Shown in pieces: positions 1-64,000 of a stretch of DNA of 64,000 nt (the stretch's first letter is position 1; every line of letters begins with the position of its first letter). Source of the stretch: Monocercomonoides exilis PA203 (taxonomy: Eukaryota > Protista > Preaxostyla). The position numbers and the translations under genes were made by a program. Under the pieces are notes generated by a model. It was given only the letters and a program-made list of their open reading frames with translations. It did no database searches and was not told the origin of the DNA. Location: contig LSRY02000047.1 in assembly GCA_001643675.2 (NCBI GenBank), forward strand, positions 434,001 through 498,000, in the 5' to 3' direction.

Positions 1-565
1 AATGAATGCACTTCTCCTGGAATTCAACTGACCTTTCACAACAAATGAAAATCTCCTCATTGTCAGCGAACTCGAACGTCCAACAAGCCATTTTCATGTG
101 AATGATCCTTTATCATTTTCTTCCACACATCCTCCAATTGCATCCACAAGCACACAATCAAATCCATTGTTCACTTCTGCCTCTGAATGGTATGAACATC
201 CAGTTATCGCCAATTCTCCAGTTCTATTTGAAATAATCGTTTTGGCTGAATTGTCAAATCCAGATACCAGTTGCAGTTTGATATTTGTTCATTCAGGATG
301 AATATCATTTCCCATGAAACATTCCAGTTGACTTTCAATTACCTTTTCAACACTCAATATTGCTTTTGTATCTTCTTCTCCCATTGATGAAGCCTTTTTG
401 ATCTGATAATTGGACACATCATATGAATCTCGAATAACACTTGATCCTTCAATCTGAATTGTTTTCATTTCATCTCCCTCTTTCATGTTTTCCATCCCTT
501 TCCACATTGTGAAGCATGGATCTTCTTCACTTCCACAACGTGCAACATCAAATCCATTAGAACAG
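1..565 (-). pseudogene. Fragment of a beta-helix/CG-x-PC surface-protein family gene (paralog of 42983-55194)
   Basis: Minus-strand translation FDVARCGSEEDPCFTMWKGMEN..IRDSYDVSNY..QLVSGFDNSAKTIISN aligns with FDVRRCGSEFEPCRTAWAGIQH..IQDAHDVSGF..VSSGFENSKGGVIVN of the large gene. In-frame stop at ~289 and no upstream coding sequence. Confidence 0.75.
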
Positions 566-3500
566 CTAAATCAATCTTATTTTTCATTTTTTTTTAATAA
601 ACATAAAAATGACAAATCTTTATTAAGTTCATTGTTTTTTACAATACAATTTTGAATTGTTTTGTGTGATAGTTGTTTATTTTTGCAAGATTTATTCATT
701 AATGCATGTTTTGATCGAGCCTAATACAAAAAAACAAGATAATACCAAAGAACAAGTAAATATTTGAAGAATAATATAAATATAAATTTCATTAATATAA
801 AAAGTGTCATTCGCAACCTATTTTGATATTTTTATCTGCATGCCAATTAACATTATAGAGGAAAAGTACGTGTAACCTTATTGAAAAAAATAAGCTGCTT
901 TAAATACAAAACAAGTGCGCATATTATAATATGCTAAAATTTACTTACATAAGCATGCGAATTACGAATTTTTGAGTTCGATTTCTGCTCAAACAGCATT
1001 TTTAACTTTTCATATAAAAATATATTTATTGTGGGTTAGATCAAAAATATTTTATAAATTTTTTTATTCGTAATTTATATTTTTTATGATGAAAATTTAT
1101 TAATAAAATAAATTTAAATTAAAATATAAGCACATTGGATGTCCAAAAATCGCGTTTTCTTTAAAATTTGAATAATTTTTTATGAAATTCATGTTTTCAT
1201 AGGTCATTTTTCAAAAATCATTTTTTTCAACAAATAAAATTCTTTTCGAAAAATCGGTCCATAAAAAGTTTTCAAATAATTATTATCTATTAATTCGCTA
1301 TTATTTGAGGGTTAAAAAACGCAAATTGCAAAAGGAACGCGTTTGAACCTATGCCAAAAACTGTTCCAAAAGATCTTGCAGCATTCAAATATTAACAAAT
1401 TGAAATAGAAGGTAATTGAATCTGGAGGATGACATAAAAATACTATGAAGAAATCATGATGGAAAACATTTAACCTTCTGTTTGAAAAAAGAATTGAATT
1501 GTTATGGTCGGAAGCATTTGTGCTTTTTAATACAAACGGACATTTATCGAGACTTTGCTAGCCAGTTATTTTATTGTGTTGTGAACATTCTGTGGAAATT
1601 GTTATTTCGTCATCTCATTTTTCTCATTTTTTCAAATCACTTGATCTGTTATTGTTTGTTCAATAAAGAATGATATTGTTTTCTTCTTTCGAACCTCCTG
1701 TTGAAAATGGAAAAACAGCATGCAATAAAGTCTTTTCAGCCAGTATTGGCAGATGATGTGAGTGCTGCCTTTGATTCAAAAACTTTCAAAAAAATCAAAT
1801 AATTTATGCTGCATATAACAGTTTGATCCTTGAGTTGCAAAGTTTGAATTACTATATCAGTCTTCAATGACGATAATATCTGAAATAAGTTCATTGTGTG
1901 TTCTTCATCCTGTGTACTTAACATGAAAATTCAAACGAGTGATAATTTTGTTCAGGAAACTGTTCTAAACAAAGAAGGTTTGAATTATTAACAAAAGATT
2001 GAAATGATATTTATATCTTATTTTCTATTATTTCTTCCGAGAAAAAGAAAAAAGCGAATCCTGCACCTTGAAATTAAATCTGCAAAAATATATGTCCAAG
2101 AGGAAAACAAACGATGAAAAATGTGATGCGAAAATAAAATGTGAGATGTGCGAACAAACTCATGAAGAAGGAATAATTGAATTTTTTATGTTTTTAGGAA
2201 AAAACCGTTAAAGAAAAAAAGCTTTTGAAACAAATTGTGGAAATCAACATGTGGGTGATCATTTTTGAAGTCATAACTTTTTTCTGTGCATTGATAATAA
2301 AAAGTATTTATTTCTTTGAAGAAGAAATTGCACATTTAAAAAAATAATGAATGATAAATGTTTTTAAAAGCCGACGTTAAAATGATAATCATGAAAAAAT
2401 ATTCTTTTTAAGTAGTAATAACTTTCAAATGTTCGTTAATCAATATTTAAGTATGTTCACAAACCGAAATACAAGAAAAAGAAAATGTGAATTCAAAAAT
2501 AATCACCTATGTTTGAAGCAAAAATTTATTTTCATTTTAAGAAAATTAAGAGTCGTTAAAAATCGTAGGATAATATTCAAATTGGTCGATTATTTTCCTA
2601 TTTTCACAAATCAGCAAATGTTTCTTTTCGATCGGGGTTTCTTTTGCTCTTTTCTTGTTACAACAAAAAATTATTTTCTTCTATAAATTACATAATTATT
2701 ATTTCTCTAATATATATATTTTTAAGTTTTGGATAAAAGAAACCTTTAAATGGAATCAATAGTTGAAAAACTCAATTGATAAAACATTCTTGATTTTTGT
2801 CCCTTTCACGGGTTTTGTTCACAACTGAACATGAGACTCCTTTTGATGATTTTTGAAAGATGAGTGAGAAAACTTTTTAAAAAAAAGAACATAAATTTAA
2901 TGTAAAAACTCAAAAGTGAAGTGTTGGAAAGGTTTTGAAAAGTTGGAAACGAATATTTTTTTCACAAGCTTTTATGAGCCATTCATTTTTTTTTTTTTTT
3001 TTTTTTTTTCGTTTGTTTTTACAAAGATCGATTATCGTTTTTTGAACAATAACATATTTGATCAATATTTTTATCAAAATAAGATGCTTTTCCTGGGACT
3101 TGATGATCATGATATTTTTATTTTTCTTCGAAACTTGATCTCATATTTGATTGATATATGAAAACTTGAAACAATTTTCAAAAACTCGTTTTTTTCAAAA
3201 GATTTTCATCATGAAAAGGTTGTCAGCAACATTATTGAACTGACTTGAAGTGAATTATTAATTTATTGCAGAAAGATGAATTGAAAACAAAATACCATCG
3301 TTTTCAAACCTTGTTCTTTTCAAAAATGATGGAATATTCACCTTTGATAATCAACAAAAAATTTTTATAAGTCCAAAGAGAAAAAACAATCGAACTTTTA
3401 AGAATTTTCCCAGCCGCACCAAACTGATTGAGTCACAGCGTATTTTATTTATTTTATTAAATGTTATTCAATCAAATCGGTACTTTTTCGCTCTTAAAGT

Positions 3501-4424
3501 GGGAAAAGCGAGGAATTTCCTATTTTTTTTGTTTTGTAAGTTATGATCTAAACTTTTTTTGTTTCTTTAATTTCTTCACCATTATTTTGAGTTAGGTTTT
3601 AACATTTTGTTTGTATGTTTGTTATATATTATTAAAACTTTTTATGATCCGTTTATTGAGTTTTGTTTATTTTTTGTTCAGTGCATTTATATCATGTTTT
3701 TATGCAATTTTAACGAGTATAAATAACTTTTAACCATTTTTAACTATATTTTTTATATGTTTAGTATAAATATGAAAGTTCTTAATGTTTTAATAATATT
3801 TTTTTAATAAATTCAGATATTTCACATTTTTATATTTTGTTTTGAGCACAAACAAGAAAACAATGATATTCAATGAAAATTTCTTGTATTTTTATTTATG
3901 TTTTATATTAATTTATATAAAAAAACAAGTCAATAGGAGAATCATATTATTAATGGAAAAAAATGTTAGTGAGGTGAATTAAAAACAATAGAAAAACTCA
4001 CTGTCTTTGGTTTAACAAGCTCTGCAACGGGGTTTCACTTGCTCTTTTTTCTTTTTTTGAGGTACTAGAGGAAGAAGCAGAAGGAAAGGAAGACGATGAT
4101 GAGGATTGTTGAAGGCGAAGAGACCTCCACTGATTGGGAAGATACCAAGCTTGAGAAAAATCATTGATTTCCATTTCTTCTTCCATTTCGTCTCTTTCAT
4201 TTATTATTATTTCATCTTTTCTTTCTTTTTCTTCGACAGATATTTTCTTCTTTTTTTCCTTTTCCTCTTTTTCCTCTTTTTCCTCTTTTTCTTCTTTTTC
4301 TTCTTCATTTTCTGACTGTGGGTCATGAGAACCGCCTAAAAAGCAAAGTTATGGTTATATTTAAATGAAACCTAGTGTTCTTAACATCATAAACATTAAT
4401 ATCGGTTGAAAAATAAAACCATTT

Positions 4425-5444
4425 TTATATCTTTGCAAGCAAAAATGTGACACCGGGAGTCAGTTGCAAATCAGGATTCATGCGGTTTTTCAGTTTTGCT
4501 CTATATTTATCGTTGGTCACTTTTTTTGCTCTCATTCGATTTAAATAGTTAAAATGCAAGTCGTTGACAAACCTTCGATTTGCTTCAGAATCCTTTGCAG
4601 TCAACGGATTGTGTAGAATATGAAAATTGACCAAGCAGCACGCAACAGAAAAGTAACTTCCGACTCTGAAGACTTCAAAAGGCCTAGGACGGAGAAAGAC
4701 AGCAAAAAGCGTTTTCAATCTGCCAAAGAAGCGCTTAACGATTACGTGGCGAGAAGCGAGGTGTGGAGTTCCGACTGGTTTGGAAATAATAGCGTCAATT
4801 TCAGCTCTTGCACCAATGAAAGCGGAGTCTGCGAGCACTTTTGAGCCTCCTAGAAGAGCCTGAAATTGAGGGTAAAGATCCTTAAAAATGTTAAAATCGT
4901 GTGTGCTGCCTGTATTCACCGAACTGAGCGTGCATGCTGTGCCGATGCGAGGGTTGACTCCAACTTCTATTTTTACACAGTATATGTGGTGCTTCCCACT
5001 GAAATACTTCTCGCCAAATTCCAAACGTCCAGCAGGCAGGTTGATATGTATGACCGTGCAATCCACAACCACTCCAACATCTTTCATGTCATCTAACCTA
5101 TCTGGCCGAAATGTTAACAGCAAATCAACCAATGGTAATTTTAAATCATTCACAACACTATGAAGAAGTCGAATAAAAGTATTTTTTGTTTTGTAAAAAG
5201 AAGAAGCTATAAAATTAGTGAATGTTGTTGATCCAAGGTGCAAAAATGAAAGAAGCAAAAAAACTTGATCCTCAAAATAACTCAACGCTCTCTCTTTTCC
5301 TCTGTGATATGGTATTTCCTTTTGAAGAAGTTTCAGAAGCAGGTAAAATTCACAACGGGAAAATCCCGTCAGTCTGAAAAATGCCTTTGTCTTATCTCCT
5401 TCAACTTTTTTGCATGCGATTTTTATCAACGACTCTTTCTCCAC
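4425..5444 (-). mobile_element. PIF/Harbinger (ISL2EU-like) DDE_Tnp_4 transposase ORF, 339 aa, probably inactive
   Basis: Motifs VVVDCT..I..P, YFSGKH...K, GSTHD, LADSAF.G and VIVKRFFGRLK (family pattern R..VE.FFGRLK; third catalytic residue is K here). Confidence 0.88.
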
Positions 5445-6009
5445 TGAAACATAAAAAAATATAATACTAAAAATGATGACAACAGAATAACCTTTTATTA
5501 TTATTATAATTATGTGATCACACCACCCAGTATCGAAATCATCGGTTGTGACTCAGTCACATTGCATTATTTAAGTCTAAATTGTTTAATATCTATCTCA
5601 ATAAACTTTGATGGATATAAATCAATATGAGTGAATAAATACGAACAAGTTCTAATTTCTCTTTTAAAAAAATCAAAACATCTTTATAAATTATAATCTC
5701 ATTATTTGTTCAAGCAAAAGGAAAAACATGCACACTTTTCCAAGAAGCAAATTAAATTGGATTGAACAACAAAAGTCTAAACGGAACTGTATTTTTTCTC
5801 TATGTTTTCATTATCATCGTGCATAATGCGAAGTCGTTTTTTCTTAATTATTCTTTCTCTCAATTCAAACTTGTTAAATGTCATCTCATAATTCAAACTC
5901 TTCTTATTTGGCTCATAAACGTCGCTGCAATTTCCTTAACTGATTTCTGGATTGCTTCACTTTTTTCGTGCGAATTTTCACACGAATGCTGTCATCCTTT
6001 TTGTCTGGA

Positions 6010-7420
6010 AAATTTGTGACAGATGTTTTCTCACTTTCTGCTGGCTTCATGTTGCTGCTATCCATATGGCTTGTTTTTGTTTTCATCCTTTTGTTTGTGG
6101 GAGAAAATTTTTCATTTAACTCTGAGTCCCAGTTTGATTATTTATATGTTCTTTGCGAAATGGGTGAATCAGAAACTCTTGACAGAACAGGTGCTGCCAT
6201 CACAGGCCAGATACCAGTTTTTTGAAACGAGCTTTTAATTGTTAATGGAGATGTTGAAGAAGTGAGTGCTTCAGGAAGAACTTTTGCTTATTCACTTTGA
6301 CACAAAAAAGAAGAATGTAGTATCATTAGGTTTATATTATCAGCAAATGTCTTTTTGAATCTCACAAATATGATGCTGTCGCATGGCTGAAATAGATGAG
6401 TGAGATTTGGAGGAAATCTCATGATATTTATTCCTTGTTTATCTACGCATTTCTCAACTTTTTCATTGAGGTGAGAAGGATGATTACCAAGAAGAAAAAC
6501 AATTTTCAGCATGTTCTAAAGTATCATTTATGTTTTGATCAAAAGAATCCAATAAGAAATTATGCAAGTTTCAAAGATGGAATTATCTATCCATCCTGAA
6601 GATAATGAGATAAAATGAATGTTGAATGACAACAAAGTTTAAAATTCAATTCGCAGATTTCGATTTGAATAAAGAAGAAAAAAAGACAAAGACTATTCAT
6701 CAACCCAAACGCAGACGTAAAAAGTGGAAATTTTCCCCCAGCAAATTGAGTATATCGTAAGGATTTGATTTCAAAAAGATACATTTAATTTGCATGAGCT
6801 TTCTCCACATCTCAAAGATGTTTCATCGAAATTAAAAATACCGTTTTCACAAATATTGTATGTTTCCAAAACATTTTTGAATTGATCAAACCATTTACGG
6901 ATACCATCTGGTGACTGTGCCAACATTTTGGATCGTTCTATCGGTTTGGATAATGCAGATTAAAGAATTTTGTTATGATCGATCATATAATATGCAGCTG
7001 AAATACATGGAAATTTTATTTTTGTTTTTTCCTTAGAGTTTTCTTCATAATAATCTTTCATCTAAATAATAAAAAAAATTAAAAGAAATATGAAAATTCC
7101 ATTTCAGACCATTTTGAAGATATCTTTTACTCGAACAACCTTCCCTTCTGAAAGCATAACAAGTGTTTTATTTTCTATTGTTTCAATCATTGAGTCTGTA
7201 ATTATGGAAAGTCTTCCATTGATTCCTACTTCTCTATTATTCTTTTGGGCATTCACTCCTCGATACCAACAGCCTTTCGAAATTATGCCAGATCCTATTG
7301 TCACACGAGGTAACACAACATTATTCTTTATGATTTCAAAAATTTTCTTTGAAATGCTGTCTAATTTCATAATTTCAGCTCATGCCAATTTTTTTTGTAG
7401 GTCTGATGTAGAAAGTTCGT
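6010..7420 (-). mobile_element. Decayed pogo/DDE-1 family transposase
   Basis: FLLGNHPSH..RFPPNLTHLFQPCDSIIF (6288-6512); N-terminal ISKGCWYR..GINGRLSII (7104-7370) matches ISKGAWFR at ~8305; C-terminal KTGIWPVMAAPVL near 6180-6225 matches the copy at 8.2-9.6 kb. Many stops and frameshifts. Confidence 0.75.
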
Positions 7421-8199
7421 AATGGTTTGTCATTTTTTATGGTTTTGATCGTTCGACTTCAATAATGAAATTTCAAAAAAGAAATGAAAATCATTTTATT
7501 TTACATGTTTCAGCATAAATACATTCCAAATAATCAATCTCTGAAAATTCGATGATATTAATTAATTTCTTTCTTTGAAGTTTTTGAAATAGAAATATAA
7601 CGTTGTTTCAACAGTTTTTTTGATTTTTTAACAAAAAAATGTGGTTGACTATGAAAAATAACTATTCAAACATAAAGAACAATCTATTCAAATTGGATAA
7701 AATAATCTTTATCCATAATCGTTAATTTTTATAATTAATATCTTTAGGAAAACCAATTCAAAAAAAAAGAACAGGGTTTCAGAAAAATGGAATTTTTGAA
7801 ATATTTGTAATGTTCAGTTGGTTTTAAACCGGATCTAATTCAAATAATTAAGAACAGCTTTTTCATAACGATAAAAGATTTACCATTAAAAATTTCAAAC
7901 TGGACTTACTATTTTATTATTATGAAACTCTCACTCCATTAACGATGAGCTCGAATGTCAAAAACAATTTATTAACTGAAAACCAAAAACAATGAAAGTT
8001 TCATATTTCAAAACAAAAAGCAAAAAAAAATAGTGTTTGCCCGTTTTTGTGAATTTTCAATTAATTATCAAGAACATTAACCATATTAATTTGCGTTTTT
8101 TGACTTTCCTTGCACCTTAAAAGCTTAAATTTCTTATTGAAAAATCCATTATGAATAATAAAAAGCATGGAATTAACTTCTTTTCAGTTACATAGATAA

Positions 8200-9600
8200 C
8201 TTGCAGCAAGTGAATATAGAGCTTTTGAGTCACCTGTAAAAAAATATTTGTTATTAAACATAACTTTCATGTAAAATGGTAAACTGCAGTTGAAGAAAAA
8301 ATTATATCAAAAGGTGCTTGGTTTCGTGTAAAAAGGCAGAAAAGGAAGGAAGAGAAATTGGACACGATGGGGGGGAGGGGAGGTGGGGGGCGGGTCCATT
8401 AATGGTAACGAACAATCAGCTAGAAATAATAGAAAATCAAGTATTTGCTCTTTAATCAGAGCAAGCTGCTATTCGTGAAAGAGATATCCAATAGATGGTA
8501 TGTTATTGTTTTGTTTTAACTTTTCGAATCTATTGCTTCATTTTTATGCGTTGATGTGATTGAAAAAAGTTCAGCTACAGATCAAGAGCAGAAAAAATTC
8601 AACAAAAAGTATGTTTATAAATCGCTCAGAAGAAATAGAATTCTGCATGCTGCTGTTTCAAGACAAATGGAAATAAAGAAAATTGAAGCACATTTTCCAG
8701 ATAAAGTGAGATTTTGGTTTACAAAATTTTCATCACTCATTTCGGAGGATGACATCAGTTCTTCATATATTGGCAATTTTGACGAATCATCTGTGTCAAT
8801 TGGTTCAACAACATCAAAACTTGTTGTTTGCCTCAAAGGACAAAATCCGCCTACTCCTTTATCTTCTCCAAAAGTGACATGTTCCACTTTGTGCATGTGT
8901 ATTTGTGCTGATGGTTCATCATAACCTTGTTGTCTTCTTTGGACTTCGAAAGATCTTCCTTCAGAATTTTCTTCTCTTTCTTATTTCAACATCCACTTTA
9001 TTCCAGCTTCTTCTGGATGGATCACAAAAGAAACATTTAAATCCATCATGTTGAATAACTGGTTTCCTTTTATCATCAATAAATCAAAACTATCTTCAAC
9101 ACACAAAGCTCTTCTGCTAATGGATGACCGCTGAACACATTTCGACGAAACCGTATCAAACATTGCAAAAGAAAAATGAATTCTTCAAAAATTCTCCCCT
9201 CCAAACAAGACGCATCTTCTACAACCATTCGATTCGTGTGTGTTTTCTCAGTTGAAAAATACTCTTTCCAACAAGTTTTGTACACCTAACACGTTTTCAA
9301 TAACCAGTAACAGATCTTCATTGGCAGAAGCACTTCCTGATGCAGTTGCAGCTGCATCAGCTCCATCAACCATTCGATCCTCTTTCATTAAAACAGGTAT
9401 TTGGCCTGTAATGGCAGCTCATGTGTTGGAATGAATTTCAGGTTCTCCGATCCAATCAGTCGCTAAAAGTCTTTTTTGTGACACACAACTTCTCGGTGGA
9501 AAGAAATATTTTTTGGAGAAAGATCTCCGAAAAATGAAATATGAAAAATCAAAAAGCAACAAGAAACAAATTGCGAATCTTCCATAAAAGAGCTATCTTT
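8200..9600 (+). mobile_element. Decayed pogo/DDE-1 family transposase
   Basis: GNFDESS, TLCMCICADGS, SSGWITKETF, LLLMDDR*TH, HLLQPFDSCVF and SSFIKTGIWP occur in order across stops and frameshifts. Confidence 0.85.
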
Positions 9601-9670
9601 ATCTCTCGACACATCTTTTTCATCTTCTCAGCCGCAAACAATTTTGAAAGAATTGGATCGATTATTCGAA

Positions 9671-9691
9671 AATAATAATAATAATAATAAC

Positions 9692-9723
<32 letters not shown>

Positions 9724-9738
9724 GAATAATAATAATAA
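9671..9738 (+). repeat. (AAT)n microsatellite
   Basis: About 22 AAT units with two interruptions, read directly. Confidence 0.9.
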
Positions 9739-10131
9739 ACAAACAAAAAAGGGCTAGATGAATTGGAGGATTAAATAAAGGATCCACTGAATCAATAGCG
9801 TTATTTTCAAGAGCAATTAGAAAAAGAAAAATAACTAAAAAATGATAGAAAGATATTAAAGGAGCATTAAAACAAACAAGTATCGAACTTTGAAATCATC
9901 CAGACTATAATGGATGAAAGTTTTTGACAAAAAGATAAAAAAGAATAGAAAAAAAGATCCACATTATTGATAATATCAAAAAAGACACTGGAAAAAAAAA
10001 CGCTCAGAAAGAAAAAGCAAATTAATTTTACACTCCTTCAAAATAACTTTCTCATCCTAATTGCCGCAAAGTATGTTGGAGAGTTGTATTGCATGATATG
10101 GAATAATTAGCAACAATAATCATTTATAATA

Positions 10132-10373
10132 TGTCAAAATTTTTTTGAAAAGTTCCATTTGTTTAATTTTCAAATAGAATAAAAATTTCATATTTCTTTC
10201 AAATTTCTGTTTCCACTCACCAAATTTCGCTGTCATGAAAACAAAATCAAGACAATGTTATTATTTCCATTTTAGTGAAGTTTCACAAGAGAGAACATAA
10301 ATTTGATCGAAATATGAAATTTTTTCTTCATTTGAAAATTAAACAAAAGGAACTTTTCAAAAAAATTTTGACA
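10132..10373. mobile_element. MITE family B (~240 bp hairpin-like element, TA target duplication)
   Basis: TA|TGTCAAAATTTTTTTGAAAAGTTCC ... GGAACTTTTCAAAAAAATTTTGACA|TA with imperfect arms of ~90 bp; related copies at 17116, 41821 and partial ones near 12.5-12.75, 18.5 and 26.3-26.45 kb. Confidence 0.8.
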
Positions 10374-10397
10374 TATAAAAGGAAATGTGTGAAAATT

Positions 10398-10667
10398 TGG
10401 GGGGAAAATAAAGACTTTCAAGCTTTTTTGCACATAGCACAAAAAATTGCTTTTTTCATAAATTTTTTTCACTTTCTCAAATTTAAAAATAAGTTTGATT
10501 TTAATTTCCTTAAACAGGCATTGTCGAAACGATAACAAAATGTTTTGTGTCATTTCACGAATGCCAAAAAATGGACCCATTTTTATTGTGTTTTTTGATC
10601 TCAAAAAGTCAATGAAAAGTGCATAATTTTACAATGAAAAAGCTTGAAGTTACATATTTCCCCCCAT
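10398..10667 (+). mobile_element. MITE family A (~270 bp, TGGGGG-AAAATA termini)
   Basis: Ends TGGGGGGAAAATA / TATTTCCCCCCA; internal GACTTTCAAGCTTTTTT and ATTGTGTTTTTTGAT shared with copies at 22817 and 26458. Confidence 0.75.
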
Positions 10668-11162
10668 TTTGGGAATAAAAGTATTTCTGAAGCGTAAAAA
10701 TTACCAATAATGTTAAAAAAAAAATAGTTCAAATTTTATACCAGCAAGAATAACGCTTGCTTTCAAAAGTCCGTGGAAACACGAGCAAAATAATGATCAT
10801 AAAATAAAACTTTGAAAATACAGATCTTTTTTTTGAAGAATTCATCTTCTTAAAAATTGCGGGTGCAACCTTATAATTACTCATTATTTGTTTGAAAATA
10901 AATCTTAACTAATCCAAGTTTCTATTTTAAACAATAAAAGAAAAAAAAATTTAAGATATAATAAAAAATCTGGTCCAAAAAAAATTTTTGCACCATATGC
11001 GTTTATTAATAATTAATTTTTTTGAATAATTCCTCTTGTCTGATTCTCGATTCAAATAATAACTTCACAAACTGATCAAATCTATTTTCTTTCAACTATT
11101 TTTTTTCTTCATTGGTTATAAAAACATTATCAAGTATTCTCTTCAATTTTTGTGAAGCTTTA

Positions 11163-11949
11163 CACCAAAAATAATTCAGAATCGAAAAAAAATAATTCAT
11201 TTTCGAAAAAGAATAATTCAAAATCGGAATTAATAATTCGAATTCGAAAAAAAATAATTCAATTTCGTAATTTATTAATTTGATTTCGAAAAAGAATAAT
11301 TCAATTTTGAAAATGAATATTTATTTGATTTGTGGAATGAATAACTTGTGTTTTCAATTATAAAATTCTCATTATTTTTATTCCATCAGTTTTCTTTGTT
11401 TATCTATATTTGAAAAATGATGCATTTTCATTTCACAAAATTCATTCATTTTGAATTCATATTTCTTTTATAGAAGTTTTTCAAATTAAAAAATGAATTC
11501 ATATTAGAATTTAAAATTGATGTTTTTCTATTTTTACTCCAAAGAAACAAAAAAAATATAATTGTGAAAATAATTCTTGTTTTTAGTTATTCAATAAACT
11601 GTGATTGATTATTTGCAATTTTTAATTGGCTATTCAATAGAACGAATTTTTGAAAATATTTTTATATTTTGAGTGATGATTTTCGAAAATGAAAAAAATA
11701 TAAAAAAATTGATTTGTTGATTGTTTCATTTTTAAAAAACAGTTTTCTTAGAGTAATAATATTTGATTGGTTAAATAATTTCTAAAAATTTTCTGAAATT
11801 CATTCTCGAGAAAAATTTAAAATTCAGTTTTAAAATGAATTTCGAAATTGAATTATTCTTTTTCGAAATCGAATTAATAAATTAAGAAATTGAATTATTA
11901 ATTTACGATTTTGAATTATTTTTTTTTCGAATTTGAATTATTTTTGGTG
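11163..11949. mobile_element. Foldback-like non-autonomous element with modular subterminal repeats
   Basis: TA|CACCAAAAATAATTC ... GAATTATTTTTGGTG|TA. About seven ~20 bp AATAATTC..TCGAAAA units on the left and about five inverted units on the right. Confidence 0.8.
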
Positions 11950-12742
11950 TATGAGTTGGAATAGAAGTTAGATAAAAAAATCAAATATTGATTTATTATT
12001 TGAAAATAAACATAATAAAAATTTTGATAAATAAACACCTTTTATTTATTCATTTGTTTGTTTTCAAGTTTTATTTTTTTGTTGGGAGAAATCATTCTTT
12101 TGGGAAATAATTTCTTCCAGATAGCAAAAAAGGTTAATCATTAAACATGAATAAAAGAGATTGTGTTCATTTGTTTTTTGTTTTATTTATTAACGTAATT
12201 TTTTTTTTTTTGAAAAATCAACACAAAAATGAAAAAAATGTTCAGTTTGTCTTTTTTCACATGATATCACATATCAACTATTGATTTATTGAAATTTAAT
12301 GTTTGATTGTTATTTGATTCATTAATAACTGATCACATTTCATTTTACAAATTCTTAATATGCAAAACAGCTGTCGCAGTGCCAAAACAGCATTTGAAGT
12401 TATATGCGAGATGAATAACAGATATGAATGAGATTTCTTTACCATTATTGTTTGCAAAAATGGAAAGGACTTGAAAAAACAATTTCATGTCATGATAATG
12501 ATAAAAAATTAGTATGATTTTTTTGTTCACTTTATTTTGTGAAATTTTCATATGAAACAAAAATATCATATTTTCATATATATTCTGTTCCCATTCATAA
12601 ATCTTTAATAAAATGGAAACAAAACCTTTTAAATGTTATTATTTCCATAAAAATGAAGTTTTGTTAGAAGGAACAGAAATAAGAACGAAATGAGAGATTT
12701 TTTTATTTGAAAATTAAACAAAATGAAGTTATAAAAAAACAA

Positions 12743-14030
12743 TTAGTCATATAAATGCGATGGAAGAACAACAACGTCTTCACCTTCTTCTGAGAACTTC
12801 TTCCAACGATGTCTATTTCTTCGAGATGAATGCCCATCAAAAAAAAGAAGAGTTTGGAGTCTTCTGACTTTTTCAATTATCGTATGTCGGTCTTTTTTCT
12901 CCACATTCTTCAATGTTTTCTCTTCTTTATCTGTTAATACTTTTATCAATTTTTGACAAAAACACATTTTGATGTTTTCGATAAGAAACCACCAGTTGTA
13001 ATCATCCTCCTTAATTTGTTTGAAAAAAAGAATTTTAAGAATCTGTTGAAGTTTTCTCAGAGCAACATTCTTCTTCGAATTTCTCCTTTGCAAAAATGAA
13101 TGCATTTTCAAAAAATTTATATGATTTTTACGAAATACATTTAATCATCTTGTTCATCCATTGAATATGAATTGTCTTCTATTTGAATGTTCGAAGTTAT
13201 TTGTGAACATGAGAACGACAGGTATGAAAGTGGAGGTGAAGATGATGAGGTGGGAGCTGTGTGAGATAGAGATGAACTGCTTGATTTTTTCAGTGTTTAT
13301 GTTTAAAATTATGATGAATAATCTCCAATAAATGTATTTGATATTTTCATTGTTAAATTTAATTGTTGTGTTTGTAGAAAACAATTCTTTTTTTCGATTT
13401 GTTTGTCTGATGCTTATCGTTGAAGTTGACAATCTTCTCGTTTGAATTAAGTTGTTTATTTTTTCTATTTTTCTTCGTTGATCTGTTAAGTTACGCATGA
13501 CAACATTTAATATGATTTGTTAAAATAAGACTGATATCATCCATCTTTATGTTGTAGTATGCAAAACAAAATCGTCATTATACCACTGTTCATTTATTTC
13601 TTTTTCAAACTTTGGAGTGAGAATGAGATGAGTGGGAAGATGACCCCCATCTACTGAGACAATGAACAAAAGTGTAAGATGTCTTAATGGAGGGACTTCC
13701 AACATTGGGAGAAATCTGCACATTTTTGAAACAGTTTTTTTCTATTTGGATTTTTCGTCTGTTTTGTAACTTGTTTCGTCAAGCTGCAAAATAAGTGATG
13801 GATGGTATTTTCTTGTTAACATTAATCGTCGATAATAGATTTAATACGTTTGTGTTTTTATATTCATTTTTCTTATTTTTTTTTAAAATGTTATGTTCTT
13901 TTTCCATGTTACATGGTGTCGACTTTTTAATAGGAATTTTTCTTTTTACAGAACTTTTTTTTTGTTTTTGATAGCAAAATGCTGAGATGTGTGAAATGGC
14001 TTTCAGAATTTGGATAACCGATTTTAACAT
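12743..14030 (-). mobile_element. Decayed pogo/DDE-1 transposase fragments
   Basis: YFAA(D)ET near 13780, RHLTLLFIVSVDGGHLPTHLIL (13620-13685), RWMISVLF near 13540 and LLFFDGHSSR..VVLPSH (12743-12860). Possibly two juxtaposed copies. Confidence 0.7.
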
Positions 14031-14930
14031 AGTTGATTCAATTTATTAAGGTTTGTTTTTTTATTTTTGCTTATTATTAAACAAGATATTACGTTTTTTT
14101 GTTAATTTTGAATTGGCTTTTCCCACTCAACCAAGCATTTCCAGAAAATGATAAATGCTTTTTTTTCCAAAAACATTAACATTTGTCTATTTATATTTTT
14201 AATATCTTGTATAATGAATACTTTTTTCATCAGATTTTTCCATTTCAATTTTTTCATTACATGCAAACATAAAATTGATTATTTCATTGTTATAATAATA
14301 AAACGATAAAAATAAAAATTTAATATGGAAAATAAACACTCATATAATGAAATATTCAAATAATTGAACATTATTATTAAAAATTTATGTCGAATTTATC
14401 GAAATAAAATAGTTACATCGAAGATCAAAAACAGTTGGAACCATTTGGATGTTCTAGACATAAAGAAAAATACTATGTTCTATTTTTTTAATATTTCATT
14501 ATATGAGTGTTTATTTTCCATATTAAATTTTTATTTTTATCGTTTTATTATTATAACAATGAAATAATCAATTTTATGTTTGCATGTAATGAAAAAATTG
14601 AAATGGAAAAATCTGATGAAAAAAGTATTCATTATACAAGATATTAAAAATATAAATAGACAAATGTTAATGTTTTTGGAAAAAAAAGCATTTATCATTT
14701 TCTGGAAATGCTTGGTTGAGTGGGAAAAGCCAATTCAAAATTAACAAAAAAACGTAATATCTTGTTTAATAATAAGCAAAAATAAAAAAACAAACCTTAA
14801 TAAATTGAATCAACTATGTTAAAATCGGTTATCCAAATTCTGAAAGCCATTTCACACATCTCAGCATTTTGCTATCAAAAACAAAAAAAAAGTTCTGTAA
14901 AAAGAAAAATTCCTATTAAAAAGTCGACAC
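13916..14930. repeat. Inverted duplication: arms 13916-14356 and 14490-14930 (441 bp), 133 bp spacer
   Basis: Arms are reverse complements with constant coordinate sum 28846 at both boundaries; no mismatch seen by eye. Confidence 0.93.
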
Positions 14931-15618
14931 TTATCAAAAGGCTAAATATTAAATAATTGCATTTTCGATTATTAATGGTTTATTGTTCATTAAAAAATTG
15001 ATATTTTGATCGATATATCGATTTTTGGATTTTGAAAATAATGTCTGAATAAATCTGAATAATAAATACAAAGGACAAAAAATGTTTTCACTTTCGGAAA
15101 ATGTTTTTTGAAAAGAATTTACAAAAATTTAAAAAATAATCCTAATTTTATCGATTAATTTAATGTTTTTAATTATTTCTGTTTAAAGCGACATCGTATA
15201 TAATCACAATCGGATATTATCACAAAAAATCGAGAAATATTCGATGTGAGTTCTTCATGTATTAATTTTGTTTAAAGAAGTATTTTTCATTCTGTGTCAT
15301 AACTTTTTTTAGGGTATTTTATTAATTAGTAACTGTTGAAAATGGTTTGAAAACTATAATTCTCATTTTTTCTAGTTGCAGTTGTTTCAAATGCAGATAT
15401 AAAGATTTCTTCATGATTGTTTTTTTGAAATGGTATTATCACTTTTCAATGTTTATTATCAAATATGGAAAACAAATATTCTAACTCAATTCTTTGATAG
15501 AAAAAGTGTGATTTTTAAAAGAACCACTTCCAAGCACGACATTATTAATATTTAATGTTTTCGAGAATAATCACGTTGAAAGAGAAAACAAAACTGTTAT
15601 TGCTTCATTTTTCTATGT

Positions 15619-16882
15619 TCATTTTAATCTTAGTAAAATGTTTAAAGTTGAGAAATCTGTTTCGAAAGGTGCATTAATTTCAATAACTTCGTTAAGAAGA
15701 ATAATCCTGTTCGTCACGAATGTTCCTTTCTCTGCTTTCTTTATGTATCTCCTTTGGCATTCTGATCCTTCATCCCATCTACCAATTATAGCAGTTGTCT
15801 CCAAAACACTTTCTTTACTTTCCATATGATTTCCTATCTTCAGCAATGCCGAGCAAATGAATCCAACTCGTAATGAGTGGAATCCGAAGATATTTTCTGT
15901 ATATCCTGCTTGTGAAGCTCTTTTTTGAAATCTTTTTCTCATTGCTTCTTTTCTGATGCCCCAAAAAAACTTGTTTCCTAAGTTTCCTTATTTTCATTTA
16001 TCAAATAATGTCAAAAATAAACCATATTCCTCCACAAGAAATTGCTCCAGCCAATATGGGTGATAATTTATAATATCATAATTTTTCTTTCAAAATTTTC
16101 GAATCGAAAAATTTCATTGAACATTAACAAATGAACTCAAAAAAATGAAATGGCTTTTTAAAGACATCTTCATCTTAATTTTTTCAATGACATTTATTAA
16201 TCAAACACTTAAGATGTGTTTATCATTTGAAAACAAAATAACTTTCCAATGACTAACATCCTTTAAAAAAATAACGCTCCGAAAAAAGTTAAGATTTCGG
16301 AAATAATCTCACATATACAACGTTTATAGTTTGTTTCTGTGTAATAATACCCTCGGCAGTTACGCAGTGATCGTCGTTGAACATTCCTTTAACATGAACT
16401 GGATTGATTGGAACCTTCATTGTTGTTGAATTTTCACCAACATAGACTCTCGCAATATCTCTCAGCTCATTATTGGAGAAAGTATGGCTTCTGGCACCTG
16501 TTCAAATCGCAATTAGATATAAGGTCGATTCCCTGGGCTTTTCAGTGCACCAATCCGGAACGCATTGAAGAATTCAACACAAGTCATGCACAATCAAAGG
16601 CTCCTTCTTCCATTTTTCTGCTTCCTCCTTCTCTTTCTTCCTATGAGCTTCGCTCAAACAGTACCTTTTTCTGGCGAGCTTAACCTCCTTCAACGAAACA
16701 AGCATTTTATGTAAAACAACTACTGGAACTGGGCAATTTGTACGAGATCTGGAAATAGCTTTCAGGGAACTAATCACATCATCTTTAATCGTGCTTATCG
16801 AATATTGCAAGTCAATTCCCATCAACTTAATGAATCTGAATGTTGATTTTTCGCTGAGAGACCATGGCTCATTCTCTATCAC
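15619..16882 (-). mobile_element. Decayed tyrosine recombinase (phage-integrase fold), no adjacent RT seen
   Basis: Box I LYLIAI*TGARSHTFSNNELRDI (~16455-16525), box II FGFHSLRVGF, then IIGRW..SECQRRY; N-terminal helical part at 16574-16882. Interrupted by stops and an AT-rich stretch. Confidence 0.78.
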
Positions 16883-17115
16883 TTCGCTAAATTACGTATT
16901 AATTAGGAAAATCCATCTGTGAGTTTTTCTTTTTTCTTCAGAGAATTGAAGACCCAATTGAAGGAATTTTTTAATTGTTTCTTCACTGCAACTTTGAAAA
17001 CCCTTGGATTATCTTGTGGGAGATTCGCATTCATTTCTATTGGGATTCAACAGCAGTCTTGATGACGGATTTGTTGATATGCTCAATGGTGGGAAAACTT
17101 CAATCAATAACATCT

Positions 17116-17352
17116 CTTAATTTTTTTGAAAAATTCCTTTTGTTTAATTTTCAAATACAATGAAAATTTCATATTTCGATCAAATTTCTGTTCTCATACA
17201 CCAAAATTCGCTGTCATGTTAATAAAATCTTGGCAGTGTTATTGTTTCCACTTTTGAGAAGTTTCATTCGTGGGAACAGATACTTTATCGAAATATGTAT
17301 TTTTTATTTTGTTTGATAATAAACAAGAGAAACTTCACAAAATAATTAGACA
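17116..17352. mobile_element. MITE family B copy
   Basis: TTTTTTTGAAAAATTCCTTTTGTTTAATTTTCAAATA..TTTCATATTTC..CAAATTTCTGTT..CGCTGTCATG is colinear with 10132-10373. Confidence 0.75.
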
Positions 17353-17989
17353 TATTCATTTTTATCAGTTGCGGTAGAATTGATAACCACTTGGATGTCT
17401 GATTTGTTCAATTTTCAGATTCTTTCTTTTCTTATTTGAGTGATATTACTAGAAATCATGACTTTTTTCGGAGCGTCAATTCAATATATGTTTTTTCCCT
17501 TAAGAAAATTATTTTCCTTCAAAAGAAAATTGAATAACAATTGTTTATAATAACGATATTAAAGAAATAATTCATGAAATTAAAATATTCAAAAAAAATC
17601 CTTAAATTTCAAGTGTTCATTAATCAATAAAATCATAATCGAATTTTATCAACATCACTTCGAATTTCATTTTCCGATAAACTAATTTTGTTTTTTATTT
17701 TATTTTCTTTCTTTTAGTCATATATTCAAAAACTTTCGATCGCATATAATCACAGAGCTTAAAGCGAATCACATTTATTATTTGAATGGGTGGTTTATAC
17801 ATAAAAAAGTCTATTTTTTGAAAAATAATCTCACTTTTTCTGTTCATAAAAAAGATTTTGTCAAAGTCTGAAAAACATTTAAAAACAATTAAAAATTTGT
17901 TGTCTTATAATAACGAAGCTGAAAAGGGATTATGCATAATATGAAAGTTTGTTTCACTTTCAGCACCTAAAAAATAATCTCAAACCACT

Positions 17990-18390
17990 CCAATGCTCAA
18001 ATGACAAAGCTGTCAAAATTCAGCAAAGACTGCTTCTGACCTTTCTAAAAATGCTCAATGATCACTCTGTGTTTCGATAACTCAGGCGTTCCACACGGCT
18101 TCGTAATGTATGCTCCAAGCTATGTTTTTGGTCATATGGATGCAGAGTCTACTTACAGTTTTGTGTTTCCTTATTTGTTTTCAAACGTTGGATAATGATG
18201 TTGAAATACAACATAATCATGTGTGCTTCAAGGAGAAGTATCACTGATAGAACAAGCTATTCCAAGTTTGGAATTGATGCCCACTTCGACTTAAATAAAA
18301 TAATTGTGGAGCTTCCTGCTGAAGAACTTCATTCCATCTTTAATTTTTCCTCCTGGTCGATTTATTGGGAGAAAAGAGAGAAATCGATAA
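17990..18390 (-). mobile_element. Second, decayed Harbinger-type DDE_Tnp_4 transposase (absent from the ORF track)
   Basis: Manual translation GMKFFSRKLHNYFI*VEVGINSKLGIACSIS..STHDY..ITKPCGTPELSKHRVIIEHF aligns with GEKYFSGKHHIYCVKIEVGVNPRIGTACTLS..STHDF..ISKPVGTPHLASRHVIVKRF of 4425-5444. Confidence 0.8.
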
Positions 18391-18881
18391 TAAAGCTTAT
18401 ATGTATTTCTTTTTTGTAAAATTCCTTATGTTTTATTTTCTTATACATTGGAATGACTTATTTAGATCTTATTTTCATTTCCACTAACGTAATTCTTCAT
18501 TAATTAAATTTTAATTTTTATTATGCTCTTTCACATATTCGAGTGAAGTTTCATGAATGAGAACAGCAATTTGATTAATGTTTGAATGATGATATTTGAA
18601 ATCAATTATTTACCATCAAAATCTTTTGTTTCCTTATTTGTGTTGAATATTCATTAATGAACCCTGAAAAATTATTGATCTAATTTATGATGCATATACG
18701 ATTTTTTCATATATTGCTTTGGCATTTTTGATAATTGTCATGCATTTAACATCTTGAAAGAATATTATTTGGCTAAGAACAGAAAACTTTCACATGTCCA
18801 ATTTCCCAAAAAAGTTATGATTCCAAAAATAATCACCCTTATTATTGTAATTTTATTTAAAAATTCATCAAAACGAACTAT

Positions 18882-18920
<39 letters not shown>

Positions 18921-19189
18921 AATGAAACAAAAATTGATAAACCTAGCGAGTTGATGGAAAAAGATGAAATTTATTTTTGTTGTCTAATTGCCAGAAAAAA
19001 TATGATGATTTTAAAAGAGAAAATGAAATCGTTTTCAATTTGTTTTATCCTTTTTTAGGAATATCATTAATATGTTTATTTTTTCGAATCGATTTTTTTT
19101 TCAATTTTCGATCTTTATGATAAATAAAAGAGTCGATCTGTTTCGAAAAAAGAAAAGAAAAGTTGAAGTCAAAATCAATAAATAACAAA

Positions 19190-20120
19190 TATGGTTTCAA
19201 ACTCCTCTAAAAAAGTGAAGTATTGCAATCGGTTATTTTCAGACCAATGGAGATGGCTTAAATATCACCTCAATCTCCAAAAAATATCCGAAAATAGTTT
19301 TCTGACTTAGCTGAAGGGATCAAAAAGAATAATGTCGACTCATCCACAATCTTCAATCTCGATAAGTCTTCTTTAAGTTTTTGCGATACATTCATGAAAC
19401 AAGTCGTCTGCATGAAAAATCAGATTCCACCTTTTCAACAAAAGCACCCGAATATGACAAATGTTTCGCTGTGCTTGTATATTTGTGAAAACAGATCTTC
19501 TTTTTCCTAATTAATGTTGTGACCGAAAAAAAGATGTTCAAAATAAGTTTGACTTCATTGAATAAGTTTGAAATTCGTTATGTCTTATCTCCTTCAGACC
19601 GGATAACTTAAGAAATATTAAGAGAAATTATGTTCAATTGCAGGATTTGTCTGATTTCCGAAAACTAAGTTTATTGAAATGAAAAAAAACTGAAAGTTCT
19701 TCTTTTGACAAACAATCATCGATCACATTTTATTCTATTTTATCATATAAAGCAAAATAGAACAAAACTATTATTAGGAAAATTCCACCAAACATGACTC
19801 ATTTGTTGCTTTGCTTTGATTCTGTGTGTTTTCGCGTTTGAAACATGCACAAAACAAAAAAATTTGTTCCCTTCATAACAATTTTTTTTGAGAGCTTTTC
19901 GGTTGGCTTTGGCTAATGTCCTTCCAGATGCAGAGGCAGCTATGGTCACTCCGTCAATAATAAAAGATTCGTTTGCAAGAACTAGAATCTGGTCCGTTGC
20001 TGCTTTTGCAATTCTTTGAAGCAAATCAAATATTCCACTTTCATCAGGTGAAGAAAAATTAATTCTAAAAGCATCTATTCATGAATGGAAAATGAAATTA
20101 CTCGAAATTTTTCTGAAAAG
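19190..20120 (+). mobile_element. Decayed pogo/DDE-1 family transposase
   Basis: STIFNLDKSS, NVSLCLYICEN, VLLLTNNHRSH, KIPPNMTHLL and LANVLPDAEAAMVTPSIIKDSFARTRIWSV match the 8.2-9.6 kb copy. Confidence 0.72.
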
Positions 20121-21998
20121 AAAAATCACAAAATCAAACAGCAAACAAAAATTATTCAGCCAAATGGGAGACAACTAATTTACAAAAAGTTTAAAGGCAA
20201 TATTCTGTCAAACATTCACTTGCTCATTCAAACTATTCATTTAAAGCCTCGAAAGAAACTTTTTTTCTCAAATCTCAGTTTAATTCGAAAACAACATCAT
20301 TTGAAAAAAAAGAAAAAAAGAAAGAAAAAAAGAAAGAAAGAAAGAAAGAAAGAAAAAAGAAAAAGAAGAAAGAAAAAAAAAGAAAAAAGAAAAAAAATAA
20401 CTCATTATGATTAACATAATCACAACAATAAATTGAAGATTATAATTATTGAATTAAATTGAAAAACAAACAGTCTAGCATCAAGAAGACCTGAAAATTA
20501 AATTCATAAGTTTTGATCGTTTCCTTTTTGATTTTGAAAATTCATTTTTTTGAAAAATATAATAAAAAAGCTTTGGAAAATGAATAAGAATGGATCATGT
20601 TAAAGAATTTGAAAATTAATAAACATAATAAAATTACATTATTGAAATAATTTTTCTGTTCGATAATCTGTCACAAATCCTTATCCAAAAAGCATGAAAA
20701 TAAACTTATTATCGAAAACAAAAAGAAATAAAAATTAAAAATGGTTATCAAATTGAAAAGAAATGAAATACAGCAACAACTGAATCAAATTTGTTTCTTT
20801 CACAATATTATACTCATCAATATTGCATTTGACATCATTCAAGATTCTTTTTTTCTCTTCTTAACTCAATTTATTAATCAGTTTATGTTTTCATCTCTTT
20901 TAGATATTTTTTGCACTATTATTGATAGATTGAATTCTTCTATTTCGAATGAAAATAAATAACTCTTTTTTCCGCTCTTCAAATATGAACAAACACAAAA
21001 ATTCAATCAGAATGCTTTTGTTAATGAAAAAGCAACAATTAATAACATTAATAACCTTATTCAAATATTATTCTTTTTCAAACAAGAAGAAATCAATGGA
21101 ACAAAAATTTTGGAAATTCATTTTTGGTCAATTTTGAAGGTCTTTGCAATAATCGATTATTTCAATTAAATTAAAAGCCAACTCACAAAAATTCTAATAA
21201 AATGAAATGATATTCAAAATCGAGAACACATTTCATTCTTTGTTTCCACACCTGCAATTTTTAAAAAAAACTGTGAAAGACATTTAGTCAAAATTTTCAA
21301 TTTCATTTTTCATTTATATTTTCAATTGAAGAAACTGCAAGATTAAAAATATATTTATTGACACTTTTTTTTGAAGGAAACTCAACATTTGAGAGTGGAA
21401 AAAAAATTTTTTTTATTTGAATCCTAATTGTTATAATTATCATTTTGAAAAAAGGGGATAAGTTTATATTGATTGCCGCATTTATCAACGTAAATGATTT
21501 AAATGTGTTATTCTTCAGAAAAGTTATAAAAGTTTTGTATTTTCTTTCATCGAATATTTTCATGTTAAATGAATTTTTGCAATTGATATTACCAATATTA
21601 TACTCAAAAAAAGGAAATAATCATATTTTTTTTTCAAAGATTCGAATTCTTTCATTTTTTTATTCGACTTCAGGAAATCAAGAAAATTTGACATATATCA
21701 ATGAGAATGATGATTAAAAGTGAGCAAACTTTAAAAAAAACTTCACAAATATTCGGAAAATAAAATATTTATTGATAGGTAATAAATATTAATACAATTT
21801 CAATTTGTGTATTATTTAGATGGAATATATACATACAAATAATTATTTCAATATTTATTTATTTTCTATTTTTTAATAAATTATTGTTCCAACGAACAAA
21901 ACTTCTCAAAGACGGAAATAAAAACCAGATAATTCTCTTGTGCACATTTCAATGAAGCATCGTTAATGAGAAAATAAAATTTATCAAAATCTGTGAAC

Positions 21999-23211
21999 TT
22001 TTTTTAACCTGAACATATTTTTACAGGTTTATCTCATTAAAATAACTAAAAATAGAAAAATCATTGTGAACCAGGTTTGCATTTCAATTTAATGTGAATA
22101 GAAAATTTATTTCATAACAAATGGGGCAAAATATTTTTCTTCATGCATTTTCATTGAAAAATCATGCACTTTTCAATAACTTTTTTATATCAAAAAACAC
22201 AATTAAAATGGGTTTATTTTTCGACATTCGTGAAATGTCACAAAACTTTGTGTTTTTATTTCAATGATGCATGTTTATGGAAATGAAAATCAAACTTATT
22301 TTGAAATCTGAGAAAGTCAAACAAAGTTATGAGTGATGCAATTTTTTCAATGCCTTGTGCAAAAAAAGCTTGAAAGTCCGTATTTTACCTTAAATTTTGT
22401 GTTTGATGAACATCAAAGGTGTTTTCAATTCATTTTAGATGATTTGTTTTAATCGTTTTTAACAAACTTTCTTTTTCTGTCTGTTTTTTGGTGTAAGGTC
22501 ATGAAACATACATATTCACCTTTTAATATTCTATATATTTTTTGTTTTTTACTGTTTTTCCCATTGTTTATAGCAATTCATAGTATTGACAAAAAATGCA
22601 TAAAAACGTGAATTACTGACCTTGTATTTGAAATATAAAATTATTCATCACAGTCTTGTGAAATTTTGTAATAAATGCATAAGTATTTTTTTAATTAGTC
22701 ATTTTAATTAAAATGGAATATAAATGAACATCTTTATTATTTTCATAAATTAATTTGTATTGCAAAGGAAACATTTAACTTATTTTAAAAACGGTTATTG
22801 TTTCACTTTAACTCATATGGGGTAAAATACGGACTTTCAAGCTTTTTTTGCACAAGGCATTGAAAAAATTGCATCACTCATAACTTTGTTTGACTTTCTC
22901 AGATTTCAAAATAAGTTTGATTTTCATTTCCATAAACATGCATCATTGAAATAAAAACACAAAGTTTTGTGACATTTCACGAATGTCGAAAAATAAACCC
23001 ATTTTAATTGTGTTTTTTGATATAAAAAAGTTATTGAAAAGTGCATGATTTTTCAATGAAAATGCATGAAGAAAAATATTTTGCCCCATTTGTTATGAAA
23101 TAAATTTTCTATTCACATTAAATTGAAATGCAAACCTGGTTCACAATGATTTTTCTATTTTTAGTTATTTTAATGAGATAAACCTGTAAAAATATGTTCA
23201 GGTTAAAAAAA
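21999..23211. repeat. Inverted duplication: arms 21999-22389 and 22821-23211 (391 bp), 431 bp spacer
   Basis: Reverse-complement arms with coordinate sum 45210 at both boundaries; each arm holds a MITE A copy plus ~120 bp of flank. Confidence 0.93.
22817..23089 (+). mobile_element. MITE family A copy (inverted duplicate at 22121-22389)
   Basis: ATGGGGTAAAATAC ... ATATTTTGCCCCAT termini; colinear with 10398 and 26458 copies. Confidence 0.78.
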
Positions 23212-24249
23212 AAATCCTGATTAAAGAAACTCATTTATAAAATTATTTTCTTCTTGAAAACTGAACTTAAAGAATATTCCAATTAGAAAATTTCATGAAT
23301 TAATTGCACATTCATATCGATTTATTATGTGAATGAAAAATATTTTCGATGAAAATAAAGATGCAAGAAGTGGCAATTTGAAAGTGGATACAAATAAAAA
23401 TTGTGTAATTGTTTATTCACCAGTTCGAAAAAGTTAGATAATGCTAAAATCTCTTAATTAAATATTTCTTGATTGAATATTTTGTAAGGTCTTATTTATT
23501 GGTTCAATCGAAATTGAGAATCACATTCATTTGTTCATTGGCATTTTTTTAAAAGAGCACAGTTGTGTAATAATAGTGAGGTAATAATATTTCACAATCG
23601 AATACTTGGAAAATTGGATAAAGAAGACTTTCATTTCTCATGCTTCCATCAAAAGAATGATTTTGAAAGAAATGAATAAACAAGTTGTTATAATGTTTGA
23701 TGGTTGCAAATAATATATATATATATATATATATATTGATAATGTCTTGAATCAACTCAAAAAAAATGAAGTATCCTTTCAGGTTTCTCCTCCCATTACA
23801 AATCACCAACTTTAATACTTTTAATTTTCTTGATAAACTCACTTTGTTAGTATCAAATCCAATAAATAAGGTCTTGTTCAACGCATGAAAACATTTATCA
23901 ACTTTTGTATGTTGCAATGAATGTCACATGACAAATTCACTGATTTTGAAGAATATCAGAAACTGATTTTGCTTTGTTTTTAAAAGGAAAAAATTGCTCT
24001 CATTTCAATTTATAAAAATAAACTTCCTTTGTTGTTCAATAAATAAAACAGTCAGCCAATATTAAAAAGGACTCATGATTATTAACAAAAAAATGAAATA
24101 ATATTTCGCAACTGAGAAAATAATGGTTCGCACTATTTCTTTTGAAAAAAATAAAAATAAAAATATAGATCATTTCAAAATATTTGCACATCCGTGAATA
24201 ACCTTGCATATAGAACAGAAAACACATTTATTGCTTTCACCGAAAAATA

Positions 24250-25122
24250 AGCTCAAAATAAAAAGGCTTCATGCAAAAGGATATTGCGGAAATGCTATCG
24301 CAAGATTAACTGAAACTTTAAGGTAATCAGTATCAGAAGACATTAACACAAAAAAAACTTATTTCACAAAGAATTTTCAAGTGCAAACCTGGGCGTCCAA
24401 CATCTCTCACAAGAAAGAACAGACATATTATCAAGAAAGCACTGAAAACAAAACAGAAACATAGGGCAAGAGATATCCCAAAGATGACATGCGTCCATTG
24501 CTGTCTAACCACAGCACGATTATTGTTGCATAATGTTCCTTCTAAATTAACACTACGAAAAAAGAAACCATATAAATCGAATAAAAAGAAACGAAAGAGA
24601 AAGGACTTTGCAGGGTGCCATTTGAGAAACGATGATAAATGGAATCATTCCTGTTTCGCGGACGTTAAAAAATTCAACCTTGATGGACCAGACAGTAGAA
24701 GGATGAAATGGATTACTTTTAATGATGCTGTTACATTTGATCATCTAAGTCAGAAACCTCGACAAAAACTTAAAGAATGGGGAGCAGTTGGTATGGATTT
24801 CAAAAGAAAATTATTAATATTTGAAAACACGATTAATTCAATTGATTATGTTAATATTTTGAAGTACACTCTGAAACCGCAAGTTGATACCAAGTGGCCC
24901 TTTTTCAGAAGATTCGTTCATAATAATGCACCTTTTCAAAAATTTAAGCTAATGAAAAAATACTGTGAAGACAATCAAATTCACACTGTTTCGTGGCTAC
25001 CGCACACTCCGGATCGAAATCCTATCGAAAATGTGTGGAAAATGTTAAGCGATAGAGTTTTTGAGGATGGAATCCCTAAAACAACGAGTTCAGAATTGAA
25101 TAAAAAGTATTTCAACAAATAG
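24250..25122 (+). mobile_element. Tc1-type (DD34E) transposase pseudogene
   Basis: W..SCFADVKKFNLDGPD, WGAVG, FVHNNAP (second D replaced by N), WLPHTPDRNPIENVWK with 34 residues between that position and E; upstream KPGRPTSLTRKNRHII HTH linker. Confidence 0.88.
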
Positions 25123-26457
25123 GAGATGACTTTTTCAATACTTGATAAAAATGTTGTTTTGTCTTGAAGCAAAAAACTTTCTATTGTGAATGAAGAAAAA
25201 GAAGATAAACTTGAAGAACTTCATTTTATTTGAATGTTTTAATTTCTTTTTCATTTTATATTTTTTCATCTTTTCTTTCATTTCATTTCATTTCGTTTCA
25301 TTCTTTTTATTGCTAAACAATTTTTTGGTTGCATAATTTTTGCAACAAATTATTGCAATAATGGCCCTTAACTTCAATTTTTTCTTCAGAAAATCAAGGA
25401 ATCAATTCAGAAAAATATAAAATCGTTCATTATAAATTTAGCATTTGTTTAAAAAAAAACACAATTCTCTTTTGCAATGAAAGAATAGAGAAACGAACTT
25501 CTAAAAGGTTGGATTGCTTTCGTTGGGATTATATCTTTGTGAATTTCAATTTTAAAATATTTTTTTAAACAGATTTTCAGATAATTCTTTTGAAACATCT
25601 TAAACTTTCTAATAATCCAAAGATAGAAATGAAAAAGTTATTGAAATAGTAACACGGAACAATTACTCAAAGCTTCTGATATATTCAAAAAAAAAAAAAT
25701 AAAATAAAAAAAACAAATAAAAATGGTGAACGAAAAATCATCAAAAGAAAGTTTATTAATTACTAAGTTGTTTTTGTTATAAGAAATATGTTTTCAAACA
25801 ACTGAAATATTCGGGTAATAATTTTTGAAATCACGTATTTTTTCGGGGTGTGTTTTATTTTCGAATTCACAATTAAATAAAAAAACAATTTTCAAAAAAG
25901 CATCACACTCTTTCAAATTATTGTTATTCAAACACATCTTGTCACAAAAAGACAGAGCTATGCATTTGTGACCTTTAAAAAATTTTTGAATGATTTCAAA
26001 GTATTTGTGACAAATTGTTGATTAAAAAATTTTGATTGAAAAAATATGAAATCAAAAAGAATCACTAATTTCAAAAAATCTTTTCTTTTCATTTTAAACA
26101 TTTATGACTTTTATCAAGAACAAAAGAAGTATTGTGTAATTTTGGTATAACAATGAAATATCTTTCTGATTTTGAAATTTGTTTGAGTAATTTCGAAATT
26201 ATCAAGTGATTTAAAAAAAAACGAAAATCAAAAATTGGGTTGGAATTAGCAGTATCATTAACAATTTCAAATTGATTGGGGAAAGTCTTTATAAAAAGTT
26301 GCAAATTTTTAATACTTAAAATCATAAGAATTTCAAATTTTGATCTAATTTTTGTTCCAGCTCACACATTTGCACAAGAATGTTAGTCATTGCATTATCA
26401 AGTTAAAGCTTTCATTTAGTGAAGTTTCGTAAGTGTGAACAAATATTTGATCAAGAT

Positions 26458-26728
26458 ATGGGGGAAAATATGGACTTTCAAGCTTTTTTAACAAAAAGCT
26501 TGAAAAGATTGTTTCACTTAAAACATCATTAAACTTTAACAAATTTCAAAAAAATTTGATTCTCATATCCGTAAACAGGCATCGCAGAAATCAAAACATT
26601 AAGTTTACCAACATTTCACAAATGTCAAATAATGGACTCATTTTTATTGTGTTTTTTGATATAAAAAAGTCAATGAGAAGTGCATAATATTTCAATGAAA
26701 ATGCCTGATGCAAAATATTTTTCACCAT
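26458..26728 (+). mobile_element. MITE family A copy, abutting a truncated MITE B
   Basis: ATGGGGGAAAATATGGACTTTCAAGCTTTTTT ... AATATTTTTCACCAT. Confidence 0.75.
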
Positions 26729-26843
26729 TCGAAAAAATAAAAAAAAGTGGAACATTTGAGACTTTTTAAATAAAAAAACATATTTAGGTGAATATTATTG
26801 AAATTTAAACTTTTTTTGGAGCGTTTATTCTTTTAATGATATA

Positions 26844-27296
26844 CAGTCTAAACAGGATATAATCACGTCGAATATAATCACATACGTTTATAGTCACATT
26901 TTTCCATGCATCGACATTTTCTGCTTATTTTTCATTCATTTTCCATCGCATATTATCACAGGGATGAAAACATATAATCACATTTTGTTTCATGATGGGT
27001 GGATTTTTCATAGAAAAATTGACTTTTTGATCAAAAATTTCTATTTTTTAATTTTTCAAAATTATGTTAAAATACGATCAAATAATGTGTTTAAAATGAT
27101 AAAAATTAATTTCGGAAGTGAAAAATGCGTTTAAATGAAGAATTTTCCAAAAATAAAAAAATCGACTCGAAATAAATCTTTTCAAAATTATAACTATTTT
27201 ATTTTTCTGTGTGAAGTATCATCGTATTTTATCACAATCGGTAAAAGTCACAAAAAGTTGTACAAAAACCGATGTGATTATATCCGATTTAGAGTT
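26844..27296. mobile_element. pogo/Tigger-like MITE (family C)
   Basis: TA|CAGTCTAAACAGGATATAATCACGTCG ... CGATGTGATTATATCCGATTTAGAGTT|TA with repeated TATAATCACA motifs; related fragments near 15190-15250 and 17740-17810. Confidence 0.7.
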
Positions 27297-27680
27297 TATA
27301 TCTTTTGAGAGAAAATTTTCATTCAAATATAAAAAAACAAGAAAATAATTTCAAATAACAAAATTTGATATTTTAATTATGTAAAAATTATTTTCAAAGA
27401 AAGTTTATACTTCACAGTGTGAATTTATCGATCTCAAAATTTAGTTCTCAGACTTAAATTATTGAATGAATAAAATTTGGTTCAAAAATAATCGCCTTCA
27501 TATGCGTTTTTTTTATTTTGTATTAACAATTTCAGTTTAAATAAGATATTATTATTCAGATATTTAGAGGAGGAGATATGTTGCATAAATAGTTTTGAAT
27601 TTTGTGCATCTCACTTTCACTTTTGGTCAAAGGATAATTTAATAAATATTCACAAACTGCAAATGATCATTTGCATAATA

Positions 27681-29363
27681 CAGATATTCACTGTTCTTGT
27701 TAATTGTTAATTCTTTTTGTATTATTGAAATTAAGAAAAACAAAGATTTGATGAATATTTTGTTTATTTAATCTTGTTTTTTTTGAAATGCTCCATGAAA
27801 TATGAATGAAAAAAACTCTAAAACATATCTGTTGTTCACCAAGTGTTGTTTATTGCGGAAGTCCAAAATAAACCGGCATTTTGTCAATGTTCATAATTCC
27901 CCACTCTCCTCATTTTGTTTGTCTTGTTTGCCTTGTGCATGAAAGCGGCAATGATTTGTTGTTTAATTGCACAATTTCGATCACTTTTTTGAAGCTTTCT
28001 TCAAAGATCTGGGCCGTTGAAGGAGTTTTATGAAAATCATTCGCAAGCCCACTTTCTTTAAATGCAGAAAAAATGTTAATCGATGAAGAAACTTGCAGAA
28101 TGGCATTCACTGCAACCCACAAAAGTTGTTCCATCCTATCATGCGTTGAACCTGATCTTTCCTGTTGAATTTGAAGCTTCCAGAGAGAGAAAATTGACAA
28201 TTGCAATGACTGCAGCAAATGTGTGGTATTCGGAGGAAAAACCAAAAGCAATATATTTTCGTTAGCAAGTCGAGTCAATACGTTGTCCGACAGGAAAACT
28301 CGACAGTAATCAAGCATCAACATTGTCTGTACATGTATATCTGGAAAAATCATTCTTTCAATGCTGACATGGGGAATGAAAACTTTCTCAATCCAGTTTT
28401 CAAACAACTCCTTTGTGAAATAAGACGAATTTCCGATTTCTTCTTAACCATGAATTCCTATTTGACAGCCTGGAGTCTGAAAGAATCAAATGTTGTAAGG
28501 TTTTTGCACCAGAAAACAAGGAGAAACAAAAGTTCCATCAAGAGAAATGCAGTGGAGCAATGAAATCCTTTTTTCTCCTCTGTCCACAGGTGTGTGATCA
28601 ATTTTACGATTTTCATTTGTTCCCACAATTAGATTCATCTTTTTTGCATCTTCATGGGCTTGATAACCAGATTCATCAGCACAAAATATCATGGTTGAAT
28701 ATTTTCCACACACATATTGATCAAAATGTTTTTTCCAGGTGAAAATGCTTTGTTCCAATATATTCAATCTTTTTTCGTCTCTCACGCTTGAAGATACGAC
28801 CATCAATTCCTCGCAATGCCTTGTTATGAATGAAGAATGAAAATTGTGAGAAGGCGTTTTATGACAAACTTTCGCAACAACGGCTCTCAGCGTTTTCGGT
28901 GTGAATTGTTTTTTTTTTTTATCTCTCTAATTTTTCAGTATTTCCATCACTCTTTTTTCTTGTTTCCTGGTCATCCACATGTTCTTTTTCTCAGCAACAT
29001 TTTTTCTTTTATATCCGGTTTGAATCTGGTAGACAAGACTCGGTGTGCAGTTGAAGGCCTTTGCAATTCGTTCGTCTGAAGGAATTTTGACTTTTCTCTT
29101 TTTGCATTCGTCGAAGAAGGAACGGATTAATGAAACTTTCGTTTTTGAAGTGTTTCGAGACAAGAAGGATGAAATGAAGCACAGGTCCAATTTTGGAATT
29201 AATCCTGTTAAAACTGTTTCAAATGAAGGAATTCTTGAAGTTGATAATACTGAAGGTATTACCAGTTTTAAAAATAAACAAATTTGTTTCACTTGAACAA
29301 CCATTATAAATAAAGAATTATTTTTGGCAACATTTAACAATTAGCATGGACGGTGAGTAACTG
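27681..29363 (-). mobile_element. Full-length but decayed pogo/DDE-1 transposon with ~30 bp TIRs and TA duplication
   Basis: Left TA|CAGATATTCACTGTTCTTGTTAATTGTTAA versus reverse complement of right TA|CAGTTACTCACCGTCCATGCTAATTGTTAA (26/32). ORF pieces: HTH-like ERIAKAFNCTPSLVYQI, IFCADESG, ISLLHCISLDG, FENWIEKVFIP, LMLDYC, FPPNTTHLLQSLQL. Confidence 0.88.
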
Positions 29364-30181
29364 TACATATTGATATATACGGTCAAACTTCGAAATAGAG
29401 CATAATCAAAATCACAAATATGCCTGCCAGAAATATTTTCTTATTAATGAACATGAAAGCAATAAAAGGAAGGAAGGTTTTCTTTTAAGAAAAAAATCGA
29501 TATTTCACAGTTTAATCGCCCATTTCATCATATCAATTCGTCAGAAAAAAGCGAAAGTTTGGAAACAAAATAATGTGAACATTTCAATTATCTGTGAAAA
29601 AGTGCCATGAAATCCTTCAGAATTTTGAAAATGATATCTTAGAAAAAAACAACTGTATTCCAAAACTTGTTTTGAAAAATCAAAATTAATTTCCAAAAAA
29701 GAACTGTTCATAAGTTTGATTTTTAAATAATAACTACGTACACACAAGAGAATGTCATGAAGATTTGCCTTGAAAAACTTCATGTGAATGCATTAAATTT
29801 ATACTACATAAAAAATATTTGGCTAACTGAGTTATTGCAAAATAATTTTTAATTTCTAAATATATTCTATGAAAATTTCAAATAATTTTTGGAAACTCCA
29901 AAACAATCAATTTATTTTTTTAAATTATTTTTTATTTCACAATTCATCGAAAAAATAAAATAACATTTTTGAAACGCCAACAATAATTTTTCTTGTATGA
30001 AATAAATAGAACACTAATTTTACTAATTGAGAATAAATATGAACACAAAAAATTAAGTGAAAAAAAACAGGGAAAAAAAATGTTATAAATGTGACAAAAT
30101 TCTTGCTTTTATGAAAAAAACAACGATTTGCTTCAAACTTTTTCTCCAACTTTATCATTATAACTCTTTCATTTCCATATA

Positions 30182-30660
30182 CCTCTGTGACATGACAAAT
30201 AACTTGAGGCCTCGTCTGTTACAAAAAAAAAAAAATAAAATAAAAAAATAAAAAATAAAAATAAAAATTTAATTTAGTATTAATAAAAAATAAACTATTG
30301 CTAAAACTTCTTAAGACTTTTCATAGCACATTGCAAATGATTTGTTGATAGCATCTACAATATCTTGTCGTTTTTTCTCTTTTGTCAGTGACAGTCAGTG
30401 ACTGTCAATGACAAATTGTGACAAAAATATTCCTCAACTGACATTTCGTTTAAAAAAAAATAAATATTGGGAACCTGATCATTTTATTTTTATTTTATTT
30501 TATTCAAAATAATAAGAATTGTTATTTATCCATTTTCTTATAAATTTTTATTGTTATTAAGAATTGTGAAATCGTTATAAATAACCCTTTTTGACAAGCC
30601 CTAAATATCTTGTCAGTCATTTTGTCATTTTTTCAATTTTCGCTTGTCATGTCACAGAGG
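30182..30660. mobile_element. MITE family D with perfect 17 bp TIRs
   Basis: TA|CCTCTGTGACATGACAA ... TTGTCATGTCACAGAGG|TA; interior has many TGACA/TGTCA motifs. Confidence 0.85.
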
Positions 30661-31240
30661 TATAAATTTCCATTTCAAAAAAATACAGAAAATTTAGAAA
30701 AATGAGAAATAGGTTCGAATATTCAGAGTGGAACTAAATTCATAAAGCAAAAAATATCATTTCAAACAAGAAAAAAAAAATAGTTAAATGTAAGAGTTGA
30801 ACTTATCTTATCAAAAAAACTAATTATGTATGTGATCCTTTATGGATTATCGTTTTCAACACCACTTTTAACACATACATATTGGATAAAAAAAAACCAT
30901 ATGAAAATTTGTCCCTTAATAAAATGTAATTTTCAAAAAGGCTTTCTATTTTTTTGCTATACATGCAGAGGCAACACACTTACTTTACGGATAGCGATGA
31001 CATTGAATTTGATCTTCAAACTCTTGAGAAAAACTTCCAAGCAACTCAAAATCAAATTCATAAGGTTTTTTTTTGCTTTTTTGATATATTATTAAGCAAT
31101 GAAGCTTTGATTCAAACTCGTAAAAGACCTTAGCTGGCATTAGGGAGTCGCATGTAAAAAAAGTTGGAGAAATTATCGCTGAAAAAGGTTAATAAACAGA
31201 TTATTCTTTTTTTTATAAATTTACTACAATTCTTTATCAG

Positions 31241-32275
31241 GAAACCAAGAGAAATTTCTGGCTCGCGATAGATACATTGCCGAAGCAACTTTATACCACG
31301 TTTCTTACCTTTTTATTTCTAAAAATATGAAATATCTGTTGTTCTTGCTTTAGACTATTGCACAGACAGATGCTCGCCATTCTAGAATGAGAGCCTCAAT
31401 CGAGCGAAAGGCAAATATCAGAGGGAGAAAGCCATCTACAGATGCTTCGTCGTTCCTTGGAAAACGAATGACAAGAGGAGAAGCCACTTCCGAAAAGCAA
31501 AAAAAGAAGGATGCAACTTCAAGCGGAGGATGGCTGATATATGATGAAGAAGACGAGAAAAAATTGAAAGAAATCAATGAGCTCAGAAAAAAAAAGAGAG
31601 AGCTATATGCGCAAAAGGATCATACTCTTCGAGGTCTTCCAACAAATGATCTTGATTGTATGAATAACAAAACTCAGAAAATTAAAAAAAGAAATAAAAT
31701 AAAATAAAAATATCCATTTTTAGAAAAATTGAATTATTCATTTTTCACTTTTAATTGAAAAATTATTTTTTATTTTGCATCAACATTTTAAACGAAAATT
31801 TTGAAAAATGTTCATTTATTTAATTTATTTTATATTTATTTGTTTTTTCTCGTTCAGCTGAACTTCGTGTGCAGCAAAATACGATTGTCCGCTTTCTCCA
31901 CAAGACGATGAAGACGCTGGACGAGCGGCGGGCGTTCCACAAAGAGCAGCAGGAAAAAGTCGACCGGATGCTCTTTGTGAAAAACGCAAAGCTAACAGAC
32001 CCTTCATTCACCCTCTTTTCCCCAGCCCCTGTCAAATTTCCTCCTCCTTCCCACTCCTTTCCACACAGCAGCTCATTCGAAAATAGCTCCTCTGCTTTTT
32101 CTTCTTTCTCTGCCTGCCCTACCCGCACTTCGCTTTCCATCCCTTCTTCTCCGCTTTCAGGACGCACTCCTTTTGCCCCTTCTCCTCGTTCTCTTTCTCC
32201 ACATCCGCAAGCTGGTTCTGATGGTTGTTCTTCTCCAACTGGAAAAGTTTCTTCTCCTTCACCTTCATCTTCGTC

Positions 32276-32313
<38 letters not shown>

Positions 32314-32615
32314 TTTCTTCTTCTTCTTCTTCTTCTGTCTCATTCTCAAACCTCCAACCAAAACAATCTTCTGCTCGTTCGTCTTATTCATTTCCTCATC
32401 GCTCCCCTTTTGCTCCTTCAATCACGCCCCGTTCACTTCATCTTTCGTATTCAGCTGAAACTGATCCAAATGACAAAATGGGAAATCCATTTGTTTCTTC
32501 TCCTTCTTCTGCTTCTCTTTCTCTCTCTCTTTCTCCTTCTCCTTCCTCTCCTTCCCTTTTTACTCTTTCCCCTTCTTCTTCCTCTTCTTCTTCTTCTTCC
32601 TTTTCCTCAACTTCC

Positions 32616-32647
<32 letters not shown>

Positions 32648-35600
32648 TCAAACTGACTTGTTTTTGAAGAGTCTTCCACATCAGCCACTGACTTCATTAG
32701 AAGGCCCAGCCTCTTTCATTTCTTCAGCTGCAGCTTCGTTTGTATCACCCACAAAGCTGATTGATCCAATGCTTATTGAAAAACTGTATATGGAGAGAGA
32801 AAAGGAGAAGGAGAAGGAGAAGGAGAGAGAAGAAAGTGGGAAAGGAGAGAAAAACAGTGGAAATTTGAAAGAAACAAAAGAACAACAACAACAACCAAAT
32901 CACCAAGAATCTTCTTCTCTTTTGTCCTCTTTTTATTCTTCTTCTTCTCTTCATAACCGTTCAAAAATTCCTCAACTTAGCGAAAATGAGGTGATTGTTT
33001 CGCCTGTTTATTGCGAATTTGACGAAGAAGACGATGATGATGATGCAATTTGGCTGAGAAAAAGGAGGTTGGAAGAGGAAAAACAGAAGGAAGAAGAAGA
33101 AGAGGAGAGGAGGGAGTGGGAAAGAGAAAGAGAAAGAGAAAGAGAAAGAGCAGAGAAGGAGAGGAAACAGAGGAAGATGAATGAGATTGCGAGAAAAGAA
33201 CAAGAAGAAAGAGAAAGGGAAAGGGAAAGATATGCAAAGATGAATGAAGAAGAGGAAGAGGAAAGAGAAGGAGAAGAAAAAAAAAATGAAGAAGCGAAAA
33301 GAAAAATGGAAACTTTATCTTCTAATGAAAGAAGTTTAAATCAGAACGAAATGGAAAACACTTCAAAAACAAGAGAATTTGACATGTCTGTGAATTCTTC
33401 TTCTTCTTCTTCCTCTTCCACCTCTTCTTCTTCTTCTCCTTATCCTTCTTCTTCTTCTTCTTCATTTTCCTCTGCTTTTTCTGAATGGGCAACAGAAAAA
33501 CCGCAGATTAATTCACAATCTTTCGATGAAGCACCACATTTATCTCCATCTGAAGATTTATTTGATATTCATTCAACTTTTCCTTCTTTTGAAGAAGAAG
33601 AGGAAGAGGAAGAGGAAGAGGAAGAATATAATGAAGAAGAAGAAGAAGAAGAAGATACTGAAGGTTTTAAACACAAAGAAGCAAATGAAATGACAGAAGC
33701 AAGACAACAAACAGGAAATAACAGTTCACCCCCTGCTTCTTCTTCTTCTTCTCATTCTCCTTCATCTTCTCCTCTTGGCTTTCTTCCATTCCAGCAACAA
33801 CAACCACTTCGTTCTGATTCTGTGAATGGAAGTCACATTTCATCAGACACGTCATCACAACATTTACAAGACAATTCACAAAACATTTCATCATCATCAT
33901 CTTCTTCTTCTTCTTCTTCCTCTTCCTCTTCCTCTTCTTCTTCTTCTTCATTATCACCTTCTTCTCCTCCTTCTTCTTCTCTTTCTCCTTCTTCTCTTCT
34001 CCTTCTTCCTCAAACGTCCTCAAACCAAAAGCAACCTTCTTTCATTTCACCTCCTATTACACAAAGAAGATCAATTTCTTCTTCTTCCTCTTCTTCAATG
34101 CCAACTGCTTCTGATATATTGAATCAAGATGCAAATGACATAAGCAAAATGAAAAAGAAGAAGAAGAAAAAGAAGAAAAACTCCAAACTTTCACAACAAC
34201 AACAAAAATCAAATATTCATTCTTCTTCTTCCTCCTCCTCTTCCTCTTCTTCTTCTTCTTCTTCCTCTTCTCTCCCTCTCTCTGCCTCAGACTCCCCTCA
34301 AACCATCTCCCCCTGGGGAACCAGCCCCGAATGCGCCTCTGACCGCTCCTCTTTCTCCCATCAGTCACCTTTTCTTGTTTCTCCGGTTGTTTCGAATGCT
34401 TTTAACGCTTCTTCTTCTCCTCATCCTCCTTCATCATCATCATCTTCTTCTTCTTCTTCTTCTTCTATTTCTTCTGATGCTTTTGATGCTTCTTCTCCAT
34501 CATCAACAACATTGTCACCTTTACAACAACCACTACCTTTATCATCATCATCATCATCTTCTTCTTCTTCTTCCAATTATCAAACGCATCCAGTTGTCCT
34601 CTCTCCAACATCTGCTGACAACTCAGCTCTTGTTCTCCCGAATTCTCCTTCGGCCATTTCACATCCTTCTTCTTCTTCTTCTTCTTCTTCTCAAAAAGAC
34701 AATAATAACAACAATAACTCATCATCATCATCTTCTTCCTCTTCCTCTTCCTCTTCCTCCTCCTCCTCCTCTTCCTCTTCATTTCCCCAGTCTGAATCGA
34801 GTTCTGAATGGGCCCAGCGTCTTGTGGATTCGATTGACACGCATTTTCTTCAGTCACAATTGCAAACAGATGAGAAAGTGAACAAGCAATTGAAGAAGAT
34901 GCTGAGGGAAATGAATGAAGAAAAAGAGAGAAAGAGAAAAGAAATGATGAAGGAGAAGGAGAAGGAGAAGATGAGGAAGAGGAGGATGAGAAGAAGAAGA
35001 AGGATGATGATGAAGATGAAGAAAGGGGGGAAGGGGAGAAAGGGGGGAGTTAATGTTGGAAATGAAGATGATGATGAGGAGGAGGAAGAGGAAGAGGAAG
35101 AGGAAAATGATGATGATGGAGAAGAAGATGTTGGCTTTGAAGGCATCGAAGATGAAGAAGTGGAAGAAGAAGGAGAAGAAGAAGAAAACGATCAATACGA
35201 AGAAAGAGAATTCGATGAAGGCATAATCGAAACAGAAGAAAGAAGAAAGAAGAAAATGGAAGATAAAATGAAAGAAAAGGAGAAAGAGAAAGACGAAGAT
35301 GATTTGAGCAGTAAATTGAAGAGGGTTACCTCATTTTCTGCACCCGACATCGCATTTGCAGCGAATTTGGATGGAAAAAACAGAACGGATGAAGAATTTG
35401 CAAGACTTTTAGCAGATTCATTGGCAAATGGAAGAGAAGGAAGGGAAAGTTATAATGAAACAAATAAAACACAAAAATCAAAATCAAAAACGAAATCGAA
35501 GTCAAAAAATCAAAAAGGCAAAGCAAAAAAGGGGAAAAAAGGAAGAAGTTTGAATTTTGAGGAAGAAGAACCAGATTTGTCGTTTAAATCGATCATTGGC

Positions 35601-38600
35601 TCGGCAAAGGCAAGTTCCCGATACGATTTTCTGAACGAGGCAAAGAAGGAGAAGATGATGAAGATGAAAAATGATTCAATAAAGTCTTCTGTTTCTCCTT
35701 CTCATTCTCCCTCTCATTCACCTTCTCCTTCTCTTTCTTCTTCTTCTCCTATCCCTTCTCTTTCTCATCTTTCCCCTTCTTTCAACTCCACAATTCATCC
35801 AACCACTTCTTCTTCTTCTTCTTCTTTTCGTCCTTCTCCTCCTCTTCCTCTCATCCCGAAGCCAACTGTCTATTCCAATGCCTCCTTAACCGCCCTCTTC
35901 GGCTGGATTCCTTCAGACATTTCGCTTCTTCCTTATGTCAAACCAGAACTTCGCATGCAGTTTGAAGAAGAAGAGCGGAAAAAACAAAAAGCGGAAGAAG
36001 AAGTGCGAACACAAAGAGAACAAGAGAAGAAGAAAAAAGAAATTAGAAGGCAAAAACAGCAGGCAACAACGTTTTATGTGAATGGGCAAGCGATCACCCG
36101 CCCCTTTGGCAGGAGAAACACCGAATGGGAAGTGAAATATTGGCATTCGTTTCTGTTTGGCACACAACCTCCGCCTTCTTCTGGAGCTTCTTCTTCGACA
36201 GAAATGTCACCTGCTTCGTCTGCTGCTTCTTCACCCGTGAATTCGAGGCCACAGAGCAGAGATTTTAGAAAGGGGGTGGGGAATGGGAAAGGGGCGGGGA
36301 ATGGATTGTCTTCTCTTTCTTCTTCTTCTCCTTCTTCTCCTTTTGCTTCTCCGTTTTTATCATCTTCCTCTTCTTCTTCTTCAATTGACACAGAAGATTT
36401 GAATGTGAATGAATGCAATGGACTTTCTGCAGAAACAAAGAAGCTGTTATCATTTCTTGTAGCTGGATTTTTCCACAAAAGAGAAGAAGAAGAGGAGGAA
36501 GAAGAAGAATTCAACAGAAATGGAGCAGAAATGCAAAGAAGTGATAGAAACAAGCAAGACAATGAAGTTATTGTGTTTGTGGATGGAGGAAGCGATGTAG
36601 ATGGAAGAGGAGGAAGAGGAGGAAGAGAAGGAAGAGATGGACTTACTCAAAGAAGCATGCCATTTCCTTCTGTTTTATCGCTAACAACCCCTTCTGCTTC
36701 AGTTTCATCTTCTTCCTCTTCCAATTCTTCTTCTTCCACCACATCCTCTTCTTCTTCTTCTCTTCCCATTCAATCCCCCACTCTCCAAACTCCCATCCCT
36801 CCTCCTCCTCCTCCTCCTCCTTTCCTCTCTGCCACCAACAGACAGCCCAGCTTATCCTCCCTCCGCTCTGGCCAAACCATCTCTTCCTCTCTCTCTGCCG
36901 GCACTTTCGCCTCTTCGCAGTCGCAATCATTGGGAGCTCATCGCCTTCTTTTCCCTGTCAAACGCATCCGCTTTACACCTGCTGCTTCAAAACCAATGAA
37001 AAAACTGCCAAATTATACTGCTTCACTCAACATTTCACCAGTTGCTTCTCGTTCTCCGTCACCTAATTCTCCGGTTTCTCCTATTTCTCCGATTTCTCCC
37101 GTTTCTCCGTGCTCTCCGATTGCTGCTGGACAAGGGCAGTCTTCGTTTCATTCATTTCCTTCTTCATCTTCGTTGCCTGTAAGTTCTTCTTCTCCTTCAT
37201 CTTCTTCTCCATCTTCATCTTCTTCATCTTCCTCTTTCTCCTCCTCCTCCTCAACCTCTTCTTCTTCTTCCATGTCCCGCTCCATCTCCGAGTTCATATC
37301 TCAGCTTCAATATGTGTTCACCCCATCGATCGTCGAGATGGTTCGTGTTCTGCTCACAAGAACATCGCAATCAACACCAAAAATGCTGAGTGAAGCAGCA
37401 ATGGAAGCAAGCAAGCTGAAGAAAAGCATGGAAGAAAGCTATAAGAAAAGTGGTAATTATAATGATGATGGAATGGAAAGGGGGAAGGAGAAGGAGAAAG
37501 AGAAAGAGAAAGAAAAGGAGAAAGAAAATGGAAAAATGAAAGATGATGAAGAAGACAATGAAAATGATGCGAAGAAATTTAAGCCTCCAACTTTGTTTTT
37601 CACTCCATACAATCTTCAAAGAAATATCGATAAAAAAGGCAAAGATCTATCATTTTCATCAAAGCCCTCATCATCTTCTTCCCCTCTTCGTTTGTCTCCC
37701 ATATCATCCAGTTCTTTATCAACATCTTCTTCCTCCTCCTCTTCCTCCTCCTCCTCTTCTTCTTCTTCTTCTTCCTCTGTTTCATTCGACCACTCCAACA
37801 TGCCCCTCATCTTCGACCGGAAGCTCAACTACATCGACGACTTTGCCACAGAAGCCGAGAAAAAAGCGCGCGAAGCCAGAGAAAGAGAGGAGCAAGAGGA
37901 GAAAGAGAGAGAAAGAGCTATGCAAAGAGCAAGCGTGCAGCTGTTGCCCACACGAAGCCTGGTTCATTCGAGGCAATCTTCGTTTTCTGACCTGAGGCAG
38001 TTGCATCAGATGGAAAGGGGGAGCAATGGAAAAGCTGTGGCTTTGCCGGGAGGTTTGCCATTGCAAAGAGTAAGTTCATCTTTTTTGTCGTTGGTTTCTT
38101 CAAAACTTGCTTCTTCGACTTCTTCTTCTTCTGTGAATTCTTTATCACCATCTTCTTCCTCTTCTCACGCTTCTCATTCTTCTCATTCTTTATATCGCTC
38201 GCCACGTGGAGATCGCGATTTCTGCATTTCTTTGGCAGGACAGAGCAAAATAGAGAAGAAAAACGGGGCTGAAGCCAAAATGCGCAAAAAGCAGGAAGAA
38301 CTGGACATTTTAGAAGCAGAAAGAGAATTTGAAGAGAAAGAGAGAGAGAAAATGAGGGAAAGAGAAGGAGAAAGGAGGAGAGGAGCCGGAAAGGGGAGAG
38401 GGAGAGAAAACGAGAGAGACAGGGAGAGGGAAGCAGAAGCAGAGCTGTGGAAGATGAAGAAGAAGCAGAAGCAGATGGAGCTTCAGCTTCTTCTGCATCC
38501 GATGCCCAATTCGTCGCAATCTCTTGCCACTGCCACAGGAATAGCTGTCAGCTCGCTCCATTTTAGCACCCCCACATCGTCTTCTCCTTCGACTCCTTAT

Positions 38601-40265
38601 TCTTCCTCTTCTCCTTCCTCTCCTTATGCTTCTGCTTCCTCTTTGTCTCCTTTAACGTCCTCTTCGGTTTTTTCTCCTCCTCAAACTCCTTCTCATCTTA
38701 CTTCTTCTTCCTCTTCCTCTTCCTCTTCTTCTATTTCGACTATTGCTTCTTCTTCTTCTTCTTCTTCTTCTTCTTCTTCTTCTTCTTCTTCTTCTTCTTC
38801 TTCTTCTTCTTCGCTTTCCACTCCAACTTCAACTTTTCGTTCGTCTTCCAAGCAAACTCCATCAAAACTCAGAAATCCGTCTCCTCTTCGGCAGTCCAGC
38901 AGTAATTTATTATGCAAAGATCCTTCTCCTTCTTCCTCTTCCTCCTCCTCCTCCTCTTCTTCTTCTTCTTCTTCTTCTTCTCTTTCGTCTCTTTCGTCTC
39001 ATTCACCGTCTTCCACATCCCAACCACATTTATCATCTTTGACTCCACTTTCATCTGCTCCTTCTCAAATCACTCCTTTCACTCTTCATTCCCTAAACAC
39101 AAAAACAACTTTTTCTTCTTCTGCTTCTTCTTCTGCTTCTTCTTCTTCTTCCTCTTCACAAACTCAAATTCCACAAATGTCTGAAATGCAAAAAGCCCCT
39201 CCAACTCCAATTTATCAGCACCAGACGCCGTTCCTCTTCTCTTCAGTCGCAACACCTGCAAAGACATCTTCTTCTGAAGAAAACAACACCACAAAAATTG
39301 AGTTATCTTTTGATGCAACTTCAGAAAATACACAGCATCAAACAAAAACACGTTCTTCTTCTGTTTCTGCTTCATCCTCTTCTTCTTTTTCTTTCTCTTC
39401 TACTCCTCCTCCTCCTCCTCAATCTCTTCCATTCCATTTGACACTACCAACTTTCGAGTCTTCGCAGCTTCCTCGCACTTTGCTAGGAGCAGGCAGAAAC
39501 CGATCCATCATCGACAAAAGAAGAAAGCACGACGAAGAGAAAATGAATGAGAAGAAGATGAAGTCGATTGTTGTTGAAGATAGGCTGAAGGAGAGAAGAA
39601 AAGCAAACGGTGGTTTGCAAATCAAACAGCTAAAGCAACAACAGCAGCAGCAACTACAGTCATCTTATTCTTCAACAGGAAAGATGTTAAATCGCTCTTT
39701 TTCAGCGAAAAACAAGCCATTGCGAAGTCTGTCAACTGCAAGTGGAGTTCGATTGGACGAAGAGAACAAGCCATTTTCTGTCGTCGAAAGATTTTTGTCG
39801 GTCGACGAAGAAGCAGCAAACAGCGAAAAAAGCAGCGGGACTATAACAGCCAGAAAGAGCGGACTGAAAGAAATGAGAATTTCTTCATATTCATCATCAT
39901 CTTCTTCTGCTACTACTGCTTCTGCAAAATCTGCGACCTCTCTTTTGGTTGAAGCAGCGAATGCAGCTGCAACACAGGCACAGGATGCAAGTTCTGATAC
40001 ACTTGCAGCTACATCATCATCGTCATCATCATCTTCTTCTTCTTCTTCTTCCTCATCCTCATCTTCTTCCTCTCGCAGTTCGCAATTGGCGTTTGCTCAT
40101 CAACAATTGCGAGCAACTGTTAATGCTATTAACCAAAAGAAGAAATCAGCACCAACAAACGAGGAAGAAAAGAAAGATCACAAACTTAGGAAGAGAAGAA
40201 GGTTGGAAGCAGCATTGTATGATGAACTGAAAAAGGAAGTTATGTGGGGAATTGGAAAGAAGTGA
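31241..40265 (+). CDS. Spliced gene for a giant Ser/Glu/Lys-rich low-complexity protein of unknown function (>2,900 aa; 5' end uncertain, further exons likely back to ~30.83 kb)
   Basis: 8.4 kb open final exon (31858-40265). GT-AG introns 31188-31240, 31300-31353 and 31658-31857 join exons in frame: ..IIAEK-G-NQEKFLARDRYIAEATLYH-TIAQTDARHSRMRAS..NDLD-S-ELRVQQN. No globular domain recognised. Confidence 0.8.
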
Positions 40266-40699
40266 TAAAAAAAGGAGAAAAGTTTGGAACAAATACGCAA
40301 TATGAGGAGATTCAAACGAATAAATATATTCTTAGAATTACAACTGATAATGAAAAAATGAAAATCTATTCATTTCGTGTTAATGTCATCAGTATTTTAA
40401 AAATTAAAACGAAATAAAATTCATTTTAATTTCAATTTCATTTCAGACATTTTGAACTGTTCTTCTTTTTGGGTTATTTAAAGAATCATGATTTTTTTGT
40501 TAAATAAATAAATTAATAAATATTTTTTTCAACAAAATGTATGCGCTTTTATTTACTGAAAAATACTCAATAATCAACTCAAAATAATTTTATTCATTAT
40601 TTCACTCATTTTAGTGTTTTCATTTTCTGCATCTGATAAATCATCATAGAAAATCTTCAATGTGTTGAGTTTTTTTTCTGTTTTTTATCTTCAAACAAA

Positions 40700-42570
40700 G
40701 CCTTTTCAGTTGATTCATTCTCTTTTTCTTCATTTTTTGAATTTATTTTCTTTCTTTTCTTTTTTCCATTCAATAAAAAATTCTTCATCAAAAATTAATT
40801 TTCCAAAATAATCAAACCTTTTTGTTCTTTTCTTCAGAGTCACGGAAGGTTCTTTTTGCAGCTTGGCTAACACTTCGTGCCACTGATGTGACAGTACTCC
40901 GCTCTTCGCTAAAGATGATTTGATTGTTGACGGCAACAAAGATGTTTGCAAAGCTTGTGGAAGCACATCAGCTAGCGCTTCTCGTCGCAAAATAATTGAA
41001 GAAGAAGAAGGTGCTTAGTATTTGGCATTAATTGACTTTTTAAAAACAGCAAACACTGCACGATCCAAAGGCCAGGCAATGCGAGTGGTGTGGGGTGCAA
41101 AGTTGACGATAGCAATTGAAGAATCGGCAAACTTCTTCCATAAGTCAGGCTGCGCTCTTGAAGAATGGGAATCAAGAAGGAGAAGGCAACGTTCATCATT
41201 CTTCTTCAAAGTGTCTCTTCTTTGTGTGATCCCTGGGAGCAACACTTTTTCAGGGTATTTAAGGATAAGTTCTTCATTCATCCGGTCTTCATTTTTGCCC
41301 CAAACATCCAACTACGAATTCAAAACGATGTGTTGTTCATCCGGTAATTTCCTGCAATGCAATATAACAACGCTTTGTTGGGAAAAGCCATCAGCTGCTG
41401 CTGCTACTACAAGAGCAGCATTTGGTATATTCATCAAAACTTTGGAGTAACCAACAGGTATGTCGGAATGATGGAAAACAAGAGAAGAGAAAGAATCAGA
41501 GAGTCGAAGAGAAGATTCTTCAATATTGAAGATGAGAGAGTTGGAATAATGATGTTGATCATGAAGGATTTGAAGAAGAATGAAAAATGTATAAAGAGTT
41601 TGCTGATGTGATTCAGATAGCCCTGGATATCGACGTTTCGAAGGTGAGAAACCTTTTGCTCAGGATTTTTTTGGAGTATTGATAAAGATAGGCTTTTAGA
41701 AATGTTGACTTCATCTTCTTCGTCGAAGTCGTCTTTTTTCATTTCATTGATAACAGTGTTTATCCAAAAAATTATTAATGGATAAAAACAACATATGGGT
41801 GATTATTTTTGAATACATAAGTAATTCTTTTTGAAAAGTCGCAAATGTTTAATTTTCAAATAAATCAAAATTTTTAATTTTGCTCAAATTTCTGTTTCTA
41901 CTCACGAATCTTCTTTAGAATGTGTGAAATAGCATTATCAAGAAATAGATTCCATATTAGTGAAGTTTGGTGTTTGTTAACAAAAATTTGAGCAGAATGT
42001 GAAATTTTTGATTTATTTGAAAATTAAACATTTGCGACTTTTCAAAAAGAATTACCCACATTTTTTTCAAACAAAATTTGCGGTTTGAAAATTCTTATTT
42101 AATACAAACAAAAGTACACTGAAAAGTGAAAATAATAATTAAAGAAAACTTCATCTTTTTTTCAGCTTGAAATTTTGTTTTTGAAATTGTTTTGATGAAA
42201 TCTATCATTTAAATACAAAAACTCTATTCAATGATATACAATCTTCGAAAAATCAACACCCATAAAAAATATATGATTTTAAAAATAAACATGCATACGA
42301 TAAAAAATGAAATAAACTTTTTTTCTCATTGGCGCAGTATAATAACTTGTCACACATTCATATTCTATTTTCAGCACTCCAAATATCGTTTCCTTTTCTT
42401 CCTGCTTGAATAATTCTAATCTTCCATTTTTTCCTGCCTTTCTTCCTTTTTTCACAGTCAATACAGCAGTATCAATTACCGAGCGAGAAAATTCCTTCAC
42501 ATTTGCAGCATCAGCAGCCCAATCTTCCCCATTAGCAATATTTTTCGTTACACGTTCTAATACACTTTCA
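40700..42570 (-). mobile_element. Decayed pogo/DDE-1 transposase, interrupted by insertions
   Basis: LLLLDSHSSR..APHTTRIAWPLDRAVF (41015-41311), EALADVLPQALQTSLLPSTIKSSLAKSG (40730-40990); N-terminal FSRSVIDTAV..KKGRKAGKNGRL (42279-42500) resembles ISKGCWYRGV..KNNREVGINGRL of the 7.1-7.4 kb copy. Confidence 0.75.
41821..42055. mobile_element. MITE family B copy with 50 bp perfect outer arms
   Basis: GTAATTCTTTTTGAAAAGTCGCAAATGTTTAATTTTCAAATAAATCAAAA is matched by its exact reverse complement ending at 42055. Confidence 0.82.
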
Positions 42571-42982
42571 ATTTAGCGATAAAAAAAAAGATTTCTTTGA
42601 ATAACAGATATTTTCAATTTTATTTTCCTTTTTAATTTCCACAGTTTTAATAATAACGAAAGAATTTATTAACTTGGAATAAATTATTTATGACCTAATT
42701 TATTCCTCATAAATATTTATACCAAGATCGAAATGAAAGTTCAGTTCTTTCATGTTTTCCATTCGATTAAAATAAAGCATGATTTCAAAATAAATGAAAA
42801 GCAAATCTTTAACATAAATAGAAATATTTGAACATTCAAAAACAAAAAACTAAAATTTCAAACTTTAAATACGATCCACCCAAAATATGAATTTTTGAGA
42901 ACCTTTATCATTTCACAAAAGACGTTGATTTGTTGCACACAAGTGTTTTTCTTTTGCTTCGTTTGCAGAAGTTCTCATCGAG

Positions 42983-45900
42983 ATGTTGCTCCTCATTATT
43001 TTCCAACTGATCGCAGCATCTTCATTTTCGTGTGACATTGATGAATCTGTCATTCGCGCTCATCCTGTTTTGCATACCAACAAAGACAAGGCATCAGATT
43101 GCATTCGCTGCTCGATAGTCTGCTTTTCAGAAATGGCTGTGCTCTTTGATATTCAAATAATGGCATCCAACTGCACAGTCAGCTTCGCAAAAATCTCGTT
43201 TTGTCCTCAAGGCAAACACAGTCTGTTTTCTTTTGCAAACAGCGTTGCTTCTATAATGTACTGTCTCATGATTCATCGTGTGGTGGAAGCTCCTCCATGC
43301 TTCTTTCTTCGGGACACACACGCATTTCTCGCAAATGTCAGCACAATTCCAGGAAATGCAATGACGATTGTTTCTCCTCTGGTGAGTGCACTGGCATTGC
43401 CTGCCTCTGCTTCGTGCTCCTCGTTGGAACTCTCAGCTTCCACCTTCTCTTCGCTCCGCCTCGCATCTGCACCATTTTTGTCGGCTCCATTTGTCTCTTC
43501 TGTCTGTGTGCTGTCTTCTGCATTTACCAATATTTCTTCAAACAGCCAGCTGCACAAGAGCGCATGCTCCGCTTGCACACAGACATCGTTTGTCCAGTCT
43601 TGCACTTTTTCGGGAGTCGATGATGTGTTTGATGGAGGAATCATCCAATCTGTCAATGCCCCTTCCCATTCCACATTCTCTCACAACAACACCCTTTCGA
43701 GGTGCATTCGCACTTCCAACACAAACTACACAAATCAGAAGCAAATGGATCAAATCACCCTCGAACCAGGAGAGCATTTCTTTTCCGATTGCGAATGGCA
43801 CAATACATTTTCTGAGGTTGATGGAGGGGCAGTTAGTTTGTTTGATAGTGTTGAATCTTCATTAACAATTTCCCTTTGTTTGTTCGACAATTGTACTTCA
43901 AATTCCCGAGGGGGTGCGTTGTTTGATAACAACACTGCATGTTTGAAAGTGAATTTATCAATTTTTAGTAATTGCACTGGAGGTTTGGGTGGGGCAATGT
44001 ACTTTGGAGCTATTTTGAATCATTTGTATTTATCGTTCAACAATTTTTCAAATTGCTTATCTATTGAAGGAATTGGCGGAGGGATCAGCTGGAGATATGC
44101 AAGTGAAAACTTGAAATTAGAAAATGAGGAAGAATCAAGTGGCTCAATGATATATAACATTATTATTTCGAATTGTACTTCAAAATCCACCATTGGGGGT
44201 GGTCTATCTATTTATGAGCCGATCTTTGAAGTGCCTGAACTTAGAGAATGCGGTTTTCTCAATTGTTCTTCTTGGAGAGATGGTGGCGGTTTGTATTTCA
44301 ATGTGCACGAGTTGACACTCGAAAATGCAACACTCCTGTTTTATTGTCTTTTTGTCAACAACACATCCCCAAACGGTGACGATGTCTATTTCGTGGATTA
44401 TCATTCCCGCCTCCAGCAGAATCCAACACATGGATGCGCATCGCTCACAAAGTCTTCGACAAGGCTCGTCATATATAATGACCAGTTGCACACACACCCT
44501 GAATGGCTCGATGATGCAAAGAGGGTTTATGCCGACGGAGCCAAAGGGAACGACAAATCTGCCAGCTGCGGGGTGTCTGAAGGCAATCCGTGCAGAACCG
44601 TCACACATGCGTTTACCATGCTGCTCCGCTGCGAATCATCTTCAATAATCCTGATGAGCTCAGTTTTTGACAGCGAGCCCGATACCATCGATGTCGGGGC
44701 AAGCAGCATGCTTGTCAATGGAGTTGAGCGAGAAAATACAGTGCTCAGCTCTGCCCCTCTTCCAAGCTTGCACCCACTATTCGCTGTTTCCACTGGGTCG
44801 CTCACAGCTTCCAATTTCACAGTTGTGCATGATCCATCAAAAAGCGATTCGATTCTCTTTTCCTTGAACTCCACAGGGATGATCGCACTCGACTCTGTAA
44901 GTGTGAAGCGATCTGCAAGCAGTTCTTCTGCACTTTTTTCTGCTCCCCTGCTTTGCTGCAAAAGTGGAGGCACAGCAACAATTTCGAACACTGATATGGC
45001 TGGCTTTTCATTTTCCGCTTGCTCTGCAATATCCTCTGACCATTCGAATCTCACTTGTGTGAACTGCTCTCTCTCAAATATGAAGTCCGAGCAAGACAGC
45101 GGTGCGGGAATAAAGGCCTCTGTCAGTTCGCCGAACACATTTGCATCAAAGAACACAACGTTTGTCGGGTGTGCATGCTCGATGGGCAGCGGCGGAGGCA
45201 TCGCCATCTTCGAGCAAGGTGGGGGCAAAATTCGAATCGAGGGCACAGCAGGCTGCACCACTTTTTCAGCATGCACTGTTCCAAAAAGCGACACATCCAA
45301 AGGAAAGGGCGGAGGGATCTTCATCCACACAAAAGAACGTGTCTGCGATGCGTGCCTGTCCAGAATATCGTTTGCTGGCTGTGATGGCTGGAAAGGGAAA
45401 TGCGTGTTTTATGATGCAGCCGAGCTCAGTGCGGTGGTGAAGAGCACAACACTTGACTTCGATATGGACGGAATGAATGACGACGATCTTATGGGGTTTG
45501 AGGCTGGCTTCCAGACACAGCCCGTTCCATTGAAAGCTTATTTGCTCCAGCTGGACGGATATGGATGTGTGGGAGGCACAAACAGCAGAGATTTCAAAGG
45601 ATGCGGAGCATCTGCATATCCTTGCGAAACAATCAGCTGGACTGTAGAATTAAAATTCTCATCCAAAAAGCGGGCAATCCAACTCCATGACAGCTTTCGA
45701 TGGACAGAGCACATCGCCATGGATCAGAGAGAATGGGATGTCAGATGCAAAGAAAAAGGCGGAACAATTCATGTCGACCTCTCACAAAACCAAAAGGCCA
45801 CAAACATGATTGAATCAAAGAACCTGGTAAGCTTGTCCAACATGGACTTTTTGGCTGCCTCTCCAATCGGAGGCACCATCGAATGCTTGATATTGTGTGC

Positions 45901-48900
45901 AGACAGTATTCTGACAATCACTGATTGCTCGCTGAAAACAGAAAGTGGAAGCATAGGCACGCCCTTTGCAAAGGTTGCAAAAGGAAAATTGTATCTGGTA
46001 TCGTTCAAAATAGCGTCAGAGAGCATCGACGCCTCTCACGTTATCGTTGTCTCTGGAGATAACTCAAAAGCATTTGTGCAATCCTCAGAGTTCAAAGGGC
46101 TGAGCAGCACTGGAAAGTTTGGGCTTTTCGATGTTTGCATGAGGGGAACAGTCGAAATGGAGAACAGCACAATAACTTCATGCAAAATGAAAAACTCGGC
46201 GATGGTTGGAGACGAGGAAGGAAGCATTCTGATCGCATCAAATGTAACATTTTCTGCAATCGAGCGCAGAGAAGGAGACGGCAGCTGCATCCATTGTTCG
46301 TGCCTTGGCAGACAAGCCAGTGCTTCAACATTCAAAAAATGTCTGTTTGAGAATTGTGCAGTCAAGGAAGCCGGGAGCGGAGGAGGCGCACTGAAATGCT
46401 GCTTGGACACCGGGGCAACCCTGCTCATCGATGAATGCCAATTCGGAAATTGCTCTGCTCCGAGCACCGATACGGTCGGGCATGGCGGGGGCATCTTTGT
46501 AGACTTGCACGCAGCGGATATTGCTTTCAAGATATCCTCACCGTTGTTCATGGCCTCTGCGCCAAACAGCGCATATTACGGGGCTGACGTGTTCATCCAA
46601 TCACCGAATTTGACCACAAGCATTACAAAATTAACCATTCCCTTTGCACACAGCACAAGCACAGGAAATGCCGATTCTCTGCGAGGATTCGACGGAGAAG
46701 ACAAAACAAATGCAATCCCACTCATCTATTTCATTTCCGATGTTGGCAGCATTGTCCATGCAGATTCATCAAATGGACTGGATGTTGCTCCATGCGGATT
46801 CACAGACTATCCGTGCCAGACGCTGAGCCACTCATTGACAAAGCAGATGGCAAAGGCAAAAAATATCGGCCTTTCCGATTCATTCGAGCTGCGTGAAGAA
46901 TTGGCACTTTCCGATCAACACGGAATTCACATCAGCGGTGTCAATTCATGTTCCTTGTTTGTTGTTGTCGAGGCAAATTCTTCACAGCCTGGAGTGATAA
47001 CAATGAGCGATAATTGCCCAACTGCCATGATGGAATTTATCAGGTTCAGGCTGCCAAGCAAGCTCCAAGCGCATTCTTCTTTTGCCTGCCAAAACTCGCA
47101 AGGCGAGCTGGTGCTTCAAGATTCCATTTTCGAGACTCTGGACGAAGCGCCACCGCTTTCTTATAATCTAATCTCAGCATTGTCTGGAAGCATCACCATC
47201 AGCACAGTAACAGCTGCAAACATTCCTCTGTTGGATGCCTCGTTTCTTGTTGCAGCAGGCTTCGCTTCTGTGCTTCTGGATTCCACATCGCTGGCAGGAG
47301 TGACAACCACCTCGCAGCACGGGCTGATATTTCTTTCATCGCAGAATGCCTCTCTTCTCATCGAAGACTCCAATCTGTTGTCACAACACGCCAGCCAAGA
47401 TTTCTCTTTTATTTTCTCCGACAACGCAAATGCAATCGGCATTTCAAACACATCAATGAAGGGATTTGCAAAAAATATGAAAAATGGCTCAGCCATATGT
47501 TGCACAGTTCATGACCAGCAATCGCTAAGGATTATTGGCAGCACGTTTGAGTCATGCAGTGCTGAAGGAGGATATGGAGGAGGGATATATGTGCAGGAGC
47601 ACAAGGGAGGAAAAGTGACAATAGGCAACACAACCGATTCACCCACGATGTTTGCCAAATGCACATCCACAGAAATTGATTCCAGCGGAGGACTGGGCAG
47701 TGGAATATATTTGCACATGACTGATAGCTCAGCAGGAGTTGCAATGAGCAGCATTTCGTTTGTTGAATGTGATGCGGCAAGAGGCGGAAGTTGCGTATTT
47801 GTGGAGGCAATCAATTTGTCCTCTGCAATTACCAGCGAGCTTCTTGGTTTCGAGTTCGAGAAAAGCAACAATTCATCTTTCAGCGAGTTGGCCGGCTTTG
47901 AAGGAGGCAATACAACATTTGTCATACCACTGGTACTGTTTCTCAGAAACTTCTCATCGCCAGCATTCGTCAGCAACAGCGGCATCGACTACAGGATGTG
48001 TGGTTACAAAGACTATTCGTGCAACTCCATAAGCTATGCTGGAGCAGCAAGATATGGCAGCGCAAAAGGCAAGGTGAGACTGGCAATAGACTTCGAATTT
48101 GCAGATCACATTGCATTTGTGCGTCAAGAGATGGAAATCGATGCTGAGGATAATTCAGCAGAATTGCTCGTTCGAAGCGACGGTCTTGGAGAAGGAAGCG
48201 GCTTAATCGAGGTCAGCGTTGATGTTTCGTTCACAGGAATATCGTTCAACATTCCTTTGGACTTCTCTGTGAACCGCGATTGCTTATTGTTGGGCAGTGG
48301 ATCTGTGTTGAGCGTGGCTGATTGCACAGCAAAAGCGATCGGCTCAGGGGTGTCGTACTCGATTGCTTGCTGCACCAGTGGAAAATTAGTGCTGAGCAAT
48401 TTCACAATTCTGAGTGTCGAATTTGCGATGGCAGCTGCCATCAAAGTCAGCGGCAGAGAAGCAAAAGGTGAGTTCGTTTGTCTGAGCATCTACGGGGCAA
48501 AAACGGGGGAATCTCTGGACTGATTGTCGCTGATAATGGAGGGGCGATCGGGCTTAAGGGATCGTTGATAAACTGCACAACAACAATTTTCATGAATCAT
48601 TCGATGATATTTCTGGGCGAGACATCATCGTCGCTGACGGCAACGAATTCATCATTCATTGGTGCAACAAGAAGGAACGGAAACGGCGGCGCCATCTCAG
48701 GAACCATCTGCAACGAAGCTGTGTGCGCTGTGAGCGAGTGCAATTTTTCATCAAACGCATGCATTGACAGCCATTCAAGAGGAGGAAGCATAATTGTGAG
48801 TGTGAAGAAAGGAGGAAAATTTTTGTTCGATTCAAACGAGGTGATGAACAGCAAAGTGGATGCAGAAAATGGCTTCGGCGGAGGGCTGCACTTGAGCTTT

Positions 48901-51900
48901 GAAGATCTGGAAGTGAATTACTCGATGATTGCCATTTCGTTCTCAGGAAATCAGGCACACTTGGGCTCTGATGTTTTTTTGATCTGTCCTTCGCCTCGAA
49001 TAATGATCGACAAAAACAAATGGGCAGGCTCCGCGCAGCCAGGGAGATGATTATCTCAAAACAATGTGGGTCATCAACGACGAAAGCGACCCCACAATAA
49101 GTGTTAGCATGTTGAAATACTTGTTTGTGTCGAACGATGAAATAGTGTTTGTCGACAGAGAAGAAAGCAGCAACACCGCTGGATGCGGAAACAGCAACAA
49201 TCCTTGCCAAGAATTGGCGTTTGGCTTTTCTCAAATGAGCAGCGCAAAAACAACACTGAGCATATTGAAGTCGGCCGACTTGAGCCAGCCAGTCCATTGT
49301 GAAGGCGAGCCTTTGACTATCTGCGGAGTTGAAGAGGTCAACTCTGTCCTGAAGGTGATGAATCACGGCTGCGTAACATTGCTCAAAGGCTCGCAGGCAG
49401 CATATCTGTCTGTTTCTTCCCTGAACATAACGCTTCAGACAACCGCAGAGCAATGTCCGCATGATGCATTTATTGAAGCAGCTGTTGGAAAAGTGTATTT
49501 TGTCTCGTGTATCTTTGGCGATCCGGAAGGCATTGAAAAGCGCTGCTGCGTGTGGATAGCGAAAGGGAATGGATGCTCAATTAGTTTTGGCAATGTTCTT
49601 GTCGCAAAACTACTGTTTCAGTCGAGTTGTGGATTGGCATTCATTCGCAGCGGCTCGCTTTCAATAGACAAATCTTCTGTCGACACAGTATCAACCCCAA
49701 GCGATAGCCTGGTTGTCTGCATTAACGAAGCAGACTCAATAATAAATAGCACAAATGTGACAGCATGCAAGACCAGTCAGGGCTCATTTTATAAGGTCGC
49801 AGGCTCAGGAAGCAATGTAGTCTCTGGACATTGCATGCTGAGTGTATGTACATCTGCAAATGGCAACGGAGGGGCTGTCGGCTGTGAGTTAAGTGAAAAT
49901 GGCCAATTCACGATTAATGGGGCTGAAATAGCATGTTGTGCAGTGAATAAAGACAGTGGAAGGGGCGGAGGAATATTCATGCGTTTGAACGATCCACATG
50001 GAACCTTTTTGCTTGAGGCGATTGACTTCAATCAGAACAATGGCTATGAGGGGCGCGACATGTTCGTTGGCTGCAAAAGCCTAAATCAGAGCATTGATCC
50101 TTCAAATATCAAAGTTCCGTTTTACAACAGCGAAAGCATCGAAATTGTAGACATTAAAGGAAAAGACAGGACACACTTTTCGGATTCTGTGGATCTTGCT
50201 ATGTTTTTGTATCAAAGGCAGGCAAGCAGAGTCTACGTTTCTAAATCAGGATACGACATGATCGGATGCGGAGCTGAAGAATATCCTTGCTTTTCATTCA
50301 AAAGAGGATCCATGAACATCAATGAGCTGTCTTTCGAAAAGGAGCTCTTGATTGATGCCGAGACATATATTCAAGAGCCTGTTGATGTGTCGTCTTTTTT
50401 GATATCTTCTTCGGCAAGTTCAAAAGCAAATATTTCGCTCAGGCCTGAAATTATCGGAAATACCAGAAATGCAGTTCTTGAAGCTACACAGCAACTGACT
50501 GCAACATTTATTTCGTTCCATTTCCCTTCGTCATTTTCATCAAATGTCGACTGCCTGATATTTGCATCAGATATCAGATTCAGAATCATCAATAGTTCCT
50601 TCGTCCAAAGTGGTGCAGATCCACTCTCGTTTGCGTTAATTCGGGCAGCTGGAGGGTCTGTCGAAATGAATTCCTGCAATGTTTCGGCGATAACTGCAAG
50701 ATTTGCTCCGTTTGTCATATCGAGTAAGCTCGATCTTGTAGATGCGCAATTCTCGCAAATAAAAGCACCAGAATCCCTCAGAGGCGGGGCTTTTGACGTT
50801 TGCCTCGCAGAAGACTACACTGTTTCGTTGAAGACCAGTAACCTTTCGTTTTGCGAATGCTCTAGAAATGAGGGGAAAGGAGGCTTTTTGTATCTGGACT
50901 GCACTATGTCTACTGCTTCTCAGCCTCTAAAAATCGATACAATTACTGCCAGCAGTAATATAGCACACATTGGCAAAAACATTTATCTGGAAAGCAAAAA
51001 TTTAAATGAGAGTGTGACGCTGGCTTCTTTTGCATTCGATTATTACGAAATCATGAATGACGCAAATGCTTTTGCTGGGCACGATCCTATTATTGGAGAC
51101 GCAGATCTCTTCATGTTTGTTGTTGAGTACAAAAGCTCGAAAATATATGTGGCATATGCAGGCTTTGATGTGAGGAGATGCGGGAGTGAATTCGAGCCAT
51201 GCAGAACGGCTTGGGCCGGAATACAACATTTAACTGAAGAAAGCCAATCTCCCCAATTGCTCATCACCAAGAAAACCACAATCCAAGATGCTCACGACGT
51301 GAGCGGTTTTATTTTAGAAGGATATTCATCAACATCCGAAGCAGAAAATCACACGTTGCTTTTTTCTAAAAAGATCAAGGAGAGTCTGATCCATTTCTTC
51401 TCAATTCAAGATATTTGACGATCAAGAATTTGCTTGTGTCTGTTTCTTCGGGTTTCGAGAACAGCAAAGGCGGAGTGATTGTGAATGAAAACGGGACTGT
51501 TGAAGCTTTTCAGAGTGGCTTTTCTTCAGAGGCAACAATCGGAACCGAAAGTCATTGTTCGTTTCTGCTGATGCAGCAAGGGTTCCTTCGCGTGTCGCAA
51601 TTTGTTGTATCGTCGTGTAACGTTGGAAAGAATATTTTTGCTGTTTCAAACAATAGTGAATGCACTTTTAACGAAATGGCAATATCGAATGTGAACATAA
51701 CTGAAGCGTGTATATGTCTGGCTAATTCTTCATCAATGGCAAGTATCAACAAGGCTGTTGGCTGTGTAATAACTATGGGGAATTCGTCTTTTGCTGGTGT
51801 TTCCAGAAGCGATAACGACTCGTGTATTATGGAATCCGCATCTGAAGGAGGAATTGTTCAGATCAGAAATTGTTCGTTCAGAGAATGCAGGTCCAGAGAT

Positions 51901-54900
51901 AGCGAAAGAGGCGGAGTGGCGTTTTTAAACCTGGGCGAATATTCGTCATTCGCATTTTTGTCATCATCAATAATTCAAAGCTTTTGCAGTGAAGAATACG
52001 GGAAAGGAGGAGGGACTTATCTTTTGTTTGGAGGAGTTGGGGATCTAAACTTTCTTTTCCAAAACTCAACGTTTAGCGGAAATTCCGCTTTTATTGGACG
52101 AGACGTTTTTATAGAATGTTTTAGTCTTTCTTCGCAGATCAATGAAAGCCAGTTCAGGATGGATCTTCGGGAAAGTGAGTATCACAGATCAAATGCCATT
52201 TACGGAATAGACAAGACAGACCATGCCTCAACGCCTTTTGATTTAATGGAACTTATTACAATGTTCCAGAACGATCGTATTGTTGTGTCGTCAAATTTTG
52301 AAGCAGGTGGAGAGAATAGCAAACAATGCGGAAAAATAAATTTTCCTTGCTTGTCAATCGATTATGGCCTGAAGCATGTAACATATGATTTATTAACTCA
52401 AGTGCTAATAGACATCTCATCGTCTCTTGAAGCAGAAATTACACTCGATGGAATAAGTGTTATGTCTCTTTCAAAGAATATTTGCGATGTGACGGTTAAT
52501 CTCATAAACAGAGGCGAATCAAGTTATGTCATCACAACAAATTTGCAAAGTTCCGTTTCTGACATAAGATTTCTGCTATCCTCCTCTTTGCTCAACTTTT
52601 GTTTCTCTTTCATTTTTGTGGAGAACGGTTTTTTGGATATCGATAATTGTGCCCTTGCTCCAGCATCGAGTGATTTTGGGGGTCAAAGAATTGCTTCTGA
52701 TAAGCAATTGTTAGGCGCTCATATAATTGTGGTTGAAAATGGCATGTTGCATGTCAATCACTTGGAGATTAATAGTTTTTCTTGTTCAAAATCAATGATC
52801 GTACTTGGGAAATCCGAAAACAACTCAATTTTAACAGGATTGTGCGTAAATGATATTGACATTTCCGATGCAAGCGTTATTGACATTTATCAAAGGAATT
52901 CTGAAGACAAAAAAATACTTTGATCGGAAACGTAACTCTTTCAGCATCATTATTCAAAAATATAGTTTCTTCAGCTTCGAGTGACAGCTGTATTATTTCG
53001 TGTTCAGATATTCCTCAATTATATGCACAGAATAGCACAATATGTAATTGTTCAATGCCAGATGGAGGACGCATCATGAAATGTGAAAAATGTCAACACT
53101 TTTATTTAGGTTCCTGTTTGATTGATGGTGGATATGAACGGAACAAAACCAATGATAATGAACACAATGAAAACTATATATGCTACTGGAATGCGTCGCT
53201 TGCGAGTATTGTAAATTGTTCGGCAGAAATCAAGGATTCCACTTTTGCAAACTCAATCAAAGGTGGAGTGGCAATTTTTGGAGGAAATGTTTCTATAATT
53301 GAAGGAAAATTCGAAGATAACGATCCGCAAATATTTAGATATCCTTCGATTCGCCGTAATATTTTTTGCTCTGGAAATGGGGTGTTGAATATTGAAAGTC
53401 TAAAGGGAGGAGATGGGCTTCTTCCTAATTCTTCGCTATGGATTCTTAATGATGGATGCGAACTTTTAGGAGTGCCATCTGAGCGTCTGTCTCCGTTTTT
53501 CATTCCGACTTTGGAAAAAGTGGAAAGTGAACGCAGCGCAGAAGAAATCAGTTTTACAATGAAAGGAACGCTCCTTCTTCCTTGCAACTTATCTTTCCAG
53601 CTTATCGCAACCATTGATGAGACAGACTCTATTGCGACGTATCAATTTTGTGATGACGGATTTGTTTCAGAAGAAGAAGTGCACAGCGCAATAGACATAT
53701 CGGAAATTCCATTTATTCCTGAGACAGCAGAAGTATCTATTCGAATTCTTTTTGGGAGTCGCGAAATTCCAAAGCAAACTGATGCGTTTATCTTGAAAAA
53801 CAGAAGTGAATCTCAACCAATAGAAAATGGGAATCTTTCCAAAAGTGAAAATGAGCAAAAATCATCCTGGACATTGATTGTAATTGTTATGGCAGTTGTT
53901 CTTTTGCTTGTTCTGATTATACTTGTGATATTCATTGTTCGATGGAGGAAGGCCAAAAACAGGACAGAAGAACTGGAAGAGATTGTGAATGACAATATAA
54001 AAAAGGATCCGAAGGCGTTCGAGATGGTTACGATGGAGATGTCGCCAGAGGAACAATGGAAAAGGGACGAAAGGGAGGCTGAGAAGAAGAATGAAGAGAA
54101 GATCAAGAGGAGGGTGTATGACACAAATATGGAACATTCAGAGTCATCAGAGCATCTTCTCTCCGAGAGTGGTTCAACTGAATACATTCTGGGAAGAGAC
54201 TCAGACAAGATCCCAGAATGGATGCTGGAGAAGGTTGATGAGAAAGAGGAAGAGTCCAGAAAGAGAACGCCATCGCCTTCCATTTCATCCACTTCAACAA
54301 CTGATTCAGATTCCACTTTTGTTCGAGGGGGAGGATCTATGCCCAACCACCTCGTCCATGTCGAATCTGGTGGATGCAATGGCATGCTCGTCTCCACACG
54401 AGAAGCTGATTGTAGATCTGAGGGATTCGTTGTTCATGCTGCTTCATGGGCTGAATAAGACAAAAGAGATGCCGATTGGCACTCTGCAGGAGAGAGAGCA
54501 GACAGCTGCCCAAATCCTGTTCTGGGTGGCCAATCTCGCTCTTCACTCGTTTGATGAAATGGAAAATGAATTATCTTCTCTTGCCGATCTGAGTCCGCAC
54601 ATTGTGCTGTTCTCCGAACACATGGTTATTTGCATTGTCATGCATTCAGACTTCTCTTCGGATGATTCAGACTTATCATCCATTTCATCTTCCACCATCA
54701 TCACATCATCATCTGATATTTCAGTGATGAGTGAGAGATTTACAGACTCGCCTCCCCCTTCATCGGCTTTTGAGGATGAGAATGATTTCAAAAAGGAGTG
54801 CATGAGGTGGAAGGCGCCAGAACTGTTGATCAACAAGAAGATGGGAGCGACAAAAGAATCTGTCTCATTCTCGATAGGGATGATGCTGTGGGAGTGCTTG

Positions 54901-55194
54901 TCTCTTCAGATCCCATTTGGAGAATATGAAGCAGAAACAGCTGGGCAGAAGATAAAAGATGGGCAAAGGCCGAACGAGACACTAATAAATGGCACATCTT
55001 TTGAAGCTACAGTAAAGCGCGGATTAAGTCAAAAGGCAGAAGAAAGACCGACTTTGATACAGTTGAAACGTGAGTTTATCCAGCATTTTCCAGCAGGAGC
55101 CACAGTACTGACAATGTCTGATGCAATAGATATAAATGAAAGCAGAACGGCAGAACAGAGTGCCACCATGCAGAACGATGATCATTCTTTTTAA
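42983..55194 (+). CDS. Giant type I membrane protein (~4,070 aa): signal peptide, repeated parallel beta-helix modules, TM helix, degenerate protein-kinase C-lobe; five frameshifts in this copy
   Basis: Six consecutive ORFs (42983, 48478, 49064, 51415, 52920, 54091) are colinear. GG(A/G)(I/L/V) and F..N/C motifs, eight CG-x4-5-(P/S)C motifs, TM WTLIVIVMAVVLLLVLIILVIFIV followed by RWRK, then MRWKAPELL, FSIGMMLWECL..IPFGE, ERPTL. The inverted copy reads through the last three frameshifts. Confidence 0.88.
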
Positions 55195-55409
55195 ATCAAA
55201 AATTAAATTTAATAAGATCTATGTTTATTTTATGTAATTAATGTATTTACAAGTTTTAATAAAATTGCATTTTTTTTGTTCTAAATAATTAATTCTTCTT
55301 CAAAAAAGTGCTTTTTAACAAATTGTTATAATTGTGGCTTCTTTAGCATTTCATATTTTAATAAAAAACTCCAATGCAATCGAAAGTTATGTTGAAAAAT
55401 TAGCAATTC

Positions 55410-58400
55410 ATTAAGAAAGAAAACAGACATTCAAATTCTTCTCTTCATATTGAGAGATGTCACTTAATGGGACATGTCACTTTAAGTGATAAAAAAAAAT
55501 CATACGTGGTGATCGGTCCATCTTCTGCGCTAGCAAAACCAAATTAGGCGCGAAAAGAGAAGAGTTAAAAATATTAAACCATTTAAACGCTTCGAAGAAA
55601 TTAAACATATTGGGGTTGGGAAACAAATGTGGTGGGCAAAAAGAAGAATTTGAATGTCTGTTTTCTTTCTTAATTTAAATGCAGAACATTTAAATTATCA
55701 AGAAAACCTCCATTCAAATTCTTCTCTTCTTATTGAGAGAACAGCTATTTGTTGGAAGTTGATGTTTTGCCATCTTCACATTTTCTTGAAAATCTTAAAT
55801 CATAAATAATAGCTGCTTTCTTGGCTTGTGACCTTGTGAATATCATGCCACTTCATCTTTCGTCTCCCTTTCTTCCTTTCTCTTTTGGGCAGTGCTGTCC
55901 AGTCTTCGCTGGGTTATGGGTTTTTTCATTTCTCGGATGGCATTACATTTTCTTTCCTCTTGTCCTCTTCATTTTAACTTCTTTCATCTGAATCATTTTC
56001 ACAGTCTCCTCCACATAAGCGTCGATTAATTCGCTAATGCTGTCTTCGTCTGAACTTGTCCTCTCATTGATCTGGTCTCTAACTCTATCATCCTCCTCGT
56101 TGCTTGTCTGGCTTCCTTCTTCATCTGATCCGTCACTCTTCTGTTCGTTAATTGGACCAACAATCACTTAAGCCATGGAAGATGCAAGATTTCCCTTGAA
56201 GTTATGTTTAACAAGTGAATTTATCCTTGGAGATAGTCTGGGAAGCAAGGCTATTTGAGACAGTGGAATCCCAGCCATCGTCAGAGCCGACAAGGTCGCC
56301 TCTTTAAGTGAGAAAGGAGGAAATTTCTGTGGGGCTCCGGCTGTCTTCATTGCCTCTCCAGCCAACCTGCGGATTCCCGATGCTGTGAGAGGTTGGAAAG
56401 ATGTGGTGTTGAGCAAAAGTTTTTGGACTTCTGCTTTTGCAGAACAGCTGTACACAGATCACGTATTGATGAAGCTGGGCATATTAATGGCATATCCGGA
56501 AGAAATGGAACTGCAATTTCTGTTCTTGTTTGTGATGTCTTCAATGCTGTATCCAAATAGACACCCTCATCTTCAAACCGAGAGTCCTTTATGCTTATCT
56601 TCTCCAACTCCGTAAACCTGCAAGCAGAGAAGAGCATTGACAACGTTATGACCTTCATTGTTTGTTCCTTAAAAGATAACAAATTGTTGGATCTCAGATC
56701 ACGATAGTATTTTAATAATTTTTTGGGTTCAAAATCTAAGGTGCAAGTTTCTTTTTCGAGTTTTCTGTTCTGCGAAAGGCACGAAACAGAATCCGAATGA
56801 TTGCAATGTTTTCATAAACGGTATTAAAAGCAAGAACAAAGAAAAAGGATACAGCGGCTCTGATCAACTACAACGAAGAAAACAAAACATCTCTATTTTT
56901 CATTGTCAAAAACACATTTGCACATTTGATATTCCACTCCGGTAAATTGTCTGATATATGCCCATGGGCACATTTCTTCCAGTGGTCTGCAAAGTGTGCA
57001 AAGCTGAATAAATACCCATCCCATGTTGTCTTAGCAATGCTAGCCTTGCACTCGTTCGCGAGCTCCACGGAAACTCCTCTTTCATGCGATGAAGGCATCC
57101 ACCATGAATTGCCTCTTTATTTGATGGATTGAGCAGGATTACTTTCATCTTCCCTGGAGGAAGACAGGCTCCCATCTTCTTCATCCATGGCCCCTCACGA
57201 AGAATGTTGGAGCTGTAATTCAATTCCAAGCTGTGGCAGTTGATCGTTCGAAGGAGGACATCCCAATTCTGACCCTTCCAGCTCGGCAGAAGTATAATCG
57301 CTCGAGCTTTCTCCATCTGAGCCTTTCGTATTACCATCGGAATCAGAGGAATCGGAGGATGTGCAAGAACATTATCAAATCTCCACAAAACTGTCAAACC
57401 ATTTTTTGCAGGTGGACTGCCCACACCACACCATCTTTCCACTTTGTGATTGCGCCAAAGCAAAAGCATCGAGAATCGGTCTCACTTACAAAAGAGAAAA
57501 AACCTTTTTGAAAACTTCATCCTTTATTTCGTTGTTGCCTGCCATTTCCAATCGAGACAGCGCATCTGCTCTGTGGTTCTTTCTTCCTGGAAGATGTTGT
57601 GCTCATATTATCAGATTCCTCTCCTCTGTCCATTTCCATTCTTGAATTTAACAGGACGAAGATTCTTCCCATCGTTCCAACGATTCACGTTGTAGACTAC
57701 TGAGCTGTTGTACGACCGAAGCAATAAACGAGTTATTTTGTTGTCCTGGAAAGTCTGGGCAAAATGGTGCAAAGCTAGCAAAACCGCTATCAGTTCCCTA
57801 TTATTGGACGACTGGTTGTGGACATATTTGGGAAAACTGTCATGCCAATCCAAAAGATTGTTGTTGATTCTGAATGTCGCACCCCATGCTTGTTCCGCTG
57901 CATCTGTAGTCAGAACAGCTTGAAGAATGAAAACCAAAGCTAATTCCCGATTCTTGGTCTGCCTCAATGTCCTCCTCCATTCTCTGATCTCGTTGAAGAC
58001 TGATGCATTCATCCTCATCATACCGTTCCATCCGACTGTTCTAACATTATTTTGGAACAAGAAATGCATAGCGACGAGATGAAGGGATGTGTCCGGGATG
58101 ACAAAACGAGCTGCGTTTAGCTTCCCCATCGCTGAAGCTCAGTCTATCACATAAATCTGTTTAGCTCTTATGAATAATTTCTCTCAATGCCTCAGCAGCT
58201 CTTGAAGAGAAGAACGCCTTTTTTCGCTCAATTGAACTGTTTATTTATCTGTGTTCAAAAAACCACCAAGAACACAAACTTCTGTGTTGGTTTCAGCTGA
58301 CATTTCTCTTTGTTGATGAGCAATCCTAAACTTTTTAAAAACAGAATAACTTCTTCCGAAATTTTTTTCAGTAAGCTGCAGTCTTTGTGCAACAGAATAA

Positions 58401-59567
58401 GATCGTCAAAGCAAGAAACTACTCTGACTTCACATCTTGCCTTTATTGCAGCTGTCACTTTCCTCATTATCTTCCAGAAAAAACAAGGTGAATCTGTAAA
58501 GCCAAATTGCATTCCTTCGAAAACAAAGTCTTGTTCTTCGAACCGAAAATGAAGAAACGGCTTCAGGTCTTCGGATACTGGTATTAAGTAATACGCCAGT
58601 GAAAGATCCAATGTTATCGCAAAGTCACTTTTTTTCATCTAACGCTTAACCGTCCGTTCGCTTTCGCATTTGAAATGCGACTTTTTCATTGAAGCATTCA
58701 GATGACGGCAATCCAGGATTTGGCGCCAGGAGCCTGACAACTTCCTGATGAGAGAGATTTTGTTCCGAAAAATGATCTGTAATGGAGGTATTGTGCTGAC
58801 GATGTTTGTCTACAGTTGTTCTTTAAACACGTTTCTGAATACCAATCGCTGTTCCATGCTCATGTGCGTTGCTCCGTCCAACAGTGATTTCTTCCTCAGT
58901 GCTTCCTTTGCTTTTATGTTTGTCCATGTAGCGTGCGCTTCCTGTTTTACAAGGTTTCCTCCTTTGATCTTATCCCATTCCTCCAAAAACTACGCTGTCC
59001 TGCCTCCAATCCTCTCTTGTCTCCACAAATATTTCCTGCCTCCATCGGAATGTCTTGAAGCACCCTTCTTCCAAGTCTCCCCTGCTCTTCTCTGGGAGCT
59101 TCTGAAGCGGTACTGACTTCCTGTCGTCCGGGGCCACCACCGAAAAAACTGCCTTCCGCTGAGACTTCTTGAAAACTCCACTCGATGGGTTGCTCTGTGA
59201 TAATCGTCTGTTTTTCTTGTCAATTTACTGTAAACTGCAGCTCTTTGAATTTGTTTCAATTCCAGTCTTGTCTCCTCCAATATATCCTGTTGCCTCTTCG
59301 TAAGTTATCAACAAGTTGTCTCGGTATCCAAACTGTGAAGGTCGAGAAAAAATTGAGGGAAAAGTGGAGGATGGTGAAATCATATTGAAAGAGGATATTA
59401 TTGGCCCACCACCAAGCACTGCTTGGTCAGTAGAAAGCTCAATTCCAGAAGCTGCATATGGTTGAGGAGTGATGAACATTTTTGATCACTCCTCTAGTAA
59501 CATGTCCCATTAAGTGACATCTCTCAATATGAAGAGAAGAATTTGAATGTCTGTTTTCTTTCTTAAT
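55410..59567 (-). mobile_element. Decayed DIRS-type tyrosine-recombinase retrotransposon (gag fragment, RT, RNase H, methyltransferase-like domain, YR, ICR)
   Basis: RT TLDLSLAYYLI, GMQFGFTDSP, VSCFDDLIL (58255-58750); RNase H LTTDAAEQAWGA, SSNNRELIAV, HLPGRKNHRADALSR (57540-58129); MT-like W....LAHPPIPLI..ILLPSWKGQNW (57100-57500); YR LFSACRFTEL, LKT, CPASS (56168-57098). Inverted termini and an internal complementary region are present. Confidence 0.92.
55642..55740 (-). other. DIRS internal complementary region (ICR)
   Basis: 55642-55674 is the exact reverse complement of 55410-55442 (33 nt); 55711-55740 repeats 55428-55457 (29/30); an 11 bp stem hairpin (55671-55697) lies between them. 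Confidence 0.85.
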
Positions 59568-59782
59568 GAATTGCTAATTTTTCAACATAACTTTCGATTG
59601 CATTGGAGTTTTTTATTAAAATATGAAATGCTAAAGAAGCCACAATTATAACAATTTGTTAAAAAGCACTTTTTTGAAGAAGAATTAATTATTTAGAACA
59701 AAAAAAATGCAATTTTATTAAAACTTGTAAATACATTAATTACATAAAATAAACATAGATCTTATTAAATTTAATTTTTGAT

Positions 59783-62700
59783 TTAAAAAGAATGATCATC
59801 GTTCTGCATGGTGGCACTCTGTTCTGCCGTTCTGCTTTCATTTATATCTATTGCATCAGACATTGTCAGTACTGTGGCTCCTGCTGGAAAATGCTGGATA
59901 AACTCACGTTTCAACTGTATCAAAGTCGGTCTTTCTTCTGCCTTTTGACTTAATCCGCGCTTTACTGTAGCTTCAAAAGATGTGCCATTTATTAGTGTCT
60001 CGTTCGGCCTTTGCCCATCTTTTATCTTCTGCCCAGCTGTTTCTGCTTCATATTCTCCAAATGGGATCTGAAGAGACAAGCACTCCCACAGCATCATCCC
60101 TATCGAGAATGAGACAGATTCTTTTGTCGCTCCCATCTTCTTGTTGATCAACAGTTCTGGCGCCTTCCACCTCATGCACTCCTTTTTGAAATCATTCTCA
60201 TCCTCAAAAGCCGATGAAGGGGGAGGCGAGTCTGTAAATCTCTCACTCATCACTGAAATATCAGATGATGATGTGATGATGGTGGAAGATGAAATGGATG
60301 ATAAGTCTGAATCATCCGAAGAGAAGTCTGAATGCATGACAATGCAAATAACCATGTGTTCGGAGAACAGCACAATGTGCGGACTCAGATCGGCAAGAGA
60401 AGATAATTCATTTTCCATTTCATCAAACGAGTGAAGAGCGAGATTGGCCACCCAGAACAGGATTTGGGCAGCTGTCTGCTCTCTCTCCTGCAGAGTGCCA
60501 ATCGGCATCTCTTTTGTCTTATTCAGCCCATGAAGCAGCATGAACAACGAATCCCTCAGATCTACAATCAGCTTCTCGTGTGGAGACGAGCATGCCATTG
60601 CATCCACCAGATTCGACATGGACGAGGTGGTTGGGCATAGATCCTCCCCTCGAACAAAAGTGGAATCTGAATCAGTTGTTGAAGTGGATGAAATGGAAGG
60701 CGATGGCGTTCTCTTTCTGGACTCTTCCTCTTTCTCATCAACCTTCTCCAGCATCCATTCTGGGATCTTGTCTGAGTCTCTTCCCAGAATGTATTCAGTT
60801 GAACCACTCTCGGAGAGAAGATGCTCTGATGACTCTGAATGTTCCATATTTGTGTCATACACCCTCCTCTTGATCTTCTCTTCATTCTTCTTCTCAGCCT
60901 CCCTTTCGTCCCTTTTCCATTGTTCCTCTGGCGACATCTCCATCGTAACCATCTCGAACGCCTTCGGATCCTTTTTTATATTGTCATTCACAATCTCTTC
61001 CAGTTCTTCTGTCCTGTTTTTGGCCTTCCTCCATCGAACAATGAATATCACAAGTATAATCAGAACAAGCAAAAGAACAACTGCCATAACAATTACAATC
61101 AATGTCCAGGATGATTTTTGCTCATTTTCACTTTTGGAAAGATTCCCATTTTCTATTGGTTGAGATTCACTTCTGTTTTTCAAGATAAACGCATCAGTTT
61201 GCTTTGGAATTTCGCGACTCCCAAAAAGAATTCGAATAGATACTTCTGCTGTCTCAGGAATAAATGGAATTTCCGATATGTCTATTGCGCTGTGCACTTC
61301 TTCTTCTGAAACAAATCCGTCATCACAAAATTGATACGTCGCAATAGAGTCTGTCTCATCAATGGTTGCGATAAGCTGGAAAGATAAGTTGCAAGGAAGA
61401 AGGAGCGTTCCTTTCATTGTAAAACTGATTTCTTCTGCGCTGCGTTCACTTTCCACTTTTTCCAAAGTCGGAATGAAAAACGGAGACAGACGCTCAGATG
61501 GCACTCCTAAAAGTTCGCATCCATCATTAAGAATCCATAGCGAAGAATTAGGAAGAAGCCCATCTCCTCCCTTTAGACTTTCAATATTCAACACCCCATT
61601 TCCAGAGCAAAAAATATTACGGCGAATCGAAGGATATCTAAATATTTGCGGATCGTTATCTTCGAATTTTCCTTCAATTATAGAAACATTTCCTCCAAAA
61701 ATTGCCACTCCACCTTTGATTGAGTTTGCAAAAGTGGAATCCTTGATTTCTGCCGAACAATTTACAATACTCGCAAGCGACGCATTCCAGTAGCATATAT
61801 AGTTTTCATTGTGTTCATTATCATTGGTTTTGTTCCGTTCATATCCACCATCAATCAAACAGGAACCTAAATAAAAGTGTTGACATTTTTCACATTTCAT
61901 GATGCGTCCTCCATCTGGCATTGAACAATTACATATTGTGCTATTCTGTGCATATAATTGAGGAATATCTGAACACGAAATAATACAGCTGTCACTCGAA
62001 GCTGAAGAAACTATATTTTTGAATAATGATGCTGAAAGAGTTACGTTTCCGATCAAAGTATTTTTTTTGTCTTCAGAATTCCTTTGATAAATGTCAATAA
62101 CGCTTGCATCGGAAATGTCAATATCATTTACGCACAATCCTGTTAAAATTGAGTTGTTTTCGGATTTCCCAAGTACGATCATTGATTTTGAACAAGAAAA
62201 ACTATTAATCTCCAAGTGATTGACATGCAACATGCCATTTTCAACCACAATTATATGAGCGCCTAACAATTGCTTATCAGAAGCAATTCTTTGACCCCCA
62301 AAATCACTCGATGCTGGAGCAAGGGCACAATTATCGATATCCAAAAAACCGTTCTCCACAAAAATGAAAGAGAAACAAAAGTTGAGCAAAGAGGAGGATA
62401 GCAGAAATCTTATGTCAGAAACGGAACTTTGCAAATTTGTTGTGATGACATAACTTGATTCGCCTCTGTTTATGAGATTAACCGTCACATCGCAAATATT
62501 CTTTGAAAGAGACATAACACTTATTCCATCGAGTGTAATTTCTGCTTCAAGAGACGATGAGATGTCTATTAGCACTTGAGTTAATAAATCATATGTTACA
62601 TGCTTCAGGCCATAATCGATTGACAAGCAAGGAAAATTTATTTTTCCGCATTGTTTGCTATTCTCTCCACCTGCTTCAAAATTTGACGACACAACAATAC

Positions 62701-64000
62701 GATCGTTCTGGAACATTGTAATAAGTTCCATTAAATCAAAAGGCGTTGAGGCATGGTCTGTCTTGTCTATTCCGTAAATGGCATTTGATCTGTGATACTC
62801 ACTTTCCCGAAGATCCATCCTGAACTGGCTTTCATTGATCTGCGAAGAAAGACTAAAACATTCTATAAAAACGTCTCGTCCAATAAAAGCGGAATTTCCG
62901 CTAAACGTTGAGTTTTGGAAAAGAAAGTTTAGATCCCCAACTCCTCCAAACAAAAGATAAGTCCCTCCTCCTTTCCCGTATTCTTCACTGCAAAAGCTTT
63001 GAATTATTGATGATGACAAAAATGCGAATGACGAATATTCGCCCAGGTTTAAAAACGCCACTCCGCCTCTTTCGCTATCTCTGGACCTGCATTCTCTGAA
63101 CGAACAATTTCTGATCTGAACAATTCCTCCTTCAGATGCGGATTCCATAATACACGAGTCGTTATCGCTTCTGGAAACACCAGCAAAAGACGAATTCCCC
63201 ATAGTTATTACACAGCCAACAGCCTTGTTGATACTTGCCATTGATGAAGAATTAGCCAGACATATACACGCTTCAGTTATGTTCACATTCGATATTGCCA
63301 TTTCGTTAAAAGTGCATTCACTATTGTTTGAAACAGCAAAAATATTCTTTCCAACGTTACACGACGATACAACAAATTGCGACACGCGAAGGAACCCTTG
63401 CTGCATCAGCAGAAACGAACAATGACTTTCGGTTCCGATTGTTGCCTCTGAAGAAAAGCCACTCTGAAAAGCTTCAACAGTCCCGTTTTCATTCACAATC
63501 ACTCCGCCTTTGCTGTTCTCGAAACCCGAAGAAACAGACACAAGCAAATTCTTGATCGTCAAATATCTTGAATTGAGAAGAAATGGATCAGACTCTCCTT
63601 GATCTTTTTTAGAAAAAAGCAACGTGTGATTTTCTGCTTCGGATGTTGATGAATATCCTTCTAAAATAAAACCGCTCACGTCGTGAGCATCTTGGATTGT
63701 GGTTTTCTTGGTGATGAGCAATTGGGGAGATTGGCTTTCTTCAGTTAAATGTTGTATTCCGGCCCAAGCCGTTCTGCATGGCTCGAATTCACTCCCGCAT
63801 CTCCTCACATCAAAGCCTGCATATGCCACATATATTTTCGAGCTTTTGTACTCAACAACAAACATGAAGAGATCTGCGTCTCCAATAATAGGATCGTGCC
63901 CAGCAAAAGCATTTGCGTCATTCATGATTTCGTAATAATCGAATGCAAAAGAAGCCAGCGTCACACTCTCATTTAAATTTTTGCTTTCCAGATAAATGTT
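59783..64000 (-). CDS. Second (inverted) copy of the beta-helix/TM/pseudokinase gene, 3' part, open frame running beyond the window end
   Basis: Uninterrupted 1,393 aa ORF that matches the joined C-terminal ORFs of the plus-strand copy. Confidence 0.9.
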   Translation of the reverse strand, partial: NIYLESKNLNESVTLASFAFDYYEIMNDANAFAGHDPIIGDADLFMFVVEYKSSKIYVAYAGFDVRRCGSEFEPCRTAWAGIQHLTEESQSPQLLITKKTTIQDAHDVSGFILEGYSSTSEAENHTLLFSKKDQGESDPFLLNSRYLTIKNLLVSVSSGFENSKGGVIVNENGTVEAFQSGFSSEATIGTESHCSFLLMQQGFLRVSQFVVSSCNVGKNIFAVSNNSECTFNEMAISNVNITEACICLANSSSMASINKAVGCVITMGNSSFAGVSRSDNDSCIMESASEGGIVQIRNCSFRECRSRDSERGGVAFLNLGEYSSFAFLSSSIIQSFCSEEYGKGGGTYLLFGGVGDLNFLFQNSTFSGNSAFIGRDVFIECFSLSSQINESQFRMDLRESEYHRSNAIYGIDKTDHASTPFDLMELITMFQNDRIVVSSNFEAGGENSKQCGKINFPCLSIDYGLKHVTYDLLTQVLIDISSSLEAEITLDGISVMSLSKNICDVTVNLINRGESSYVITTNLQSSVSDIRFLLSSSLLNFCFSFIFVENGFLDIDNCALAPASSDFGGQRIASDKQLLGAHIIVVENGMLHVNHLEINSFSCSKSMIVLGKSENNSILTGLCVNDIDISDASVIDIYQRNSEDKKNTLIGNVTLSASLFKNIVSSASSDSCIISCSDIPQLYAQNSTICNCSMPDGGRIMKCEKCQHFYLGSCLIDGGYERNKTNDNEHNENYICYWNASLASIVNCSAEIKDSTFANSIKGGVAIFGGNVSIIEGKFEDNDPQIFRYPSIRRNIFCSGNGVLNIESLKGGDGLLPNSSLWILNDGCELLGVPSERLSPFFIPTLEKVESERSAEEISFTMKGTLLLPCNLSFQLIATIDETDSIATYQFCDDGFVSEEEVHSAIDISEIPFIPETAEVSIRILFGSREIPKQTDAFILKNRSESQPIENGNLSKSENEQKSSWTLIVIVMAVVLLLVLIILVIFIVRWRKAKNRTEELEEIVNDNIKKDPKAFEMVTMEMSPEEQWKRDEREAEKKNEEKIKRRVYDTNMEHSESSEHLLSESGSTEYILGRDSDKIPEWMLEKVDEKEEESRKRTPSPSISSTSTTDSDSTFVRGEDLCPTTSSMSNLVDAMACSSPHEKLIVDLRDSLFMLLHGLNKTKEMPIGTLQEREQTAAQILFWVANLALHSFDEMENELSSLADLSPHIVLFSEHMVICIVMHSDFSSDDSDLSSISSSTIITSSSDISVMSERFTDSPPPSSAFEDENDFKKECMRWKAPELLINKKMGATKESVSFSIGMMLWECLSLQIPFGEYEAETAGQKIKDGQRPNETLINGTSFEATVKRGLSQKAEERPTLIQLKREFIQHFPAGATVLTMSDAIDINESRTAEQSATMQNDDHSF

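Follow-up and report, generated by a model that had tools for sequence, protein, structure and literature searches.

The window, a stretch of 64,000 nucleotides from the genome of Monocercomonoides exilis, lies across a 29.7-kb mirror-image duplication (the C44 palindrome) that holds two giant surface-protein genes around a single-copy DIRS loop. As recorded by the element's own ICR, the 37-nt 5' outer terminus of the DIRS and the flank beyond it have been overwritten by the mirrored 3' outer terminus and its flank. Such overwriting is the signature of a known host break-repair accident and not of new transposon activity. The course of events can be named more tentatively: host fold-back repair at the ITR core could well be responsible, the palindrome itself being most likely older and re-centred on the DIRS element.

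In order to delimit the palindrome, the window was aligned in inverted orientation with the next 10 kb of the contig added. Positions 42630-55496 matched 59479-72347 over 12,873 aligned bases with 99.88% identity, the right arm running 8.3 kb beyond the window end (Table 1). An inverted match of 12.9 kb cannot have arisen by chance. The initial annotation had followed the identity for more than 4.4 kb into host DNA, a figure set by the end of the window; the arms are in fact 12.87 kb each. Outside the ITR they differ by one substitution (46892) and eight single-base homopolymer indels. The outer edge of the left arm (42629/42630) is sharp, with 100% identity up to the last base and random sequence beyond. 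The flank outside this edge is a dispersed repeat, and the unique DNA beyond 72347 shows no homology to it. No paralogs across either outer junction were found. The outer 1.5 kb and the inner 3.9 kb of the arm each occur exactly twice in the assembly. Within positions 1-74000 we found no direct repeat of the arm, that is, no third copy as in ODIRA-type inverted triplication, and with only two arm copies in the assembly the locus does not belong to that type.

Table 1. Coordinates of the palindrome, the DIRS element and the arm genes at C44
Feature	Position	Strand	Remarks
Left palindrome arm, host DNA	42630-55409	+	Inverted match to 59568-72347; 12.87 kb
Right palindrome arm	59568-64000 within the window, on to 72347 (C44:506347)	-	Followed by unique DNA
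Arm gene 1, intronless ORF, 1846 aa	42983-48523	+	No Pfam family
Arm gene 2, giant receptor-like protein, ~2040 aa	49064-55194	+	TM-like segment; C-terminal kinase C-lobe only
Mirror copy of arm gene 2	59783-63964	-	Open for at least 1393 aa
DIRS 3' outer terminus, 19 nt, 3'-type ..AGAAAACAGAC	55410-55428	-	Complementary to ICR 55656-55674
ITR core, 49 nt	55429-55477	-	100% mirrored at 59500-59548; switch inside its inverted homology
3' inner ITR, AAGTGATAAAAA type	55478-55498	-	Differs from 5' inner ITR, as in intact copies
Single-copy loop, DIRS interior	55499-59478	-	3.98 kb; depth ~half of arm
ICR part complementary to 3' terminus	55639-55674	-	35/36
ICR part recording the lost 5' terminus	55675-55740	-	Matches real 5' end of relative L002
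Native 5' inner ITR, GTGATCAAAAATG type, kept	59479-59499	-	Type as in L012, L013, L016 and L002
Chimeric 5' end	59500-59567	-	ITR core 59500-59548, then mirrored 3' outer terminus 59549-59567

The M. exilis assembly was built with Canu from Nanopore reads of strain PA203, which amount to 12.9 Gb with an N50 of 8.9 kb (PMC8767320), and, the one substitution apart, all differences between the arms are homopolymer indels, as is typical of an unpolished consensus. Both would suit an assembly or library artefact, in which a mis-join by Canu, or a Nanopore read that was chimeric or folded back, hides a true locus with one arm and a normal 5' end. We nevertheless consider this very improbable. The window lies in the interior of a 789,622-bp contig, which rules out a contig-end fold-back, and the 4-kb loop is unlike template-complement read-through; together with the arm depth described below, these features exclude a contig-end or read-through artefact. 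Moreover, the alternative 5' end of the window DIRS is absent from the assembly, and the same architecture is found on another contig (C42) with arms that have since diverged to 72-100%, which an assembler could not have produced.

Depth was taken from assembled Logan k-mer contigs of one sample from one study. In two deep runs, X1 and X2, the arm contig 54905-55439 had a k-mer depth of 215.6 and 57.5, while the loop contigs ranged over 83-110 and 27-41, respectively. The resulting arm/loop ratios of ~2.2 and ~1.8 hold at matched GC, and the depths of the 3'-side contig 55448-55671 (92.8) and the 5'-side contig 59257-59529 (84.8) sum to roughly that of the arm. The comparison of arm and spacer depth proposed earlier thus gives an arm about twice as deep as the loop in both deep runs, as far as k-mer contigs assembled from one sample can tell. 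Since assembly errors cannot alter k-mer depth, this makes an assembler artefact unlikely. The palindrome is real, with two-copy arms around a one-copy loop. Two shallow 2016 runs gave GC-biased ratios of only 1.2-1.3; because AT-rich DNA is poorly covered in these runs (depth 0.5-1.7 in the single-copy bin 55544-55717), we did not take this value as a sign of duplication arising in culture. The k=31 contigs gave no link from the 5' inner ITR to the outer end of 3' type. They stop at 55439 and 59537 because one 33-mer recurs in the ICR and because 41 nt of the core recur in another subfamily (L004 type, with a loose contig end at 55429).

Judged by its sequence, the loop element is a DIRS-type (tyrosine-recombinase) retrotransposon, old, decayed and dead. 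It combines RT and RNase H, a tyrosine recombinase, ITRs and an ICR. On the minus strand, RT/RNase H homology extends over 56909-59013 and an overlapping ORF3 with the tyrosine-recombinase region over 55751-59011. PF00078 matches the loop at 58255-58638 (E 2.8e-17) and PF17919 weakly, and for several loop ORFs no Pfam family was found. In tblastn, the RT/RH region is 58-59% identical at the amino acid level to the intact relative L013 and split over two frames; ORF3 is broken into four pieces by several frameshifts, with 55751-56733 keeping 48-69% amino acid homology to the L013 ORF3 in several frames. L013 itself carries RVT_1 and RVT_3, and its ORF3 matches PF00589 with 27.3 bits (cut-off 27.1). 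As the window copy is long dead, the host repair machinery acted here and not DIRS replication. The initial annotation had proposed fold-back priming at the retrotransposon end: the proposed fold-back fits known repair at inverted repeats and would be the work of the host.

Next, we compared the termini of the window copy with those of its relatives. In intact family copies, the ITRs are 79-117 nt long and ~90% alike. The termini of L012, L013 and L016 are asymmetric, with a long 5' outer end (..TCAAGAAAAC[C/T]TCC) as against a short 3' outer end (..AGAAAACA[A/G]AC), and their ICR consists of the 5' end's reverse complement followed by that of the 3' end. In L003, L012 and L013 the ICR complements in full the 3' and 5' ends joined together, whereas that of the window copy agrees with its own 3' end only. 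As the initial annotation had seen, the first half matches the 3' terminus: 55410-55445 and 55639-55674 are complementary at 35/36 positions, including an exact 33-mer (55410-55442 and 55642-55674). The second half (55675-55740) is terminus-like with a different outer part, ..TTATCAAGAAAACCTCC vs ..TTAAGAAAGAAAACAGAC; here 55675-55711 corresponds to the 37-nt 5' outer end (..TTATCAAGAAAACCTCC) and 55712-55740 is core-like. Thus, the 5' end recorded by the ICR is missing from the element.

This recorded end exists elsewhere. The nearest relative, L002 (83%), has exactly ..TATCAAGAAAACCTCC, and its 5' end reads ..AAAATGCAGAACATTTTTTCTATCAAGAAAACCTCC/ATTCAAATTC, as the window ICR predicts. The earlier prediction of a different true 5' terminus, and the suggestion to look for it in other family copies, were therefore sound. 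An ICR half that had merely diverged from a symmetric terminus is ruled out by the asymmetric, predicted 5' ends of L002 and the intact copies. In the window copy, the ITRs (55410-55498 and 59479-59567) share a core that includes CATATTGAGAGATG, and 59500-59567 is a perfect reverse complement of 55410-55477, so that the observed 5' end is indeed an exact copy of the 3' end. The mirrored 3' outer terminus occupies the place of the expected 37-nt 5' outer terminus. Since the native 5' inner ITR is kept, the switch falls inside the ITR core. The claim that the true 5' end and its flank were replaced by a copy of the 3' end and its flank thus gains support from L002 and from the asymmetric intact copies. 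An orphan 5' end of the window DIRS was not found in the assembly. No consistent target-site duplication is seen next to L003, L012 and L013, and every intact 5' flank ends with TCAA.

The DIRS element lies 216 bp downstream of the giant receptor-like gene (arm gene 2), whose PF07714 match covers profile positions 163-257 only (E 4e-8). Its left-arm copy is split into four ORFs by three homopolymer indels while the right-arm copy reads through, and the right-arm mirror of gene 1 is shortened to 887 aa by homopolymer indels. These frameshifts are probably errors of the unpolished Nanopore consensus and not pseudogenisation, which should be considered in annotation.

The paralogous loci bear on the C44 event. 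The closest paralog of the C44 arm is the C36 locus, which is 82% alike over 10.9 kb covering both genes and is itself a palindrome, with 15.4-kb arms, a 374-bp spacer and no DIRS; tblastn revealed no DIRS remnants in its centre. With both genes in palindromic order and no DIRS present, C36 speaks for re-centring. As in C44, the outer edge is found a short way upstream of gene 1. The distance from the edge to the gene-1 ATG is 353 bp in C44 and ~60-120 bp in C36, so the two edges are only roughly homologous. The C36 edge is diverged over 50-100 bp, unlike the sharp edge of C44, which fits a young de novo junction better than an older palindrome. The flanks of both loci have only a MITE-like repeat in common. 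No C44 sequence downstream of gene 2 could be aligned with the C36 inner region; an older C44 centre is therefore deduced and not seen. Gene content and the approximate outer edge are what C44 shares with C36, not the centre.

Paralogous palindromes of the C36 type have a common centre that is 92-93% alike between loci, whereas their own arms are at least 99.5% alike. Substitutions concentrate at the arm edges, and the arm interiors of demonstrably old palindromes differ by 3 substitutions in ~15 kb. Arm identity can therefore not date the event, and we dropped it as a clock. At locus L042, a DIRS of another family replaced the older common centre with a net loss of DNA, using the inverted pair of DIRS 5' end and ICR. 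This replacement of a shared older centre is a further observation in favour of re-centring. At C42:161384-165877, the DIRS family of the window recurs with mirrored flanks and a replaced terminus of the same kind. Both C42 ends carry one hybrid terminus, a 3'-type outer part with the 5'-type TTCC, and such identity requires sequence transfer in both directions. The switch point lies inside or inward of the core in C44, at the outer AAGAAAAC in C42 and at the 5' end/ICR in L042.

In the C44 palindrome, the spacer has about half the copy number of the arms, and the switch falls within inverted homology located where spacer and arm meet, as expected of fold-back repair. Under our preferred explanation, the 49-nt ITR core would have provided the inverted homology for a host break-repair or replication event. 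One strand, with the 5' ITR core at its end, would have folded back and paired with the 3' ITR core, the unpaired tail (the 37-nt 5' outer terminus and anything beyond) would have been removed, and synthesis would then have copied the 3' outer terminus and its flank. The tail-to-tail gene pair most likely pre-existed as an older palindrome, as at C36. In that case, the event would only have re-centred the palindrome on the DIRS at the expense of the old centre, and re-annealing of the newly synthesised strand with the old opposite arm would have been possible.

It is possible, though less likely, that a single de novo fold-back beside one copy of the gene pair made the duplication in one step. 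After resection of a break by the DIRS 5' end, the ITR cores of a single strand would have annealed with each other, the 3' flank would have been copied over 12.85 kb, and the extended end would have been joined without homology to the far side of the break, the unique DNA beyond 72347. This would leave the same anatomy as re-centring and agrees with the published fold-back model (PMC3907307). The sharp outer edge and the uniformly ~100% identical arms (1 substitution in 12.8 kb) are in line with it, as is the unique DNA beyond 72347, whose lack of homology to the opposite flank is expected of an end-joined second junction. Furthermore, ~40% of the scored family members are in near-identical inverted pairs, so palindromes may form often. 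However, the arm interiors of old palindromes are just as identical, and identity is thus no sign of youth. In addition, C36 is already a DIRS-free palindrome of both genes with its outer edge in the same intergenic region, which for independent events would be an improbable coincidence, and at L042, the clearest precedent, re-centring removed DNA instead of adding any. For the same reasons, the initial proposals that the event duplicated the neighbouring receptor gene and that DIRS termini amplify host gene families fared less well: the former is doubtful given C36, and the latter is not shown by the evidence, the best-resolved locus (L042) having lost DNA.

Two routes without fold-back priming are together improbable, even though reasoning from the anatomy each of them yields exactly the observed product. 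In the first, an older palindrome would have acquired a copy of the DIRS insertion on each arm, and a break at the centre would have been healed by single-strand annealing between the directly oriented ITR cores of the two mirrored copies, with loss of one copy and of the centre. In the second, the DIRS would have inserted in or near an old centre, and arm-to-arm gene conversion inward to the ITR core would have made flanks and outer termini symmetric. Arm-to-arm homogenisation is strong in this genome, the C42 hybrid terminus needs transfer both ways, and ITR and ICR cores recombine as direct repeats: in L002, L004-L007, L010, L011 and L017 the 3' outer end is fused to the ICR core. On the other hand, both routes take more steps. 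The annealing route needs a 4-kb insertion converted onto the other arm, the conversion route needs insertion near the centre in several independent cases, and a palindrome with two mirrored DIRS copies was not seen among the loci examined.

Catalysis by the element itself is most unlikely. Apparently intact family members with open reading frames exist (C33 and C1, 98% alike), and a tyrosine recombinase supplied in trans by an active DIRS, joining both ITRs on sister chromatids by inverted-site exchange, would yield the observed product. However, a whole-arm dicentric would be expected and not a 12.9-kb interstitial copy, and the switch points differ among C44, C42 and L042, the last involving another family, which indicates homology-driven rather than site-specific events.

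Our results imply that a dead retrotransposon with inverted ends can serve as a ready fold-back substrate that reshapes host gene palindromes. From the ICR one can read which DIRS end was overwritten; rearrangements of this kind seldom allow that. The three loci examined here suggest that DIRS elements and gene-bearing palindromes are associated throughout the genome of this amitochondriate protist, an association mentioned neither in the M. exilis genome paper (PMC8767320) nor in the literature searched. Each DIRS holds three inverted pairs (5' ITR with 3' ITR, 5' end with ICR, 3' end with ICR), and as a rather unlikely conjecture, DIRS may be systematic palindrome pivots, breaks near any copy being channelled into fold-back repair. 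If so, the gene-bearing palindromes that house a large share of the giant receptor-like family would time and again be created, re-centred and turned over by DIRS insertions, and the ICR would be an internal record giving direction and breakpoint of each event. In a stronger form of this conjecture, the family recombinase would help in trans.

DIRS1-group tyrosine-recombinase retrotransposons carry ITRs plus an ICR, and their replication model is reportedly due to Cappello et al. and to Poulter and Goodwin. The DIRS described here resembles this group in its RT/RNase H, overlapping tyrosine-recombinase ORF, ITRs of about 70-115 nt and ICR as the complement of joined ends. Unlike a product of the DIRS1 replication cycle, the window copy lacks the 5' outer terminus and is bordered at either end by one host flank in mirror image. 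In Tetrahymena rDNA, palindromes arise at a free end: a short inverted repeat near a break directs a large palindrome to form or extend, with the DNA between the repeats as its centre; yeast and mammalian models of this process are said to come from Butler, Tanaka and others. C44 shares with these systems the short repeat near a break and the inter-repeat DNA as centre; unlike in Tetrahymena rDNA, the event is not programmed and the repeat is part of a transposon.

Human inv-dup cases are fold-back inverted duplications in which the spacer is single-copy and the junction carries hybrid inverted repeats (Hermetz et al. 2014, PMC3907307). The foldback inversions of yeast are likewise fold-back inverted duplications (PMC7467729), and widely spaced, diverged inverted repeats such as inverted Alu pairs fold back in ssDNA (PMC10164571). 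C44 is similar in its inverted arms, which enclose a single-copy spacer measuring a few kb (3.98 kb as against a human median of 3.4 kb), and in the inverted homology at the boundary, where a junction at homologous repeat sites makes a hybrid repeat. Unlike those cases, which use two separate Alu, L1 or Ty copies, the pair here consists of one retrotransposon's own ITRs or of ITR and ICR; moreover, the C44 duplication is interstitial, small and without terminal deletion, and the locus may already have been palindromic. Primate X/Y palindromes are reportedly long-lived and kept identical by arm-to-arm gene conversion (PMC8327919). Unlike palindromes maintained by conversion in the manner outlined there, C44 has an outer edge that is sharp and not eroded. 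The paralogous palindromes of the M. exilis genome are comparable in that their own arms are at least 99.5% alike, as against 7-8% and 18% divergence between paralogous loci, and in that substitutions pile up at their arm edges.

The palindrome lies inside a contig of 789,622 bp, in an assembly of 82,301,135 bp and 101 contigs. A repeat scan, together with an alignment extended by the following 10 kb of contig sequence (L031), revealed one large inverted repeat, whose arms share 99.88% identity over 12,873 aligned bases. A dead DIRS element makes up the single-copy loop between them; it lies on the minus strand and shows an RVT_1 match and RNase H (Pfam). Spread over several frames, it has homology to both the RT/RH ORF and the overlapping recombinase ORF of L013, an intact relative on contig C33. 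L013 encodes a gag-like ORF, one ORF for RT and RNase H and a further, overlapping ORF containing a Phage_integrase domain. About 12 near full-length copies of this family are present in the assembly, the nearest being 83% identical to the loop copy.

Features of the palindrome and its surroundings in window coordinates (contig depths are to be read only as within-sample ratios, not as copy numbers)
Feature	Position	Description	Depth X1	Depth X2
Left arm	42630-55496
Right arm	59479-72347
Loop	55499-59478	3,980 bp
Gene 1	42983-48523	intronless giant ORF, 1846 aa; one copy per arm
Gene 2	49064-55194	intronless giant ORF, ~2040 aa; TM-like segment and protein kinase C-lobe only; one copy per arm
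Arm-to-arm substitution	46892	the only one outside the ITR
Arm-to-arm homopolymer differences	45622, 46219, 48504, 49042, 50006, 51367, 52908, 54327 and mirror sites	one base each
5' motif recorded by the ICR	55675-55711
Native 5' inner part	59479-59499	retained at right end
Mirror of 3' end	59500-59567	from core outward
Arm contig	54905-55439		215.6	57.5
Loop contigs	various positions		83-110	27-41
3'-side path	55448-55671		92.8	27.4
5'-side path	59257-59529	X1 only	84.8
Dispersed repeat	41130-41796 and 42301-42587	left flank
MITE-like foldback	41821-42055	235 bp
Self-complementary stretch	13916-14930	1 kb, 94%
Perfect inverted repeat	21999-22389 with 22821-23211	391 bp, 431-bp spacer

Homopolymer indels, eight between the arms, occur in both and disrupt ORFs in each, breaking gene 2 in the left arm and gene 1 in the right. 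Because multi-copy regions of the M. exilis Nanopore assembly reportedly remain under-polished (PMC8767320), these indels are probably unpolished consensus errors, and the gene models should therefore not be labelled pseudogenes. Gene 1 matched no family in a Pfam search. The TM/kinase C-lobe tail of gene 2 is part of a very large family: k-mer depth over 54500-55021 was ~200x single copy in all runs, and 1086 first-look candidates came from searching with the arm's 3' portion, with many members of the family sitting as inverted, nearly identical pairs separated by 2-20 kb. Both outer arm edges are sharp; the right adjoins unique DNA and the left a dispersed repeat with at least 35 copies at ~80%. 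This repeat stops 43 bp short of the arm, and its ~500-bp interruption contains a MITE-like foldback that recurs ~600 bp outside the edge of the closest paralogous palindrome, on contig C36. Two smaller self-complementary structures lie elsewhere in the window.

Depth was taken from Logan contigs of four runs of one sample, placed on 54500-59700. As expected for genuine arms, the arm contig was about twice as deep as the loop in both deep runs (X1 and X2), and each inner path stood at about half of arm depth. The contigs break at 55439 and 59537 owing to a 33-mer shared with the internal complementary region (ICR) and to core k-mers shared with another subfamily. Two shallow runs from 2016 gave an arm/loop ratio of 1.2-1.3, which is uninformative since AT-rich DNA is under-covered in both. 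An assembly artefact is very unlikely, given the half-depth inner paths, the internal position in a long contig, a search of the assembly that found no alternative 5' end for this element, and the diverged arms of a second case on contig C42.

Comparing the termini of all fetched DIRS copies in one register, we found that the 5' end of the intact copies L012, L013 and L016 comprises a 37-40-nt outer end (..AATTAAAATGCATAAC..TTGTCAAGAAAACTTCC), the core of the inverted terminal repeat (ITR) and a 5' inner part (TTCGTGATCAAAAATG), and that their 3' end reads flank, 18-nt outer end (TTAGAAAAGAAAACAAAC), core and 3' inner part (GAAGTGATAAAAAGG). Their ICR is exactly the 5' end in reverse complement followed by the 3' end in reverse complement. 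Asymmetry of the termini is therefore their natural state, and the ICR faithfully records both; the identical termini that would have spoken against the initial annotation were not seen in these three copies. That annotation had predicted a lost 5' terminus from the ICR of the window copy, and the nearest relative (L002) carries it, its 5' end finishing ..CTATCAAGAAAACCTCC ahead of the core, the very motif recorded. The window copy retains its native 5' inner part at the right end, followed by sequence that mirrors the 3' end perfectly, the mirror running on through 12.8 kb of flank.

Other terminal variants were observed. In L002, L004-L007, L010, L011 and L017 the 3' end is short: the 3' outer terminus joins straight onto the core of the 5'-record half of the ICR, and both the 3' inner ITR and the remaining half of the ICR (~283 bp in the window copy) are lacking. 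The pattern is suggestive of repeated recombination or template jumping between direct repeats, namely the cores of the 3' ITR and of the ICR. L003 (C39:65839-72043) combines a normal outer terminus at the 5' end with ITRs (117 nt) that are of the 3'-inner type on both sides; over its first 1.1 kb it is unlike its subfamily, and it may represent another ITR-mediated exchange. TCAA directly precedes the 5' terminus in every intact copy (L003, L012, L013, L016), which may reflect a target preference or an element part unrecorded by the ICR.

The second case, L015 (C42:161384-165877), belongs to the same DIRS family and has the same terminus at both ends with mirrored flanks. Its ~7.8-kb arms are now a mosaic of 72-100% identity and so are no assembler product. 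Both ends carry a hybrid terminus (3'-type outer part, 5'-type TTCC), and AAAC is still what the ICR records for the 3' end. This implies that sequence moved both ways, as when mismatches in an annealed stem are repaired. Two further palindromes (C42:140001-151461 and C42:175075-190000; L032-L036; 97.7% and 99.75%) are centred on short non-DIRS sequences near 145,731 and 182,540, with arms 82% alike between the two.

The closest paralog of the window arm lies on C36 (82% identity over 10.9 kb, covering both genes) and is itself a palindrome (C36:1542457-1557851 and 1558226-1573620; L037-L041) with 15.4-kb arms and a 374-bp spacer, in which no DIRS sequence was found; its outer edge lies just upstream of gene 1, as in the window. 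Its inner 3 kb, spacer and gene tail recur at 92-93% in another DIRS-free palindrome (L043, C36:1335500-1342900; arms at least 3.5 kb, 99.77% identical). Given this likeness, both palindromes predate 7-8% divergence, yet their arms remain near-identical (at least 99.7%), so arm identity is no clock in this genome. The C36 arm interior has 3 substitutions in ~15 kb, the remainder lying at the edges, and such edge clustering in the two palindromes points to gene conversion between arms. A third paralog, L042 (C36:1240000-1249300), loses its homology to the shared centre at the same point on either side (2506/6811). Its middle is taken by an apparently intact DIRS from another family (RT/RH 52% amino acid identity to L013), which forms a 4.3-kb palindrome centre in place of the 374-bp-spacer centre. 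Both ends of this DIRS are 5'-type, one being the 5' ITR and the other the ICR part complementary to it; the remaining ICR and the 3' ITR are absent. L042 is thus an older palindrome re-centred via a different DIRS inverted pair, with net DNA loss.

By analogy with these paralogs, the window palindrome may predate its DIRS event. The 5'-end replacement proposed in the initial annotation stands, but its role as origin of the gene duplication is doubtful, as the DIRS-free C36 palindrome carries both genes. De novo duplication by fold-back at the ITR core would suit the perfectly sharp outer edge in the window, where the old C36 edge is eroded, and the lack of a visible older centre; we consider it rather unlikely, because the C36 paralog is already palindromic with a similar outer edge and L042 sets a precedent for re-centring with net loss. 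Our preferred reading, held tentatively, is that fold-back at the ITR core would have re-centred an older palindrome on the DIRS element. Since the inverted pair or switch point differs in every case (window, C42, L042), the events fit homology-driven host repair rather than site-specific recombination, and catalysis by the recombinase is highly improbable. A reading that dispenses with fold-back priming, by annealing of mirrored copies to each other or by conversion, has a small probability.

We found no paper linking DIRS elements to palindromes, and the M. exilis genome paper mentions neither (PMC8767320). The mechanism itself is already known; the new details are where the inverted repeat comes from and how the ICR serves as a record, and the ICR test is what this locus adds. 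The window palindrome resembles published fold-back inverted duplications in its single-copy spacer of a few kb and the hybrid repeat at the junction (PMC3907307), and its structure matches the way in which diverged inverted repeats lying far apart in single-stranded DNA fold back on each other (PMC10164571).
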